From Vicinamibacterales bacterium (GTDB taxonomy: Bacteria > Acidobacteriota > Vicinamibacteria > Vicinamibacterales > UBA2999): a DNA stretch of 57,895 nt. A program made the translations under genes and the position numbers. Location: assembly GCA_050747925.1 (NCBI GenBank), contig JBOGIV010000566.1:1-57895 (forward strand), given 5' to 3'. Shown piece by piece: positions 1-57,895 of this stretch. A model generated the notes under the pieces. It saw nothing but the letters and a program-made list of their open reading frames with translations, did not search any database and had not been told where the DNA came from. Each line of letters opens with the position of its first letter. Position 1 is the stretch's first letter.

Positions 1-2
1 TG

Positions 3-416
3 TGTGAGTACTCGTGGCCCGGGAATGTCCGGCAAGTCGAGAATGTCGTCGAACGTCTGGTCGTGACTGGCCGTCGCGAGCTTGTGCACGTCGAGGCGCT
101 GCCGGGCGAAATTCGGCAACATCTCTCGCGGAGCGCCCAGGGCGCCCGCGAGCGGGATCTGACTGTTGCCGATAACCTCTTCCGGCAGCTGGTCGATAAC
201 CGGGAGTCCTTTTGGACGGCTGTCTATCCCCTCTATATGCGTCGAGAAATCACGAGAAACCAGGTGCGCGATCTCGTGCGCAGGGGCCTGGAACAGGCGA
301 GGGGCAACTATCGCATCGTCCTCCGCCTCTTCAACATGGAGGCGAGCGACTACAAGCGTTTTCTCAGCTTCCTTCGGAAGCATGATTGTCAGCTTCCGTT
401 CAAAGAGTATCGGTGA
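3..416 (+). CDS. sigma-54-dependent Fis-family transcriptional activator, C-terminal fragment (5' end outside window; PrsR-like by context)
   Basis: Frame 3 is open from nt 3 and reads CEYSWPGNVRQVENVVERLVV, the WPGNVR..EN signature at the end of sigma-54 activator AAA+ domains. It continues into ORF 63..416, which has a helix-turn-helix-like tail (GNYRIVLRLFNMEASDYKRFLSFLRKH). The stop lies 3 nt before the next gene. Confidence 0.75.
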   Translation, partial: CEYSWPGNVRQVENVVERLVVTGRRELVHVEALPGEIRQHLSRSAQGARERDLTVADNLFRQLVDNRESFWTAVYPLYMRREITRNQVRDLVRRGLEQARGNYRIVLRLFNMEASDYKRFLSFLRKHDCQLPFKEYR

Positions 417-419
417 CCT

Positions 420-1061
420 ATGGGTACTTCAACTCACCTCTCTCGTTTTCTCGCAGTCGCTGTTCTGGCGTGGCTTCAACTTGCGGTTGGACTGAACGCG
501 AGCGCGCAGTCGACCGGTTCTCCGAATGGTCGTCCGCCCGCTGCAGTGCCAACGGCGGTCGCTGCGCCACTGGACTATGTGATCGGGCCCGATGACATTC
601 TGACGATTAGCTTTTGGCGCGACAAGGACCTGTCAGCAGAAGTCGTTGTGCGGCCCGACGGCAAGGTGTCGCTGCAACTGATCAACGAAGTGCAAGCGGC
701 CGGGTTAACACCCGAGCAATTGCGTGTCTCGGTCACGCAGGCGGCGTCGAAGTTTGTCGAGGATCCCACGGTGACCGTCGTGGTCAAACAGATTAATAGT
801 CGAAAGGTATTCGTAGTTGGCCAGGTCAACAAGCCCGGCACGTATATGCTCGGGGGACCGATGACGGTCGTCCAAATGATCGCCGTGGCGGGCGGGCTCA
901 CCGATTTTGCCGATCGCGAAAACATTGTCATCGTCCGAGCCGAGCGTCGGCCGGACGGCGAACCCCTGAGTGTTCGGATCAATTACTCCGACCTGATGAA
1001 GCGGAAGAACTTGAAGCAAAACGTCGACCTGAAGCCTGGCGACACGATCATGGTTCCTTGA
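420..1061 (+). CDS. polysaccharide export outer-membrane protein (Wza/OPX family, PEP-CTERM-locus EpsE-like)
   Basis: Signal peptide MGTSTHLSRFLAVAVLAWLQLAVGLNASA. Poly_export-type motif PLDYVIGPDDILTISFW..EVVVRPDGKVSL. SLBB-like VFVVGQVNKPGTYML. Confidence 0.9.
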   Translation: MGTSTHLSRFLAVAVLAWLQLAVGLNASAQSTGSPNGRPPAAVPTAVAAPLDYVIGPDDILTISFWRDKDLSAEVVVRPDGKVSLQLINEVQAAGLTPEQLRVSVTQAASKFVEDPTVTVVVKQINSRKVFVVGQVNKPGTYMLGGPMTVVQMIAVAGGLTDFADRENIVIVRAERRPDGEPLSVRINYSDLMKRKNLKQNVDLKPGDTIMVP

Positions 1062-1068
1062 GGAAAGC

Positions 1069-2433
1069 ATGCGTCGTTGTCTCCTTCTCGCAGTGGCCGC
1101 TCTGGTGATGTTGAACGCGACGCGTGCGTACGGGCAAGTGTCCACTCCTGGGCGGCTTTATCGGGGATTGTTCGGCGGGAATACGGGTAACGCCGTTTGG
1201 AGTCAGTCGTTGATTTTTCGCGCGGGGCTTGGCGCCGGATACGACTGGGGGTTGTTTGTCGGCAACTCGGCGACGTCAGGGCAGCCCGCCGGCAACCAGC
1301 TCGTGAGCAGCCCGTTTCAGCACGGCAACGTTGGACTGGAGTACAGCCTGAGCAAATCTCGCTTTGGGATCAGCGCCAGCGCGGATGCGGCTGCCAGCCA
1401 TTACCCGACCCTGTCCCGGCCGACGCTTCCCAGCTACCAGGGCCAGGTGTCGGCTGCGGCACAGCCGTGGTCGCGCACCAGCCTGCGGGCGACCTATCAG
1501 ACGACCTTTCAACCCTTTTACGAAACGGCATGGTCTCCCTCGCAGTTTGGTGGGCAGCAGGCCGGGCCGCTGATTTACGCCGGACAAGGGCTCAATGGTC
1601 TGCTTGAGAATCACACGCGTGCCAACACCATCGTGGGTTTCCAACAAGGATTGTCACGTCGAGTGACCTTCTCGCTCAACTATGAGCGCCAGACGAACCA
1701 TTCGGAAGTCGCCGTGCGTGAACTGGACGGGCAGATTGGTCGAGCCAGCCTGACGCTCGCGCTTTTCAGGGGGCTTGGGGTCCGTGCCGGATACAGCGTC
1801 GCGGAGTATCGCTATGGCCGTTCGGCGACCACGGGCGCGTCGCCCTCGGGCTCGACGGCCTATCGACACGAGAATTTTGACGGCGGTCTCTATTTCAATC
1901 GTGGTCTTTCGTTGTCCCGTGGGCAGATGACGCTTTCGTTCAACACGGGCTTGGCGGCGATGCAAACGGGTGAGCAGAGGCAGTACCGCGTCGTCGGAAC
2001 CGCCAACCTGTCGCGAGACTTCGGGCGAAGGCGCACCGGAAGCATCAACCTGCTCTACGATCGAGGCTTCACCTTCCACGAGTCGTTCGGCCTCCCGGCT
2101 TCGACCGATCGCCTGGCTCTCAACGTTGGTACGATGCCGAACCGTAGAGTGCGGCTTGATTCGTCGGCGGGCGTGGTCCGCGGGCACGTCGGGATTGTCC
2201 AAACCAGCGGTGGAGGGTTCGAGAACTACTTCACCAGATCAGGAGCGCTCTTCGGCCTCTCACGGAATCTCGGTCTCGGCGTCGACTATTCCTTCATCGC
2301 GTACCGCTACGATTCGGGTATTGCGCTCGCCGTTGGCCCCACCGGCCGTGGCAGCCGCCACGTCGTTCGATTGAATCTGAACCTTTGGGCACCCATCTTC
2401 CAAACGAGAGGGAGAACGAATGTTACCCGGTAA
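1069..2433 (+). CDS. predicted outer-membrane beta-barrel protein associated with the EPS export genes
   Basis: Signal peptide MRRCLLLAVAALVMLNATRAYGQ. Gly/Ser/Tyr/Arg-rich sequence with alternating-hydrophobic strand-like segments (GVRAGYSVAEYRY, GLGVDYSFIAYRY). It sits between the OPX and chain-length genes. The function is inferred, not motif-proven. Confidence 0.6.
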   Translation: MRRCLLLAVAALVMLNATRAYGQVSTPGRLYRGLFGGNTGNAVWSQSLIFRAGLGAGYDWGLFVGNSATSGQPAGNQLVSSPFQHGNVGLEYSLSKSRFGISASADAAASHYPTLSRPTLPSYQGQVSAAAQPWSRTSLRATYQTTFQPFYETAWSPSQFGGQQAGPLIYAGQGLNGLLENHTRANTIVGFQQGLSRRVTFSLNYERQTNHSEVAVRELDGQIGRASLTLALFRGLGVRAGYSVAEYRYGRSATTGASPSGSTAYRHENFDGGLYFNRGLSLSRGQMTLSFNTGLAAMQTGEQRQYRVVGTANLSRDFGRRRTGSINLLYDRGFTFHESFGLPASTDRLALNVGTMPNRRVRLDSSAGVVRGHVGIVQTSGGGFENYFTRSGALFGLSRNLGLGVDYSFIAYRYDSGIALAVGPTGRGSRHVVRLNLNLWAPIFQTRGRTNVTR

Positions 2434-4006
2434 GCAGTACACAATCGACGATCTGAGTGGGATCCTGAAACGACGATTCTGGCTGCTGATCCTGCCGTGT
2501 GCGGTGGTGGCCGCATCGACAGCGTTGGTGGCGCGGCGTTTGCCGGATCTCTATCAGTCCGAAGCCGTCATCCTCGTGGTGCCACAACAAATTCCCGATC
2601 GGTACGTCCGCTCGACGGTGACCACGTCGATGGACGATCGGCTTCAGGCGATTGCCCAGCAGATCCTGAGCCGGACTCGACTCGAGCGGATCATCGAAGA
2701 GTACAATTTGTACGCCGCGGAACGACGCACCGTGATGATGGAAGACATCGTCGCGCGAATGCGGACGGAGATCAAAACTGCCGTCGTCAAGGGCGATGCG
2801 TTCAAAGTCACCTATCAGGGTTCGAACGCGCGCACGGTTCAACGGGTGACGGCGGCGATCGCGTCACTGTTCATCGAAGAGAGTCTTCGCGATCGATCCG
2901 TGCTGGCCGAAGGCACGAGCCAGTTTCTCGAAGTCCAGCTGGCCGACGCGCGTCGCCGCTTGATCGAACAAGAGAAAAAGCTGGAAGCGTACCGCATGAG
3001 ATTCGCGGGCCAGCTTCCCCAGCAGTTGATGTCCAACATGCAGGCCCTGCAGAACACGCAGGTGCAAGTCCAGAACACTCTGGATTCGATCAATCGCGAA
3101 CGCGATCAGCAGCTGATCCATCAGCGGCTGCTGGCGGAATTGCAGAGCAGCACTGAGGTGTCGGCGGCGCCATCTGTGATGCCTCCGACGACCGTGTCGA
3201 CGGTCGACTCTCTCGCGACCGGCTCGACAGCTCAGCAACTCCGCGCCGCCAGGGACCTTCTGGCGTCGCTCCAACAGCGTTATAAACCAGACTATCCGGA
3301 CATTCCCCGCGTCAAGCGGCTCATCCGTGATCTGGAACAGCGGCTCGACGCCGAGGCCCTGGCGCGACCGGTGTCGGTAGCATCGGCCGGCCCAGACCCC
3401 GCGCTGTCAGCAAAGGAGCAGGCTCGGCTGCAGCGTATCAACGACACCGAGGCGCAGCTGGCGGCCACGGAGCAGCGAATCTCGGCCCTTCAGGCGAACG
3501 AAGTCAAACTTCGAGCCCGCGCACAAGATCTCCAAGACAAGATTGACCAGGCTCCGGCGCGGGAGTCTGAAATGGTCGAGCTTACGCGCGATTACGGCGT
3601 GCTGCAGAGTGTCTACACGGGCCTGCTCTCGAAGAAAGAGGACTCGAACATCTCGGCGAATCTCGAACGGCGGCAGATTGGTGAACAATTCAAGCTGCTC
3701 GATCCGGCGCAGATCTCGGAACGCCCGTTCAGTCCCAATCGCCCGCTGATCAGCGCGATGGGCCTCGGCGCAGGCCTGTTCATCGGGCTGGCGATCGTCA
3801 TTTTCCTGGAGTATCGGGACAGCAGTTTCAAGACTGACGACGAGATCGGGAGCCTCTTGGGGCTGCCTGTGCTCGCGGTGGTCCCAGTGATGCGGTCGGA
3901 TCAGGAACGTCGCCGCCTTGGGCTTCGCCGTTTAGTGCTTGGTGTGAGCCTGAGCAGCACGGTGGCCGTGTGCGCGGCCATCGTGATGTACACGCTGGTT
4001 CGTTGA
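2420..4006 (+). CDS. polysaccharide chain-length determinant (Wzz/PCP domain, EpsF-like)
   Basis: N-terminal TM (FWLLILPCAVVAASTALVA), a long Q/L/R/E-rich coiled-coil region, and C-terminal TM segments (LISAMGLGAGLFIGLAIVIFL). It overlaps the upstream stop by 14 nt. Confidence 0.85.
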   Translation: MLPGKQYTIDDLSGILKRRFWLLILPCAVVAASTALVARRLPDLYQSEAVILVVPQQIPDRYVRSTVTTSMDDRLQAIAQQILSRTRLERIIEEYNLYAAERRTVMMEDIVARMRTEIKTAVVKGDAFKVTYQGSNARTVQRVTAAIASLFIEESLRDRSVLAEGTSQFLEVQLADARRRLIEQEKKLEAYRMRFAGQLPQQLMSNMQALQNTQVQVQNTLDSINRERDQQLIHQRLLAELQSSTEVSAAPSVMPPTTVSTVDSLATGSTAQQLRAARDLLASLQQRYKPDYPDIPRVKRLIRDLEQRLDAEALARPVSVASAGPDPALSAKEQARLQRINDTEAQLAATEQRISALQANEVKLRARAQDLQDKIDQAPARESEMVELTRDYGVLQSVYTGLLSKKEDSNISANLERRQIGEQFKLLDPAQISERPFSPNRPLISAMGLGAGLFIGLAIVIFLEYRDSSFKTDDEIGSLLGLPVLAVVPVMRSDQERRRLGLRRLVLGVSLSSTVAVCAAIVMYTLVR

Positions 4007-4013
4007 GGCGCCG

Positions 4014-5027
4014 ATGTACGAACAGTTTTTTGGGTTCAAAGAACGCCCATTCGATCTGACGCCGAATCCGCGATTCATCGTGCTGACCGCGTCGCATCGA
4101 GAGGCGCTCAGCAACCTCGAGTATGCGATTGCCAGCCGCAAGGGCGTCACCGTGCTCATCGGGGAAGCCGGTTCAGGAAAGACGACCGTCATCCGGACGG
4201 CGATCTGGAAGCAGCCCGCGCGCGTGCATTCGGTCCACCTGAACAATCCCACCATGTCGCGCGCCGAATTCTGTGAGATGCTCGCGACCCGCTTTGGTCT
4301 GTCCGATTCTGCCAGACGGTCGAAGACTGCCCTGCTGATCGAGTTAGAGGCCCTGCTGCGCAACCGGCGGCTTCACGGCGAGATCAGCCTGCTCATCATC
4401 GACGAAGCGCAGAGCTTGCCGCTCGAATTACTCGAAGAGATTCGCCTGCTCGCGAATATCGAAAGCGACGACGACAAGCTGCTCTCGGTGATTCTCGCGG
4501 CCCAACCCGAGCTGGCAGGCCGACTGAACAACCAGGAATTGCGTCAGCTGAAACAGCGGATCGCGCTGCGGTGCGAGCTGCGTCCGCTCACGTCGGGTGA
4601 GACGGTGACGTATCTCGAGGGACGCATCCGAGCCGCCGGCGGTGTCGGGACCAGCGTGTTCACACGCGAAGCCGTGGAGCTGATGCACGTCCGGTCACAC
4701 GGCATCCCGCGCACGCTGAACGTCCTCGCCGACAACGCCCTGCTGGGTGGCTATGCGGCCGGCACGAAGCCGGTCGGAAGTCAGACCGTGCGCGAGGTGT
4801 GCCGAGACTTCGACCTGGGCGATTCCAACGGCGAGTTCTCGCAATTGCCTGAACCCGGCGTGTCGGAGTCGTCACCACGGCCCGTTTCCCCCATGGGCCT
4901 CCCCCCTAGACCCGCGCTCGATCGGCAGACGGCGGTCAGAGACTCAGACCGAGACCACCAACCGGCGCAGAACGTGTTTGGGGACTTCGCGACAAAACGA
5001 AAGCGCTTTTCGTTTTTCAGGAACTGA
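4014..5027 (+). CDS. ExeA/GspA-like AAA ATPase (PEP-CTERM-locus secretion ATPase type)
   Basis: Walker A GEAGSGKTT and Walker B LLIIDEAQSL. The N-terminal MYEQFFGFKERPFDLTPNPRF is typical of ExeA-like proteins. Confidence 0.85.
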   Translation: MYEQFFGFKERPFDLTPNPRFIVLTASHREALSNLEYAIASRKGVTVLIGEAGSGKTTVIRTAIWKQPARVHSVHLNNPTMSRAEFCEMLATRFGLSDSARRSKTALLIELEALLRNRRLHGEISLLIIDEAQSLPLELLEEIRLLANIESDDDKLLSVILAAQPELAGRLNNQELRQLKQRIALRCELRPLTSGETVTYLEGRIRAAGGVGTSVFTREAVELMHVRSHGIPRTLNVLADNALLGGYAAGTKPVGSQTVREVCRDFDLGDSNGEFSQLPEPGVSESSPRPVSPMGLPPRPALDRQTAVRDSDRDHQPAQNVFGDFATKRKRFSFFRN

Positions 5028-5039
5028 GGAGAGCGACCC

Positions 5040-5951
5040 ATGGGAAGAGTGGAGGCTGCCCTGGCGAAGGCCGCGGCGGCCCGTGGAGCTGAAACTGAAG
5101 AAAAACCGGGCACGGCGGCCAGCGTGCCCGCTGCGCCTGTCGAACGTGAACGTGAACATGAGCGTGAACGTCAACGTGAACGTGAAAGAGCGCCTGAGCG
5201 CGCGACGGTGGTTACCACGGAAGTACGCGTGGAGGACCTTGACGCCGCAGTGTCCCGGAAGGTCGTGGTGGACCAGAAGATTCTGCCGGGTTCGCGCGAA
5301 CAGTACCGTCGGCTTGCCGCAGGCCTGCATCAGGCGCAGGCGTCGGCCGCCATCAAGGTGGTCATGATTTCCAGCGCCGTGCCCGGCGAGGGAAAGACGC
5401 TGACGGCGTCGAATCTCTCGCTGACGTTGAGTGAGTCGTACCATCGACGGGTGCTGCTCATCGATGCCGACCTTCGCCGACCGGGGCTTCATCGCCTCTT
5501 CAAGGTGCCGGCCTTGCCCGGGCTGACGGATTGCTTATTGGCGAGCGAGGAGCGCGCCATCCGCCCCCATCAGATCTCCTCGCATCTCTCGTTGTTGCCG
5601 GCCGGGACGCCGAATCCGGATCCGATGGCCGTCCTGACTTCGACTCGCATGCGGCACATTCTGGACGACGCTCGCGAGGCGTTTGATTGGGTGATTCTCG
5701 ATACGCCGCCGATCGGACTGCTTTCCGACGCCACCCTCCTCGCCGCGAACGTCGACGCGACGGTGTTTGTCGTGAAGGCCGGCGAAACGCCTTTTGAGTT
5801 GGTAAAGCGAGCCGTTGAGATCGTCGGATCCGATCGATTGCTGGGGGTGGTGTTGAATCGCGCGACGCCCGATCCGCAGCGGTACGGATACGGATATTCG
5901 CAGTACGCGAGCCGCAAGGCGGCGACGGGGAACTCCGACAAACCACAATGA
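5040..5951 (+). CDS. BY-type protein-tyrosine autokinase (EpsG-like; kinase half of a split PCP2 system)
   Basis: Walker A SSAVPGEGKTLTASNLS, Walker A' LLIDADLRRP and Walker B VILDTPP. C-terminal Tyr cluster RYGYGYSQYASRK. N-terminal MGRVEAALAKA. Confidence 0.9.
   Translation: MGRVEAALAKAAAARGAETEEKPGTAASVPAAPVEREREHERERQRERERAPERATVVTTEVRVEDLDAAVSRKVVVDQKILPGSREQYRRLAAGLHQAQASAAIKVVMISSAVPGEGKTLTASNLSLTLSESYHRRVLLIDADLRRPGLHRLFKVPALPGLTDCLLASEERAIRPHQISSHLSLLPAGTPNPDPMAVLTSTRMRHILDDAREAFDWVILDTPPIGLLSDATLLAANVDATVFVVKAGETPFELVKRAVEIVGSDRLLGVVLNRATPDPQRYGYGYSQYASRKAATGNSDKPQ
5142..5192 (+). repeat. imperfect hexanucleotide repeat (GAACGT)n inside the kinase gene, encoding an (Glu-Arg)n tract
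   Basis: The units read GAACGT GAACGT GAACAT GAGCGT GAACGT CAACGT GAACGT GAAAGA GCG, in frame, and translate to EREREHERERQRERERA. Confidence 0.9.
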
Positions 5952-7333
5952 GATTTCGTGTGTGGGCGCGACTCGTCGCTCTGCTGATCTTCGAGGCGGT
6001 CCTGATCGTCGTGGCCGTCGCGGTCGCGGCCTACCTGCGCTTGGGTGACTTCGCGTGGGTCGCCATCGTCAACGAGGGCGGCGCCTACAAGGCGCTGCTG
6101 CTGGCTGGCGTGACACAGGTGTGCCTGTTTTACGCCGACCTCTACGATCTGCGCCTGGTTGCGGAGCGGCGCGAGCTTTTCACCCGCATGCTCGAAGCTC
6201 TCGGAGCGGCATCGCTGATCCTGGCGCTGATCTACTACTGGTTTCCGGACCTCGTCGTCGGCCGCGGCGTCTTCCTGATCTCTGCGCTGTTCGTGATCGT
6301 GTTGGTTGGCGGCTGGCGGCTCGCGTTCTACTGGCTCGGGCCGCGACTCGCCCCGCGTGAGCGCCTGCTCTTGGTGGGCACTGGCGCCGGCGCGCTGGCT
6401 CTGTCAAAGGAACTGTTCGATCGCCACGAGCTCGGCGTCACGATCGTCGGCTTCGTTGATCCCGATCCGACGATGGTGGGTCAGCCGATGATCAATCCAG
6501 GCGTGATCGGCACCATCGAGGACATCCCCTCCATCGTTCGTGGCCTCGGCGTCGATCGCGTCGTCGTCAGCCTCACCGACGCTCGTGGAAAGCTGCCGAT
6601 GGAGAAGCTGCTCGAGATGCGTCTCGGCAGCGGTGTGGCATTTGATCATCTCGCAACGGTGTACGAAAAGTACACAGGGAAGATCGCCGTTGAGAATCTG
6701 CGGCCGAGCTGGCTGATCTTTGCTGAAGGCTTCAGAAAAACTCGCGCGCTGCAGGCCGTCAAGCGTGCGATGGACGTTGTCCTGTCGATGACCAGCTTGA
6801 TTTTCCTCGCTCCAGTCGGACTGCTGGTTGCCATTCTGGTGAAGCTCACCTCGAGGGGCCCGGTTTTCTACCATCAGACCCGGGTTGGGTATCAGGGCCG
6901 TCATTTCGTCGTTCATAAATTTCGTTCGATGCGGACGGATGCCGAGGCGGAGACCGGCGCGGTCTGGGCCTCGTCGAACGATGTGCGCGTCACTCCGCTG
7001 GGACGCTGGCTGCGGTTGACGCGCCTGGACGAAGTTCCGCAGTTGTGGAACGTGTTGCTTGGCGAGATGAGCCTCGTCGGTCCGCGTCCCGAGCGCCCAG
7101 AGTTCGTCTCGAAGTTGACGGAGAGCATTCCGTTCTACGGCTTGCGAAACGGCGTGAGACCCGGCCTCACGGGGTGGGCACAGGTCCGCTACACATATGG
7201 GGCGTCGGTCGAGGACGCGCTCGAAAAGCTCCAGTACGACCTCTTCTATATGAAGCATGTGTCGATCACGCTGGACCTGTTGATTCTCTTCCTCACCGTG
7301 AAGACCGTCTTGCTTCGCCGGGGATCTCAGTGA
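5948..7333 (+). CDS. polyprenyl-phosphate sugar-1-phosphate transferase (bacterial sugar transferase, WbaP/EpsB-like priming enzyme)
   Basis: N-terminal TM bundle and a Rossmann-like LLLVGTGAGAL. The C-terminal Bac_transf region reads KRAMDVVLSMTSLIFLAPV..LTSRGPVFYHQTRVG..KFRSM..DEVPQLWNVLLGEMSLVGPRPERPEF. Confidence 0.92.
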   Translation: MRFRVWARLVALLIFEAVLIVVAVAVAAYLRLGDFAWVAIVNEGGAYKALLLAGVTQVCLFYADLYDLRLVAERRELFTRMLEALGAASLILALIYYWFPDLVVGRGVFLISALFVIVLVGGWRLAFYWLGPRLAPRERLLLVGTGAGALALSKELFDRHELGVTIVGFVDPDPTMVGQPMINPGVIGTIEDIPSIVRGLGVDRVVVSLTDARGKLPMEKLLEMRLGSGVAFDHLATVYEKYTGKIAVENLRPSWLIFAEGFRKTRALQAVKRAMDVVLSMTSLIFLAPVGLLVAILVKLTSRGPVFYHQTRVGYQGRHFVVHKFRSMRTDAEAETGAVWASSNDVRVTPLGRWLRLTRLDEVPQLWNVLLGEMSLVGPRPERPEFVSKLTESIPFYGLRNGVRPGLTGWAQVRYTYGASVEDALEKLQYDLFYMKHVSITLDLLILFLTVKTVLLRRGSQ

Positions 7334-8211
7334 GTGGCATCGTGAACGCGATGACCATTGACGTCGAGGACTATTTTCACGTCAGCGCCTTCGACACGAT
7401 CATTCCTCGGGGTCGATGGGAGCGGCTGGAAAGCCGGGTTTGCGCCAATACCGATCGGCTGCTCGAGATTTTCGATTCGCACGGTGTGAAAGCCACGTTC
7501 TTCGTACTCGGCTGGGTTGCTGAACGATTTCCCGCATTGGTGTCTCGCATCGCCGGGCTCGGCCACGAAGTGGCCTCCCATGGCTACGGACACCGGCTGA
7601 TCTACCAGCAAACCCGAGAGGGATTTCGAGACGACGTCCGGCGCGCCAAGGACCTTTTAGAGGGCTCCACCGGCCAACGCGTCGAAGGCTATCGAGCGCC
7701 AAGCTATTCGATCACGCCGCACTCGCTGTGGGCGCTCGACGTCCTGGTCGCAGAAGGCCACTCGTATGACGCGAGTATCTTTCCAATCCGGCACGACCGC
7801 TACGGGATTCCGGGCTCGCCGAGGCATCCGCATGTGCTGCAGCGCGATTCGGGTTCGTTGATCGAAGCGCCTGGATCCACCGTGCGTCTCGGCGGCATAA
7901 ACTGGCCCGTCGCCGGCGGCGGCTACTTTCGCATCCTGCCGTACGGATGGACCCGGTGGGGAATCGCGCGACTGAACCGCAAGGAAGGCCGGCCCGCGAT
8001 CTTTTACCTCCACCCGTGGGAAATCGACCCGGCCCAGCCGCGTATTGAAGTGGGGCGACTCGGTCGCTTTCGCCACTATCGTAATCTCGACCTGACGGAG
8101 ACGAGGCTGCGCCGTTTGCTCGGCGAGTTCCGCTTTGGGCCGTTGCGCGACATTCTTGCCGCGTTTTGCGCGGCAGATTCTCTACGACCGAGTTATGTCC
8201 GTGCCGGCTGA
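7330..8211 (+). CDS. polysaccharide deacetylase (CE4/NodB-type, PEP-CTERM-locus subfamily-like)
   Basis: MTIDVEDYFHVSAF, ATFFVLGWVAERFPALV and GHEVASHGYGH. A GTG at 7330 overlaps the upstream TGA (GTGA). ATG 7351 is an alternative start. The listed ORF start 7045 is read-through of the upstream gene. Confidence 0.88.
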   Translation: MSGIVNAMTIDVEDYFHVSAFDTIIPRGRWERLESRVCANTDRLLEIFDSHGVKATFFVLGWVAERFPALVSRIAGLGHEVASHGYGHRLIYQQTREGFRDDVRRAKDLLEGSTGQRVEGYRAPSYSITPHSLWALDVLVAEGHSYDASIFPIRHDRYGIPGSPRHPHVLQRDSGSLIEAPGSTVRLGGINWPVAGGGYFRILPYGWTRWGIARLNRKEGRPAIFYLHPWEIDPAQPRIEVGRLGRFRHYRNLDLTETRLRRLLGEFRFGPLRDILAAFCAADSLRPSYVRAG

Positions 8212-9229
8212 ATCGGCAGGCCGTGTGTCCCCTGCGCTCTTCACACCCGTCCTTCAGGATCGGTCGAAGCCTCCCCGGCTCTGCTTGGTAGTGGACACGG
8301 AAGAGGAGTTTGACTGGTCGGCCCCGTTTTCGCGCGACAACGTCGATGTCTCCGCGATTGCTGAGGTCGGCCGGCTCCAAACCGTTGTCGGTCGCTATGG
8401 GCTCAAACCCACCTATGCGATCGACTATCCCGTCGCCTCGACCCCGTCCTCAGCTGCGCGGCTGGCGGAGCTTGCCGCACGCGGCGAGTGTCACATCGGC
8501 GCTCATCTGCATCCCTGGGTGAACCCACCTTACGCCGAGCAGATCAGCCTGCGGACCAGCTACGCGTGCAATCTCGGCGTCGAGCTCGAGGGCGAGAAGA
8601 TCGAAACCTTGCAGGCGGCTATCGCTACTCGCGTCGGCGTCAAAGCGCGCAGCTACAAAGCCGGCCGATACGGATTTGGTGCCAGCACCGCGGTCATTCT
8701 CGAGCGGCTTGGTTTTGACGTCGACCTGAGTGTGAATCCACACATGGACTTCACGGGAGATGGGGGGCCGTCGTTCAGGGGATTCACGACGACCCCAGCG
8801 ACCTTTGGCACCCAGCGTCGACTGCTCGAGGTGCCGTGCACGACCGGTTTCATTGGCCGCGCGCGCCGCATCGGGCCAGAGCTTCGTCGCGCGGCGTCGG
8901 CGCGGTGGCTCGAACCGTTTCGTGCCGTCGGTGTGTTGGCCCGGAGCGGCCTGTTGAATCGAGTGATGTTGTCGCCCGAGGGCAACACGCTGGGCGAAAT
9001 GCAAGACCTCACCAACACCCTGTTGGCGGAAGGCTTACGCACGTTCTCCCTCACCCTGCACAGTCCAAGCCTCAAGCCGGGCTGCACACCATATGTCCGG
9101 TCGGTGCAGGAACGCGACGACCTGCTCGAAACGATTGACCGGTACTGCGAATACTTCATGGGCCAGCAGAACGGTGTCCCCAGCACCCCGATGGATGTGT
9201 TCAGTCAGTTGGAGGGCCGCGCGGCATGA
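8195..9229 (+). CDS. second polysaccharide-deacetylase-like protein (WalW-type)
   Basis: LCLVVDTEEEFDWSAPFSRDN and ECHIGAHLHPWVNPP. The ATG at 8195 overlaps the upstream stop. The family assignment is by recollection of WalW-like N-termini. Confidence 0.7.
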   Translation: MSVPAESAGRVSPALFTPVLQDRSKPPRLCLVVDTEEEFDWSAPFSRDNVDVSAIAEVGRLQTVVGRYGLKPTYAIDYPVASTPSSAARLAELAARGECHIGAHLHPWVNPPYAEQISLRTSYACNLGVELEGEKIETLQAAIATRVGVKARSYKAGRYGFGASTAVILERLGFDVDLSVNPHMDFTGDGGPSFRGFTTTPATFGTQRRLLEVPCTTGFIGRARRIGPELRRAASARWLEPFRAVGVLARSGLLNRVMLSPEGNTLGEMQDLTNTLLAEGLRTFSLTLHSPSLKPGCTPYVRSVQERDDLLETIDRYCEYFMGQQNGVPSTPMDVFSQLEGRAA

Positions 9230-11055
9230 AGGTGCTTGGCATCTCACCGCTCGATCAGGATTCGACCATCACCGTCGTTGAAGACGGTGTGATCACCTAC
9301 GCTGCAGCGGAGGAACGCTTCACGCGCGTGAAGCTGCAAGATGGCTTCCCGTGGCGAGCGCTCGAGGACGCGCTGCGGTCGACCGCCACGACGGTCACCG
9401 ACATCGACGCGGTCGTCTATCCGTTTCTCACCTACGACGAGGAGACGCGGCTGTTCGAGCGCAACCTGGCAAAAGAGCGCGACTTTCTCGACGAAGCCGA
9501 AGTGAACGCCACCACCGACGAGATGCGCGACGCCAAGGCGCGCGTGCCGGCGGGTCGTTCTGCGGTGCCTGGCCTTGCGGATCCAAACGAGCGCTACGAA
9601 AAAGGGCTGCTCAAGACCGTCGCCTATCGGGTCCTGGCCAGCGAGGGCGTCGTGTCGCGCAACATCGCGCGCCGCGGTTCTGAGCGCTGGGGCCGCGAAG
9701 CGACCGCCTTCCATTTCAGATGGCAGCGTGAACTGGAGACGGCACTCGATGACTGCGAGTTGTCCGGAAAGCTGAAGCGCGTCGAGCATCACCTGAGCCA
9801 CGCCGCAAACGCCTATTACACGAGCGGATTCGATTCCGCTCTGATCGTTACGCTGGACGGCTATGGTTCGGGTCTGTCCGGATCCGTCAGCGTCGGCCGC
9901 GGAGGCAAGATCGAGCGCATCCATGGCCAGGAGTACCCGCACTCGTTGGGCACCTTCTACGAGTCGGTCACGTCGGCGCTTGGGTTCACGCCGAGCCGTC
10001 ACGAGGGCAAGATCGTGGGTCTGGCGGCGTACGGCGACCCGAATGTTCTGGGTGACATTCTACGGAGGCGGTTCGTTCAGGAAAACGGCGGGTTCCGCAT
10101 CGTTGAAACCAACAACGTGTATTTCGCGCGACTCCTGGCCAGCCAGTTCCCCAAGATTGATGTCGCCGCCGCGTACCAGCGAGTGCTGGAAGAAGTGGCG
10201 ACCGCTTACGTGGCGCAATACGTCCGCAAAACGGGTCTGCGCAACCTGGTGCTGTCGGGCGGCGTCGTCGCCAACGTCAAGCTCAATCAGCGCCTCCGCG
10301 GCATCGACGGCGTCGACGGGATCTTCGTGCATCCGAACATGGGAGATGGTGGGTGCGGCACCGGAGCGGCGTTGCTCGAGTTTGCCGGACGCGCCAATCC
10401 GACGCGTCGCCTGAAAGACGTGTATCTAGGCCCGGCTTTCTCGGACGATCAGATCGCGGAAGCGCTCAGGCGGGCACAGCTGCCGTTTACGCCGTATCGG
10501 CCGATCGAGCCGAAGATCGCACTGCTGATCGCGTCGGGGAAGGTCGTCGCGCGATTCGACGGACGAATGGAGTACGGACCGCGCGCGCTCGGGAACCGGT
10601 CGATTCTCTATCATGCGAAGGAGCCAGCAGTAAACCAGTGGCTCAACCAGCGACTCGGCCGCACCGAGTTCATGCCATTCGCGCCTGCCACGCTCCACGA
10701 ACACCGCGCAGCTTGCTATCAGGACATCGATGGGGCGGACTACGCCGCGCAGTTCATGACGTTGACCTTCGATTGCACCGAAGAGATGAAGCGCAACTGC
10801 CCGGCGGCAGTCCACGTCGACGGCACCGCTCGCCCGCAGCTGGTGACTCAGGAATCCAGTCCAAGCTTTCACCGGATTCTGACCGAGTATTACAAGCTGA
10901 CCGGGATTGCGTCGCTCATCAACACGAGTTTCAACATGCACGAGGAACCAATCGTCTGCACGCCGGATGATGCGGTTCGCGCGTTTCTGCAAGGCAATCT
11001 CGACTACTTGGCCATTGGCGACTACCTCGTCGAGCATCCCGCCGCTCGGCGCTGA
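9226..11055 (+). CDS. carbamoyltransferase, NodU/CmcH family (paralogue 1, motifs intact)
   Basis: MKVLGISPLDQDSTITVV..AAEERFTRVK, EHHLSHAANAY, HPNMGDGGCGTGAAL, GRMEYGPRALGNRSIL, VHVDGTARPQ and LINTSFNMHEEPIV. ATGA overlap with the upstream gene. Confidence 0.92.
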   Translation: MKVLGISPLDQDSTITVVEDGVITYAAAEERFTRVKLQDGFPWRALEDALRSTATTVTDIDAVVYPFLTYDEETRLFERNLAKERDFLDEAEVNATTDEMRDAKARVPAGRSAVPGLADPNERYEKGLLKTVAYRVLASEGVVSRNIARRGSERWGREATAFHFRWQRELETALDDCELSGKLKRVEHHLSHAANAYYTSGFDSALIVTLDGYGSGLSGSVSVGRGGKIERIHGQEYPHSLGTFYESVTSALGFTPSRHEGKIVGLAAYGDPNVLGDILRRRFVQENGGFRIVETNNVYFARLLASQFPKIDVAAAYQRVLEEVATAYVAQYVRKTGLRNLVLSGGVVANVKLNQRLRGIDGVDGIFVHPNMGDGGCGTGAALLEFAGRANPTRRLKDVYLGPAFSDDQIAEALRRAQLPFTPYRPIEPKIALLIASGKVVARFDGRMEYGPRALGNRSILYHAKEPAVNQWLNQRLGRTEFMPFAPATLHEHRAACYQDIDGADYAAQFMTLTFDCTEEMKRNCPAAVHVDGTARPQLVTQESSPSFHRILTEYYKLTGIASLINTSFNMHEEPIVCTPDDAVRAFLQGNLDYLAIGDYLVEHPAARR

Positions 11056-11066
11056 CCGAAGACCGT

Positions 11067-12704
11067 ATGAATGTCCTCGGCATATCGGGACGATATCGAG
11101 AGGCCGCCGCGGCGATCGCCATCGATGGACAGATCGCGGCGGCGGCATCCGAGGATTCGTTCGCCCGAGTGGCCGGCATCGGCTATACGCACACAGGGGG
11201 GATTCCGAAGGCAGCGGTCGACGCGTGTCTCGAGAGGACTGCGCTCACGCTCGCCGATATCGATCGCGTCACCGTCGTCGACGATGACGGGCCGGCTGCG
11301 AGCGGACCCGAAACTCGTTGGGACCCGCTGATGCCCGTTTGGACGCCGCCCACTGCGCGCGCGCGAGCGGCAGCCGTGGCGATCGATCCTGTGCTCGCCG
11401 ACGCGATCCAGGTCGCCGCCAGCGCCGACGACGTCGACCTCGTCTTGATCTGCAGCACGCATCCCGCAGCGATTACCACGTTTGTCCGAAATGGGGAGCG
11501 GCTCGTTCGGCACAACCGCTTCGACGGCGGTGAGCGATTGATGTCAACGGCCCACCTGCTGGCGACGGCCCTTGGCGTGTCGTCAGACGATCCCTTTCAT
11601 TCTCTAGACCGCTTGAGCATCGGCGGTGAGCTCGAGTTCAGGACCGAGATGGGCGCCGCGATTCACTGGAGTCCCACAGGTGGCGTGTCGGTCCATGCCG
11701 ATGGATTGAACCGCCTGCTGCATGCCTGTGGAGGCGCCAAGGGGAGCCGCCTCGATGACGCCTCCTCGCTCAACGCGCGGGTTCAGCAGACCAGGCGATC
11801 GCTGGCGGCGAGTTTTACACACAGTCTTGCGCAGGTTGTCAGCGATGCCGCCGAGACCAGTCGTAAGGCCGACGGCAAAATGGCGGTCGGCCTTGGGGGT
11901 GGCATGTCTGCCAACCCCGGATTCAACACGGAACTGCGGCAGCTTGCGGGTGATGACCTTCGACAGGCGCTGGTCCCGGAGCCTGTGGGTCGAGCGTTGG
12001 GTGCTGCGCTGGCATCGTCGCTGGGCGACGAGGCAGGTAAACGCCTCTCGGGCCTGGCGCTTGGGCCCGCGTACACCGAAGCGGAGATCAAGCGGACCCT
12101 CGACAATTGTCGTCTCGACTACGTCTATGAGCCGGATTGGCAACGACTCATCGGTCGCGTCTCGGCCATGCTCGCTCAAGGCAAGGTCGTGGCCTGGTTT
12201 CAAGGAGCGATGGCGTTTGGCCCGCGCCCCCTGGGGTCGCGCAGCGTCCTCTGCGACCCGTCTGGGCGATACGCCCGTCAGAACATCAACGAGTACCTGC
12301 GGCATTTGCCACTCGACGAGCCACTCCCCGTCGCGTTTGCGCCGTCGGCGGTAGAGCAGTGTCTCAGTGGATCGGTGTTGAGCCCTCCGAGAGTCGTCGA
12401 TGCGTCTGTGCGGGCAGAGTGGCGCGACCAATTGGTATCGGCCCTCGATTGGCAGCATCGAGTTCGCGTCCAAGCGATCGGATCTTCGCAGGCGCCGGCG
12501 ATGTGCGAGTTGCTCGAGTGCCACTTCCAGAGGACCGGCGTCCCGGCGTTAATCGAGACCAGGCTCGGGACTTCCGGCGAACCGGTTGCCTGCGCTCCTC
12601 GCGACGCCGTTCGGACCGTGTATTCCTCGGCGATTGACGCGCTGGTGATCGGCCGCTTCCTGCTGATGAAGGATTACTGGTTACTTCGGAGCGATGGTGC
12701 CTGA
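11067..12704 (+). CDS. carbamoyltransferase-like protein, degenerate (paralogue 2; metal-binding and catalytic motifs replaced)
   Basis: It has the same fold signature (MNVLGISGRY.., AWFQGAMAFGPRPLGSRSVL). It lacks the HHxSH motif, has PEPVGRALGAAL in place of GDGG/GDAG, and has IETRLGTSGEPV in place of NTSFN..EPI. Confidence 0.8.
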   Translation: MNVLGISGRYREAAAAIAIDGQIAAAASEDSFARVAGIGYTHTGGIPKAAVDACLERTALTLADIDRVTVVDDDGPAASGPETRWDPLMPVWTPPTARARAAAVAIDPVLADAIQVAASADDVDLVLICSTHPAAITTFVRNGERLVRHNRFDGGERLMSTAHLLATALGVSSDDPFHSLDRLSIGGELEFRTEMGAAIHWSPTGGVSVHADGLNRLLHACGGAKGSRLDDASSLNARVQQTRRSLAASFTHSLAQVVSDAAETSRKADGKMAVGLGGGMSANPGFNTELRQLAGDDLRQALVPEPVGRALGAALASSLGDEAGKRLSGLALGPAYTEAEIKRTLDNCRLDYVYEPDWQRLIGRVSAMLAQGKVVAWFQGAMAFGPRPLGSRSVLCDPSGRYARQNINEYLRHLPLDEPLPVAFAPSAVEQCLSGSVLSPPRVVDASVRAEWRDQLVSALDWQHRVRVQAIGSSQAPAMCELLECHFQRTGVPALIETRLGTSGEPVACAPRDAVRTVYSSAIDALVIGRFLLMKDYWLLRSDGA

Positions 12705-12788
12705 CATGAGGGGGAGATCGCTTCGTCATCCTGACGCCGGGCAGCCCGCTGTTGGTCGTGGCCGAGGTGCGGGGCCAAGAGGAAGAGC

Positions 12789-15602
12789 GTGACCGCCATT
12801 CTTGGCATTTCGGCCTTCTATCACGACAGTGCCGCATGTCTCGTGGTCGACGGAAATATCGCCGCCGCGGCACAAGAGGAGCGCTTCACTCGCAAGAAGT
12901 ACGACGCGCGATTCCCGGTTCATGCGATCCGCTACGGCTTGAACGAGGCGCGTGTCGCGCCGGCCGACCTCGACTACATCGCGTTCTATGACAAGCCGAT
13001 CGCCAAGTTCGAGCGCCTTCTCGAAACCTACTTGGAGTATGCGCCCGCTGGATTCGACAGCTTTTCACTCGCGTTACCGGTCTGGCTGAAAAAGAAACTA
13101 TTCACGCGGCGTGCGATCCAGAAGGCCTGCCAAGGCGCGTCGCGCGCCCGCTATGTGTTTTTGGAGCACCACGAAAGCCACGCGGCGAGCGCGTTTTTCC
13201 CGAGCCCCTTCGAAGAGGCCGCGATCCTTACCCTCGATGGCGTTGGGGAGTGGACCACTGCGGCGATGGGTGTTGGGACGGGAAATCGACTGGAGCTGAC
13301 CCAAGAGCTCCGATTTCCCCATTCGCTCGGCCTTCTCTACTCGGCGTTCACGTATTACTGCGGCTTCGCGGTGAACAGTGGCGAATACAAGCTGATGGGG
13401 CTGGCTCCGTACGGAAAGGCGGTTTACAAGGACCTGATCTATCGGCATTTGTTGGATGTCAATCCCGACGGCAGCTTCTGGCTGGACATGAGCTACTTCA
13501 ACTACTGCCAGGGGCTCACCATGACCAATCGGCGGTTCCACGAGCTGTTTGGCGGCCCGCCGCGCAAACCTGATACGCAACTCGAGCGACGACATATGGA
13601 TCTGGCCTCCAGCATCCAGTCGGTGACCGAAGACATCGTGCTCCGGCTCGGCCAGCAACTCCATCGCCAAACCGGCATGAAAAAGCTCGTGATGGCCGGC
13701 GGCGTCGCGCTCAACTGTGTGGCCAACGGCCGGCTTCTCCGCGAAGGGCCGTACAGCGACATTTGGATTCAGCCGGCTGCCGGCGATGCCGGTGGATCGC
13801 TTGGTGCGGCACTCTTCGTCTGGCACCAGCTGCTCGGCCGACCGCGAACGTCGAACGGCCACAGCGTCCAGGGCCCGAGTCTCCTCGGGCCCGCGTACAC
13901 CACCGACGAAATCGAAGGCTTCTTGCGAGCGACCGGGGCTTGCTACCGGCGTCACCAACACGAGAGTGAGTTGCTCAGCGAGGTCACCCAGGCGCTCGTG
14001 GACGGGAAGGTCGTGGGCTGGTTCCACGGCCGAATGGAGTTCGGTCCGCGCGCTTTGGGAGCCCGCAGCATTCTCGGCGATCCCCGCTCGCCGAAGATGC
14101 AGAGCACCATGAACGTCAAGATCAAATTTCGGGAGAGCTTTCGCCCGTTTGCGCCGTGCGTGCTTCGGGAGCACGTCCACGAGTGGTTCGGTATGAGACC
14201 GAACGAAGACTCGCCGTACATGCTTCAGGTCGCTCCGGTCCTCACCAAGCATCGAGTCGCCACCATCGAGGACAACGGCCACCCGGACGATCCCGATTTG
14301 CGCCGGCGCGTCAGCGAGGTGCGCAGCAGCGTGCCGGCCATCACCCACGTTGACTACAGCGCGCGCGTGCAGACGATTGATCAACAGCATGGCAGATTCC
14401 GGCGGCTGCTGCAGTCGTTCTATGAGAAAACGGGTTGCCCAATCCTGGTGAACACCAGTTTCAACCTGTCGTGGGAGCCAATTGTGATGCGTCCGGAGGA
14501 GGCGTACCACACGTTCATGCAATCAGAGATGGACGTTCTCGTGCTCGAGGATTGTGTCCTGCACAAAGAGCAGCAGCGCGTCGGATTTCAGTGCTGGACG
14601 AATCCTGGCGAGGCGGTTGACCAGACCGCCAATCCGTGGCGCGATCCCATCAGCCAGGAACCCCTGCTCGTGACGTCCACGGGCGCGGAGAACGTGCGCA
14701 CTGGCAAGCGCTATGCCGTGGAGGAGGGGATTCCACGATTGTTCGTCACCGACGACGCCAACACCGACGACGTCACGGAGATCGTAAAGCGCTTTTACGA
14801 GAAGACGCCGTTTCCCAACTACGACGATGTCGACAGCCAACGGGCGCTGCTCGACAAAGCCCGAGCCGGCCGGTTTGCGAAGCTGCTCAATGAGCAAATT
14901 CCCTACAGCGCATCGGTCCTGGAAGTGGGATGTGGCACTGGCCAGCTGACCAACTTCTTGTCGATTGCGCACCGGTCCGTGTTGGGCGTGGACGTGTGTC
15001 TGAACTCACTCCGTCTGGCGCAGCGTTTCAAAGAAACGCACGGGATCGAGCGGGCGACGTTTGCGCAAATGAATCTGTTCCGGCCCGCCCTCCAGCGAAG
15101 GTTCTTCGACGTCGTGGTCACCAACGGCGTGCTCCATCACACGGGGGATTGCCGCTTGGCGTTTCAGCGCGTCGGCGAACTCGTTCGTCCCGGGGGATTC
15201 TTCATCGTCGGTCTGTATAGCGCCTTCAGCCGGCAGCTTCACTACGCAAGACGTGCACTGTTCCGATGGACCGGCATCACCGGCACGTGGCTCGATCCGC
15301 ATTTCGGTCGAGTGGCCGCGGACGGCAAGCGAGAAGCCTGGTTTCAGGATCAGTACTGTCATCCGCACGAGAGTTGCCACACGCTGGACGAGGTGATCGG
15401 TTGGCTCGAGAAGGACGGGTTCGACTTCATCAACTCCATTCCGAAGCCGCGGGGAGGGCCGGAGCTCGAGCCCCACGAACGGTTGTTCGAGCCGCACGAC
15501 CGCGGAAACGTCACGAGTCGCATCAGCAGCCAGCTGGCAAGTCTGGGAAGCGGCTATCGCGAAGGAGGATTCTTTATCGTGATCGGCAGGCGAAGAGCGT
15601 AG
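12789..15602 (+). CDS. carbamoyltransferase (paralogue 3) fused to a C-terminal class I SAM-dependent methyltransferase
   Basis: The N-terminal ~590 aa carry ILGISAFYHDSAACLV, LEHHESHAASAF, AAGDAGGSLGAAL, GRMEFGPRALGARSIL and LVNTSFNLSWEPIV. A Trm112-like strand follows (RYAVEEGIPRLFV). Then comes the methyltransferase motif I VLEVGCGTGQLTNFL and VVTNGVLHH. The start is a GTG with a GAGGAAG Shine-Dalgarno-like element upstream. Confidence 0.9.
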   Translation: MTAILGISAFYHDSAACLVVDGNIAAAAQEERFTRKKYDARFPVHAIRYGLNEARVAPADLDYIAFYDKPIAKFERLLETYLEYAPAGFDSFSLALPVWLKKKLFTRRAIQKACQGASRARYVFLEHHESHAASAFFPSPFEEAAILTLDGVGEWTTAAMGVGTGNRLELTQELRFPHSLGLLYSAFTYYCGFAVNSGEYKLMGLAPYGKAVYKDLIYRHLLDVNPDGSFWLDMSYFNYCQGLTMTNRRFHELFGGPPRKPDTQLERRHMDLASSIQSVTEDIVLRLGQQLHRQTGMKKLVMAGGVALNCVANGRLLREGPYSDIWIQPAAGDAGGSLGAALFVWHQLLGRPRTSNGHSVQGPSLLGPAYTTDEIEGFLRATGACYRRHQHESELLSEVTQALVDGKVVGWFHGRMEFGPRALGARSILGDPRSPKMQSTMNVKIKFRESFRPFAPCVLREHVHEWFGMRPNEDSPYMLQVAPVLTKHRVATIEDNGHPDDPDLRRRVSEVRSSVPAITHVDYSARVQTIDQQHGRFRRLLQSFYEKTGCPILVNTSFNLSWEPIVMRPEEAYHTFMQSEMDVLVLEDCVLHKEQQRVGFQCWTNPGEAVDQTANPWRDPISQEPLLVTSTGAENVRTGKRYAVEEGIPRLFVTDDANTDDVTEIVKRFYEKTPFPNYDDVDSQRALLDKARAGRFAKLLNEQIPYSASVLEVGCGTGQLTNFLSIAHRSVLGVDVCLNSLRLAQRFKETHGIERATFAQMNLFRPALQRRFFDVVVTNGVLHHTGDCRLAFQRVGELVRPGGFFIVGLYSAFSRQLHYARRALFRWTGITGTWLDPHFGRVAADGKREAWFQDQYCHPHESCHTLDEVIGWLEKDGFDFINSIPKPRGGPELEPHERLFEPHDRGNVTSRISSQLASLGSGYREGGFFIVIGRRRA

Positions 15603-15613
15603 GGGAAGCCAGC

Positions 15614-16033
15614 ATGTTGGATCCAGAACTCTCGGATGATGAGCCGGTCGTCACGACTCGGGTCTTGCGGCAATTCGCTGGCATATGGCTCGTGTTTCTT
15701 GGCGGCCTGGCCGCGTGGAGCGCTTACCGCGGATATGACACCCGCGCGTTGGTGCTCGCAGTCTTGGCGGTGCTGATTGGCCCTTTGGGTGTCGTTCGGC
15801 CCTTGGCCATTCGTCCTCTGTTTACCCTCCTTATTGGTGTCACGAGACCTATTGGAGGAATCGTGACTCGTGTCATCGTGGGATTCATGTTCTATGGCCT
15901 CTTTACCCCACTGGCGCTCGTTTTCAAGCTCATTGGCCGGGATGTCCTGGCGTTGAAACGCCGGGCGGGGCCGAACACGTACTGGACGGCCCGGCAAGCC
16001 GTCACCGATCCGCGTCGATACTTCCGTCAATAG
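15614..16033 (+). CDS. SxtJ-family small membrane protein
   Basis: 140 aa starting at ATG 15614. Hydrophobic spans are FAGIWLVFLGGLAAW, LVLAVLAVLIGPLGV and VIVGFMFYGLFTPLALVF, followed by KLIGRDVLALKRR..TYW. It sits immediately downstream of a carbamoyltransferase, as in sxtI-sxtJ-sxtK. Confidence 0.8.
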   Translation: MLDPELSDDEPVVTTRVLRQFAGIWLVFLGGLAAWSAYRGYDTRALVLAVLAVLIGPLGVVRPLAIRPLFTLLIGVTRPIGGIVTRVIVGFMFYGLFTPLALVFKLIGRDVLALKRRAGPNTYWTARQAVTDPRRYFRQ

Positions 16034-16047
16034 CTGGCAACAACGGA

Positions 16048-16254
16048 GTGCTCATGACTGAGAATCGTCCATCCGATTTCGAGCGAGCCGCACTCGAGAG
16101 CGGCAACCCGACCATCTTCAGCGACTTCTGGCACTTCCTGCGCCACAGCCGAAAGTGGTGGCTGCTCCCGCTCATCTGCGCTCTGGTCATGCTGAGCGGT
16201 TTGATGATGCTGTCCGGCACCGCCGTGGCGCCGTTTATCTACACCTTGTTCTAG
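16048..16254 (+). CDS. DUF5989 (SxtK-like) small membrane protein
   Basis: 68 aa. FSDFWHFLRHSRKWWLLPLICALVMLSGLMMLSGTAVAPFIYTLF matches the characteristic KKWWL.P....L...G......APFIYTLF C-terminus. Confidence 0.85.
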   Translation: MLMTENRPSDFERAALESGNPTIFSDFWHFLRHSRKWWLLPLICALVMLSGLMMLSGTAVAPFIYTLF

Positions 16255-16265
16255 TGCGCCAGCCC

Positions 16266-17399
16266 ATGAGTGCGCCTTCGATACGCAAGGTCGCTCGTCA
16301 GATTCCGCTGCGCCGGCAAGTGCTCTTCGTCGCCGTTTGTTTAGTGTTTATCGGCGTGCTCTGCGAGACGGCCGTGCGAGTGCGGGCCTGGATGAAATAC
16401 GGCGCGGCGAACTCAGCGCCTCTGGACACGATGCTGGTCCGCGACCCTGCTTCGAACATTGCCTTCCCGAGACCGGGGTATCGCGCGATGGGCCGCAACA
16501 CGTCGCTGTCGATCAACTCGTTGGGGTTTCGCGGAGCCGAAATCACGAAACAGAAACCGACCAACACCTTGCGGATCGTGTGCGTCGGCGCGTCCACGAC
16601 GTTCGATGCCGACGTGTCGAGCGATGACGCCACATGGCCCGCAGTGCTGCAGCAACGTCTTCGGGAACAGTACCCCGACGTAAGTATTGAGGTGATCAAC
16701 GCCGGCGTACCGGGCTTCGTGATCACTCAATCGTTGGAAAATGTTCGGCGGCGCGTGCTCCCGCTCGACCCCGACCTCGTGATTTTTTACGAAGCCAACA
16801 ACGACGTCGCGCTCGATACACGCGAACTTGCGGTGAGGATGGGGCTGGTCAATGCGTCGCGCGGCCGGCTCGCGGCTGTCAATCGGTGGCTGACCCAAAA
16901 GAGCCTGTTGTTGGATCTGATCGAGAAGAATTTGAAGATCTTGTCCGTCAGCGATGAGTCAGCCGGGAAGATCCAAACGGTTCCGGAAGACCTGCCGACG
17001 CGTTACGTCAGGGAATTGGACCGCATGCACGAGGAACTGAGAGCCGAAGGCGTGGATCTCCTCCTGTCGACGTTCCTGGTCAAGTACCGAAGAGATCAGC
17101 CGAGGGCTGAGCAGATTGAGAACGCGCGGCTGGCGTTCTTCTACATGCCATGGATGACCATCGACGGCCTGCTCAACGCGATGGATCTGTATAACGCAGC
17201 CATCGTGAGCTACGGTCGCACGCGCGGTGTCCCGGTTGTGGACGACCGCACGGCCGTGCCCGCCGACCGCGAGCACTTTGTCGATTGGGCCCACATGACC
17301 GACGCCGGCTGTGTGTTGATGGCAGAGCGGTTTCGACGATACCTGGAGACCAGCGGCATCGGTCGGCGACTCGTCGATCGAGTACGCTCGAGTAGCTGA
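16266..17399 (+). CDS. membrane-anchored SGNH/GDSL-family hydrolase
   Basis: N-terminal anchor VLFVAVCLVFIGVLCETAV. Block I LRIVCVGASTTFD (Ser nucleophile), block III-like VIFYEANND, and block V DWAHMTDAG (DxxH). The start is trimmed to ATG 16266. Confidence 0.75.
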   Translation: MSAPSIRKVARQIPLRRQVLFVAVCLVFIGVLCETAVRVRAWMKYGAANSAPLDTMLVRDPASNIAFPRPGYRAMGRNTSLSINSLGFRGAEITKQKPTNTLRIVCVGASTTFDADVSSDDATWPAVLQQRLREQYPDVSIEVINAGVPGFVITQSLENVRRRVLPLDPDLVIFYEANNDVALDTRELAVRMGLVNASRGRLAAVNRWLTQKSLLLDLIEKNLKILSVSDESAGKIQTVPEDLPTRYVRELDRMHEELRAEGVDLLLSTFLVKYRRDQPRAEQIENARLAFFYMPWMTIDGLLNAMDLYNAAIVSYGRTRGVPVVDDRTAVPADREHFVDWAHMTDAGCVLMAERFRRYLETSGIGRRLVDRVRSSS

Positions 17400-17499
17400 T
17401 CGGCAGGTGCTGTAAGGAGCGCCCCACAGGCTTAGGGGTGACGGCCGATGCTGGTCTTTCGAAACGTTCACGCGACAAACCGCAGGTTTACGAGAAAAC

Positions 17500-18561
17500 G
17501 TGCTGACGCCTGTTGAACAGAGTGAGATACGGGCGCATCCACTCGCTGTGGCTGTGGCCACTGAGACGGACCGTAGCGCCTGGGACGCGTATGCCGCGTC
17601 GCATCCGCAGGCGTCTGGTTACCACGTGTGGTCATGGCGTCACGTCTTTGTCGAGAGCTTTGGCCACGAGTGCGTGTACCTAATCGCCCGACGTGCTGGC
17701 CGCACGGTCGGGATTCTTCCGCTCGTCCACATCAACAGCCTGTTGTTCGGTCGCACCGTTACGTCGTTGCCGTTTGTGAATTATGGGGGGGTCGTCGCCG
17801 ATTCCTTGGACGAGGCTCGCGCGCTCGTGAACCAGGCCGCAGAACTGGCGCGGACGCGGCGGTGCCGGTATGTCGAGTTCAGACACACGGTCCGACGATT
17901 CGGCGACTTGCCCTGCAAGCAGCACAAAGTCGTGATGCGGATGGGGCTTTCAGCCGACCTGTGGGAACGGCTCGACCGGAAAGTCCGCAATCAGATTCGA
18001 AAGGCCGAGAAGTCACAGCTCACCGTGTCGCGCGGCAAGAGCGAGCTTCTCCCAGAGTTTTACGACGTCTTCGCGCGCAACATGCGCGATCTCGGCACGC
18101 CCGTCTACGCCCGCACGTTCTTCACCGAGGTGCTGAAGGCGTTTCCAGATCGCACGCACGTCCTCGTGGTGCGCCTTGGCGATCGACCAGTTGCGTCAGG
18201 CTTGACCTACAGGAGCGGCGACATGGTCGAGATCCCGTGGGCATCGTCAGTGCGCGAATACAACAGCCTTTGTCCCAACCATCTTCTGTACTGGCAGGCG
18301 CTCCAATCGGCTGTCGCCGAAGGTTGCACGACGTTTGACTTCGGGCGGTCGACTCCGAATGAGGGGACGTACAAGTTCAAGGAACAGTGGGGTGCGCTGC
18401 CCATGCCGCTGCACTGGGAATACTGCTTGTTGCGCAGCGAGCAGCTACCCGATCAGAGCCCGAAGAATCCAAAGTTTCGCCTCGCGATTCAGATCTGGAA
18501 ACGTCTGCCGCTTTGGCTCACCAAGATCATCGGACCATTCGTCGTTCGGTCGATTCCGTGA
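17500..18561 (+). CDS. FemAB-family (GNAT-fold) protein, PEP-CTERM-locus associated type
   Basis: DRSAWDAYAASHPQASGYHVWSWRHVFVESFGHECVYLIA..GILPLV..SLPFVNYGG and KFKEQWGA. The start is uncertain (GTG 17500 or an internal GTG). Confidence 0.85.
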   Translation: MLTPVEQSEIRAHPLAVAVATETDRSAWDAYAASHPQASGYHVWSWRHVFVESFGHECVYLIARRAGRTVGILPLVHINSLLFGRTVTSLPFVNYGGVVADSLDEARALVNQAAELARTRRCRYVEFRHTVRRFGDLPCKQHKVVMRMGLSADLWERLDRKVRNQIRKAEKSQLTVSRGKSELLPEFYDVFARNMRDLGTPVYARTFFTEVLKAFPDRTHVLVVRLGDRPVASGLTYRSGDMVEIPWASSVREYNSLCPNHLLYWQALQSAVAEGCTTFDFGRSTPNEGTYKFKEQWGALPMPLHWEYCLLRSEQLPDQSPKNPKFRLAIQIWKRLPLWLTKIIGPFVVRSIP

Positions 18562-18615
18562 CCCTGAACGCGAAGCGAACCGTTGCCGGCAGTCGTGTTG
18601 TGAGGATTGGAGAAC

Positions 18616-18647
18616 AGTGCCACCCACGCAACCGCGTGGATGGCACT
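18616..18647. terminator. strong stem-loop between convergent genes (candidate bidirectional terminator)
   Basis: AGTGCCA-CCC-ACGC-aacc-GCGT-GGA-TGGCACT forms a 13 bp stem with one mismatch and a 4-nt loop. It lies in the 114-nt gap between the FemAB-like stop (18561) and the G8-protein stop (18676). There is no clear U-tract. Confidence 0.5.
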
Positions 18648-18675
18648 CATGACTATCGAAGCCGCGCGTTCGACC

Positions 18676-21573
18676 TTACTGAGTGATGCGGACCGAAATC
18701 CATCCCCTGACTTTGCCCGTAGACGTCCACTTGATCGTGAGCGCTTGACCCGCTGGGACCAATCCCATCGGGATCAGAACGTCGCGGTTCATCGGGGCGT
18801 TGATCGTCCAGCTCAACCAGTTCGCGGTCATCGAGCCGACCGCTTCCGCGGTGATCGATCCACCGCAGACGTAGAGACGCATCTGATCGACGGGTGCATG
18901 GGCGAAGACAATGGTACCCGTCGACAGGATTTCAAACACGGCCGGAGCGCACTCATTTGACAGTGTCACCGGACCTGCAGAGGACGTCGGGGCTGTGGAG
19001 ACAACCGCCGTCGGAGACGTCGAAGTTGTCGTCGTTGGCGAAGATGTCGTCGTCGATGTCGTCGAGGTTGTCGTGGTCGGTGTTGTCGTCGATGTCGTTG
19101 TCGAAGACGTCGTCGTTAGTTCAGGATCGGGCGACGGCGTCGGCGCTGGAGCGGGCGCTGGCGCCGGCGTCGGCGATGTGGTTGTGGTTGTCGTCGTGGT
19201 CGTGGTTGTCGTCGGCGCAGCATACGGGATTGGGCAGACAAAGCCGTTGATCTCTGCACGAGCCGTCGAGCAGGCCGCCAAGGCCTGATACGTGGCGATT
19301 TGGTAGACATTCCAGCACTGCTGGTTCGTCAGGCCTGTCGCGGGGCAGCCGCCGCTCAGTGCCGACAGCAGTGGCGCCGGGGCGGTCGGAGCCTGGCTCG
19401 TGTAGTACACCCGGAAGTTGTCGTTTGGATTGCCCTGATATCCGTAAACCAAAAAAGTCTTCAAATAGTTGTTGAGGTCGCCTCCGGCTTCGGAGAGTTT
19501 GATCGACACCAGCGGCAGGCCAGGCAGCGCTTGGAAGCGAGGATTGCGAAACTCAAACTTCGTGGCGCCGGTGCTGGACTGATTCTTTTGTCCGCGCGCC
19601 TCCAAAACAAACCCCGAGCGCGAGCGGAAGAATCCGTCTGTAAACAGCCAGGATGGCGCGAGTCCAAGCTGTCCGGTCTTCGAATAGACGACCTCCACGC
19701 CCTGTATATCAGCGTGGTGAACTTCCGAATGCATCGCCTGGCCGGTCGCATTGTTGTTGAACTGGCGAATGGCGACTCCGACGCCGCCTTGGTTGAGGAT
19801 TCTGAGCCCGTCGAAGGTGCCGTTCCAGTACCGGTGAAACACCGGAGAGAAGGAATTGTGCCAGAGGGTTGTGTCCTTGACGGGCACGCGTCCGGTCGTG
19901 GGTTGCTCCATGAACCACGTGCCAAATCCGAACTGGCTCGTGCTGTACGCCTCGTTGCCCATGATCTCGTGGTTGTAGATGTGAAGCAGCGACCGTGTCG
20001 TGTACTGCCCGGCCACAGAGTGATCAGCGCAGGGATAATTCGGAAGGTTAACGTTGTTGTGCACGCTGGTCGGTCCCGACTCGGCTGAGCCCGGGTAGTA
20101 GCCGTAGCCCTCGCGCACATCCGCCACGACGTTGTTGCGAACGATGTTCCCGATGCCCTTGAACCAGAACCCGTTGCCCTTCCGGCCTGCCGGGTCGGAC
20201 CCGAAAATGCCGGTCTCCACACCCGCCAGCCGAGTCGTGTTCTCGACCTTCACGACGAAGTTGTGGTCAAAGACATTCGCCGTTTCAGAGCCGTCTTCAG
20301 TGACGATGCCGCTTCCCGTCGCGTCGAACACCACGTTGTCTTGAACCAGTCCGTAGTGCGACCCGTGAACCGTCATCGCCCATTTCAGCCCATCCTGAAT
20401 CGCCACGCCCTTCACGATGAATTGGTAGCTCTGCGCGGCGCAGATGCCCGGGACGTGATGGATGTGGAGTGGATACCGGCCGATCTGGTTGGTGCCCACA
20501 TGCGTGACGATGCCGGCGGTGTCGAACGTCGTCGAGTCCAGGGGTTCGTGCGTCGTTCGGCCGAGACTCTGAATCGAAACGTATCGGACATCGACATCGC
20601 TCGTGCCGGTGAACAGCACGTGGCCGCGGGTCCCGAGCGGGTTTTCGGAGCGGATGATGATGTTGCGTGAGAGGTTCCCCACGTGCGGCAGAATCTCGAC
20701 TCCTCCCTCGGGGTTGCGAGCGCCTTTATGACTGTAGAGCAACGGAGCAGCGAGGGTAACGGTCGAACCTGAAATCGTCTGAATCGTCGCGGTCTCCGAC
20801 TGGCTGAGCTTGCGGCGCGTGTTGTCAAAGTCGAAATTCGGCTTGGGGGCGTAGTCGGCTGCAGCTAGCTGCCTCGTATCAGGAAGCACCACGAGATCCC
20901 CCACGCGCCAGCCACTCGGCGCCGCCGAGAGGGTCAGCACCCGCGATCCCGCCAACGGTTCGGCGGCGAGGCGAAGGAAGGTTGTCGCGACCTGAGCTCC
21001 GTGCATTCGAACCGTCGCATTGACGGCGAGAACGCCGTTGCCGTACTGGCTCGGATCGTAGACGCTCGATGTCGTCAGCGTCGTCTGGAGCGCCAGACTC
21101 CGGATGACGATCTCGGCTTTGAATTGCGCCGGCAGCGGGGCCGCCACGGTGCCGCATTCCAATGTGCTGCCGGGTTTGGCCAGCACGATGCCAACAAACA
21201 GCTTTGTCGACTGCGTCAATGCGCACGTCCACGTGGCACCGGCGTCGATGGCCAGTGTTCGGACGACTGCCGCCACGCTGTTGTAGACGACCCGATGCCG
21301 GACCAGAACGACGTCACCCCCGCCCGGGAGGACGCCGGTGCTCCACACTGTGGGGTCACTCCAGTTTCCGTTCTTGACCGACATCACCGTGGGGGAGGCC
21401 CCAAAGTCCGGGATCTTGTCGAAAGCAGTCTGGAGATGGGTGTGGGTCTGTCCCGACGCCAAGCCCGCCTCCGCAACAACGAGCGTCGACACGCCCAGGA
21501 GAACGAGAAAATAAATACGGAGTCTTGCGCGAAGCTTCGTCATTCGATCCATCGATGCAACCCTGTGAAACAT
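18676..21573 (-). CDS. secreted G8-domain / right-handed beta-helix protein with Thr/Pro linker and ~100-aa C-terminal domain (putative glycanase)
   Basis: Signal peptide (MTKLRARLRIYFLVLLGVSTLVVAEAGLASG). G8-like NGNWSDPTVWSTGVLPGGGDVVLV. PbH1-like repeats (NVVFDATGSGIVTEDGSETANVFDHNFVV, NIVRNNVVADV). The true start may be an internal Met (21552 or 21543). Confidence 0.8.
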   Translation of the reverse strand: MFHRVASMDRMTKLRARLRIYFLVLLGVSTLVVAEAGLASGQTHTHLQTAFDKIPDFGASPTVMSVKNGNWSDPTVWSTGVLPGGGDVVLVRHRVVYNSVAAVVRTLAIDAGATWTCALTQSTKLFVGIVLAKPGSTLECGTVAAPLPAQFKAEIVIRSLALQTTLTTSSVYDPSQYGNGVLAVNATVRMHGAQVATTFLRLAAEPLAGSRVLTLSAAPSGWRVGDLVVLPDTRQLAAADYAPKPNFDFDNTRRKLSQSETATIQTISGSTVTLAAPLLYSHKGARNPEGGVEILPHVGNLSRNIIIRSENPLGTRGHVLFTGTSDVDVRYVSIQSLGRTTHEPLDSTTFDTAGIVTHVGTNQIGRYPLHIHHVPGICAAQSYQFIVKGVAIQDGLKWAMTVHGSHYGLVQDNVVFDATGSGIVTEDGSETANVFDHNFVVKVENTTRLAGVETGIFGSDPAGRKGNGFWFKGIGNIVRNNVVADVREGYGYYPGSAESGPTSVHNNVNLPNYPCADHSVAGQYTTRSLLHIYNHEIMGNEAYSTSQFGFGTWFMEQPTTGRVPVKDTTLWHNSFSPVFHRYWNGTFDGLRILNQGGVGVAIRQFNNNATGQAMHSEVHHADIQGVEVVYSKTGQLGLAPSWLFTDGFFRSRSGFVLEARGQKNQSSTGATKFEFRNPRFQALPGLPLVSIKLSEAGGDLNNYLKTFLVYGYQGNPNDNFRVYYTSQAPTAPAPLLSALSGGCPATGLTNQQCWNVYQIATYQALAACSTARAEINGFVCPIPYAAPTTTTTTTTTTTTSPTPAPAPAPAPTPSPDPELTTTSSTTTSTTTPTTTTSTTSTTTSSPTTTTSTSPTAVVSTAPTSSAGPVTLSNECAPAVFEILSTGTIVFAHAPVDQMRLYVCGGSITAEAVGSMTANWLSWTINAPMNRDVLIPMGLVPAGQALTIKWTSTGKVRGWISVRITQ
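18979..19215 (-). repeat. low-complexity Thr/Pro/Ser linker coding region (ACN/CCN/TCN codon runs)
   Basis: It encodes PTTTTTTTTTTTTSPTPAPAPAPAPTPSPDPELTTTSSTTTSTTTPTTTTSTTSTTTSSPTTTTSTSPT. The plus strand shows gtcgtc/gttgtc periodicity. Confidence 0.9.
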
Positions 21574-21821
21574 TTACCGAGTAAACGCGCTATAGGTGAT
21601 TCACCGGAGGCAATCGGCATGCCGCCAAAAAACGTCAATGTTTTAGGTGTTCAGGCCGTCACCCATACAATTTCGTCTCGGAACCTCAAAAACTGTAAGT
21701 CGTTTTTTCGCGGCGGCTTGGCTGCTGCAGCGGCGATCGCGGCGCCTAGGGGAGGGGGCGCCGAAGTGTAAGGAAGATGACCGTCGAGATCAAGCCGAGC
21801 GATCGACGGCGGACCGAACGT

Positions 21822-24800
21822 CTATTGCCGCTTGCTCCGCCACTCAGGCGTCGCTCGGATCGAATCGACGACCTCGGACCAGGCCACACTGGCCGAGGCG
21901 CCACTCATCCGCGCGTTGAGGTAGGTGTCGAACAGCCAGGTCGAAACGCCCCAAAAATCAGGGCCTTCCGAGGCCGAAAGGCCGTTGGGCCGGCCTAGGC
22001 CTTCGGGAGCCGCGTAGAAGGCGTCCAGGCGCCGGAGGGCGTCGAGAAACTCAGCGTGATCGACGCTCACCTTCGAAGGGATGGCCCTTGCCGCGGCCGG
22101 GGTCCAGGTCGGATGTTTCGTCCGCCACTCGGCCGTTTGGGTGATCTCCGCGATCACCATCCCAAAGGCGAATTCTGCGGGCACCCCTGCCGTCCGAGCG
22201 GCAAGATAGACATCAAAGATCCAGCCGGCGATGGCCTGAAAGTCCAGCCTTCCGTCGATCGCCAGCCCGGTGGCGCGACCTAGTCCCGTCGGGCTACGGA
22301 AGTAGGCATCGAGCCGCTCGATGGCTTCGAGAAACTCGGCGGCGTCAAAATGCCGTGGCGGAGTCTCGAAGGTCATAGCACCCTGTCGATAGGACTCGCG
22401 CGTGAGCATGTTCAGGGCTTCGCGATCGAGCGTCGACGGCAGCGAGCTCGCGCCTAGCGACGAAGCGTAGGAACCGTATCCCGATCGCGGGACGATGGTT
22501 GGCTCGCTCGCATCGATCGCAAACGCGTTGCCAGGAGAATGCATCACCGAGAGAAAATCGTACGTCCCTGGCCGATCGATCGGCGACCTGATTGGCGCGA
22601 AGTTGGACCGTGCATCGGGCCTTACATTCGCCAGCTCGATGTTGACGTAGGAGTCTCGGTCGGGTCGCTGCTCCTCGTGGACGAACCCGAGGGCGTGTCC
22701 AAGTTGATGGTGAATGTCTCGTGGATTCCAGCAACTGGACCCGAGGTTGAGCCGATACTGGACGAGCCGACGGGCCTGGCCGACGGCGCTGTAACAGCCC
22801 GACGTATGGCCTGGTTCGTCATCGAACTGCGTCACCCTGAGATAGCCAAACTGGCTCGTGCGCTCTACGCAGACCAGCGGCGTTGCGTGCCCCCAGCCCG
22901 AGTTGCACGCCGCCATGAACTGTTGGCGAAGCGCCGCCGGAATGTCGTCGGCGAACTCGATCGGGAGCACGCCGCCATCCCAGGTCTTGAGCTTCATCTT
23001 CCAAACGGCGCCATGGGTTGGAGCGAAATCTTTTGCGCTGTTCGTCGGTTGTCCGACTGGAACAGTGCCGGCGCTTACATCGAACAGCTGATCGCCGAGC
23101 TCGGCGTACACCGCTGGCTCTATCGGAGGTTCACTCCGGTTGAGCCTTGCCTTTTTCGGTTCGGGAACCGCCGCGCTGGGCTTCTCCGAAATCGAAGTCG
23201 TCGGCTGAAGCGACGAGAGAGCAGAAGGAAGTGCCGTGGCAGAGGCCGTGCTCGGGCAGACGAGTCCGCCGCTGATTTCTGCACGAGTGGTCGTGCAGGT
23301 GGCGACGGCCTTGTACGTCGCGACCTTGTGAGCGTCCCAGCATTGTTGATTGGTCAGGCCGGCTGTGGGGCAGCCGCCGCCCAACCCCGCCTGTACCGTC
23401 TGTGGTGGCGCGGGAGCATTAGCGGCCTGACTGTTGTAGTACATGCGGAAGTTGTCGTTCGGATTGCCTTGGTAGGCGTAAACCGAGAAGGTTTTCGAGT
23501 AGTTGTTGAGCGTGCTGCCTGTTTCCGAGAGCTGGAATGACGCGAATGGCATACCAGGCAGTGCGGCGAAGCGGATGTTCCGGAACTCAAACGTCGAGCT
23601 GCCATCGCTGGATTGGTTCTTTTGGCCGCGTGCGTTCAGCGCAATTCCCGAACGCGAGCGGAAGAATCCATCTTGAAAGAGCCAGGAGGGCGCCAGCCCG
23701 AGCTGTCCGGTTTTCTGATAGATGATCTCCACGCCCTGGATGTCTGCGCGAAGCAGTTCCGAATGCATTCGTTGGCCGGTCGCGTTGTTATTGAACTGTG
23801 AAATCGCGACGCCGACGCCTCCTTCGTTGAGGACCCTGAGCCCGTCGAACGTACCGTTCCAATACTTGTGAAACACGGCCATTCGAGCTGCGTGCCAGAT
23901 CGTCGTGTTCTTGATGGCCACACGTCCGGTGGTCGGCATCTCCATGAACCACGTCCCGAGGCCAAACAGACTCGTGCTGTAGATCTCGTTCCCCGTGACT
24001 TCCCGATTGTAGATACGGAGCAATCGCTGCACCGTGTATTGGCCGGCGACGCTGGTATCTCCGCAGGGGAAGTTGGGAATCTTCACGTCGTTCAGCACTG
24101 AATGGATGCCGTTCTCCGTCGCCCCTGGATAGAAGCCGATCCCTTCGCGCGCGTCGGCCACGACGTTGTTCGTGAACGTGTTGTTGATGCCCTTCAGCCA
24201 GAACCCATTACCCTTTCGGCCGAACGGGTCAGTTCCGAAAAGACCTGCCTCGGTCCCGACGAGCCGAGTTCCGGTCTCGACCTTCACCACGAAGTTGTGG
24301 TCGAACACGTTGCCGGTCTCTGAGCCGTCTTCGGTGACGATGCCGGCGCCCGTCGCGTCGAAGACGACATTGTCCTGAATCAGTCCGTAGTGCGACCCAT
24401 GCACGGCCATCGCCCATTTCCGTCCATTTTCAATCGCGACGCCTCTGATCGTGAATTGGTACGAACCGGCGGGACAAATACCCGGGACGTGATGGATGTG
24501 AAGGGGATAACGACCGATCTGGTTGGTGCCTACGTGTGTGACCACTCCCGCGGCATCGAACGTCGTGGAGTCCAACGGCTCTTCAGTCGTCCGGCCAAGA
24601 TTCTGAAAGGCCACGTAACGAATATCCACATTCGTCGCGCGTGTCAGCAACACGTGGCCGCGCGTGCCGTTAGGTTTGTCGGAGCGGATGATGATGTTCC
24701 GCGACAGGTTCCCGACGTGTGGCAGGATCTCGAGACCGCCTTCGGGATTGCGGGCGCCTTTGTGGTCATGATCCAGCGCCTTGGAAATCGTCACGGTGGT

Positions 24801-25592
24801 CCCAGAGATGGCCTGAATCGTGACCGTCTCTGACTGGCTCGCCCGTCGTCGGAAGTTGTCGAAGTCGCCACTGCGCGTTGCGTAGTCGCCATCTACCAAT
24901 TGCCGGGTGTCCGGAATCACCAACACATCATCGGCTTGCCAGCCGTTCGGCACCGCAGCCAGCGTGAGCGTCCGCGATCCCTTCAATGGCTCGGCCGCGA
25001 GCCGAAGAATGGTCGGGTCGAGCGAGGCGCCGTGCATTCGAACGGTCGCGTCAACCGCGACAACTCCGGTGCCGTACTGGCTTGGATCGTAGACGCCCGA
25101 TCCCGTCGGAGATGTCCGGATCGCCGAGTCACGAATGACGATCTCGGCCTTGAATTGGGCTGGGAGTGGATTGGCCGTGCTCCCGCATTCCAACGTGCTA
25201 CCGGGCTTTGCGAGCAACGTGTCGACCGACAGTTTCGTCGACTGGGTCAACGCACACGACCACCGGCCACCAGCGTCGATGGCGATCGTCGCGACGACAG
25301 CCGTCGTACTGTCGTAGACGACCTGATGCTTCACGAGGACGACGTCGCGGGAGCCGGGAAGTGATCCAGTACTCCAGACGCTCGCGTCGCTCCAGCTCCC
25401 ACTCTTGACGCTGACGACGGTGGGGGTCGCGGCAAAGTCCGGAATCTTGTCGAATGGCGTCACAAGGTGCGCATGAGGGTCGGGCGCTTGCCCGGCTTCA
25501 GCGGGGATCGGGTGGATACCGCCGAGAACCACTGGTGAGATTCCGAGTAAGACGAAGACGCAGCGCACGTAGCGGAAAAGAGATGTGGCCAT
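21822..25592 (-). CDS. secreted G8-domain / beta-helix protein (paralogue) fused to an astacin-like domain (HQxxH variant) and two C-terminal ~80-aa repeats
   Basis: Signal peptide from Met at 25592 (MATSLFRYVRCVFVLLGISPVVLGG). G8-like SGSWSDASVWSTGSLPGSRDVVLV. The beta-helix region is collinear with the 18676..21573 product. The astacin-like block reads IHHQLGHALGFVHEEQRPDRDSYV...SVMHS. The ORF could extend to 25694. Confidence 0.85.
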   Translation of the reverse strand: MATSLFRYVRCVFVLLGISPVVLGGIHPIPAEAGQAPDPHAHLVTPFDKIPDFAATPTVVSVKSGSWSDASVWSTGSLPGSRDVVLVKHQVVYDSTTAVVATIAIDAGGRWSCALTQSTKLSVDTLLAKPGSTLECGSTANPLPAQFKAEIVIRDSAIRTSPTGSGVYDPSQYGTGVVAVDATVRMHGASLDPTILRLAAEPLKGSRTLTLAAVPNGWQADDVLVIPDTRQLVDGDYATRSGDFDNFRRRASQSETVTIQAISGTTVTISKALDHDHKGARNPEGGLEILPHVGNLSRNIIIRSDKPNGTRGHVLLTRATNVDIRYVAFQNLGRTTEEPLDSTTFDAAGVVTHVGTNQIGRYPLHIHHVPGICPAGSYQFTIRGVAIENGRKWAMAVHGSHYGLIQDNVVFDATGAGIVTEDGSETGNVFDHNFVVKVETGTRLVGTEAGLFGTDPFGRKGNGFWLKGINNTFTNNVVADAREGIGFYPGATENGIHSVLNDVKIPNFPCGDTSVAGQYTVQRLLRIYNREVTGNEIYSTSLFGLGTWFMEMPTTGRVAIKNTTIWHAARMAVFHKYWNGTFDGLRVLNEGGVGVAISQFNNNATGQRMHSELLRADIQGVEIIYQKTGQLGLAPSWLFQDGFFRSRSGIALNARGQKNQSSDGSSTFEFRNIRFAALPGMPFASFQLSETGSTLNNYSKTFSVYAYQGNPNDNFRMYYNSQAANAPAPPQTVQAGLGGGCPTAGLTNQQCWDAHKVATYKAVATCTTTRAEISGGLVCPSTASATALPSALSSLQPTTSISEKPSAAVPEPKKARLNRSEPPIEPAVYAELGDQLFDVSAGTVPVGQPTNSAKDFAPTHGAVWKMKLKTWDGGVLPIEFADDIPAALRQQFMAACNSGWGHATPLVCVERTSQFGYLRVTQFDDEPGHTSGCYSAVGQARRLVQYRLNLGSSCWNPRDIHHQLGHALGFVHEEQRPDRDSYVNIELANVRPDARSNFAPIRSPIDRPGTYDFLSVMHSPGNAFAIDASEPTIVPRSGYGSYASSLGASSLPSTLDREALNMLTRESYRQGAMTFETPPRHFDAAEFLEAIERLDAYFRSPTGLGRATGLAIDGRLDFQAIAGWIFDVYLAARTAGVPAEFAFGMVIAEITQTAEWRTKHPTWTPAAARAIPSKVSVDHAEFLDALRRLDAFYAAPEGLGRPNGLSASEGPDFWGVSTWLFDTYLNARMSGASASVAWSEVVDSIRATPEWRSKRQ

Positions 25593-25752
25593 TGCCGTAC
25601 CTGACGTTGCGGGTGGGGGACCCCTTGGATTCGCCCAGTATCTTAGCTCAAGGCGACGGGTGAACGGCCGGGGAATTCCCAAGGGGGAGGCCATGGTAAC
25701 TTAGCCGTGCCGGGTTGATCCCGAACTGGCGCGTCTACGCGCTCGGCTCATC

Positions 25753-26460
25753 ATGCCCATTCCTTCACTTCTCAAGCAGGCACTTGTGCCAGGTTCGGTC
25801 GGGTTTTTGGTTCTGTCTCTCCTGACCTACCTGCTGCTGAGGTACGTGTGGCCGCGCGGTCGCCGCTTGAGTCGGGTGTGGTCGCTCGCCATCGCCGGCA
25901 CGTACGTGGTCATGAGTCTCCCTTTTGTCGCAAACAACATCGCGAATCGACTGGTCACCACAGGAGTGGACGCGGTTGCTTCGCTGGCTTCGGCCGATGC
26001 GCTGATCATCCTTGACGGTGACAATCGGGTTGGCAGGGCCCGAGAAGCCGAACGTGTCTGGATGATCGCGCAGCCGGAAACGGTTTATGTGCTCGGTGCC
26101 GACTGGATCAAGTTCGCGATCATCGCCAAGGGCGTCCCAAGGGAGAGAATCAAACAGTATGCAAACGATCGCACCACGCGCGACCAGATGGAATGGGTAC
26201 ATCAGCTTTTGACCGAGACCCCGACACTGCATGCCGCAGTGATTGCGTCTCGGCTGCAGATGCCTCGCGTATCGGCCTTGGCAAAGTCCGCCCACCTTAC
26301 CGTGACGCTCGTGGCATCTCCAATCGACGATGAACCTCCAACGCATGGTCTTCGAGCCTTTGTACCAACGTACGTCGGCCTTCGCGCCAGTCGAGATGCT
26401 CTTTACGAGCACGCAGCGCTCGCGTTCTATACCTGGCGTGGGTGGATCGCGAAGGCATGA
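25753..26460 (+). CDS. DUF218/YdcF-like membrane-anchored protein
   Basis: N-terminal TMs (VGFLVLSLLTYLLL, LAIAGTYVVMSLPFV). ADALIILDGD and VIASRLQMPRV resemble the DUF218 blocks (vVLGgg, vTS..HM.RA), with the His replaced by Gln. Confidence 0.5.
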   Translation: MPIPSLLKQALVPGSVGFLVLSLLTYLLLRYVWPRGRRLSRVWSLAIAGTYVVMSLPFVANNIANRLVTTGVDAVASLASADALIILDGDNRVGRAREAERVWMIAQPETVYVLGADWIKFAIIAKGVPRERIKQYANDRTTRDQMEWVHQLLTETPTLHAAVIASRLQMPRVSALAKSAHLTVTLVASPIDDEPPTHGLRAFVPTYVGLRASRDALYEHAALAFYTWRGWIAKA

Positions 26461-26465
26461 CGACT

Positions 26466-26491
26466 CGTTCGGTTGGCTTCGCAGCCGAGCG
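26466..26491. terminator. stem-loop between convergent genes (candidate terminator)
   Basis: CGTTCGG(TTG)..(CAG)CCGAGCG gives 7 bp, including one G-U pair, plus up to 3 further pairs. It lies in the 43-nt gap between stops at 26460 (+) and 26504 (-). There is no U-tract. Confidence 0.3.
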
Positions 26492-26503
26492 TGGCAACGC
26501 ACG

Positions 26504-27730
26504 TCACACCCGGCTTGATGCAGTGCGCGTCTGAGCCTGTGGCGACGCACAGCGAGCCGCTGCTTCCAGCAGATCCGTCATGGGTCCGAGCTGTGCGTCC
26601 CAACTCAGATCGTCGAGCCGGGCAAGGTTGGCCCTCCCGCGCCGCTCTGCCGGCGCGGCGTGAAGCACGTCGAGGATCGCGCCTGCGAACTCCTCCGCCG
26701 TGACGGCGGAGACGCAGGCCAGCCGCACGACACCAGGAATCCCCTCCAGTACCTGTGGCGTGACGACACAGGGCAGGCCGGCCGCGATGCTTTCGAGCAC
26801 TTTGTTCTGAACACCCCGGGCAATGGTCAGAGGGGCCGCCGCGACGGCGGCCACCCACAAATACGGTCGGACGTCAGGTACTGCCCCCGTGACCACCACG
26901 GACGCGTCCTTCGCAAGCTCTCTCACTCTTCGAGTCGGGTTCATGCCGACCAGAGTGAGCGTAGCGTCAGCATGGCGCTGTCGGACGAGCGGCCACACTT
27001 CAGTTGCGAGCCACACCGCGCCGAGCTCATTCGGTTCGTAGTTGAACACGCCGGCGAACACGACGTTCGAGCTCGGCATGGGCTTCTCCGTCGGTTGGAA
27101 CATGGACAGATCTACGCCCGCAGCGACTATCTCTGTCCGCGCACGAGGATTGATGGCGCGAAGAGCGGCGTATTCGCGATCGTTGACCACGGTTGTGGCA
27201 AACGCCTTGTTGGTGGCCTCTACTTCGAATTGGCGTAGCCTTACCGCTTCGCGGCGATACACAGCGCTCATTGGCCAGGCCGCTGTGCGTCCAAGCATCT
27301 CCCACTTCACCGAGTCGACGTCGACCATATCGAGCACGAACGGAACCGCCGAAAGGGGCTGCTGGCACGCGTAACGCGCCATGCCCGACCCGTACGCCAA
27401 GACGACGTCCGGCCGTCGCACCCTCAGAGCCTTTGCCAGCAGGGGAAAGATCGCCGGGCTGTGCAGAAGCACGTGGGTCAGTGGCGCGGGTCCCGGTAGC
27501 GCGAACGCCGCTCGCACCAGGTTCTGGGCGCGAGGAACCATGGCGGTTGCAACACTCGACGTGATTTCACGCAGCTCAATGGCGGTCTGCTCTTCCGCGT
27601 GATCATGGACCAGCGAAACGAGGTCCAGGGACGCGGAGCGCGAGATCGACCGAATCAAATGATGAGCGCGTATTCGATCGCCCCTGTTCAATGGATAGGG
27701 CAATCGGTGCGTCAGCAAGAGGACTCTCAT
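26504..27730 (-). CDS. glycosyltransferase family 4, PEP-CTERM/EpsH1-associated 'stp1' type
   Basis: From ATG 27730: MRVLLLTHRLPYPLNRGDRIRAHHLIRSIS, the characteristic N-terminus of this subfamily. GT-B C-terminal region ..VVTGAVPDVRPYL..AAPLTIARGVQNKVLESIAAGLPCV. Confidence 0.85.
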   Translation of the reverse strand: MRVLLLTHRLPYPLNRGDRIRAHHLIRSISRSASLDLVSLVHDHAEEQTAIELREITSSVATAMVPRAQNLVRAAFALPGPAPLTHVLLHSPAIFPLLAKALRVRRPDVVLAYGSGMARYACQQPLSAVPFVLDMVDVDSVKWEMLGRTAAWPMSAVYRREAVRLRQFEVEATNKAFATTVVNDREYAALRAINPRARTEIVAAGVDLSMFQPTEKPMPSSNVVFAGVFNYEPNELGAVWLATEVWPLVRQRHADATLTLVGMNPTRRVRELAKDASVVVTGAVPDVRPYLWVAAVAAAPLTIARGVQNKVLESIAAGLPCVVTPQVLEGIPGVVRLACVSAVTAEEFAGAILDVLHAAPAERRGRANLARLDDLSWDAQLGPMTDLLEAAARCASPQAQTRTASSRV

Positions 27731-28326
27731 GCCTCTACCGACTGTGGCCGTCTGCTGCCGATGACCCTGGCCGGAACACCGACAGCAACGACGTAGTCGG
27801 GTAGCGGTCTGGTCACGACCGCGCCGGCACCGATCACGCAATGCTTGCCGACATCGGCCAGCACAATGGCCGCGCTTCCCACCCAGGTGCCTTCACCGAT
27901 TCGAACCCGAGTGCGTACGCCAATCTGCTTTCGGATGGTTACATCCGGATCGTCTGTTCCGTGGGTTGCCGCGCCGCTCGGCACGTGCACACCTGCCGCC
28001 AGCAGCACGTCCCGCTCGAGATGCACGAGTCCCAGGTGACAGCGGGGGCCGACGTACACATTCGCGTCGATCTGAGCCCCAGCCTGGCTGAGGAGCGTAC
28101 CAAACTGAACCGTTGCCGACCGGTCGCAGGACGCCAGGACCCGCGTCAGAAACGCCCGTCGGAGATACTCGCCAAGTACGCCCGGCCAGAGCGCCAGCGC
28201 CTGCGTCGACCCTTCCAACGCACGATCGCGCCCCAGCACCACCCGGCGCATTGCGAACGATGCCAGCGCCGGCGCGATCGCCACCGTCGCGGCGTAGAAG
28301 GCCAGGGTCTTGGCCGCATTACGCAA
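27727..28326 (-). CDS. left-handed beta-helix (hexapeptide-repeat) acetyltransferase
   Basis: Hexapeptide repeats VYVGPRCHLG..VLLAAGVHV..VRIGEGTWVGSAAIVLADVGKHCVIGAGAVV. ATGA overlap with the downstream gene. Confidence 0.85.
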   Translation of the reverse strand: MRNAAKTLAFYAATVAIAPALASFAMRRVVLGRDRALEGSTQALALWPGVLGEYLRRAFLTRVLASCDRSATVQFGTLLSQAGAQIDANVYVGPRCHLGLVHLERDVLLAAGVHVPSGAATHGTDDPDVTIRKQIGVRTRVRIGEGTWVGSAAIVLADVGKHCVIGAGAVVTRPLPDYVVAVGVPARVIGSRRPQSVEA

Positions 28327-29488
28327 GGTGCGACACTCGCTTCACGGAGGAGGGGCGCCCATCCATCAGCTCGCCGTAGATGGTCTCGAGTCGGCGCGTT
28401 CGTGCCTCGAACGACAATTCTTCTTCGATTCGCCGCCTCGCAGCGTTGGCGCGGCGGCGGGCCGCTTCGGGATCGACCAGCACGTTCTGGATGGCGCCTC
28501 GTAACGCAGCGACGTTGGCGGGAACGATCAGTCCATGAATGTCAGGCCAGACCACTTCGCTGGTGCCGCCAACGTCGGTGGCGACAAGAGGCGTCTCGAG
28601 GGCCATCGCCTCGAGGACGGCGTTTGGCGTGCCCTCATACGTCGAGGACTGGACGAACAGGTCGAATGCGTGATGAAGCCTCGCAATGTTCTCGCGATGT
28701 CCGAGCAGCTGGCACCGCGAGCCCAACTCCAGCCGGGTCGCAAGGTTGGTCAACTCCGTCCGTAAGCTGCCGTCACCGACGATGACCAATCTCAGGTGAT
28801 CGAAGGACTGCGAGAGTTGGGCGAACGCCTCCATCAGCAGGTCGAAGCGTTTTTGGCGCTCCAATCGGCCAACGCATCCAATGACCACTTCGCTCGCACT
28901 ATATCCGAGTTCCTTGCGAACGACGGGCTGCTCGGCGACCTCACGACGAAACGCCGCTGGATCGATTCCGTTGAGGAGGACGACCACTCGGCCAGGCGCC
29001 GCCCCGCAGCGCACCAGCTCATTCTTGATGTCCGTGGACACGGCGATCACGCGAGGAAAGCGGGAGAGCAGCCGCTTGCCCATCGGGTAGTAGATCAGAC
29101 GTTCGCGCACGGAATGGCCCGTCCACCCATGGGCGGTTCCCAGAGGAATCACCCCCATCCTCCACGACAACATCAGGGAAAGCAGGTCGGTCTTGTAATC
29201 GTGCGAGTGGACGATATCGATGCGACGTGTGGCAACGAGATCCTTCAGCGTGGCCCAGACACGCGGATCCAGCGAGTGCCGTTCGAGCGCTTCCACGTAG
29301 TCGATGTCCAAGCGTCGCGCTCGCGCCTCAACTCCGAAGACGTCGTCGCGTAGATCTCTGATGTAACAGACCGTGACATCAAATCGCTGCCGGTCGCGTA
29401 ACTCGGCGCCGAACAGGATTGTTTTTTCTGGTCCGCCGCCCGTTCCACGAACGCTGCGTAACTCGAGAACGGAAATCCGCGGCGCCAC
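28319..29488 (-). CDS. glycosyltransferase family 4
   Basis: GT-B/GT4 features: GGPEKTIL, IVHSHDYKT, LVIVGDGSLR, STYEGTPNAVLEAMALETPLVATDVGG (EX7E-like). GTG start. Confidence 0.85.
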   Translation of the reverse strand: MAPRISVLELRSVRGTGGGPEKTILFGAELRDRQRFDVTVCYIRDLRDDVFGVEARARRLDIDYVEALERHSLDPRVWATLKDLVATRRIDIVHSHDYKTDLLSLMLSWRMGVIPLGTAHGWTGHSVRERLIYYPMGKRLLSRFPRVIAVSTDIKNELVRCGAAPGRVVVLLNGIDPAAFRREVAEQPVVRKELGYSASEVVIGCVGRLERQKRFDLLMEAFAQLSQSFDHLRLVIVGDGSLRTELTNLATRLELGSRCQLLGHRENIARLHHAFDLFVQSSTYEGTPNAVLEAMALETPLVATDVGGTSEVVWPDIHGLIVPANVAALRGAIQNVLVDPEAARRRANAARRRIEEELSFEARTRRLETIYGELMDGRPSSVKRVSHLA

Positions 29489-30468
29489 TAGCTGGTCGGG
29501 CCTCTGCGCCGGTGCGCATGTCCGAAGCGCCCCGTCACCGCGAGCGCACGACCGCTCTCGTATACCGTCGCCACCGCGATGGCGCGGAACAGGTCCGAGG
29601 GCGCCGCACCGCCAGACATCATCAACAGAGTGCGGAGAGCGACGACGGAAAGCGCGGCCGCCGCGGCAAGGCCCGCCAGTTCAAGTCCAAACACAGAGGC
29701 GGAGGCCAGACCAGCGAGCACCGTGACGACTGCCAGGAGATTGAAGATGGGGATAGCCGCACTCACGACGGTGCGCCAGGCCCGCGGATGTCTGAGACTG
29801 ACTCGAACGTTGTCTCGGCCGCGCCACAGTTCTCCGAAGAACACATGCCGGAGCTTGCGCGGATCCCCGTAGTGCACGTTGTAGAGCCGACTGTCGTTGA
29901 GCAACGTCGCACCCCTGGCGCGAAGCTTACGACAGAGGTCAACGTCCTCACACGTCTCGAGCGAAGTATCGAAGCCCTCTGCCGCCAGAAACGCGGATCG
30001 GCGCACGGCCATGTTTCCACTGCCAAGCCAGTCCACCTCTTGCTGTCCCGTGGGATGGGGGCGAAGGGTGTCGTACAAGCGCTGCACCCACGTGGAGGGA
30101 GTCGGAGGCCGGCACGCGGCGCCAACGGCCGCCACTCGAGGGTCTGAAAAGGCGGTGAGTGACGACCGGACCCAATCCGGCGCGATTTCGTGATCGGCGT
30201 CGACGAAGGCCAGGATGTCGCCGCGGGAGGCATCGACGGCACGATTCCGAAGCTCGCCGAGGCGCACATTCGGCAACACCAGGACAACTGCACCCGCGGC
30301 GCGAGCGACATCGGCCGAGCCATCGTGCGAGCCGTTATCGGCGACAACGAGCTCCAACGCGGCCGACGTGTCACTATTGGCCGTGATGCTTTTCAGACAC
30401 CGCTCGAGGTTCGCCGCGTCGTTGCGAACGGGCACGATGAACGACATGACTGGCGTCTCGTGCAACAT
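29488..30468 (-). CDS. glycosyltransferase family 2 with C-terminal membrane segments
   Basis: SFIVPVRNDAANLERCL, ELVVADNGSHDGS and ILAFVDADHEI (DxD-like). C-terminal hydrophobic spans (VVSAAIPIFNLLAVVTVLAGLA). Confidence 0.85.
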   Translation of the reverse strand: MLHETPVMSFIVPVRNDAANLERCLKSITANSDTSAALELVVADNGSHDGSADVARAAGAVVLVLPNVRLGELRNRAVDASRGDILAFVDADHEIAPDWVRSSLTAFSDPRVAAVGAACRPPTPSTWVQRLYDTLRPHPTGQQEVDWLGSGNMAVRRSAFLAAEGFDTSLETCEDVDLCRKLRARGATLLNDSRLYNVHYGDPRKLRHVFFGELWRGRDNVRVSLRHPRAWRTVVSAAIPIFNLLAVVTVLAGLASASVFGLELAGLAAAAALSVVALRTLLMMSGGAAPSDLFRAIAVATVYESGRALAVTGRFGHAHRRRGPTS

Positions 30469-30470
30469 TG

Positions 30471-31712
30471 CTACCGAACGATCGGAGGCGGCCGGAATTC
30501 AAAGGCCCCGATATCTGGGCCACGACCCTGCGGGCGAGGTACCCGATCGAAGTCATCCGTGACATCGGGGATCGCGGCTGCGGTGTCGATGGCGGGGCTG
30601 CTGCCGGTTGCAAGACGCAGGTCCTGCTTCGTCGGATCCATGAACCAGCTTCGCGTTGCGTTGAAGATGTTTGCCTCGGTGTCGGCCCTGCCGCCGTTGC
30701 GCCGCTGCAGCGGCAGGTTCGTCAAGTTGTTCCGCACAACGGCATAGGCCGCCGGAAATCGCACGCCAATCGACCACGGTGCGTTTCGAGACTCGGCCAG
30801 CACCGTGTTGTGCTCTATACGCACATCGCGTGCGGCATTGGCCTCGATCGCTTCATCAGCCCAAGAATTGAGGTTCACGACGACGTTGTTGCGTATCACA
30901 CCACCGAGATGGTCGTAGTCGTGAGGGCCATTTCTGGAAAGTGGGGCGGGTCCTGGCTCGAGCCCGAAGGCGATCCCGCGGAACGAATCGATGATGACGT
31001 TGCGCTCGACAACGGTGGCCTCGGATGCCTTCCAGATCAGAATGGTCGGACCTGACCTCCATCCTTGCGATTCGGGCCCGCGAATCCGAAGGAAACGGTT
31101 ATCGCGAATGACCCACCCTCTGGTGGCCAACAAATCGACGGCGTTCGTGTAGTCACTTGGTGCAGAGGTTGTGTAGCTGAACTCTGAACACGCCACCAGG
31201 CCGTCGTCGGCGTAGATGGGGTTCGCTGACACGCTGCCTTTGAGCAGCTGCTGTCCGGTGTCGAGAAGCCTTGCGTTGTGCAAGGTGAAGCGGGAGGCGC
31301 CACGTTCACCTCGAACCTGAATCGCGTGGTATCCCACGTCACGCACCGTCAGATCGGCCACGGTTGCGCCAGGCGCGCTGACTGAGATGGCGACACCCAC
31401 GGCATCACCGACCATGCCGCGGCCATGCAGCACGACTTTGGAGGGGTCGCCGCTGGCAGACCTGATCGTGATGTCTGGTACGGAAATGTCCAACATCGCA
31501 CGAAGCGCGTAGTCGCCGTCGGCCAGTAGAATCGTGTCTCCGGGACTTGCCGAGCGCAGGGCACCCTCAAGGCCGGCGACGCTGTTGACCTCGATGCCGG
31601 GTCCCGCCGGTGGTGTCCAGCCATCCGCACAGGCCGGGGTGGCCGGCACAGGCTGTGACGCCAGGAGCGACCACCATCCCAACGACGCCAAACCTGCCAA
31701 GAGTCGAATCAT
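30471..31712 (-). CDS. secreted right-handed parallel beta-helix protein (polysaccharide lyase/epimerase-like)
   Basis: Signal peptide MIRLLAGLASLGWWSLLASQP. SASPGDTILLADGDYAL is chondroitinase-B/PL6/AlgG-like. Repeated IRDN/VVRNN/VIRNNVVVN PbH1-like turns. Confidence 0.7.
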   Translation of the reverse strand: MIRLLAGLASLGWWSLLASQPVPATPACADGWTPPAGPGIEVNSVAGLEGALRSASPGDTILLADGDYALRAMLDISVPDITIRSASGDPSKVVLHGRGMVGDAVGVAISVSAPGATVADLTVRDVGYHAIQVRGERGASRFTLHNARLLDTGQQLLKGSVSANPIYADDGLVACSEFSYTTSAPSDYTNAVDLLATRGWVIRDNRFLRIRGPESQGWRSGPTILIWKASEATVVERNVIIDSFRGIAFGLEPGPAPLSRNGPHDYDHLGGVIRNNVVVNLNSWADEAIEANAARDVRIEHNTVLAESRNAPWSIGVRFPAAYAVVRNNLTNLPLQRRNGGRADTEANIFNATRSWFMDPTKQDLRLATGSSPAIDTAAAIPDVTDDFDRVPRPQGRGPDIGAFEFRPPPIVR

Positions 31713-33640
31713 GCGGCTGCCTCGATGTGATTCTCTCGCTGCCAGAGCTCGAGGATCAGAAGAATCTGCAAAAGATAACTGCGATCGGCCACCCCGTCAC
31801 GGCTTTCGCGAATCAGCTTCTCGAGCACCGGCTTGGCCACAAACCCCTGCACACGGGCGGTCGGCGCCAGCAACTCGCTTTCGACGCTCTGCAGAAGCAT
31901 CTTCCGCATCCAGCCATCGAAGTCATGGTAGTGACGATAGCCCCGAACATCCAGTCGCTTCAGGAGTGTGTTGACTTTGTCGAGAATGAATTCGGTCAGC
32001 GCGCCGGCGTCGGCTGCGGCCCCGGTATTCGAATTCCGCACCTTCAGCAACATCGCATTTCCACTTGTGAGCCGGCGATGGATCTCCGTTGTGTCACGCC
32101 ACTCCGCGGGCGCAGCAAGCAGCGCTCGCAGAAACGACGGATCGAGAAAGGGCAGTCGCACGCTGACTTGTGTACGGAACAGTTCGAGCGACGGGACGGT
32201 GAATCTCCGATTGAGCTCTCTCAGATAGAGATAGCTGCAACATTCACTGGGCGCGAGGGTGGTGTCCTTCAGCACCAGCGCGAACCCCTCGGAAGCTCCT
32301 GTTCCGGCGGCGGCTGCAGCAGCCGGGGTCAGAATCTGAGAGAGCGGGAGATTCGGCGTGATGTAGTTGGCGCGTCCAGCCAGGTACGGCACCAGCTCAT
32401 CCGCCGACTTCAACGTGTAAACGTGAGGGTCGGTGTGCAAAGGCCACGCAAGATGCGCCTTCGCAAGCTCACCACCATGACCACGCAGTAAGACTTCGAT
32501 TCCAGTTTGCCCCAGAAACTCGATCGCCAGCATTTCGGTGAGGCCGTGACTCAAATACAGCCCGTCCGTTATCGAAACCATCCGCGCCATGTTGGGCAAG
32601 AAGTCCCGAAGATAGGTGCTGTCGAGCCGGAAAAACACGTGCCGGGTACCGGCGATCGCGGCCAGTTGCTGCGCGATCATCTGGTCCGCGCAGCCCTCGA
32701 CGCCGAGCGTGTAGGTGCGCAGTCTCGTCGCCGCGGAGCCAACCGCGCCGAGTATGGCCCGGCTGTCGAGCCCGCCGGAGAGTGACAGGCCCACTGGCTG
32801 CGATGCACTCGCGGCGCGGTTGACGGCTTGTGTGAATTCGGCCTCCACTGCCTCGAGGTACTCCGACTTGTCGGTGGCTTTGCCTTCGAAGAAGGTTTCG
32901 ATCCTTACATACGAGCGGAGCGTGACGATCGACTGCCGAGCGTCGTAGAGGAGCAGGGTTCCAGGATCCAGTTCCTGAACGCCTTCAACCAGCGTCTTGT
33001 CGCCAAGGACCGCACCGATCGTCAGGTAATCGGCGACCGCGCGTAAGTCCAAGCGCGTCGCAGCCGGCGTGGCCCGCAGCAATGCTGAGAGATCGGAGCT
33101 GAAAACTCCACCCTCATGATCGACCCGCCAGTAGACGGGATAGTTGCCGATCGGATCGGTGGCGAAGCAGACGCGTTGCCGATCGGGATCGACGACGGCC
33201 GCACAAAACTCCCCCTCGAGACGATCGACGAACTCCACGCCATAGCGCGAATACAAGGCGGCAATCAGCACCGGCACCGAGTCAGTGGGCCCGGCCTCAC
33301 CGACCTGGCGACGCAGCGCCCCTTCGTTATAAAGGACGCCGTGGAAGACTGCCGTCGGGCCAACGCGGTCCGTCGCCCTGTGGAACGCCGGGTTCTCGGC
33401 GTTCCGGCGCCCGCTCCAAGCCCGGTGCACCCGGGTCGATACGGGCTCGTGAGCTAAGTGCGCGGGGGCATCTGAACTGCTGCGATACACGCATCCCAAC
33501 AGGCAGTTTCCCTCCAAAGCCGATACCACATTGGCTGCCATGTTGGGATAACGGACCATTCGCTCGATCGCCTTGCCGAAGCGCGCGGCGACCCGCTCCT
33601 GACCACCGCGGAGTCCGGCCACGCCAATCAGCCCTGGCAT
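31709..33640 (-). CDS. asparagine-synthase-family (AsnB-like) amidotransferase lacking the N-terminal Cys nucleophile
   Basis: PP-loop VGLSLSGGLDSRAILG and the synthetase domain are present. The N-terminus is MPGLIGVAGL rather than MCG. The start abuts the upstream stop, so no longer N-terminus is available. Confidence 0.8.
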   Translation of the reverse strand: MPGLIGVAGLRGGQERVAARFGKAIERMVRYPNMAANVVSALEGNCLLGCVYRSSSDAPAHLAHEPVSTRVHRAWSGRRNAENPAFHRATDRVGPTAVFHGVLYNEGALRRQVGEAGPTDSVPVLIAALYSRYGVEFVDRLEGEFCAAVVDPDRQRVCFATDPIGNYPVYWRVDHEGGVFSSDLSALLRATPAATRLDLRAVADYLTIGAVLGDKTLVEGVQELDPGTLLLYDARQSIVTLRSYVRIETFFEGKATDKSEYLEAVEAEFTQAVNRAASASQPVGLSLSGGLDSRAILGAVGSAATRLRTYTLGVEGCADQMIAQQLAAIAGTRHVFFRLDSTYLRDFLPNMARMVSITDGLYLSHGLTEMLAIEFLGQTGIEVLLRGHGGELAKAHLAWPLHTDPHVYTLKSADELVPYLAGRANYITPNLPLSQILTPAAAAAAGTGASEGFALVLKDTTLAPSECCSYLYLRELNRRFTVPSLELFRTQVSVRLPFLDPSFLRALLAAPAEWRDTTEIHRRLTSGNAMLLKVRNSNTGAAADAGALTEFILDKVNTLLKRLDVRGYRHYHDFDGWMRKMLLQSVESELLAPTARVQGFVAKPVLEKLIRESRDGVADRSYLLQILLILELWQRENHIEAAA

Positions 33641-34642
33641 CTATCCGCCTCCCAGCGTCCACAACGGCTTCATGCCGGCCGGGTCGACGTTGAAGAGCCG
33701 GTAGATCCCGGGAATGGACGTGAACATCAGCAGTACAAACACCACCGTAGTCAACAACATGTAAGCGAAAAAACCACGCTGCCGGTACAGCTTCTCCGGG
33801 TTCTGAACGGGGCTGTTCGGCAGCATGCCGATGTGCAGGTAGTAGGCGAACATGCCGGCGGCGAGCGGAGTGAACAGAATCAACTCAAGGTGATACCGCA
33901 CGATGAAGATGCCGGCAAACAGGGCACAGGTCGTCGCGTAGAACACCAGGCTGACGAGGAGGCGCTCCTCGTTGTAGTGGCCAAACGATCTCCTGTATGC
34001 CGCGGCAACCGCAGGGTCGCCAATGTGGCGGTACTCGGCGAATCGCTTCATGCCCATGAAGAAGGCGCCGACCATCCAGTAAGAGATCACCAACGAGAGT
34101 GGTGGAACTTGAGTCGTGACGAGCGGGAACCAACCGAGCAGCAGTCGAATAGGGTTGTTGATGGACTCGCTCAACACATCCACGTAGGGCCACTCCTTCG
34201 TTCGGAGTGGCGGGACGTTGTAGGCGACGCCCATGATCCAGAGCCAGACGGCGGACGCGAGAAAGTACAAGTTCAACGAGTTCGCCAGCCAGAAGCCCAG
34301 GGCCGCCAACAACAGCCACTCGGCATAGGCGAGGGGCGCGCGAATCCGACCCGAGGGAACCGGCCGATGTCGCTTTTCCGGATGGAGGCGGTCGCTCGGG
34401 CCGTCGAGGAGCTCGTTCAAGACGTAGTTGCTCGATGCGACCAGGCACGTGGCCAGAACAGCGATCGCCAACGACGCAGCGGCGGACCACGATGCGATGG
34501 TCGGCTGATAGAAGAGGGCCAACAGCACGCCGAGCAGCATGAAGGCGTTCTTGAACCAATGATCGACACGTGCGATCTGCACGTAAGGCCAAATGGTCGA
34601 CCAGATCGACGCGTGAGAAACCGCCTGCTCAGTCATGAGCAA
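33641..34642 (-). CDS. UbiA-family prenyltransferase, decaprenyl-phosphate phosphoribosyltransferase (DPPR synthase)-like
   Basis: Polytopic membrane protein. ARVDHWFKNAFMLLGVLLA (RP.QW.KN-like). First Asp-rich motif NELLDGPSDRLHPEKRHRPVPSG (NxxxDxxxD..HP.KR.RP). Confidence 0.75.
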   Translation of the reverse strand: MLMTEQAVSHASIWSTIWPYVQIARVDHWFKNAFMLLGVLLALFYQPTIASWSAAASLAIAVLATCLVASSNYVLNELLDGPSDRLHPEKRHRPVPSGRIRAPLAYAEWLLLAALGFWLANSLNLYFLASAVWLWIMGVAYNVPPLRTKEWPYVDVLSESINNPIRLLLGWFPLVTTQVPPLSLVISYWMVGAFFMGMKRFAEYRHIGDPAVAAAYRRSFGHYNEERLLVSLVFYATTCALFAGIFIVRYHLELILFTPLAAGMFAYYLHIGMLPNSPVQNPEKLYRQRGFFAYMLLTTVVFVLLMFTSIPGIYRLFNVDPAGMKPLWTLGGG

Positions 34643-35483
34643 GTGCGTTGCGAAGAGTGTCGAGTGAGGGCGCGACGAGATAGCCGGCTGACTTGAGCCC
34701 GGGGGATTCGCCGCGTCCGATGATGACGCACGGCATCCCTGCGGCCAGTGCGCCCGCGGCGTCGACGTCCGCGCGGTCGCCGATCATCAAGACCTCGCTC
34801 GGAGAGAGGTTCCACCGACGGCAGGCGTGTTCGAAACCACGCGGGCTGGGCTTCAGCGCGTCAATGGCTGGATCCAACGAGCAGAGCACCGGCGAGAACC
34901 TTCCGCCAAGGCCCAGAGCCAAGAGCTTCTTTTCAGCTGGATAATCGGACAACACCCCGGCCAAAACGCCCGCCAGTCGCAGTTGGTCCAGCAGTTGATC
35001 GATACCGGACGCTCTCCACATCCTCAAGTACTTTAGCGGCCTCACGTGCATCCATTCCGTTACCAGAGACTCAACCTCGTCCTGCGTCAGACCGGTTGCC
35101 GTTGCCGTGGTGGCCAACAGTCCCTGGGCGACGGCGCCCTCCCTGCGATGTTCTCGGAACTGTTCGAGGGCCCGCCGGTAGCTGACCAACGCCCGCCATC
35201 GTTTCGGCGCCAGCGCGGGACTGGCCAGGGGCAGGGTGAGTGTCTCGACGGCCATCAACGCCCTAACGGGCGTCTGGCGGTACAGAGTGCCGTCCAGATC
35301 GAACAAGACCCCCCGGATTCGGCGCCGGGGGTCGAGGGGACTTGGAACGCCACGACCGATCCCGTCATCCACGGACGAATTCTGAGGCAGGTCCAGCACC
35401 TTAGTTCGATACCTGAAGCAGTGAGCGGATCGGTCCTGAGTCGGCCGTGACGATCTGGCGAGCCCAAATGACAAGGAGAACAA
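34629..35483 (-). CDS. HAD-superfamily hydrolase (phosphatase)
   Basis: Motif I VLFDLDGTLY, motif II GVLSDYP and motif III/IV MIGDRADVDAAGA. The start is uncertain. TTG 35483 would overlap the upstream gene by 83 nt. GTG 35399 lies 1 nt after the upstream stop. Confidence 0.8.
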   Translation of the reverse strand: MFSLSFGLARSSRPTQDRSAHCFRYRTKVLDLPQNSSVDDGIGRGVPSPLDPRRRIRGVLFDLDGTLYRQTPVRALMAVETLTLPLASPALAPKRWRALVSYRRALEQFREHRREGAVAQGLLATTATATGLTQDEVESLVTEWMHVRPLKYLRMWRASGIDQLLDQLRLAGVLAGVLSDYPAEKKLLALGLGGRFSPVLCSLDPAIDALKPSPRGFEHACRRWNLSPSEVLMIGDRADVDAAGALAAGMPCVIIGRGESPGLKSAGYLVAPSLDTLRNALAHD

Positions 35484-36792
35484 GGATCGCGGTAGCGGCG
35501 CCAGCTAATGATCGGTTGTCCCAGTTCCAATTGATACGGCTCCGCATCGACACGAGGGCGGTCGCATAAAGCGCGAGAACCGGCACCAACGGCAGGTGGT
35601 ATCGCGAGTGACCGAACACGAGAGTGTGGATGCCGGTGATCATGGCCAGCGGCAACAGCAGCACGATGTGAACGCGCCATTCCGGCGCGGCCAGCCAAAT
35701 CCCTGCCGCCCCCAGAATGGCCAGGCCCGCATAGACGATGACGATGATTGCGGCGCCGAGAATCCCGAGACCCCACGGCGGCTCATAGATGCCCTCTCGA
35801 ACTCCAGCGGCGAATTCGCGCTCGAGCCCCCAGAAGTCAGCAAACCTGATCAGCGACCGGCGTGCGGTGATGGCGGGGTGAGCCAGGATGTATTCGACGG
35901 CTTTGCGCTGTGCCCACTTTTCCTTCTGACCTTCCGTGAACCGCTCGCCAGGATGTTCCAGGGTGAACTCGTGTGCCCAGCTTTTTTCACCTTCGATTCC
36001 GGCGACACTCCACATCCGGTCGTCTGGGGTGTGCTCGTAGTTGCCCATGCGCAGGTTCAGCCCTCCCATCGTGTCTACGATGGTGACGACCCCCTGAAGC
36101 CTGGTATTGCGAACAGCCCACGGCGTTACAGTCACCACATATCCGACGAGAACAAGCGCGGGAAGCATGAGCTTGGTCCTCACGGGCCCGCGGACAAGCA
36201 TCGCAAGGAGTGGGCAGAGGATGATCGGCAACGGCCAGAGGATGCTTCGCGTTAACGCAGCGAGCCCAAGGGCGAGTCCGGAGAGCAGTGCGATCGACGC
36301 GCGTGGCGTTTGGACGAGCGTCACCGTCAGCCAGACGAATGTCACTAGCAGGAAGGTGAAGAGCGTCTCGGTGAGAATCGTGAAGTTGAAGAAGATGAGC
36401 GACGGGTAGAGCCAGAACACCGCGGCGGCGCCTCGACCCACGGCGATTTCGAACGTCTGGCGCCCGACTTGAAGAATGATCGCCGTGGTCAGCGCAGCGA
36501 GAAGGATTTGAACGAAACGGACCGCTTGGAGATTGCCGGTGCCGGCGATCGCCCACACGCCGGCCACGAGTGCCGGGTACAACGGCGGGCGAATTGACGT
36601 CGGCCGGCCCGGCTCCCAGACAAAGCCGTCGCCCTTCAAGATGTGACTCGCGAGTTGCGAGTAGTCCCGTTCGTCGCTGATTGGCGTTCCAAGAGTGTCT
36701 GTTTGCCAGAAGATGGCGGCGCGAAGGATCAAGCCGAGAACCAGTGCAGCGAGGAAGAGCCGTCCTGCCGCGTCGTGGGCCTTCATCATCAC
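35401..36792 (-). CDS. GT-C fold glycosyltransferase (ArnT/PMT-like, family 39/83 type)
   Basis: More than 10 predicted TM segments. The first-loop acidic motif ISDERDYSQLA is typical of polyprenyl-phosphate-sugar-dependent GT-C enzymes. The start is GTG 36792 or ATG 36789/36786. Confidence 0.8.
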   Translation of the reverse strand: MMMKAHDAAGRLFLAALVLGLILRAAIFWQTDTLGTPISDERDYSQLASHILKGDGFVWEPGRPTSIRPPLYPALVAGVWAIAGTGNLQAVRFVQILLAALTTAIILQVGRQTFEIAVGRGAAAVFWLYPSLIFFNFTILTETLFTFLLVTFVWLTVTLVQTPRASIALLSGLALGLAALTRSILWPLPIILCPLLAMLVRGPVRTKLMLPALVLVGYVVTVTPWAVRNTRLQGVVTIVDTMGGLNLRMGNYEHTPDDRMWSVAGIEGEKSWAHEFTLEHPGERFTEGQKEKWAQRKAVEYILAHPAITARRSLIRFADFWGLEREFAAGVREGIYEPPWGLGILGAAIIVIVYAGLAILGAAGIWLAAPEWRVHIVLLLPLAMITGIHTLVFGHSRYHLPLVPVLALYATALVSMRSRINWNWDNRSLAGAATAILVLLVIWARQIVTADSGPIRSLLQVSN

Positions 36793-36969
36793 TGAGTGCG
36801 GTCCTTCATCGCGACTAACCGGCCTATTTTACAGCCGGCAGATCGGCGTTCATCGCCCACTCCATCGGTGAGGAGAGAACGACTGCACTCGAATGCAGAT
36901 TCGACGCCTGCGATCGTTCTGCGCACCTTGGCGATGTGCTGTTCCAACCGGGCCGCCGGGGCGATGGAC

Positions 36970-37034
36970 AAACGGCGATGGCCGTTTGGAGGCTGGTCTG
37001 GTACCGAAGGCGGCCGGTTTGCGTGCGGCCGCCT
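36970..37034 (-). terminator. two stem-loops downstream of the 969-aa gene (candidate terminator/processing site)
   Basis: AGGCGGCCG-gtttgcgtg-CGGCCGCCT (37008..37034) is a 9-bp perfect GC-rich stem. AAACGGC-gatg-GCCGTTT (36970..36987) is a 7-bp stem. Both lie in the only long (300 nt) gap on this strand. There is no canonical U-tract. Confidence 0.35.
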
Positions 37035-37093
37035 GATCAGTTCGAATCGGCAGGGCGCGATGTCGATTCAACGACAAACTCTTTATTGGAACC

Positions 37094-40003
37094 TCACGGC
37101 GACGACTTGCTCGTCTGACGATCGCGGGGGCTGGCTGGCCCGTTTCCGATGGAGAACACTCGCTCGATCTTTGTCACGTTGCCTTGACGATCTTTGACGG
37201 TTACCGTGAGAACACCGTCTTGGACGTTACTGAGCGGCGGAGTCATCGTCGCGGTCCACACATGGTCAGCCGTCTGCACGAAGAGCGAGGCGAGCTCAGT
37301 CTTTGCGGGTTTGCCGCTCACGGGGACGCTGGCTTTGACGGAGAAAGACTTCATATCAAGCCCGGAGTAATAGTCGAAGAGGCCGATTCGAATCTGCGAC
37401 AGGGGCGTCGTCTGCCTCTCTGCTCTCGGCAGTGATACGGCGAGAGTGGGGCGCAAGTCGTCCTGGAACCAGCCGCGACCGCGAAACGCTGGTGCGGGAG
37501 AAGAGATGGGTGCACCAAGATCCACCCAGCGCGCAAACGACCGCTTTTCGTCGTCGCTGAGTGCCGGCACGCCGGCGTTGGGTGGTGGACACGCGACTCC
37601 ATCGAAATCGAGGTCCGCGGTGTTGCTGTCGGCGCCGGGCGGCAGCGTCTTGGGATCTCCTGGAGTCGACTCCGTCGGGAAGTCCGCATTGGTCCACCCA
37701 TCGAGCCGTCGTCCGAAGATCTTCCAGATGAGCAGGCTCCGTCGTGATTGGAACATGCGGACATAGCGCGACGCGTTTGGGAACCTCCAGATGCGCTGCT
37801 TGACAACCGGTGGAATACCGTTTCGAGCCGCCTCGTCGGCGGCCAGACGGTTGTATGTGCTCTCGTATCCGTCAACCACTGTCGTGTCGTCCAAAACCAG
37901 CCGGCCTTCCTGACGCCCGGTTGCGGAGTGGCACTGTATGCACGAGCGAGTCAAAATCGGTTTGATATCCCGGTAGTACTCCACGTCGTGAGCGCGACCC
38001 AGCGGCTGCGTCAGGTCGGCGACTTTGTAGTCGGGCTTCGCGGCCGCTGTGGTCGAGAAGCTGGTGCCCACCTGCGAGTGTGCGTGACAGCCGCCACAGT
38101 CGTTGCGAAGTTCTCCAGGCCGCAGCTGGTGCCATGTCTGCGATGTGTTCAGCGCGAGGCCGTCACGGTCAAGCATCTGGAAAGTGAACGGCACGTCGGC
38201 CGGGATCTTCGCCAGAAAACTCGTGTCGGGGTTGCCATCGCTGTCGCGAACCACATGGCCCTGAGCATCAGTTTTTCGGACTGGTACCTCGCCGAGGACG
38301 CGTAGCCGCTCGTCGGCGTGGTTTCGAAATCCATTGCCGATTGCGGGACCATAGCTCCGGTGGCTCGTCGGCTCCATCGCGAGGATGCGCACGGCGTGGA
38401 TTTCATCGTTCGAGTACCGCCCGGCATCTGACCCCTGTCCCGTCCAGTTGCTGCTCTCGTTGTTGATACCCGAGTTGAACGCGTCAAGGCCATCGAATTT
38501 TCTGTTGCCTATGCCCGGCTTCGAATTGCGCTTGTAAAGCGTCGACGACCCAACCACTCCGAAGGGCGTGCCCGCCGGCAGTTCTGATCGGGTCATTTCG
38601 TTGGGCAGCCAGTCGAACGCGTATGGACGAGCGACTCCATACACCTCTCGGTACGGAACCACCGCCCGGGGCTGGATCTCGTTGTAATTCGGACTGTTCT
38701 TGATCAGCACCAAGTCGCGGTAATCGTTCGCCGGTGTGCCGCCACGAAGGAGGTAGAGGCCCGCATCGTAAGTGGGCTGGTTAATCGGCCGCTGGAGGTC
38801 GTTGGCCGGGCCGGGCGTCCAGACCAGCAGGACGTCGTTGTCGGGAGCAGCACTTGGATGAGTGACCTTCCCAGCCCAGTTCCCGTCGACGGCGCGCGAA
38901 GCCGCCTCGTCGTCGCTGTGCGCAAACGCCGTCAGGGCATAAAGGCCGTACGGCGAGAACGGATAGGTCCTGTAGCGAGGCTGACGGTGATTCGGATGTG
39001 GTTTCCCGAACGTCCAGATGCCTCGGCGGACTTTAGGGTTCGTCGGACTCGAAGGATTTGCGTCACCGAATGGGGGCGTGCCCGATGGCGCACCGGGCGG
39101 AAACGCGATCAGAGTTCCGAATCCATTGTTGTTCAGGTTGTAGTAGTCGATGACCGCCACGTGCCCGTTCGATAGCTGGGTTTGGAAATGGAACGCGTTC
39201 GGAACCGTGAAGGCGCTCATCAACGGTTCCCACTTACGACCGTCCGGCCAGATGGCCCAGAGTCCCCAGAGCCTGCGATCGCGCAACCCTTGCGTTTCGT
39301 AGCTCGAGAACATCACGCGCCCATCCTTGAGGATGGTCGGATGCAGTGCGCTCCCGAGATTCAAGTGACCGATCTGTTCGACGTTTCTTCCGTCGTCATC
39401 CATCACGAACAGCTGCAGGTTCGGAAACGTGTAATCCTTGTTAGGTAGGAACCCATTGCGGCTGGATGTGAACATCACACGGCCGTCTGGCAACGGGCAC
39501 GGGCCAAGGTTGAAGATTCCGTAGCCGAGGTAATAGCCCGAACCACCAAGGAGATCACTCGACCACTCGGCGGCGCCGGTGTTCGGCGTCCAGTCCTGAT
39601 CGGTCAGGCGAACCACCTTACGAGTCTTCAGGTGAATCTTGAAAATGTCCGCGCCGGCGCGTGAGGCGCGACGCCGCTGGACGTTCAGCGCCCCAGGCCG
39701 CTGGTCGTGAAACTTGGCGTAGTAGACCCACTGGGCGTCGAAATCAAGGACAGGATCAACAACGGCGCCGTCTCCGCCCGCGACCAGGACTTCTTCGGTA
39801 CCGTCAGGGTGCAGCAGCATCAGGTCCGTATCCGGGTCGATGAGAATCGGATCAAATACTTCGGGCAGGCGCACACGTTTGATGTCGCCTGGGCGCGGAG
39901 CGCGGACGTACACAATGTCGTAGGGCACGACTGGTTGAATGGGCACACCGACGGTGGCACTCAGAATTGCGCCCAATACCAAGAGAAACGATACGCCCTT
40001 CAT
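37094..40003 (-). CDS. secreted TolB/PD40-like beta-propeller protein with two CxxCH haem-c motifs (HzsA-related / PSCyt-like region)
   Basis: Signal peptide MKGVSFLLVLGAILSATVG. Propeller-like repeats (DGRVMFTSSRNG, DGRVMFSSYE). CGGCH at 38085..38099 and CIQCH at 37929..37943. The second motif sits in YYRDIKPILTRSCIQCHS...GRLVLDD, resembling the Planctomycete cytochrome c (PSCyt1) domain. Confidence 0.65.
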   Translation of the reverse strand: MKGVSFLLVLGAILSATVGVPIQPVVPYDIVYVRAPRPGDIKRVRLPEVFDPILIDPDTDLMLLHPDGTEEVLVAGGDGAVVDPVLDFDAQWVYYAKFHDQRPGALNVQRRRASRAGADIFKIHLKTRKVVRLTDQDWTPNTGAAEWSSDLLGGSGYYLGYGIFNLGPCPLPDGRVMFTSSRNGFLPNKDYTFPNLQLFVMDDDGRNVEQIGHLNLGSALHPTILKDGRVMFSSYETQGLRDRRLWGLWAIWPDGRKWEPLMSAFTVPNAFHFQTQLSNGHVAVIDYYNLNNNGFGTLIAFPPGAPSGTPPFGDANPSSPTNPKVRRGIWTFGKPHPNHRQPRYRTYPFSPYGLYALTAFAHSDDEAASRAVDGNWAGKVTHPSAAPDNDVLLVWTPGPANDLQRPINQPTYDAGLYLLRGGTPANDYRDLVLIKNSPNYNEIQPRAVVPYREVYGVARPYAFDWLPNEMTRSELPAGTPFGVVGSSTLYKRNSKPGIGNRKFDGLDAFNSGINNESSNWTGQGSDAGRYSNDEIHAVRILAMEPTSHRSYGPAIGNGFRNHADERLRVLGEVPVRKTDAQGHVVRDSDGNPDTSFLAKIPADVPFTFQMLDRDGLALNTSQTWHQLRPGELRNDCGGCHAHSQVGTSFSTTAAAKPDYKVADLTQPLGRAHDVEYYRDIKPILTRSCIQCHSATGRQEGRLVLDDTTVVDGYESTYNRLAADEAARNGIPPVVKQRIWRFPNASRYVRMFQSRRSLLIWKIFGRRLDGWTNADFPTESTPGDPKTLPPGADSNTADLDFDGVACPPPNAGVPALSDDEKRSFARWVDLGAPISSPAPAFRGRGWFQDDLRPTLAVSLPRAERQTTPLSQIRIGLFDYYSGLDMKSFSVKASVPVSGKPAKTELASLFVQTADHVWTATMTPPLSNVQDGVLTVTVKDRQGNVTKIERVFSIGNGPASPRDRQTSKSSP

Positions 40004-40207
40004 AAGCTTGTCTGCCTGAGGAAGTGACCTTATTCTACAGGGGCAACGGGAGGGCTGACCATATCCGAGACAGGGAAGTTACATTCCCTACGCGACGAAG
40101 CTGACGGATCGATCGCTGTTCCAATCGAGGCTTCGCGGCCAATTACCTGGAGCCCGCTCCGCCGTCGGGAGCCGCTCACCATTGGTCTCCCGCTACCGTC
40201 GGGTGCT

Positions 40208-42664
40208 GTGCGCTCCGTGACGGACCTTCGAGTGGAGCTTGTCAACCACACTCCAGTCGAGTTTCAAGTCCGACCCCTCGATCGTTGGCCTGACGGCTCC
40301 GTACGCTGGCTGCTCGTCGATTTTGCTGCCGATGCCGACCAGGACCGACCCCGCACGTACATCCTGCGAAACTCGTCCGGGGCCGTTGTCGCTTCCCCAG
40401 GACAGCTGAGAATTTCCGCGAATGACCAGGAAGTGACGGTGGCTACAGGACGCGCCATAGTTGCGTTTGCGGTCGGAGGCGCGTTTCCGTTTACACGGGT
40501 TGAGGTCGGTCAGGTGCAGCCCATCGACGGCGAACAATCCGGACTGCGCATCGATGTCAACGGGGAGGTCCTGGCGTTTGAGATCGCGTCACTGCGCATG
40601 ATCGAGGCCGGGCCGCTCCGCGCGGCGATCGAGGTCACGGGCCGCGCGCGCCAATCGACGCGACCACCTGTGGCCGTCAGCGCCCTGATTGAAGCGTTCG
40701 CCGGATCGGCCGTGCTGCGGGTTGAGGTGACCATCCAGAATCCTCGACGAGCCCGTCATCCCGGGGGTATCTGGGTGCTCGGCGATCCCGGGTCGATCCA
40801 TATCCGCTCGGCTGCAGTTCAACTGCTCGTTCACGGCCCGATACGACAGGTGCAATGTGCAGCGGAATTTGCCAGCGCGCCCGAACGGGTCGATCGCCCT
40901 TTTGAGATTTACCAAGAGTCGAGTGGCGGCGAGCGATGGCAGAGTGCGGTTCATCGCAATGGTGCCGGCATCGTTCCCTTCCGCTTTCGGGGCTACCGAA
41001 TGCGCTCGGGGGAGTCGGAGCGAGCAGGGCATCGAGCGAGTCCGATCGTTCTTGTCGAGACCATTCACGCATCGCTGGCCGTCACAATGCCCCAGTTCTG
41101 GCAGAACTTCCCGCGAGCGATCACGGTGGAGGATTCGGTTGTGGAAGTGGGCCTCTTTCCTCGACAAGCGGCAGACAGCTACGAACTGCAAGGGGGCGAA
41201 CAGAAAACCTTCGTCGTCGCTTTGGCCTTCGATCGCGATGACATCTCCGATCCGCCGTTGGCATGGTGTCACGATCCTCAATGGAGCTATGCCTCACCGG
41301 AATGGTGCGCCAGTACCCGCGCTGTGCCACTTCTCCTGCCCGCTTCACAAGATCCCAGTGAGCGCTATCTTCGTCTTGTCGCCGGTGGCCTCGATTCAGG
41401 CGACGGCTTTCTCGCGAAGCGCGAGCACGCCGACGAGTATGGATGGCGCCATTTCGGCGATCTTCACGGGGATCATGAGTCGGCGTTCCAACCGGCCGGA
41501 CACTCGCTCGTGTCGCATTACAACAACCAGTACGACGCGATTGCCTGCTTTGCTCTGCAGTTCCTGAGAACCGGCGATGACCGCTGGCGCGAGTTGATGA
41601 TGGATCTGGTGCGCCACGTCCGGGACGTCGATATCTATCGCACTCGCGAAGACAAGGCCGCCTACAACGGTGGACTCTTCTGGCACACGCTTCACTACGC
41701 GGACGCAGGAACATCGACCCATAGGACGTATCCGAAGGAGAGCGGTGGCGGCGGGCCCTCGAGCGAACACAACTACAACCTGGGATTGATGCTGCACTAC
41801 TTCATGACCGGACATCCTGCCTCGCGCGACGCCGCGATCGGCCTGGGGCAATGGGTCGTCGACATGGACGACGGTGACCGCACGTGGTTCCGCCTTCTGG
41901 CCAAAGGTGCGACCGGCCTGGCGAGCGCCAGCGGGTCGCCGACGTATCACGGTCCCGGAAGAGGGTCCGCGAACTCGATTCTGGCGTGTCTCGTTGCGAG
42001 TCAGCTGAGCGGCCACGTCATTTTCGCGCAGAAAGCCAACGAGCTGATTCGTCGGTGCATTCATCCTGATGACGATCTGGCCCTCCTCGATCTTTTCGAT
42101 GTCGAGCGCCGCTGGTACTACACGATGTTCTTGCAGGCACTGGGACTGTATCTGGAACAGAAAGCCGAACGTTCGGAGCTCGACGGCATGTTCGCTTACG
42201 CGAGAGCCAGCTTGCTGCACTACGCACGCTGGATGGCTCAACACGAGCGTCCGTACCTCGACCATCCCGAGCGTCTGGAATTCCCCAACGAGACGTGGGC
42301 CGCACAGGATATGCGAAAAGCGGACGTGTTGATGTGGGCGGCGCGACACGCGGCCGACGACGAGCGGGCTCTTTTCGTCGAGCGTGCGCGGCAATTCTTC
42401 GACTATTCGGTCGAGTTTCTCTCGATGACCCCCAAACACACCTTGACCCGGCCGCTCGTCCTCACCTTGGCCAACGGTGTTCGGTACGGTTGGTTCCTTG
42501 CCAATCGAGCGGAACGGCTCAGACTCGCCATCCCGGGCGACGCTAGAGAGCCGCCGGCGGACCGGCCGTTCAGGCCGCAAAAGGTCAAAGCGGTCGCTCG
42601 CGCGAAAGCCATCGCCGCAATCGTTGCTGCCGCCGCCACGATCGCCGTGCTCTTTTTCGCGTGA
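40208..42664 (+). CDS. PcRGLX/YetA-like multi-domain protein (putative glycan lyase/hydrolase) with C-terminal TM anchor; 5' end probably upstream of 40208
   Basis: DRWPDGSVRWLLVDFAAD is typical of the RIFT-barrel N-domain. The helical C-terminal half reads HYNNQYDAIACFALQFLRTGDDRWRELM. The last 18 aa are AIAAIVAAAATIAVLFFA. The first canonical start is GTG 40208, but homology-like sequence continues upstream (see findings). Confidence 0.55.
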   Translation: MRSVTDLRVELVNHTPVEFQVRPLDRWPDGSVRWLLVDFAADADQDRPRTYILRNSSGAVVASPGQLRISANDQEVTVATGRAIVAFAVGGAFPFTRVEVGQVQPIDGEQSGLRIDVNGEVLAFEIASLRMIEAGPLRAAIEVTGRARQSTRPPVAVSALIEAFAGSAVLRVEVTIQNPRRARHPGGIWVLGDPGSIHIRSAAVQLLVHGPIRQVQCAAEFASAPERVDRPFEIYQESSGGERWQSAVHRNGAGIVPFRFRGYRMRSGESERAGHRASPIVLVETIHASLAVTMPQFWQNFPRAITVEDSVVEVGLFPRQAADSYELQGGEQKTFVVALAFDRDDISDPPLAWCHDPQWSYASPEWCASTRAVPLLLPASQDPSERYLRLVAGGLDSGDGFLAKREHADEYGWRHFGDLHGDHESAFQPAGHSLVSHYNNQYDAIACFALQFLRTGDDRWRELMMDLVRHVRDVDIYRTREDKAAYNGGLFWHTLHYADAGTSTHRTYPKESGGGGPSSEHNYNLGLMLHYFMTGHPASRDAAIGLGQWVVDMDDGDRTWFRLLAKGATGLASASGSPTYHGPGRGSANSILACLVASQLSGHVIFAQKANELIRRCIHPDDDLALLDLFDVERRWYYTMFLQALGLYLEQKAERSELDGMFAYARASLLHYARWMAQHERPYLDHPERLEFPNETWAAQDMRKADVLMWAARHAADDERALFVERARQFFDYSVEFLSMTPKHTLTRPLVLTLANGVRYGWFLANRAERLRLAIPGDAREPPADRPFRPQKVKAVARAKAIAAIVAAAATIAVLFFA

Positions 42665-42682
42665 CGAGTCAGGATTGGTGAA

Positions 42683-44071
42683 TCAGCGACGCGAGCGACC
42701 GAGTGAGGCGACAGCGGGTCGTCTCGGCTGCGGATCGAAGACGTGCCTCGGCGGCTGCTGGTCCAGTCGAGCCCGGGGCGTCAGTGGCGTCACCGGAGCC
42801 GCGTAGGTGCTCCGACGAGCGGCCAACTCCTGCTGAGTGAGAAAGTGAATGGCCATCGAGAGCCCGATCGCGTGCCACAGCATCTCCACGTACTGGAAGA
42901 TCACAAACGTGCCCCCAACGGCGAAGGCGAGCAAGGCGGCCTCGATGGCAGTACCGTAGTGACCGAGCTGTTCGGAAACGAGCCCTCGTTTGGCAAGGCG
43001 CCTCGCGCGACCGCACGCGACGAACGCGAGCACGATCGCAGTGACGAAGACCAGAAACCCTGGGATTCCCAACTCCGCCAGAGCGCCCAACCACGCGCTA
43101 TGCACCGACCGCCTCAGCCCGTATGCGCCGGCCACGGTGTCGTAGGTCGGATAAGCCTGCGTATACGCGTTCACACCGACACCGGTGAGGGGCCGATCCT
43201 GCACCATGAGGAGTGCCATCCTCCAGAAGTGCACTCGGCCAACAGCCTCGCCCGTCTCCGAGTTTTGGGTCCGCTCCGTCGTGATCGTGCTCATCCGTTG
43301 CCAGAACTCGGGCGGCATGACCGATAGCGTGAGGATTGCGACCAGCGCGCCGGCGCCGATCGCACGGACTCGGTGGGGAGAACGCCAGGCATACACGAGG
43401 GCCAGCGCTGCGGACGCCAGGAAGCCGCCGCGCGAGTAGGTCGCAATCGCGCGATACACCACGCCGACGGCCAGGAAATGATGGAGCCACCGTTCCCATC
43501 GCTTCGTCGACGTCCGCGCCAGCGCGACCAACATCGGGACCAACATCAGCATACCGACTGCCACTCCGTTGTTATCGCCCAGGAACAGCACGATGTTCAC
43601 ATTGGTCGCGCCCGGATTCAGAACGAGCTGAGCCCAGCCTTGCTTGGCCGCCTCAAATGACAGCGAGAGGCAGATGACCAGAAGCACGAGGCGCAATCGT
43701 TTCAGATCGGTCGTGAGCACCGAAATGAGGTAGGAGATGACGAGCGTCTTGATGAAATCCCAGAGGTAACTGCTCGAGTAGGTGAAGTGCTCAGAGGCGA
43801 ACGTTGAGATCGTACTGAGGAGAATCAACGCGGCGAAGCACGCCACCCGCAGATCGAAGCGGAATTGAACACCGGCAAAGAGCGACCGAAGAACTACATA
43901 GGCGCCGATCACGAAAGACGTCGGGAGGATGTAGAAGATATACGTCCAAACCCATTCCTCCGGGCGAAAATACGCGTTCCACAGGTACAGCAGCAGCGCA
44001 TTGAATGCGCTTCGCAGCGCCAGTAGTCCGCCTATAAGGAGGATCGTGCAGACGAAGATGGTTCTCAGCAT
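42683..44071 (-). CDS. O-antigen ligase/polymerase-family membrane protein (exosortase-A-associated 'O-glycosylation ligase' type)
   Basis: About 11 TM segments. N-terminus MLRTIFVCTILLIGGLLALRSAFNALLLYLWNAYFRPEEWVW. Wzy_C-like TYSRGGFLASAALALV and the following loop. Confidence 0.8.
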   Translation of the reverse strand: MLRTIFVCTILLIGGLLALRSAFNALLLYLWNAYFRPEEWVWTYIFYILPTSFVIGAYVVLRSLFAGVQFRFDLRVACFAALILLSTISTFASEHFTYSSSYLWDFIKTLVISYLISVLTTDLKRLRLVLLVICLSLSFEAAKQGWAQLVLNPGATNVNIVLFLGDNNGVAVGMLMLVPMLVALARTSTKRWERWLHHFLAVGVVYRAIATYSRGGFLASAALALVYAWRSPHRVRAIGAGALVAILTLSVMPPEFWQRMSTITTERTQNSETGEAVGRVHFWRMALLMVQDRPLTGVGVNAYTQAYPTYDTVAGAYGLRRSVHSAWLGALAELGIPGFLVFVTAIVLAFVACGRARRLAKRGLVSEQLGHYGTAIEAALLAFAVGGTFVIFQYVEMLWHAIGLSMAIHFLTQQELAARRSTYAAPVTPLTPRARLDQQPPRHVFDPQPRRPAVASLGRSRR

Positions 44072-44264
44072 GGGCGCGCGCGACGCTTCTTTCTATCCTG
44101 CCACGAATCAACAGCCCCCCGGCTCTCTTCATGTCGGCCGTTCGAGTCGTCGGCTTCATATGTAGCTGCACGAACCGGCTCATAAGCGTGAGTTTTGGCG
44201 CCACCGATCATCGCGTGAAAACATACAATCCCCTGATGCGGATCGGTCTGACCCGCGCGAACAG

Positions 44265-45476
44265 ATGGTGTTTCCCGTGAACGCCGTCACGCGATCGGTC
44301 GCTCGGCATATCCTTCTCCTGTCAGAGTGGTTTCCACCGGCCGTTGGTGGGAGCGGAGAACTTCTCGCGAATGTCTACTCCAGATTGTCGACCAGTGCGG
44401 TCGACGTCATTACGGCGAAGATGACGGGGGGCCTTGGCGATGACAGTCAGAACGCGCGACTTCGTACCACCCGTTCAGAATTCCCGGCGAGGCCAGGGCT
44501 GCTCTCCATCAGCGGCATCGGAACGCACCTGCGCTTGATTAGGGCCGCGCGTAAGGTCGCGAGGCACGATACGGTCCTGCATTGCGGACGCGCTCTTCCG
44601 GAAGGTTCGGTCGCATGGCTCTGGCGTCATCATTCCGGGCCGAACTATTTGTGTTGGACCCACGGCGAAGAGCTTACCTACGCCGCCCAGTCGCGTGAGC
44701 TCTCTTGGTTGCAGCGGCGAGTACACGGACGGGCTGCGGCTCTGATCGCGAACAGCCACAACACTGCCGGGCTCTTGAGGACACTCGGCAACCCGACCGA
44801 TAAGGTTCACGTGGTTCACCCAGGGGTCGACGGGAACAAGTTTCGTCCGGGCATCGGCCGCGACGCTATTCGGTCGTTATTGCTGCGTGAAGGGGAGCTC
44901 CTCCTGTTGTCTGTCGGCAGATTGCAAACACGCAAGGGACACGATTTGGTCATTCGGGCCCTCCCACACATTCTCGGTAGCAGCCCATCGCTTCGCTATG
45001 TGATTGTGGGTGAGGGGCCAGAGGCGTCTCGGCTCAAAGCATTGGTTGCCGAACTCGGCCTGACGAACCGCGTTTCGTTTGCCGGTCCGGTACCGGCCGA
45101 CAAGTTGCCAGCGTACTATGCGGCAGCCGACATTTTCGTTCACCCGAATCGAATGGACGGGTCAGAATTCGAAGGCTTCGGCCTGGTCTTCCTCGAGGCG
45201 GCAGCCGCGGGCCTTGCCGCCATTGGTGGCCGCAGCGGCGGCGTACCGGAAGCTGTGGAACACGGCCGAACAGGTCTTCTTGTCGGCGGTGATGATGTGG
45301 GCGAGTTGGCAGCGACGATTCAGCTTCTGGCTCAGTCTCGTGCGCTACGGGAGCAACTTGGCAGTGCCGCCCGAGCGAGAGTGCTCATGGACTTCACGTG
45401 GGACAGCGCCGCTCACAAAGTCGAGCAGATCGATGCGGAACTGCGACAGCACGCATCGACAGCGTGCGTGACATGA
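44265..45476 (+). CDS. glycosyltransferase family 4
   Basis: HILLLSEWFPPAVGGSGE, LLLSVGRLQTRKGHD and FEGFGLVFLEAAAAGLAAIGGRSGGVPEAV (EX7E). Confidence 0.85.
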   Translation: MVFPVNAVTRSVARHILLLSEWFPPAVGGSGELLANVYSRLSTSAVDVITAKMTGGLGDDSQNARLRTTRSEFPARPGLLSISGIGTHLRLIRAARKVARHDTVLHCGRALPEGSVAWLWRHHSGPNYLCWTHGEELTYAAQSRELSWLQRRVHGRAAALIANSHNTAGLLRTLGNPTDKVHVVHPGVDGNKFRPGIGRDAIRSLLLREGELLLLSVGRLQTRKGHDLVIRALPHILGSSPSLRYVIVGEGPEASRLKALVAELGLTNRVSFAGPVPADKLPAYYAAADIFVHPNRMDGSEFEGFGLVFLEAAAAGLAAIGGRSGGVPEAVEHGRTGLLVGGDDVGELAATIQLLAQSRALREQLGSAARARVLMDFTWDSAAHKVEQIDAELRQHASTACVT

Positions 45477-45632
45477 CGCCACGCCGAGTCGTGTTCCTCG
45501 CGGGAGCCTCATCGGCGAGCCGCCTATTCCCGCAAGAAGGCGTACACGTTTGGTGCGGACCGGAATGCCATTGACCGCATCGATGCCGCAGTCGAAACAC
45601 TCACGAAGCCGGGGCCGCACGCTCGCGAGGCC

Positions 45633-46211
45633 ATGCATATGAGTCGAGACGACCAGATCCGCGCGCAGTTTGAAGAAGCGATTGAGGTCAAGCGGCGATC
45701 GCTGTCTCTGATCGAGGCGGTGGGAAACACTGCCGACCTGCTGATCACGGCTGTTCGCGCCGGCCACAAGGTTCTCGTGTGCGGCAACGGCGGGTCTGCT
45801 GCGGACGCCCAACACTTCGCGGCAGAGCTGGTCGGTCGGTTCGAGCGCGAGCGAGCGGCGCTACCGGCCGTGGCGCTGACGACCGACTCGTCGATTCTGA
45901 CGGCGTGGTCCAACGACTATGGTTACCGAACCGTGTTCGCGCGCCAGGTCATGGCGCTCGGCGTGCCTGGTGACGTGTTGGTCGGCATCTCGACGTCGGG
46001 CAATTCGCCGAGCGTGATTTGTGCGATGGAGGAGGCTCATCGTCGCGGTCTTCGCCTGGTCGCGCTCACGGGTCGAGGGGGCGGAGCCCTCGCGGCCATG
46101 CCGGGGGTCTGCTCGGTGATCGTCCCAGCTGACCAGGTCTCACGGATTCAAGAAGTGCACATCACCATCATCCACATTTGGGTGCGGCTCTTGGAAGACG
46201 CGATGCAATGA
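45633..46211 (+). CDS. gmhA: D-sedoheptulose-7-phosphate isomerase
   Basis: SIS domain: KVLVCGNGGSAADAQHFAAELVGRF, ALTTDSSILTAWSNDYGY and GISTSGNSPSV. The 192-aa length is typical. Confidence 0.9.
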   Translation: MHMSRDDQIRAQFEEAIEVKRRSLSLIEAVGNTADLLITAVRAGHKVLVCGNGGSAADAQHFAAELVGRFERERAALPAVALTTDSSILTAWSNDYGYRTVFARQVMALGVPGDVLVGISTSGNSPSVICAMEEAHRRGLRLVALTGRGGGALAAMPGVCSVIVPADQVSRIQEVHITIIHIWVRLLEDAMQ

Positions 46212-46241
46212 TGGCAGTCAATCGGCCGAGGCGGCCCTGGC

Positions 46242-47690
46242 CTAGGGCCGAGAGCTGGAGTGAATTTTGTCTACCAGCTGCGTCGTCGACAGACCGGGTA
46301 ACCGTTCGACAAGATGGAGGCGCCCGCCATGGGCGCGGACGGTGGCTGCTTCGACGCACTCGGCGCCGTACTCGGCGCCATTCACATGAACGTCCGGCTC
46401 GATTTCGGCCAGGAATGCCACCGGCACGAGCTCGTCAAAGATGTGAACGAAATCGACATCCTTCAGCGCCAGCAAGAGCCTGGCGCGATCCGCTTCGGCA
46501 ACGTAGGGACGGTCCGGACCTTTGTTCGCGCGGACCGAACGGTCGCTGTTAAGGCCAACAATCAGCACGTCTCCCTGGCGCCGCGCTTCTCGCAGGATAT
46601 GAAGGTGACCCGCGTGCAGCATATCGAACGAACCATTGATCGTGACGATTCGCTTTCCGTAGGCGCGCAGTCTCGAGGTCAGTCCAGCCAGTTCACTCCG
46701 AGAGACCGGACTGCGTTCGGTCGTCTCGCCTGACAGAAGTTCTTCACGAGTGACCGTCGCTGTTCCCAGTTTGCCGACGACCAGGCCGGCAGCGCGATTC
46801 GCCAGACTGACCGCGTCGCGGTAGTCGCAGCCGCCGGCCAGCGCCAACGTAAACGTCGCCACGACGGTGTCACCTGCACCGCTGACGTCGAATACTTCGC
46901 GGGCAACCGAGGGCTCGCTAAAAAGCTGCTCACCATTCCGATCGAAAAACGTCATGCCTTTGTCGCCCAGCGTCATGAGCACATTCGAGCCAAATTTCCG
47001 AGCGAGCAGACCGCCTGTCTCGGTGATCGCCGATGGTGTCGGCGGTGCTTCCTGTAAGCCCAGCAGACCGCGGGATTCTTTCCAGCTTGGCGTCATAACA
47101 TCACAACCAATGTAGAAAGCTGCGTGTTGAGGTCTGGGGTCGACGATGACTGGGCGCCTGGCAGCGTGGGCCGCCGCGAAGATGCCCTGGCAGAGCAGCT
47201 CGGTCACGCACCCTTTGGCGTAATCAGAGATGACGACCGACGCGCAGGCGGACATGTAGCCCTTTACGACGTCGAGGACACGATGTTCCTGCAAAGTCGT
47301 GAGCACTCGGGGTGTCTCGTAGTCGAGTCGAAGTAGCTGCTGCTGCCGGCCAAGGACGCGGACCTTCCGCACGGTCGATCGATTGTCGACGAGTGGAACA
47401 AACTCGATCCGAGCCTGTGTCGCCTGACTCATCAGTTGACGACCGGCGTCATCATCACCGGACAGGCCGACCAGAACCGCCTTACCACCCAACGCCGTGA
47501 TGTTATGGGCCGTGTTTGCCGCACCGCCGAGCGTCGTCTTATGTGAGCTGACCGCCACCACCGGCACGGGAGCCTCTGGCGATAGGCGCGAGCAATCGCC
47601 CGTGAGATACTCGTCGAGCATCACGTCGCCGATGACCAGCACGCGATGGTTGCCGAATGTCTCAACGATCTTCCGGAACCCGTCCGTCAT
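46242..47690 (-). CDS. hldE: bifunctional D-glycero-beta-D-manno-heptose-7-phosphate kinase / heptose-1-phosphate adenylyltransferase
   Basis: N-terminal ribokinase-like domain (RVLVIGDVMLDEY, DVSGAGDTVVA). C-terminal cytidylyltransferase domain (IVTINGSFDMLHAGHLHIL). The start is taken as ATG 47690. The ORF could extend to 47768. Confidence 0.9.
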   Translation of the reverse strand: MTDGFRKIVETFGNHRVLVIGDVMLDEYLTGDCSRLSPEAPVPVVAVSSHKTTLGGAANTAHNITALGGKAVLVGLSGDDDAGRQLMSQATQARIEFVPLVDNRSTVRKVRVLGRQQQLLRLDYETPRVLTTLQEHRVLDVVKGYMSACASVVISDYAKGCVTELLCQGIFAAAHAARRPVIVDPRPQHAAFYIGCDVMTPSWKESRGLLGLQEAPPTPSAITETGGLLARKFGSNVLMTLGDKGMTFFDRNGEQLFSEPSVAREVFDVSGAGDTVVATFTLALAGGCDYRDAVSLANRAAGLVVGKLGTATVTREELLSGETTERSPVSRSELAGLTSRLRAYGKRIVTINGSFDMLHAGHLHILREARRQGDVLIVGLNSDRSVRANKGPDRPYVAEADRARLLLALKDVDFVHIFDELVPVAFLAEIEPDVHVNGAEYGAECVEAATVRAHGGRLHLVERLPGLSTTQLVDKIHSSSRP

Positions 47691-47857
47691 GACCCTTCCG
47701 CTGACGCCATCGATTATAGAGCGGCGAGATGGTTGACCGAAACCAGTCCCCGACAGCCCCTTTTCCACAACCCGTCCAGTTGCTCAGCACTGCAGGAATT
47801 CGCGCGCGGTGCTGAGCCGGCTACCAGCGGCGATCTGTCGCTCCGACGAGGCTCAGT

Positions 47858-48604
47858 GTGATTAGCGGCCGTGGTGATCTGAAAAAGGCGTACCAGGACG
47901 ACGAGGTTGCCCGTGAGTATGTTGGCCGGCGATTCACGACACCGTTGGGGAGGCTGCTTCACTCGCGTCAGATTCGTGTCGTCCAGCAATTGATTCGACA
48001 ACACGCCATCCGCCGAACCGGGGAAATTGCTCCGGGGCCGGCACGGCTGACCGTGGACATCGCGCCGTTGCTTCACAACGTGACGCTGATCGACGCGAGC
48101 GCACGAATGCTCCTAGAGGCTCGGCGTCGCCTCGGCGAGCGCGGCGTAGAGGGGCGGGTGGCTCTAGTGCAGGCGGATGCGTTCGCCCTGCCTCTCGATT
48201 GCCAATTCGATCTCATCTATACGTTTCGGCTCATCAGACACTTCGAGCGAGCGGATCGGCAACGGCTCTACCGCCAAGTGGCTAGCGTCCTGAGGAGAGG
48301 CGGGTGGCTGGTGTTTGACGCCGTCAACGAAACCGTGTCCGGCCCCCTGCGCGCACAGGCCAACCCCGGTGAGTATGCCCATTTCGATGCATTGCTTCGC
48401 CCCGAGCCTCTGGCCGCAGAGCTTCGAGAGTGCGATTTCGACCTCGTGTCACTCGTCGGTGTGCAGCGCAACTATCCGGCATTGATGCGCTGTCAGGTGC
48501 TGTTGGCGCCGCGCTCAACCGTCCTCGCCCGAGCAGCGATGGAGATCATCGATCGCATCGGTGGGGAGCCGCTCGAGTGGGTTGTGGTATGCCAACGAGT
48601 GTGA
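47858..48604 (+). CDS. class I SAM-dependent methyltransferase
   Basis: Motif-I-like GEIAPGPARLTVDIA, FDLIYTFRLIRHF and LRRGGWLVFDAVN. GTG start. Confidence 0.7.
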   Translation: MISGRGDLKKAYQDDEVAREYVGRRFTTPLGRLLHSRQIRVVQQLIRQHAIRRTGEIAPGPARLTVDIAPLLHNVTLIDASARMLLEARRRLGERGVEGRVALVQADAFALPLDCQFDLIYTFRLIRHFERADRQRLYRQVASVLRRGGWLVFDAVNETVSGPLRAQANPGEYAHFDALLRPEPLAAELRECDFDLVSLVGVQRNYPALMRCQVLLAPRSTVLARAAMEIIDRIGGEPLEWVVVCQRV

Positions 48605-49623
48605 CCTATTGGACGCATACCTGGGATCCCAGCAAGGAAGCGATCTCGAAGGAGATCGTGGCACTTCGACAAGGGGGGCGCGAAAAGGCTCCGGTTGTAG
48701 CCTTCTCTCCGGGTCACCGAACACGCTTCGATCATCGAGGTCGCGTCCTCCTGTTGTCGAGTCGTCGCTGGCTGGCCTTGCGCGCCGTGGGCGCGATTGT
48801 GGAGCCGCTCGGGCAAGTCACGCACATTTTTGGCGGTCCCGAGTCGTGGCATCTCTTCCGATCGCTGGGCCGTCGGCCGATTCTGCTCACCGTTGTCGCG
48901 TCTCGCCTCGGCGCGGTTCAGCTTCCGATGACCAACCTCGTTCGCGTGGCCGTAGAAGTTGAGAGCTCGATCGACGATTGGATCGGAGCTGGGATTCCGC
49001 GAGCCCGCATTGAGATCGTCCGCCCGGGAGTGGATCTGGAGTGGTTCGCCGCGACGTCGGCACCGGCAGCCTCGGCCCGGTTCACCCTGCTGTTCGCCAG
49101 CACGCCATCCGATCCTGCCGAACTCGATGCCCGGGGCATTCCCGTGCTGGTGGAGCTGGCGCGGGCCTTACCCGATGTGGACATCGTCGTGCCTTGGCGC
49201 GCATGGGGCGACGTTGATGCGGCCCGAAAGGCCCTCGAGGACCTGCGACCGCCGGCGAACTTCGTTCTGACCTTTGGCGATGTCAAGGACATGCGCATTC
49301 AGTACGCGCGCGCTCACGCGACGATCGCATGTTTCGAAGTGGGGGCGGCAAAGAGTTGTCCAAACTTTGTCGTGGAGGGACTGGCGTGCGCGCGGCCATG
49401 CATCGCGACACCGGGTGTCGGGATCGCGGCGTTACTGGAGCGAACCGGTGCGGGCCTGATCGCCTCTCGCGACGTCGCATCGCTGGCCGATGCGGTAAAC
49501 CGCCTGCGGGTAGCATGGATGGTGTACGCCGAGCGAGCTCGCCGGCTTGCGGAGGAAGAATTCGACGTGCGCCATTTTGTGGCGCGCTACGAGCGGCTTT
49601 ACGACGAGGTGGCGGCGCGCTAG
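48589..49623 (+). CDS. glycosyltransferase (GT-B, family 4-like)
   Basis: The C-terminal half carries FTLLFASTP, CPNFVVEGLACARPCIATPGVG (EX7E-like) and RLAEEEF. The start is trimmed to ATG 48589 (alternative GTG 48601, overlapping the upstream TGA). Confidence 0.7.
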   Translation: MPTSVTYWTHTWDPSKEAISKEIVALRQGGREKAPVVAFSPGHRTRFDHRGRVLLLSSRRWLALRAVGAIVEPLGQVTHIFGGPESWHLFRSLGRRPILLTVVASRLGAVQLPMTNLVRVAVEVESSIDDWIGAGIPRARIEIVRPGVDLEWFAATSAPAASARFTLLFASTPSDPAELDARGIPVLVELARALPDVDIVVPWRAWGDVDAARKALEDLRPPANFVLTFGDVKDMRIQYARAHATIACFEVGAAKSCPNFVVEGLACARPCIATPGVGIAALLERTGAGLIASRDVASLADAVNRLRVAWMVYAERARRLAEEEFDVRHFVARYERLYDEVAAR

Positions 49624-49627
49624 GCGG

Positions 49628-50725
49628 ATGATGCGTGTTCTCTATCCACTGAACTCCCATCAGATTGGTGGCGGCAACCGCAGCATGCTGACACTGTGGG
49701 CTGGTCTTCGTTCCCTGGATGTCGAACCGAGGGCGGTGGCTCCAGATGTCGGTCCCATGGTTGACGCGTGTGCGGAAGCCGGTGTGCGCTGCTCGACGTC
49801 CTCGTACTACATGAAGCCGACGTGGCGCGAACCCTGGCGATCGCTCACCGCCTACCGCTACTGGACGAAGCTGGTGGCGACGACGTCACCCGTGCTGGTG
49901 CACACGAATGGCTTCTGGCCCTCACAGGCTATTGCCCTGGCCGCCAGCCGCGCAGGCTTGCCTCACGTGTGCCACGTACGTTTTGCTGCGAGCCGCGCGT
50001 ACTTGGACTGGGTGTTCCGCGGTCTGCCGAAGCCAGATCTCTTCATCCTCAACAGCCAGGCGTTGGCGAACGAACTGCAACCAGCTCTCGAAGAGATTTG
50101 TCGATCCTCGAGATTCGAAGTCGTCTACAACGCAGTCGATCTCAACCTCTTTCGACCCGCCCCTCGAACTCCGGGGCCGCTGCGCATCGGCATCGTCGCC
50201 AATCTCATTCCGGTCAAAGGCCATGAGGACTTTCTTCGCATGGCCCAGACGCTGCAGCGACGGCATGTTGATGCCCAGTTCTGGGTCATTGGTGGCGACA
50301 TCTATGATACGGGCTACGACGCGGCGCTTCGGAATCTTGCGGCCCAGCTTGGAGTCGACGGTGCCGTCACGTTCTTTGGCCATCGGTCCGACGTCCCGAC
50401 GTTGGTGAGTCAACTGGATGTGCTTGTATGCGCCTCCCACGAAGAGCCATTCGGACGGTGCTTGATTGAGGCAATGGCGTGTGGCAAGCCTGTCGTCGCC
50501 ACACGAGTGGGCGGGATTCCGGAGGTCGTCGACGACGGCGTCACCGGGGTACTCGTCCCGCCTCGATCGCCCGGCGACCTGGCGGATGCGGTTGAACATC
50601 TGTTGCAATCGCCGCTAGCAATGACCCGACTTGGAGAAGCCGCTCGGGCCAGAGCGAGCGAACTCTTTAGCTCCGAGGCGCACGCCCTCCGCGTGAAGTC
50701 GATCTACGACCGAGTCGTCCGGTGA
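49628..50725 (+). CDS. glycosyltransferase family 4
   Basis: MMRVLYPLNSHQIGGGNRS, LRIGIVANLIPVKGHEDF and SHEEPFGRCLIEAMACGKPVVATRVGGIPEVV. Confidence 0.85.
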   Translation: MMRVLYPLNSHQIGGGNRSMLTLWAGLRSLDVEPRAVAPDVGPMVDACAEAGVRCSTSSYYMKPTWREPWRSLTAYRYWTKLVATTSPVLVHTNGFWPSQAIALAASRAGLPHVCHVRFAASRAYLDWVFRGLPKPDLFILNSQALANELQPALEEICRSSRFEVVYNAVDLNLFRPAPRTPGPLRIGIVANLIPVKGHEDFLRMAQTLQRRHVDAQFWVIGGDIYDTGYDAALRNLAAQLGVDGAVTFFGHRSDVPTLVSQLDVLVCASHEEPFGRCLIEAMACGKPVVATRVGGIPEVVDDGVTGVLVPPRSPGDLADAVEHLLQSPLAMTRLGEAARARASELFSSEAHALRVKSIYDRVVR

Positions 50726-51600
50726 GGCTTCTCTTTATTCGCCTTCTTTGTGCGTACGTCAGAACGTCCCCCTGGGATGCCGTCCGTTGGCGATTCGTGA
50801 GCTACGCGTTGCGTCAGGTACGGAAGCACGGACCGGCGATTGGCAAGGCCAGAGTCAGAACGCGGTTTGGCTTCACGATGGAGCTGCACCTCGATGACTG
50901 GGTCGACCAGCACATCTATGTGACTGGCAACTACGAGGACATGACGGCAATGGCCATTGCCGCGCTGCTTCGACCCGGAGACGTCTCCATCGATGTCGGG
51001 GCCAACGTCGGGTTCTTCACGCTCCTCATGGCCACGCGCGTCGGCGGCGATGGCGCCGTCTGGGCGTTCGAGCCGTCGCCGCAAGTACGCAGCCGACTGA
51101 TCGTCAATCTCAATCTGAATACGGCGAGACAGGTGACGGTCCGCGAGGAGGCTGCGTCCAACGTCAACGGCACCCGGGTGTTTTTCGGCGGCAGCCAGGA
51201 TCACTCTGGTATTGCGAGCCTGCGTCCGGTTCAAAACTCCAGTGGTTCGTACGAAGTCCGGACGTGCAGACTTTCCAGCGCGATTCCGAAAACCATGATG
51301 CCGCACCTCGTCAAGATCGATGTTGAAGGTGCGGAGTACCTGGCTCTCGAAGGAATGAGAGAACTACTCGAGGCGCACCATCCGGACATCATTCTGGAAA
51401 TCACGGACGCGTTCTTGACCGAGATGGCAAGCTCTCCGGCCGAGGTTCACCTGTTCCTCACGTCACTCGGCTACCGCATGTATCGAATCGACTGGGATGG
51501 GCTCACTGCGTGCCCGAGTTTTGAGGCCAGCTGGCCAAAGCAGTTCAACGCGTTGTTTACGGTCCGCGAATCTCTTCCCGATCGGCTGCCGATTCGTTGA
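50722..51600 (+). CDS. FkbM-family methyltransferase
   Basis: VSIDVGANVGFFTLLMA and HLVKIDVEGAEYLALEGM are the two FkbM signature blocks. The GTG start overlaps the upstream TGA. Confidence 0.85.
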   Translation: MRLLFIRLLCAYVRTSPWDAVRWRFVSYALRQVRKHGPAIGKARVRTRFGFTMELHLDDWVDQHIYVTGNYEDMTAMAIAALLRPGDVSIDVGANVGFFTLLMATRVGGDGAVWAFEPSPQVRSRLIVNLNLNTARQVTVREEAASNVNGTRVFFGGSQDHSGIASLRPVQNSSGSYEVRTCRLSSAIPKTMMPHLVKIDVEGAEYLALEGMRELLEAHHPDIILEITDAFLTEMASSPAEVHLFLTSLGYRMYRIDWDGLTACPSFEASWPKQFNALFTVRESLPDRLPIR

Positions 51601-51612
51601 GGTCTGCGTCGG

Positions 51613-52842
51613 TCAACGGTGAGTTGGCGCCGGGGAGTGCAGCACGGTGTCGTGCGCGTAGCAGCGCATGTCGAGATTGGTGTTTCCCTGGCGAGAAAAG
51701 GTTTCGTGCACGGTGAGATGAGCGGCGGGCTCGAGGCGATCGAGCACTTGATCCGTCGCCAAGTCCAAGACATAGGCGCTCATGTAGTAGGTGCCGCGGA
51801 GCAGATTCGCTCGCATGCTGAACTCGACTGTCACCTCGCCGGGCCCTTCGGGCGGCTGCCACTCCAGCCCGAGATCGGCTGACGTTGCGTGGTAGAGCCG
51901 GGTCCCGATCGCGGCATCGGTCACATACATCCCGAAGACCAGACTGCGATTCCTCTCCCCGGAGAACGTGAACCTGACGACGAACAACAGTTCGTCGCCA
52001 GGCGAGACCTTCTCGGAGCCTTCAACGGCGCTCCGAAGTGTGGCGCTGACAATCGAGGCCGCGCTTTGAGTGCCCTTGTGGGATCGATCAACGCTGCCGG
52101 CCGCATAAACGGCAACGGCCTCCGCGGCCGGACCGGCAAATCGGCATTCGCCACGCGAGAGGACCACAGCGCGGTCGAAATGAGTGGCGACCGCCTGCAG
52201 ATTGTGGCTCACAAACACGATTGCGGCGCCATGCGACTTGAACGAGAGCAGCCGATCGATGCACTTCTGCTGGAACTGCAGGTCGCCAACACTCAGAATT
52301 TCGTCGATGATCAGCACATCTGGACTGAGGTGGGCGGCGACTGAAAACCCGAGGCGCGCGTTCATTCCAGACGAATAGCGCTTCACTGGCGTGTCGATGA
52401 ACTCTTCGAGTCCGGCGAACTGCACGATCTCGTCAAAGCGACGAAGAATCTCGGGTCGCTTCATCCCCATGATGGCGCCCTGCAGGAACACGTTCTCCCG
52501 GCCGGTGAGATCGCCGTGGAACCCTGCCGCCACCTCGATGAGGGCGCCGATGCGTCCTTTTACAGCACAGCTACCCAGGGTGGGCTTGAGGATCTTGGTC
52601 AGAAGCTTGAGGACCGTCGATTTGCCTGCGCCATTCGGCCCGATGATGGCCAGGCCTTCGCCAGGCTCTACCGAGAACGAGACGTCTCGGACCGCCCAGA
52701 ACTCGCGGTCCCCGAGCGCCTCGTCGCCGCCCCGCGTGACCAGTCGACGGGCGAACGAAGGGATCAGGTCACGAAGGCTGTCGTGCCGCTCGCCACGCCG
52801 GAACTTCTTGGAAACGTGTTCGAGGATGACGACGGGCGTCAC
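51613..52842 (-). CDS. wzt: polysaccharide ABC-transporter ATP-binding protein with C-terminal Wzt_C-like extension
   Basis: Walker A GPNGAGKST, signature YSSGMNARLGF and Walker B VLIIDEILSVGD. They are followed by a ~170-aa beta-rich extension. GTG 52842 lies 1 nt after the permease stop. The longer ORF start 52959 would overlap the permease. Confidence 0.85.
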   Translation of the reverse strand: MTPVVILEHVSKKFRRGERHDSLRDLIPSFARRLVTRGGDEALGDREFWAVRDVSFSVEPGEGLAIIGPNGAGKSTVLKLLTKILKPTLGSCAVKGRIGALIEVAAGFHGDLTGRENVFLQGAIMGMKRPEILRRFDEIVQFAGLEEFIDTPVKRYSSGMNARLGFSVAAHLSPDVLIIDEILSVGDLQFQQKCIDRLLSFKSHGAAIVFVSHNLQAVATHFDRAVVLSRGECRFAGPAAEAVAVYAAGSVDRSHKGTQSAASIVSATLRSAVEGSEKVSPGDELLFVVRFTFSGERNRSLVFGMYVTDAAIGTRLYHATSADLGLEWQPPEGPGEVTVEFSMRANLLRGTYYMSAYVLDLATDQVLDRLEPAAHLTVHETFSRQGNTNLDMRCYAHDTVLHSPAPTHR

Positions 52843-52843
52843 C

Positions 52844-53641
52844 TCAGATGTTCTCCGCGAACTGGAATTCGGTCCTGTGGAAGAGCAGCCAACTACCCAG
52901 CAGCGCGACCACTGAGAAGGCAGCCGCCGCACCGAACGCCGCCGAGGGCGCCTCTCCAAGCAGGAGGACGGCCCGGTACGCGTCGATAATTGGCGTCATC
53001 GGGTTAAGACGAAGCATAAGGCCCAGGGTGCCCGCGATCTGGTCGACAGGATAGATAACCGACGTGGAGAACATCCAGACGGTGATGACGACCTCGAACA
53101 GATACTTTACGTCGCGGTAGTAGAGGTTGCCCATCGCGAGCAACAGTCCCACGGAGGTCGTGAACATAACTTGAACCACGATCACGGCGGGCAACCATAG
53201 CAGCTCGACGCCCACGGGAATTTGATACCACAGCATCAGGCCCGCGAGGACGACCGAGCCTACGACGAAATCGACAAAGCACACGATGACTGCCGAGAAG
53301 GGAAAGATCTCACGCGGGAAGTACACCTTCGACACGAGGGTGGCGTTGCTGGTCAGCGACGTCACGGAAAACCGCAACGAGGAGGCGAAGAAGCTCCAGG
53401 CCCACAAGCCACAAAAGGCAAAGACCGGATAGGGAACAGGCGTCTGAAGTTGAGTGACGCGAGTGAAGATCACGGAGAACACGGCCGTATTCACCAGCGG
53501 CATGAACACCGCCCAGGCGAAACCCATTACGGCCTGCTTGTACCGAATCAAGAGGTCTCTGGCGGTCATTCGAAGGAGCAGCTCGCGGTAGTCCACTTGC
53601 TCCTGGAGCATTTCTCGGACATCTGCAAAGAGCGCGCGCAT
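52844..53641 (-). CDS. wzm: ABC-2 type polysaccharide transporter permease
   Basis: 265 aa with six hydrophobic spans. N-terminal YRELLLRMTARDLLIRYKQAVMGFAWAVFMPL is typical of Wzm/TagG/KpsM permeases. Confidence 0.85.
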   Translation of the reverse strand: MRALFADVREMLQEQVDYRELLLRMTARDLLIRYKQAVMGFAWAVFMPLVNTAVFSVIFTRVTQLQTPVPYPVFAFCGLWAWSFFASSLRFSVTSLTSNATLVSKVYFPREIFPFSAVIVCFVDFVVGSVVLAGLMLWYQIPVGVELLWLPAVIVVQVMFTTSVGLLLAMGNLYYRDVKYLFEVVITVWMFSTSVIYPVDQIAGTLGLMLRLNPMTPIIDAYRAVLLLGEAPSAAFGAAAAFSVVALLGSWLLFHRTEFQFAENI

Positions 53642-53754
53642 TAGTCTCTAAATAGCGCCGGCCGTGGCTCGGACATAGAGCGTATGGTAATCGTCATTGC
53701 GCGGAGGAAAGCCGGAAATCCCTCGCGGAGGTCTCTTTCGCGTCCTTCACCGTC

Positions 53755-55728
<1,974 letters not shown>

Positions 55729-55747
55729 AACGATCAGTCCCGCGTGG

Positions 55748-56869
55748 TCAGTTCGTGTGCCTTGCCTGGTGAACCGACGAGAGATACGCCTCGCGATACT
55801 CTCCCACCATCCGTTCGAGTGTAAACCGATGTTCCACGCACCGGCGCGCGCCTCCTCCCAGTTCGGCGCGGAGGTCACGACGTTGGGCCAGGACCAGCAG
55901 GGCGTCTGACAGCGCCGATGGGTCACGGGGAGGAACCAGGCGTCCGCACGATTCATCCACAATTTCGGGAGTGCCTCCGACCCGGGTGGCCACGACCGGC
56001 AGACCGGCCGCCATCCCTTCCAGGATCGTCAGGGAGATGCCCTCGCTCACTGAGCTGTTCACGTAGACATCGCAAGCCGCCAGCCACTTCCGCGCATCGT
56101 CCCGGTGGCCGAGAAACCGCACGCGGGACTCGACAGGCTGGGGACCAGCGAGCGCCTCGAGGCGAGTTCTCTCCGGTCCGTCTCCGATGAGGCAGAGGAG
56201 AGGTTTCGTTGCCGCCGGGAGTCGCATTGTGGCCTCGATGAGCGTGCCGAAATCTTTTACCGGATCGAGGCGGCCGATTGTGCCGATGAGAAATTGGTCC
56301 TCTTGGACGCCCAACTCCCGGCGTGTTGAGGAGCGAGCTTTGGCATCTGGGAGCGGGCCCACTGCGATCCCGTTGTAGATGACAGAGACCGCGTCGGGTG
56401 AGAAGCCTTCCGCCACCAGGTGCTGCTTCAGATCTTCCGAAACCGTGAACACTCTTCTGGGGAACATGGCCAAGACGCGATTGACGGCCCGGCGCTTTCT
56501 CGACGGCAGCGTGTCCGCCAGCCGTCCGTGTTCCGTGAACACGAGCTGGGTCTTTGGCAGACGCAGCCGAGCGAGGCAACTGTAGACGAACGGTGAATAG
56601 TGATGGGCATGAATCACGCCCGCGCCATGTTGGCGCGCGACGCGCGCGACTGCGAGGCCGAGCGCCGGGCTGAACCCCGGTGCGCGTCCGAGCGAACGAA
56701 CCTGAACGCCTCGTTCCTCCACCTCTCGTGCCCACGAGCCGGACTCGTCGAGGCAGCAGATCATGGTTGGCAAATCTCGATTCAATCGCGCAGCGAGCTC
56801 GACGACGAGCCGCTCGGTGCCACCGGGATTGAGGCTGAGGGCCACCTGGAGAACTCTCGGCGTCCCCAC
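55748..56869 (-). CDS. glycosyltransferase family 4, PEP-CTERM/EpsH1-associated 'stp2' type
   Basis: VLQVALSLNPGGTERLVVELAARLNRDLPTMICCLDESGSWAREVEERGVQVRSLGRAPGFSP matches the characteristic N-terminus. SVSEGISLTILEGMAAGLPVVATRVGGTPEIV (EX7E). Confidence 0.85.
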   Translation of the reverse strand: MGTPRVLQVALSLNPGGTERLVVELAARLNRDLPTMICCLDESGSWAREVEERGVQVRSLGRAPGFSPALGLAVARVARQHGAGVIHAHHYSPFVYSCLARLRLPKTQLVFTEHGRLADTLPSRKRRAVNRVLAMFPRRVFTVSEDLKQHLVAEGFSPDAVSVIYNGIAVGPLPDAKARSSTRRELGVQEDQFLIGTIGRLDPVKDFGTLIEATMRLPAATKPLLCLIGDGPERTRLEALAGPQPVESRVRFLGHRDDARKWLAACDVYVNSSVSEGISLTILEGMAAGLPVVATRVGGTPEIVDESCGRLVPPRDPSALSDALLVLAQRRDLRAELGGGARRCVEHRFTLERMVGEYREAYLSSVHQARHTN

Positions 56870-56883
56870 TGAGACTGGTCCGT

Positions 56884-57895
56884 TCAGTCCTTGAGCGTGG
56901 CCAGTACCCGACGTGCCTCGTCGGCGCCGTCGAAGTTGGCCTGTCGTTGCAGCGCTTTCTCGAGGTTCCGTCGCGCCAACTCCCTGTCCCCGTTCTGCGC
57001 GTGGGCGAGACCAAGGTGGTACAGATACACAGGGTTGTTTGGTTGCGCCGCCACGCTCATGTTCAGGGATGCGATCGCGACCGATGAGAGTTTCTTCTTG
57101 TAGTAGATCCAGCCAAGCGTGTCGTCGACCTCCGAGACGTTGGGCAGGCCCGCCTTTGCGGTTTGCGCGAGCTGCAGGGCCATGTCGAGGTCACCATTGC
57201 GATCGGCGTACAGTTGGGCGAGGTTGTTGGCGGCGACCGCCGCGCGAGCATCAATCTCGAGGACCTTTCGATACCGAGCTTCGGCCTCGTCCATGCGGTT
57301 CTGAAGCTGGAGGAGCATCGCGACTGCCGTGTTCGGCGCCACCGCTCGTGGTCGAAGCGCCGAGAGTTTCTCGAATTCAACCGTCGCTTCGGCCATTCGG
57401 CGTTGTTTGACATACAGCCGGCCTAACAGGTCGTAGGCCGCAAGATTCTTGGAGTCTAAGTCGAGGGCTCGCTTCAATGAGCTCTCGGCCGCCCCGTCAT
57501 CACCCATCGCGATGTACTGCCGTGCGGCAACCACTTGCAGCGGCGCGTTCTTGGGGGAACCGTTGACCGCGGCATCAATTCTCGCGCGGGCCGCATCGCG
57601 CCTCTTCTGCTGCAAGTCGAGCTCGGTCAACCCGGCGATGGCAGTGAGCTGAGTTGGATCTTTCTCCAATGCCCGTTCGAACGAGCTCCGAGCGCCAGCG
57701 CGATCCCCCTTGGCGAACCGGAGCCGGCCGACCTGCGCCTGCACGGCCGGGACCTGAGGGAAGCTGTCAGAGAGGAGCCTCAGCGGTTTCTCGGCTGTTT
57801 GCAGATCTCCATTGGCGATCAGCGCCTGCGCCAAGATCAGGTGCGCATCCGCATAACCTGGCACCGTGTTCAGCGCGCCCTGAGCAAACTGGATG
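56884..57895 (-). CDS. TPR-repeat protein, C-terminal part (PrsT-like; 5' end outside window)
   Basis: The reading frame stays open to the window edge (..IQFAQGALNTVPGYADAHLILAQALI..). There are many 34-aa TPR-like units (A..Y..LG..Y....r...A...fekAl..dP). Confidence 0.75.
   Translation of the reverse strand, partial: IQFAQGALNTVPGYADAHLILAQALIANGDLQTAEKPLRLLSDSFPQVPAVQAQVGRLRFAKGDRAGARSSFERALEKDPTQLTAIAGLTELDLQQKRRDAARARIDAAVNGSPKNAPLQVVAARQYIAMGDDGAAESSLKRALDLDSKNLAAYDLLGRLYVKQRRMAEATVEFEKLSALRPRAVAPNTAVAMLLQLQNRMDEAEARYRKVLEIDARAAVAANNLAQLYADRNGDLDMALQLAQTAKAGLPNVSEVDDTLGWIYYKKKLSSVAIASLNMSVAAQPNNPVYLYHLGLAHAQNGDRELARRNLEKALQRQANFDGADEARRVLATLKD

Follow-up and report, generated by a model that had tools for sequence, protein, structure and literature searches.

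The stretch between the CE4 deacetylase and FemAB genes of an XrtA-type exopolysaccharide (EPS) operon in a soil bacterium of the Vicinamibacterales (Acidobacteriota) appears to hold two tailoring modules with separate evolutionary histories, an explanation to which, taken as a whole and with the mechanism proposed below, we give about an even chance. Module A (8195-12704) comprises a WalW-like gene and two carbamoyltransferase genes, CT1 and CT2; module B (12789-17399) comprises a third carbamoyltransferase, CT3, fused to a methyltransferase, followed by SxtJ, SxtK and SGNH hydrolase genes (Table 1). At most two of the three carbamoyltransferase genes are predicted to be catalytic. All positions refer to the window, that is, the whole stretch of 57,895 nucleotides analysed.

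Table 1. Genes of the two modules and the EPS genes that bound them in the window.
Feature	Module, gene	Position	Strand	Basis and remarks
XrtA-system CE4 polysaccharide deacetylase		7351..8211	+	TIGR03006 (402.7 bits, cut-off 276.2), Pfam Polysacc_deac_1 and DUF3473; upstream boundary
WalW-like deacetylase-fold protein (predicted)	A, 1	8195..9229	+	AF2 fold; NCBI start 8201; stop overlaps CT1 start
CT1, divergent class III carbamoyltransferase	A, 2	9226..11055	+	Carbam_trans_N 4e-40, Carbam_trans_C 3e-58
CT2, carbamoyltransferase paralogue (predicted pseudoenzyme)	A, 3	11067..12704	+	Carbam_trans_C 1e-31
CT3, O-carbamoyltransferase (~12789-14590) and class-I SAM methyltransferase (~14850-15430)	B, 1	12789..15602	+	Pfam Carbam_trans_N 5e-94, Carbam_trans_C 2e-65
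SxtJ-family small multi-pass membrane protein	B, 2	15614..16033	+	Homologues with PF19588
SxtK/DUF5989 single-pass mini-protein	B, 3	16054..16254	+	PF19451, 69.9 bits (cut-off 27)
SGNH/GDSL hydrolase with N-terminal signal-anchor	B, 4	16266..17399	+	Lipase_GDSL_2, 53.7 bits (cut-off 32.9)
XrtA-system FemAB-family protein		17500..18561	+	TIGR03019 (385.3 bits, cut-off 260.35); downstream boundary

An ORF and profile check of the window recovered all genes listed in the initial annotation, on the plus strand and at or near their original coordinates; the start codons of the genes 3' of CT3 were re-picked before coordinates were given. The three head-to-tail carbamoyltransferase genes described there, with gaps of 11 nt (CT1-CT2) and 84 nt (CT2-CT3), were confirmed by HMMs and by the NCBI annotation of the contig, which has the same three ORFs. 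Its family assignments also held; the Carbam_trans, DUF5989 and Lipase_GDSL_2 models matched. The SxtJ assignment stood by way of relatives: PF19588 is present in homologues with 46-70% identity, several of them labelled SxtJ at source, but the window protein itself scores 18.8 bits against Pfam SxtJ, below the cut-off of 24.4. In the PEP-CTERM loci published for Rubrivivax, Thauera and Rhodoferax, CE4 lies directly beside FemAB (PMC3684757), in line with the close neighbourhood first stated, and here we measured 9.3 kb from the end of the former (8211) to the start of the latter (17500), in agreement with the approximately 9 kb first proposed. The co-directional run of EPS genes showed no internal promoter or terminator, and none of the window ORFs scanned was identified as an exosortase gene. 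GC content is uniform over the region, and neither flanking repeats nor a GC shift were found around the block between CE4 and FemAB.

The division into modules derives from two surveys of related loci. The first, seeded with SxtJ, covered 80 unrelated genome loci; the SxtJ family has 12,694 representatives at 50% identity (E<=1e-3). A carbamoyltransferase of the CT3 type adjoins SxtJ in 74 of these 80 loci and SxtK was detected beside SxtJ in 74/80; 34 of the trios have an SGNH ORF beside them and 46 do not, and 78 loci have the trio without CT1 and CT2. The trio is spread across phyla and often stands in exosortase or polysaccharide loci, among them those of Planctomycetota and Omnitrophota; planctomycete examples adjoin Wzc-like, EpsI/DUF3485, exosortase and WecG genes. 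The second survey, seeded with CT2, gave 83 related loci, with per-gene counts limited to loci with enough room. WalW-like gene, CT1 and CT2 are inherited together, CT1 lying directly upstream of CT2 in 39/39 such loci and the WalW-like gene two genes upstream of CT2 in 27/29; CT3 and SxtJ are also present in 13/18. FemAB directly follows CT2 in a majority (36 loci), with CT3-SxtJ-SxtK-SGNH then downstream of FemAB; in at least eight loci it lies upstream of the WalW-like gene, next to CE4; and only in the window, L161, L162, L163 and an 81.7-kb JGI contig does it come after SGNH. Since FemAB takes three positions relative to module B, we regard the region as two separable modules and not as one cassette. 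Four further metagenome contigs have exactly the gene order of the window, with amino-acid identities of 70-91%. The combination is thus common, and a literature search found neither a published study of the arrangement nor an assigned function.

In module A, the WalW-like protein had no sequence match in Pfam, NCBIfam or PDB, and hhalign against the TIGR03006-type CE4 gave a weak result (33% probability). Its AF2 model (pLDDT 86, pTM 0.88), however, is predicted to have the CE4 fold, with the polysaccharide/peptidoglycan deacetylases 3rxz (E 5e-9, TM 0.56-0.68), 3qbu and ArnD as best Foldseek matches, which agrees with its original description as deacetylase-like. The family numbers at least 7353 clusters in the protein database. 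CT1 matches NovN (2e-75) and GdmN (2e-68) and carries an insertion of about 55 aa. We mapped catalytic residues of 86 CT3, 43 CT1 and 36 CT2 sequences onto GdmN (PMC9633730). The CT1 iron ligands H188, H192, D211 and D374 and most of its YrdC motifs are invariant in the 43 orthologues; the position of the general base, GdmN-H27, is Q11 in the window and K in 39/43 orthologues, and at the YrdC site K446 is changed to G and R452 to M. In CT2 an Arg occupies the base position, none of the four iron ligands is kept and several YrdC-site residues are missing; H520 is replaced by Asp, D522 by Arg and NTSFN by ETNxA. An alignment-free test located the HxxxH motif in only 1/36 CT2 orthologues, compared with 43/43 for CT1 and 85/86 for CT3, and the CT2 N-domain scores below the Carbam_trans_N cut-off (E=0.013, 15.4 bits against 24). 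Nevertheless, dN/dS indicates that all genes are under purifying selection, CT2 (0.11) among them, and the C-terminal motifs of CT2 are strongly conserved. CT2 is therefore predicted to be catalytically dead, yet maintained by selection.

Among the three carbamoyltransferases, only CT3 is predicted to be canonical, as H12, H127, H131, D150 and D333 are all present; it matches NovN (1e-83), GdmN (1e-82) and TobZ (1e-68). The initial annotation overlooked that this 937-aa protein also contains, fused to the carbamoyltransferase, a class-I SAM methyltransferase domain (about aa 690-880; Methyltransf_31/12/11/25 match at ~1e-14 over aa 709-811). The same fusion is found in L001, L040, L051, L055, L057, L161 and L162. 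SxtK has one transmembrane helix (aa 37-55), and the helices of SxtJ and SxtK lack conserved His, Ser, Cys or Lys. The SGNH hydrolase, described at the outset as membrane-anchored, does have a single N-terminal transmembrane helix (aa 19-37), and the positive-inside rule suggests that its catalytic domain is probably periplasmic. Residues S110, N179 and H343 are invariant, as are G150 and D340 among close homologues, and the AF2 model (pLDDT 91.7) has CgnD and acetylxylan/mannan esterases as nearest structures. The coupling to an SGNH protein had been thought undescribed. In saxitoxin clusters, however, the GDSL lipase gene sxtL comes after sxtI-J-K (PMC2679770), an order that module B matches, so that SGNH can be likened to sxtL by position.

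The initial annotation had interpreted the region as one inserted six-gene cassette whose three carbamoyltransferases would act at the membrane, O-carbamoylating different sites of a secreted polymer, possibly with editing by the SGNH esterase. All three ORFs do match carbamoyltransferase HMMs, they are co-directional with short gaps, and in the window the block does stand between CE4 and FemAB. We nonetheless consider this model very unlikely: the modules are separable and the position of FemAB varies, the block lacks the marks of insertion sought above, and multi-site carbamoylation by a triple array is not supported, given the residues missing from the 36 CT2 orthologues and the loss of the general-base His in CT1. 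Class III carbamoyltransferases also require ATP and carbamoyl phosphate (PMC9633730), so carbamoyl transfer must be cytoplasmic; carbamoylation of the EPS is the reasonable reading, its location on a secreted polymer is not supported. Given its lost His and changed YrdC-site residues, CT1 may be inactive or may have a different chemistry, and the H27N mutation abolishes the activity of GdmN (PMC9633730). A complex of WalW, CT1 and CT2 would in that case have no catalytic role or a different one, for example binding glycans as a scaffold or acting as a regulator, and carbamoylation would be left to CT3 alone. This is unlikely, though the least so of the four alternatives, because all four iron ligands and the greater part of the YrdC motifs do not vary, because no gene of the locus is more constrained than CT1 (dN/dS 0.044; 80-82% identity, with 55-70% in the neighbouring genes), and because a Lys conserved in place of the base could take over from His.

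Two other explanations concern module B. It could act on a different substrate, either membrane-associated or a small molecule, in the way that SxtI-L act on saxitoxin, its placement in the operon being incidental. The occurrence of the trio in many contexts and phyla, mostly without CT1 and CT2, is consistent with this, and the sole relative with a function assigned in the literature acts on an alkaloid; moreover, the window CT3 is 77% identical to that of L001, a 20-kb locus in which the EPS query genes all went undetected, and only 65-67% identical to CT3 of the syntenic EPS loci. Module B nevertheless lies inside an unbroken operon, EPS core genes co-occur with it in 13/18 CT2 loci with room, and it recurs near exosortase or polysaccharide genes in Planctomycetota and Omnitrophota, so we judge a substrate other than EPS to be unlikely as well. 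Alternatively, CT3 could activate the carbamoyl group in the cytoplasm, with SxtJ/SxtK carrying it through the membrane and the SGNH protein, in the periplasm, transferring it onto the finished polymer, in a split relay similar to O-acetylation by MBOAT/AT3 and SGNH proteins. The layout fits: CT3 would be the soluble enzyme of activation, the membrane proteins are small and conserved, and the SGNH domain is anchored and probably faces the periplasm; an SGNH gene also accompanies 34 of the 80 trios. Yet the SxtJ/SxtK helices have no conserved residue of the kinds listed above to carry the group, 46 of the 80 trios have no SGNH neighbour and CT3 retains a complete acceptor-transfer (Kae1-like) site. 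Carbamoyl groups are not known to have a lipid or other carrier, which also counts against the relay, and it is the least probable of the alternatives, hardly to be expected.

We thus favour the two-module explanation, in which the YrdC-like domain of CT3 would convert carbamoyl phosphate and ATP to carbamoyl-AMP and its Kae1-like domain would then carbamoylate a sugar hydroxyl, the fused SAM methyltransferase methylating the same or a neighbouring residue. Since the co-substrates are cytoplasmic, the acceptor would be a repeat unit on the cytoplasmic side of the membrane that has not yet left its lipid carrier. Judging from topology and co-occurrence, SxtJ and SxtK may keep the soluble CT3 at the membrane through conserved, probably cytoplasm-facing segments. 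The WalW-like CE4-fold protein would deacetylate one position of the repeat unit and CT1 would add a second carbamoyl group. CT2 may serve CT1 as a structural partner; against such a complex, TobZ is a monomer and GdmN dimerises through a C-terminal domain that is absent from CT1 and CT2 (PMC9633730). After export, the SGNH protein, tethered by its one helix and probably periplasmic, could remove or trim an ester or carbamate substituent on the polymer. Most likely, this two-module combination, which is common in uncultured soil bacteria, would serve to carbamoylate and methylate EPS repeat units in the cytoplasm while they are still lipid-linked, with no more than two active enzymes and an esterase step that is probably periplasmic.

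The genes reported in the initial annotation were confirmed, and the families to which it assigned them hold. The window, a 57,895-bp contig of a Vicinamibacterales (Acidobacteriota) MAG, has a uniform GC content (0.60-0.645), and the plus-strand genes run co-directionally from 420 to 18561. Four NCBIfam models exceed their cut-offs in this exopolysaccharide (EPS) locus, which we therefore consider to be of the XrtA type: TIGR03006 (402.7 vs. 276.2), TIGR03019 (385.3 vs. 260.35), TIGR03013 (447.3 vs. 393.35) and TIGR03087 (317.2 vs. 316.65). The export, chain-length, ATPase and tyrosine-kinase models also matched in the window, with scores below their cut-offs. No match to an exosortase (XrtA/EpsH) was found among the scanned window ORFs of at least 150 aa, and none of the five proteins whose C-termini were inspected carries a PEP-CTERM tail; the exosortase gene may lie outside the 57.9-kb contig.

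Genes of the EPS operon and basis of their assignment (CT, carbamoyltransferase; MT, methyltransferase)
Feature	Position	Strand	Basis
5' part of operon: export protein, unknown gene, chain-length determinant, ATPase, tyrosine kinase	from 420	+	gene calls and HMMs
Priming transferase	between tyrosine kinase and CE4 gene	+	TIGR03013
CE4 deacetylase	7351-8211	+	TIGR03006
WalW-like protein, 344 aa	8195-9229	+	no sequence-family match
CT1	9226-11055	+	CT HMMs
CT2	11067-12704	+	C-terminal CT HMM
CT3	12789-15602	+	CT HMMs and MT HMMs
SxtJ-like protein	15614-16033	+	homologues with PF19588
DUF5989/SxtK protein	16054-16254	+	PF19451
SGNH hydrolase	16266-17399	+	SGNH/GDSL family
FemAB	17500-18561	+	TIGR03019

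The genes between the CE4 and FemAB genes can be divided into module A, formed by the WalW-like gene, CT1 and CT2, and module B, formed by CT3 with its fused MT domain and the SxtJ-like, SxtK and SGNH genes. No sigma-70-like promoter was detected within 7000-19000, and terminator-like sites were fewer in the region than in shuffled sequence. Within the region, neighbouring genes overlap or lie at most 20 nt apart, except that 84 nt separate CT2 from CT3 and 100 nt separate the SGNH gene from FemAB; these two gaps were taken as the edges of module B. A recent insertion of module B by a mobile element was rejected, since no flanking direct or inverted repeats, GC shift, internal promoter or terminator accompany it.

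The initial annotation had described a single six-gene cassette, a view that two surveys of related loci did not sustain. A scan seeded with SxtJ, using one genome per species, recovered 80 loci from Planctomycetota, Acidobacteriota, Verrucomicrobiota, Omnitrophota, Pseudomonadota and other phyla. A CT3-type gene is adjacent to SxtJ in 74 of them (in five of the loci without a CT, SxtJ lies at the very start of the contig) and SxtK was detected in 74/80. The trio of CT, SxtJ and SxtK is directly flanked by an SGNH ORF in 34/80 loci after two profile iterations, a CT-MT fusion occurs in five, and CT1 and CT2 are present in only two (L030 and L041). In Isosphaeraceae and other Planctomycetota the trio is found near Wzc-like, DUF3485/EpsI, exosortase EpsH and WecG genes, and in Omnitrophota near nucleotide-sugar enzymes; named strains of Aquisphaera, Paludisphaera and Tautonia carry the CT-SxtJ-SxtK(-SGNH) set. 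Clustering of 854 ORFs neighbouring the trio revealed no universal neighbour other than the CT and the SGNH gene. An apparent minus-strand family over SxtJ and SxtK was set aside as probably an artefact of antisense ORFs at high GC.

A second scan, seeded with CT2 in JGI and other metagenome assemblies, yielded 80 contigs, which together with the genome loci made 83 CT2 loci. CT1 lies directly upstream of CT2 in all 39 loci with room for it, and a WalW-like gene two genes upstream in 27/29. What follows CT2 varies. FemAB comes directly after it in 36 loci, with CT3-SxtJ-SxtK-SGNH further downstream where the contig is long enough; in ten, more than 300 nt separate CT2 from CT3 (about 1.1 kb in the gaps measured), and in four of these FemAB was seen beside the upstream CE4 gene; and CT3 follows directly, as in the window, in three (L095, L161 and L162). 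When at least 6.5 kb of downstream sequence was available (18 loci), CT3 and SxtJ were present in 13 and absent in five. Three JGI contigs (81.7, 52.7 and 25.2 kb) have every gene of the window from the priming transferase to FemAB in the same order, and one Logan contig has the distal part of this order. Together, the surveys indicate that the arrangement is real, selected and recurrent, and that two units lie side by side in the region, module A (WalW-CT1-CT2) and module B (CT3, SxtJ and SxtK, with the MT domain and the SGNH gene as optional parts), around which FemAB shuffles. By the criterion set in the initial annotation the arrangement is common, but no assigned function for it was found in the literature.

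Some of these loci show variations of their own. In L124, a CT2 locus, a 412-aa multi-pass membrane protein is encoded on the opposite strand (11656-12894, minus) within a CT2-CT3 gap of about 1.2 kb; its motifs look VanZ-like by eye and the gene is absent from the window. A CT2-CT3 gap of similar size is found in other loci with the order CE4-FemAB-WalW-CT1-CT2. In four Vicinamibacterales SxtJ loci (L007, L014, L015 and L038), a protein of about 700 aa with a partial GDSL domain and C-terminal TPR repeats is encoded upstream of the CT at about 5.9-8.1 kb, and SxtK was not detected after SxtJ, which makes them a variant form of the module. Two of them, L007 and L038 (OZ244656.1, 4,446,041-4,466,448 and 4,302-24,613), hold the same SGNH-TPR/CT/SxtJ stretch with identical ORF coordinates; located near both ends of a 5.4-Mb MAG chromosome, this repeat is probably the end overlap of a circular assembly and not a true duplication.

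The three carbamoyltransferase genes had been taken in the initial annotation to suggest multi-site O-carbamoylation. We mapped onto 86 CT3-type, 43 CT1-type and 36 CT2-type sequences from related loci the positions of GdmN, a class III enzyme of known structure whose iron ligands are H133, H137, D156 and D333 and whose general base is H27, the H27N mutant being inactive (PMC9633730). CT3 has 937 aa, of which aa 1 to about 600 form the CT part. This part matched the Pfam CT N-domain at 5e-94 and the C-domain at 2e-65, and the structurally characterized NovN, GdmN and TobZ at 1e-83 to 1e-68, and it retains H12, H127, H131, D150 and D333 as well as every YrdC-like motif. The remainder is a class-I SAM methyltransferase domain, matched by five Methyltransf families (about 1e-14 to 1e-13), best of all at aa 709-811. 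A match of this domain to NodS (22.9 bits, below the cut-off of 24) was not counted as evidence of NodS-type N-methylation.

In CT1 the iron ligands H188, H192, D211 and D374 are invariant among the 43 orthologues. Its general-base site lacks the histidine: Q11 pairs directly with H27 of GdmN in a phmmer alignment, and 39/43 orthologues have Lys at this position. Codon 11 of the window gene (9256-9258) encodes the sole Gln at the base position in the orthologue set (n=43). The YrdC-like site keeps GPRALG-RS, N, R, H-D-R and NTSFN, with K446 changed to Gly, E449 to Thr and R452 to Met, and the protein carries an insertion of about 55 residues. CT2 departs further, as only its C-terminal CT domain was matched by HMM (1e-31; N-domain E=0.013). 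It has Arg at the base position and misses all the iron ligands; its YrdC-like site shows H520 replaced by Asp, D522 by Arg and a degenerate NTSFN, and no conserved His was found anywhere in the N-domain of the 36 orthologues. An alignment-free count agrees with the residue mapping: HxxxH ahead of the GPR motif is present in 43/43 CT1, 85/86 CT3 and 1/36 CT2 sequences. A set of three active enzymes is therefore not supported, given that CT2 is devoid of the catalytic residues of both domains and CT1 of the base His.

That CT2 might be a decaying pseudogene was ruled out by its dN/dS of 0.11 between the window and L161, similar to those of the CE4, WalW-like and SGNH genes, by its intact ORF in the 36 orthologues and by its highly conserved C-terminal motifs. 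The dN/dS of CT1 in the same comparison (0.044) is the lowest in the locus. Identity to typical related loci is 80-82% for CT1, 55-59% for CT2 and 60-70% for the other genes. Based on these sequence comparisons, we conclude that CT3 is a predicted canonical O-carbamoyltransferase, CT1 a strongly constrained variant with a putative non-His base and CT2 a predicted conserved pseudoenzyme.

Concerning the WalW-like protein, sequence methods were of little help. There was no Pfam match at E<=1 nor any other sequence-family match, a sequence-profile search against the PDB returned only noise (E>0.7), and hhalign against the CE4 profile gave a weak 33% probability. The question of a CE4 fold was settled by structure prediction followed by Foldseek. 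The top matches of the AlphaFold model (pLDDT 86, pTM 0.88) were CE4 deacetylases, with E of 5e-9 to 1e-5 and TM up to 0.68, including the CE4-type structures 3rxz, HP0310, ArnD and PdaC; the protein is thus predicted by the model to have the CE4 (beta/alpha) barrel fold. Two invariant motifs, DTEEEF-W and H-x-H-P-W, may be the counterparts of CE4 motifs 1 and 2. NCBI names the protein 'polysaccharide deacetylase family protein', and at least 7,353 protein-database clusters belong to its family.

As for the two small proteins, NCBIfam gave no match for the SxtJ-like or the DUF5989 protein even at E<=10, and Pfam was used instead. The SxtJ-like protein, whose gene starts 11 nt past the end of CT3, scored 18.8 bits with the Pfam SxtJ model, below the cut-off of 24.4; proteins homologous to it at 46-70% identity have PF19588, NCBI, JGI or UniRef call some of them SxtJ, and the synteny agrees. 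The protein contains two or more strongly hydrophobic helices (aa 46-64 and 80-98) and, as we judge from the sequence, probably additional weaker hydrophobic stretches. LRQFA is conserved near its N-terminus, and its basic C-terminus shows the conserved YG-FTP...GRD-L, YW and YFRQ. Among 1.84 billion proteins, 12,694 representatives of the family were counted at 50% identity (E<=1e-3). The SxtK protein, encoded 20 nt downstream, matched PF19451 with 69.9 bits (cut-off 27). Its N-terminal stretch of about 35 aa is conserved and leads into a single helix. From these layouts we infer that SxtJ and SxtK would suit a role as membrane anchors presenting conserved cytoplasmic faces.

The SGNH protein has a single N-terminal helix (aa 19-37), with more basic residues on its N-terminal than on its C-terminal side. 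Three residues, Ser110, Asn179 and His343, are invariant among 14 diverse homologues, and Gly150 and Asp340 also among 33 closer ones; a motif N-S-x-G-F-R precedes block I. The AlphaFold model (pLDDT 91.7) is closest to CgnD (PDB 8a2n, E 2e-11), followed by acetylxylan and acetyl-mannan esterases. CgnD, a slow hydrolase, belongs to the crocagin RiPP pathway together with a carbamoyltransferase (CgnI) and a methyltransferase (CgnL) (PMC10070186). The predicted likeness may be a coincidence or may reflect a recurrent SGNH-CT-MT association, and it is treated here as a curiosity.

The coupling of the carbamoyltransferase to an SGNH hydrolase, initially regarded as undescribed, proved to be the known order of saxitoxin clusters, in which sxtI (carbamoyltransferase), sxtJ, sxtK and sxtL (GDSL lipase, proposed decarbamoylase) are consecutive (PMC2679770). 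There, a role of SxtJ and SxtK 'in conjunction' with SxtI is a proposal, and it was still a hypothesis in a 2026 preprint. Module B shares with sxtIJKL the same order of a class III CT, an SxtJ-like protein, SxtK (DUF5989) and a GDSL/SGNH hydrolase. It differs in lying in an acidobacterial polysaccharide operon, in the MT fused to its CT, in a presumed glycan substrate where the saxitoxin cluster makes an alkaloid, and in an SxtJ-like protein that scores below the Pfam cut-off. The SGNH protein is likened to SxtL by family membership and gene position; among the matches listed, a profile search with 14 diverse trio-associated SGNH proteins found close unnamed relatives and no SxtL.

As for the enzymes themselves, the Kae1-like and YrdC-like architecture of TobZ, NovN and GdmN and their H-x3-H, D, D iron site are common to CT3 and CT1. 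Unlike these references, CT1 has Gln or Lys in place of the general-base His besides its insertion, and CT2 lacks both active sites. The C-terminal dimerisation domain of GdmN is absent from all three window CTs, CT3 having the MT in its place. Matches of the window CTs to the NodU model NF041651 ranged from 1e-11 to 2e-37, and all three fell far below the cut-off of 1000. NodU and NolO of Nod factors and WapO of the Pseudomonas LPS core are NodU-family enzymes tailoring a glycoconjugate, as is proposed for the window. The Nod toolkit consists of the NodB deacetylase, the NodS methylase and NodU, and parallels the CE4, MT and CT set of the window. WapO, a putative heptose carbamoyltransferase, is encoded in a core-OS cluster together with a deacetylase and a GNAT protein (PMC8005017). 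As described, however, these systems have a single active CT, without SxtJ/SxtK partners, a dead paralogue or an SGNH protein.

The XrtA/PEP-CTERM EPS loci, such as the biofilm cluster of Rubrivivax gelatinosus, share with the window the core of export, chain-length, ATPase and tyrosine-kinase genes, as well as TIGR03013, TIGR03006, the TIGR03019 FemAB, stp glycosyltransferases and an amidotransferase. It was correctly pointed out in the initial annotation that deacetylase and FemAB genes are normally neighbours, and they are adjacent, with no CT between them, in the Rubrivivax, Thauera and Rhodoferax loci (PMC3684757). The window differs by the CT genes placed between the two, by the several core models below cut-off and by the lack of an exosortase match. 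PatB/Ape, AlgJ/AlgX and the OatA C-domain are periplasmic SGNH partners in polysaccharide O-acetylation. By analogy, module B may likewise place a membrane-tethered SGNH protein beside enzymes adding a small acyl-type substituent to an exported glycan. Unlike those systems, it has no MBOAT or AT3 partner, and CgnD and acetylxylan esterases, rather than PatB or AlgX, are the structures nearest to its SGNH protein. In our literature search there was no mention of DUF5989, and 'carbamoyltransferase' and 'exosortase' occurred jointly only rarely, and then with neither term in the title or abstract.

Carbamoylation of the EPS stands as a plausible part of the original interpretation, whereas transfer onto the secreted polymer does not. 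Class III enzymes convert carbamoyl phosphate and ATP to carbamoyl-AMP and complete the transfer at the Kae1-like iron site (PMC9633730). Since this chemistry is cytoplasmic, the acceptor would most likely be a lipid-linked repeat unit or a nucleotide sugar. The substrates, complexes and topology that we infer would then be as follows: CT3-MT, docked on SxtJ and SxtK, would O-carbamoylate and methylate the lipid-linked unit; the WalW-like protein and CT1/CT2 would modify a second, deacetylated position; and the SGNH protein, probably periplasmic, would trim an ester or carbamate substituent after export. A bolder version, which we hold to be improbable when its two halves are taken together, is that module A is an unrecognised three-protein N-carbamoylation machine and that SxtJ and SxtK are general membrane-docking subunits. 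The WalW-like protein would expose a sugar amino group and CT1, as a heterodimer with the dead CT2, would N-carbamoylate that amine, with the Lys or Gln of CT1 in the place of a base for which an amine nucleophile has less need. SxtJ and SxtK would let a soluble CT act on lipid-linked glycans. We know of no case of N-carbamoylation by class III carbamoyltransferases; if it were true here, it would mean ureido sugars in a bacterial exopolysaccharide, and the docking role, if true, would explain the long-unexplained presence of SxtJ and SxtK in saxitoxin clusters.

Other genes of the window deserve mention. Two large proteins with hydrophobic signal-like N-termini are encoded convergently on the operon end (18676-21573 and 21822-25694, both minus); both have CEMIP beta-helix domains, the larger also having G8 and astacin (M12A) metalloprotease domains, and no PEP-CTERM tail is visible at the C-terminus of either. 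At 33641-36792 (minus), three adjacent genes encode a UbiA-family prenyltransferase (decaprenyl-phosphate phosphoribosyltransferase-like), a HAD phosphatase and a membrane glycosyltransferase of the PMT_2 (GT-C) type, which together resemble a route to a lipid-linked pentose donor for periplasmic glycosylation. A 969-aa protein with a signal-like N-terminus (37094-40003, minus) matches the middle domain of the hydrazine-synthase alpha subunit (PF18582, 2.6e-13), which is odd near EPS genes. The presence of gmhA and hldE, both ADP-heptose genes, and of an ABC-2 exporter pair resembling Wzm/Wzt (45633-47768 and 51613-53641) suggests that the XrtA-type genes are interspersed with those of a second glycan pathway, which would be ABC-dependent. 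Two asparagine-synthase-like amidotransferases are encoded at 31709-33640 and 53755-55962.

What is new here is a variant of glycan carbamoylation combined with an sxtIJKL-type module, and its most original element is the conserved pair of a presumably active and a dead CT linked to a second CE4-fold enzyme. To our knowledge, the CT family is otherwise known as single enzymes or homodimers only, and the CT1-CT2 pair would be a clean and conserved pseudoenzyme case in it. We found no description in the literature of the generality of the CT-SxtJ-SxtK(-SGNH) module, and its polysaccharide-associated form offers a tractable route to the roles of SxtJ, SxtK and SxtL. Carbamoylation alters the charge, hydrogen bonding and enzyme resistance of glycans, and we know of few bacterial polysaccharides with documented carbamoylation beyond Nod factors and the Pseudomonas LPS core. 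The locus type is abundant in soil metagenomes, as illustrated by the more than 7,000 WalW-like clusters and about 12,700 SxtJ representatives, so the predicted modification could be widespread in acidobacterial soil slime, where it would be of relevance to soil aggregation and carbon turnover.
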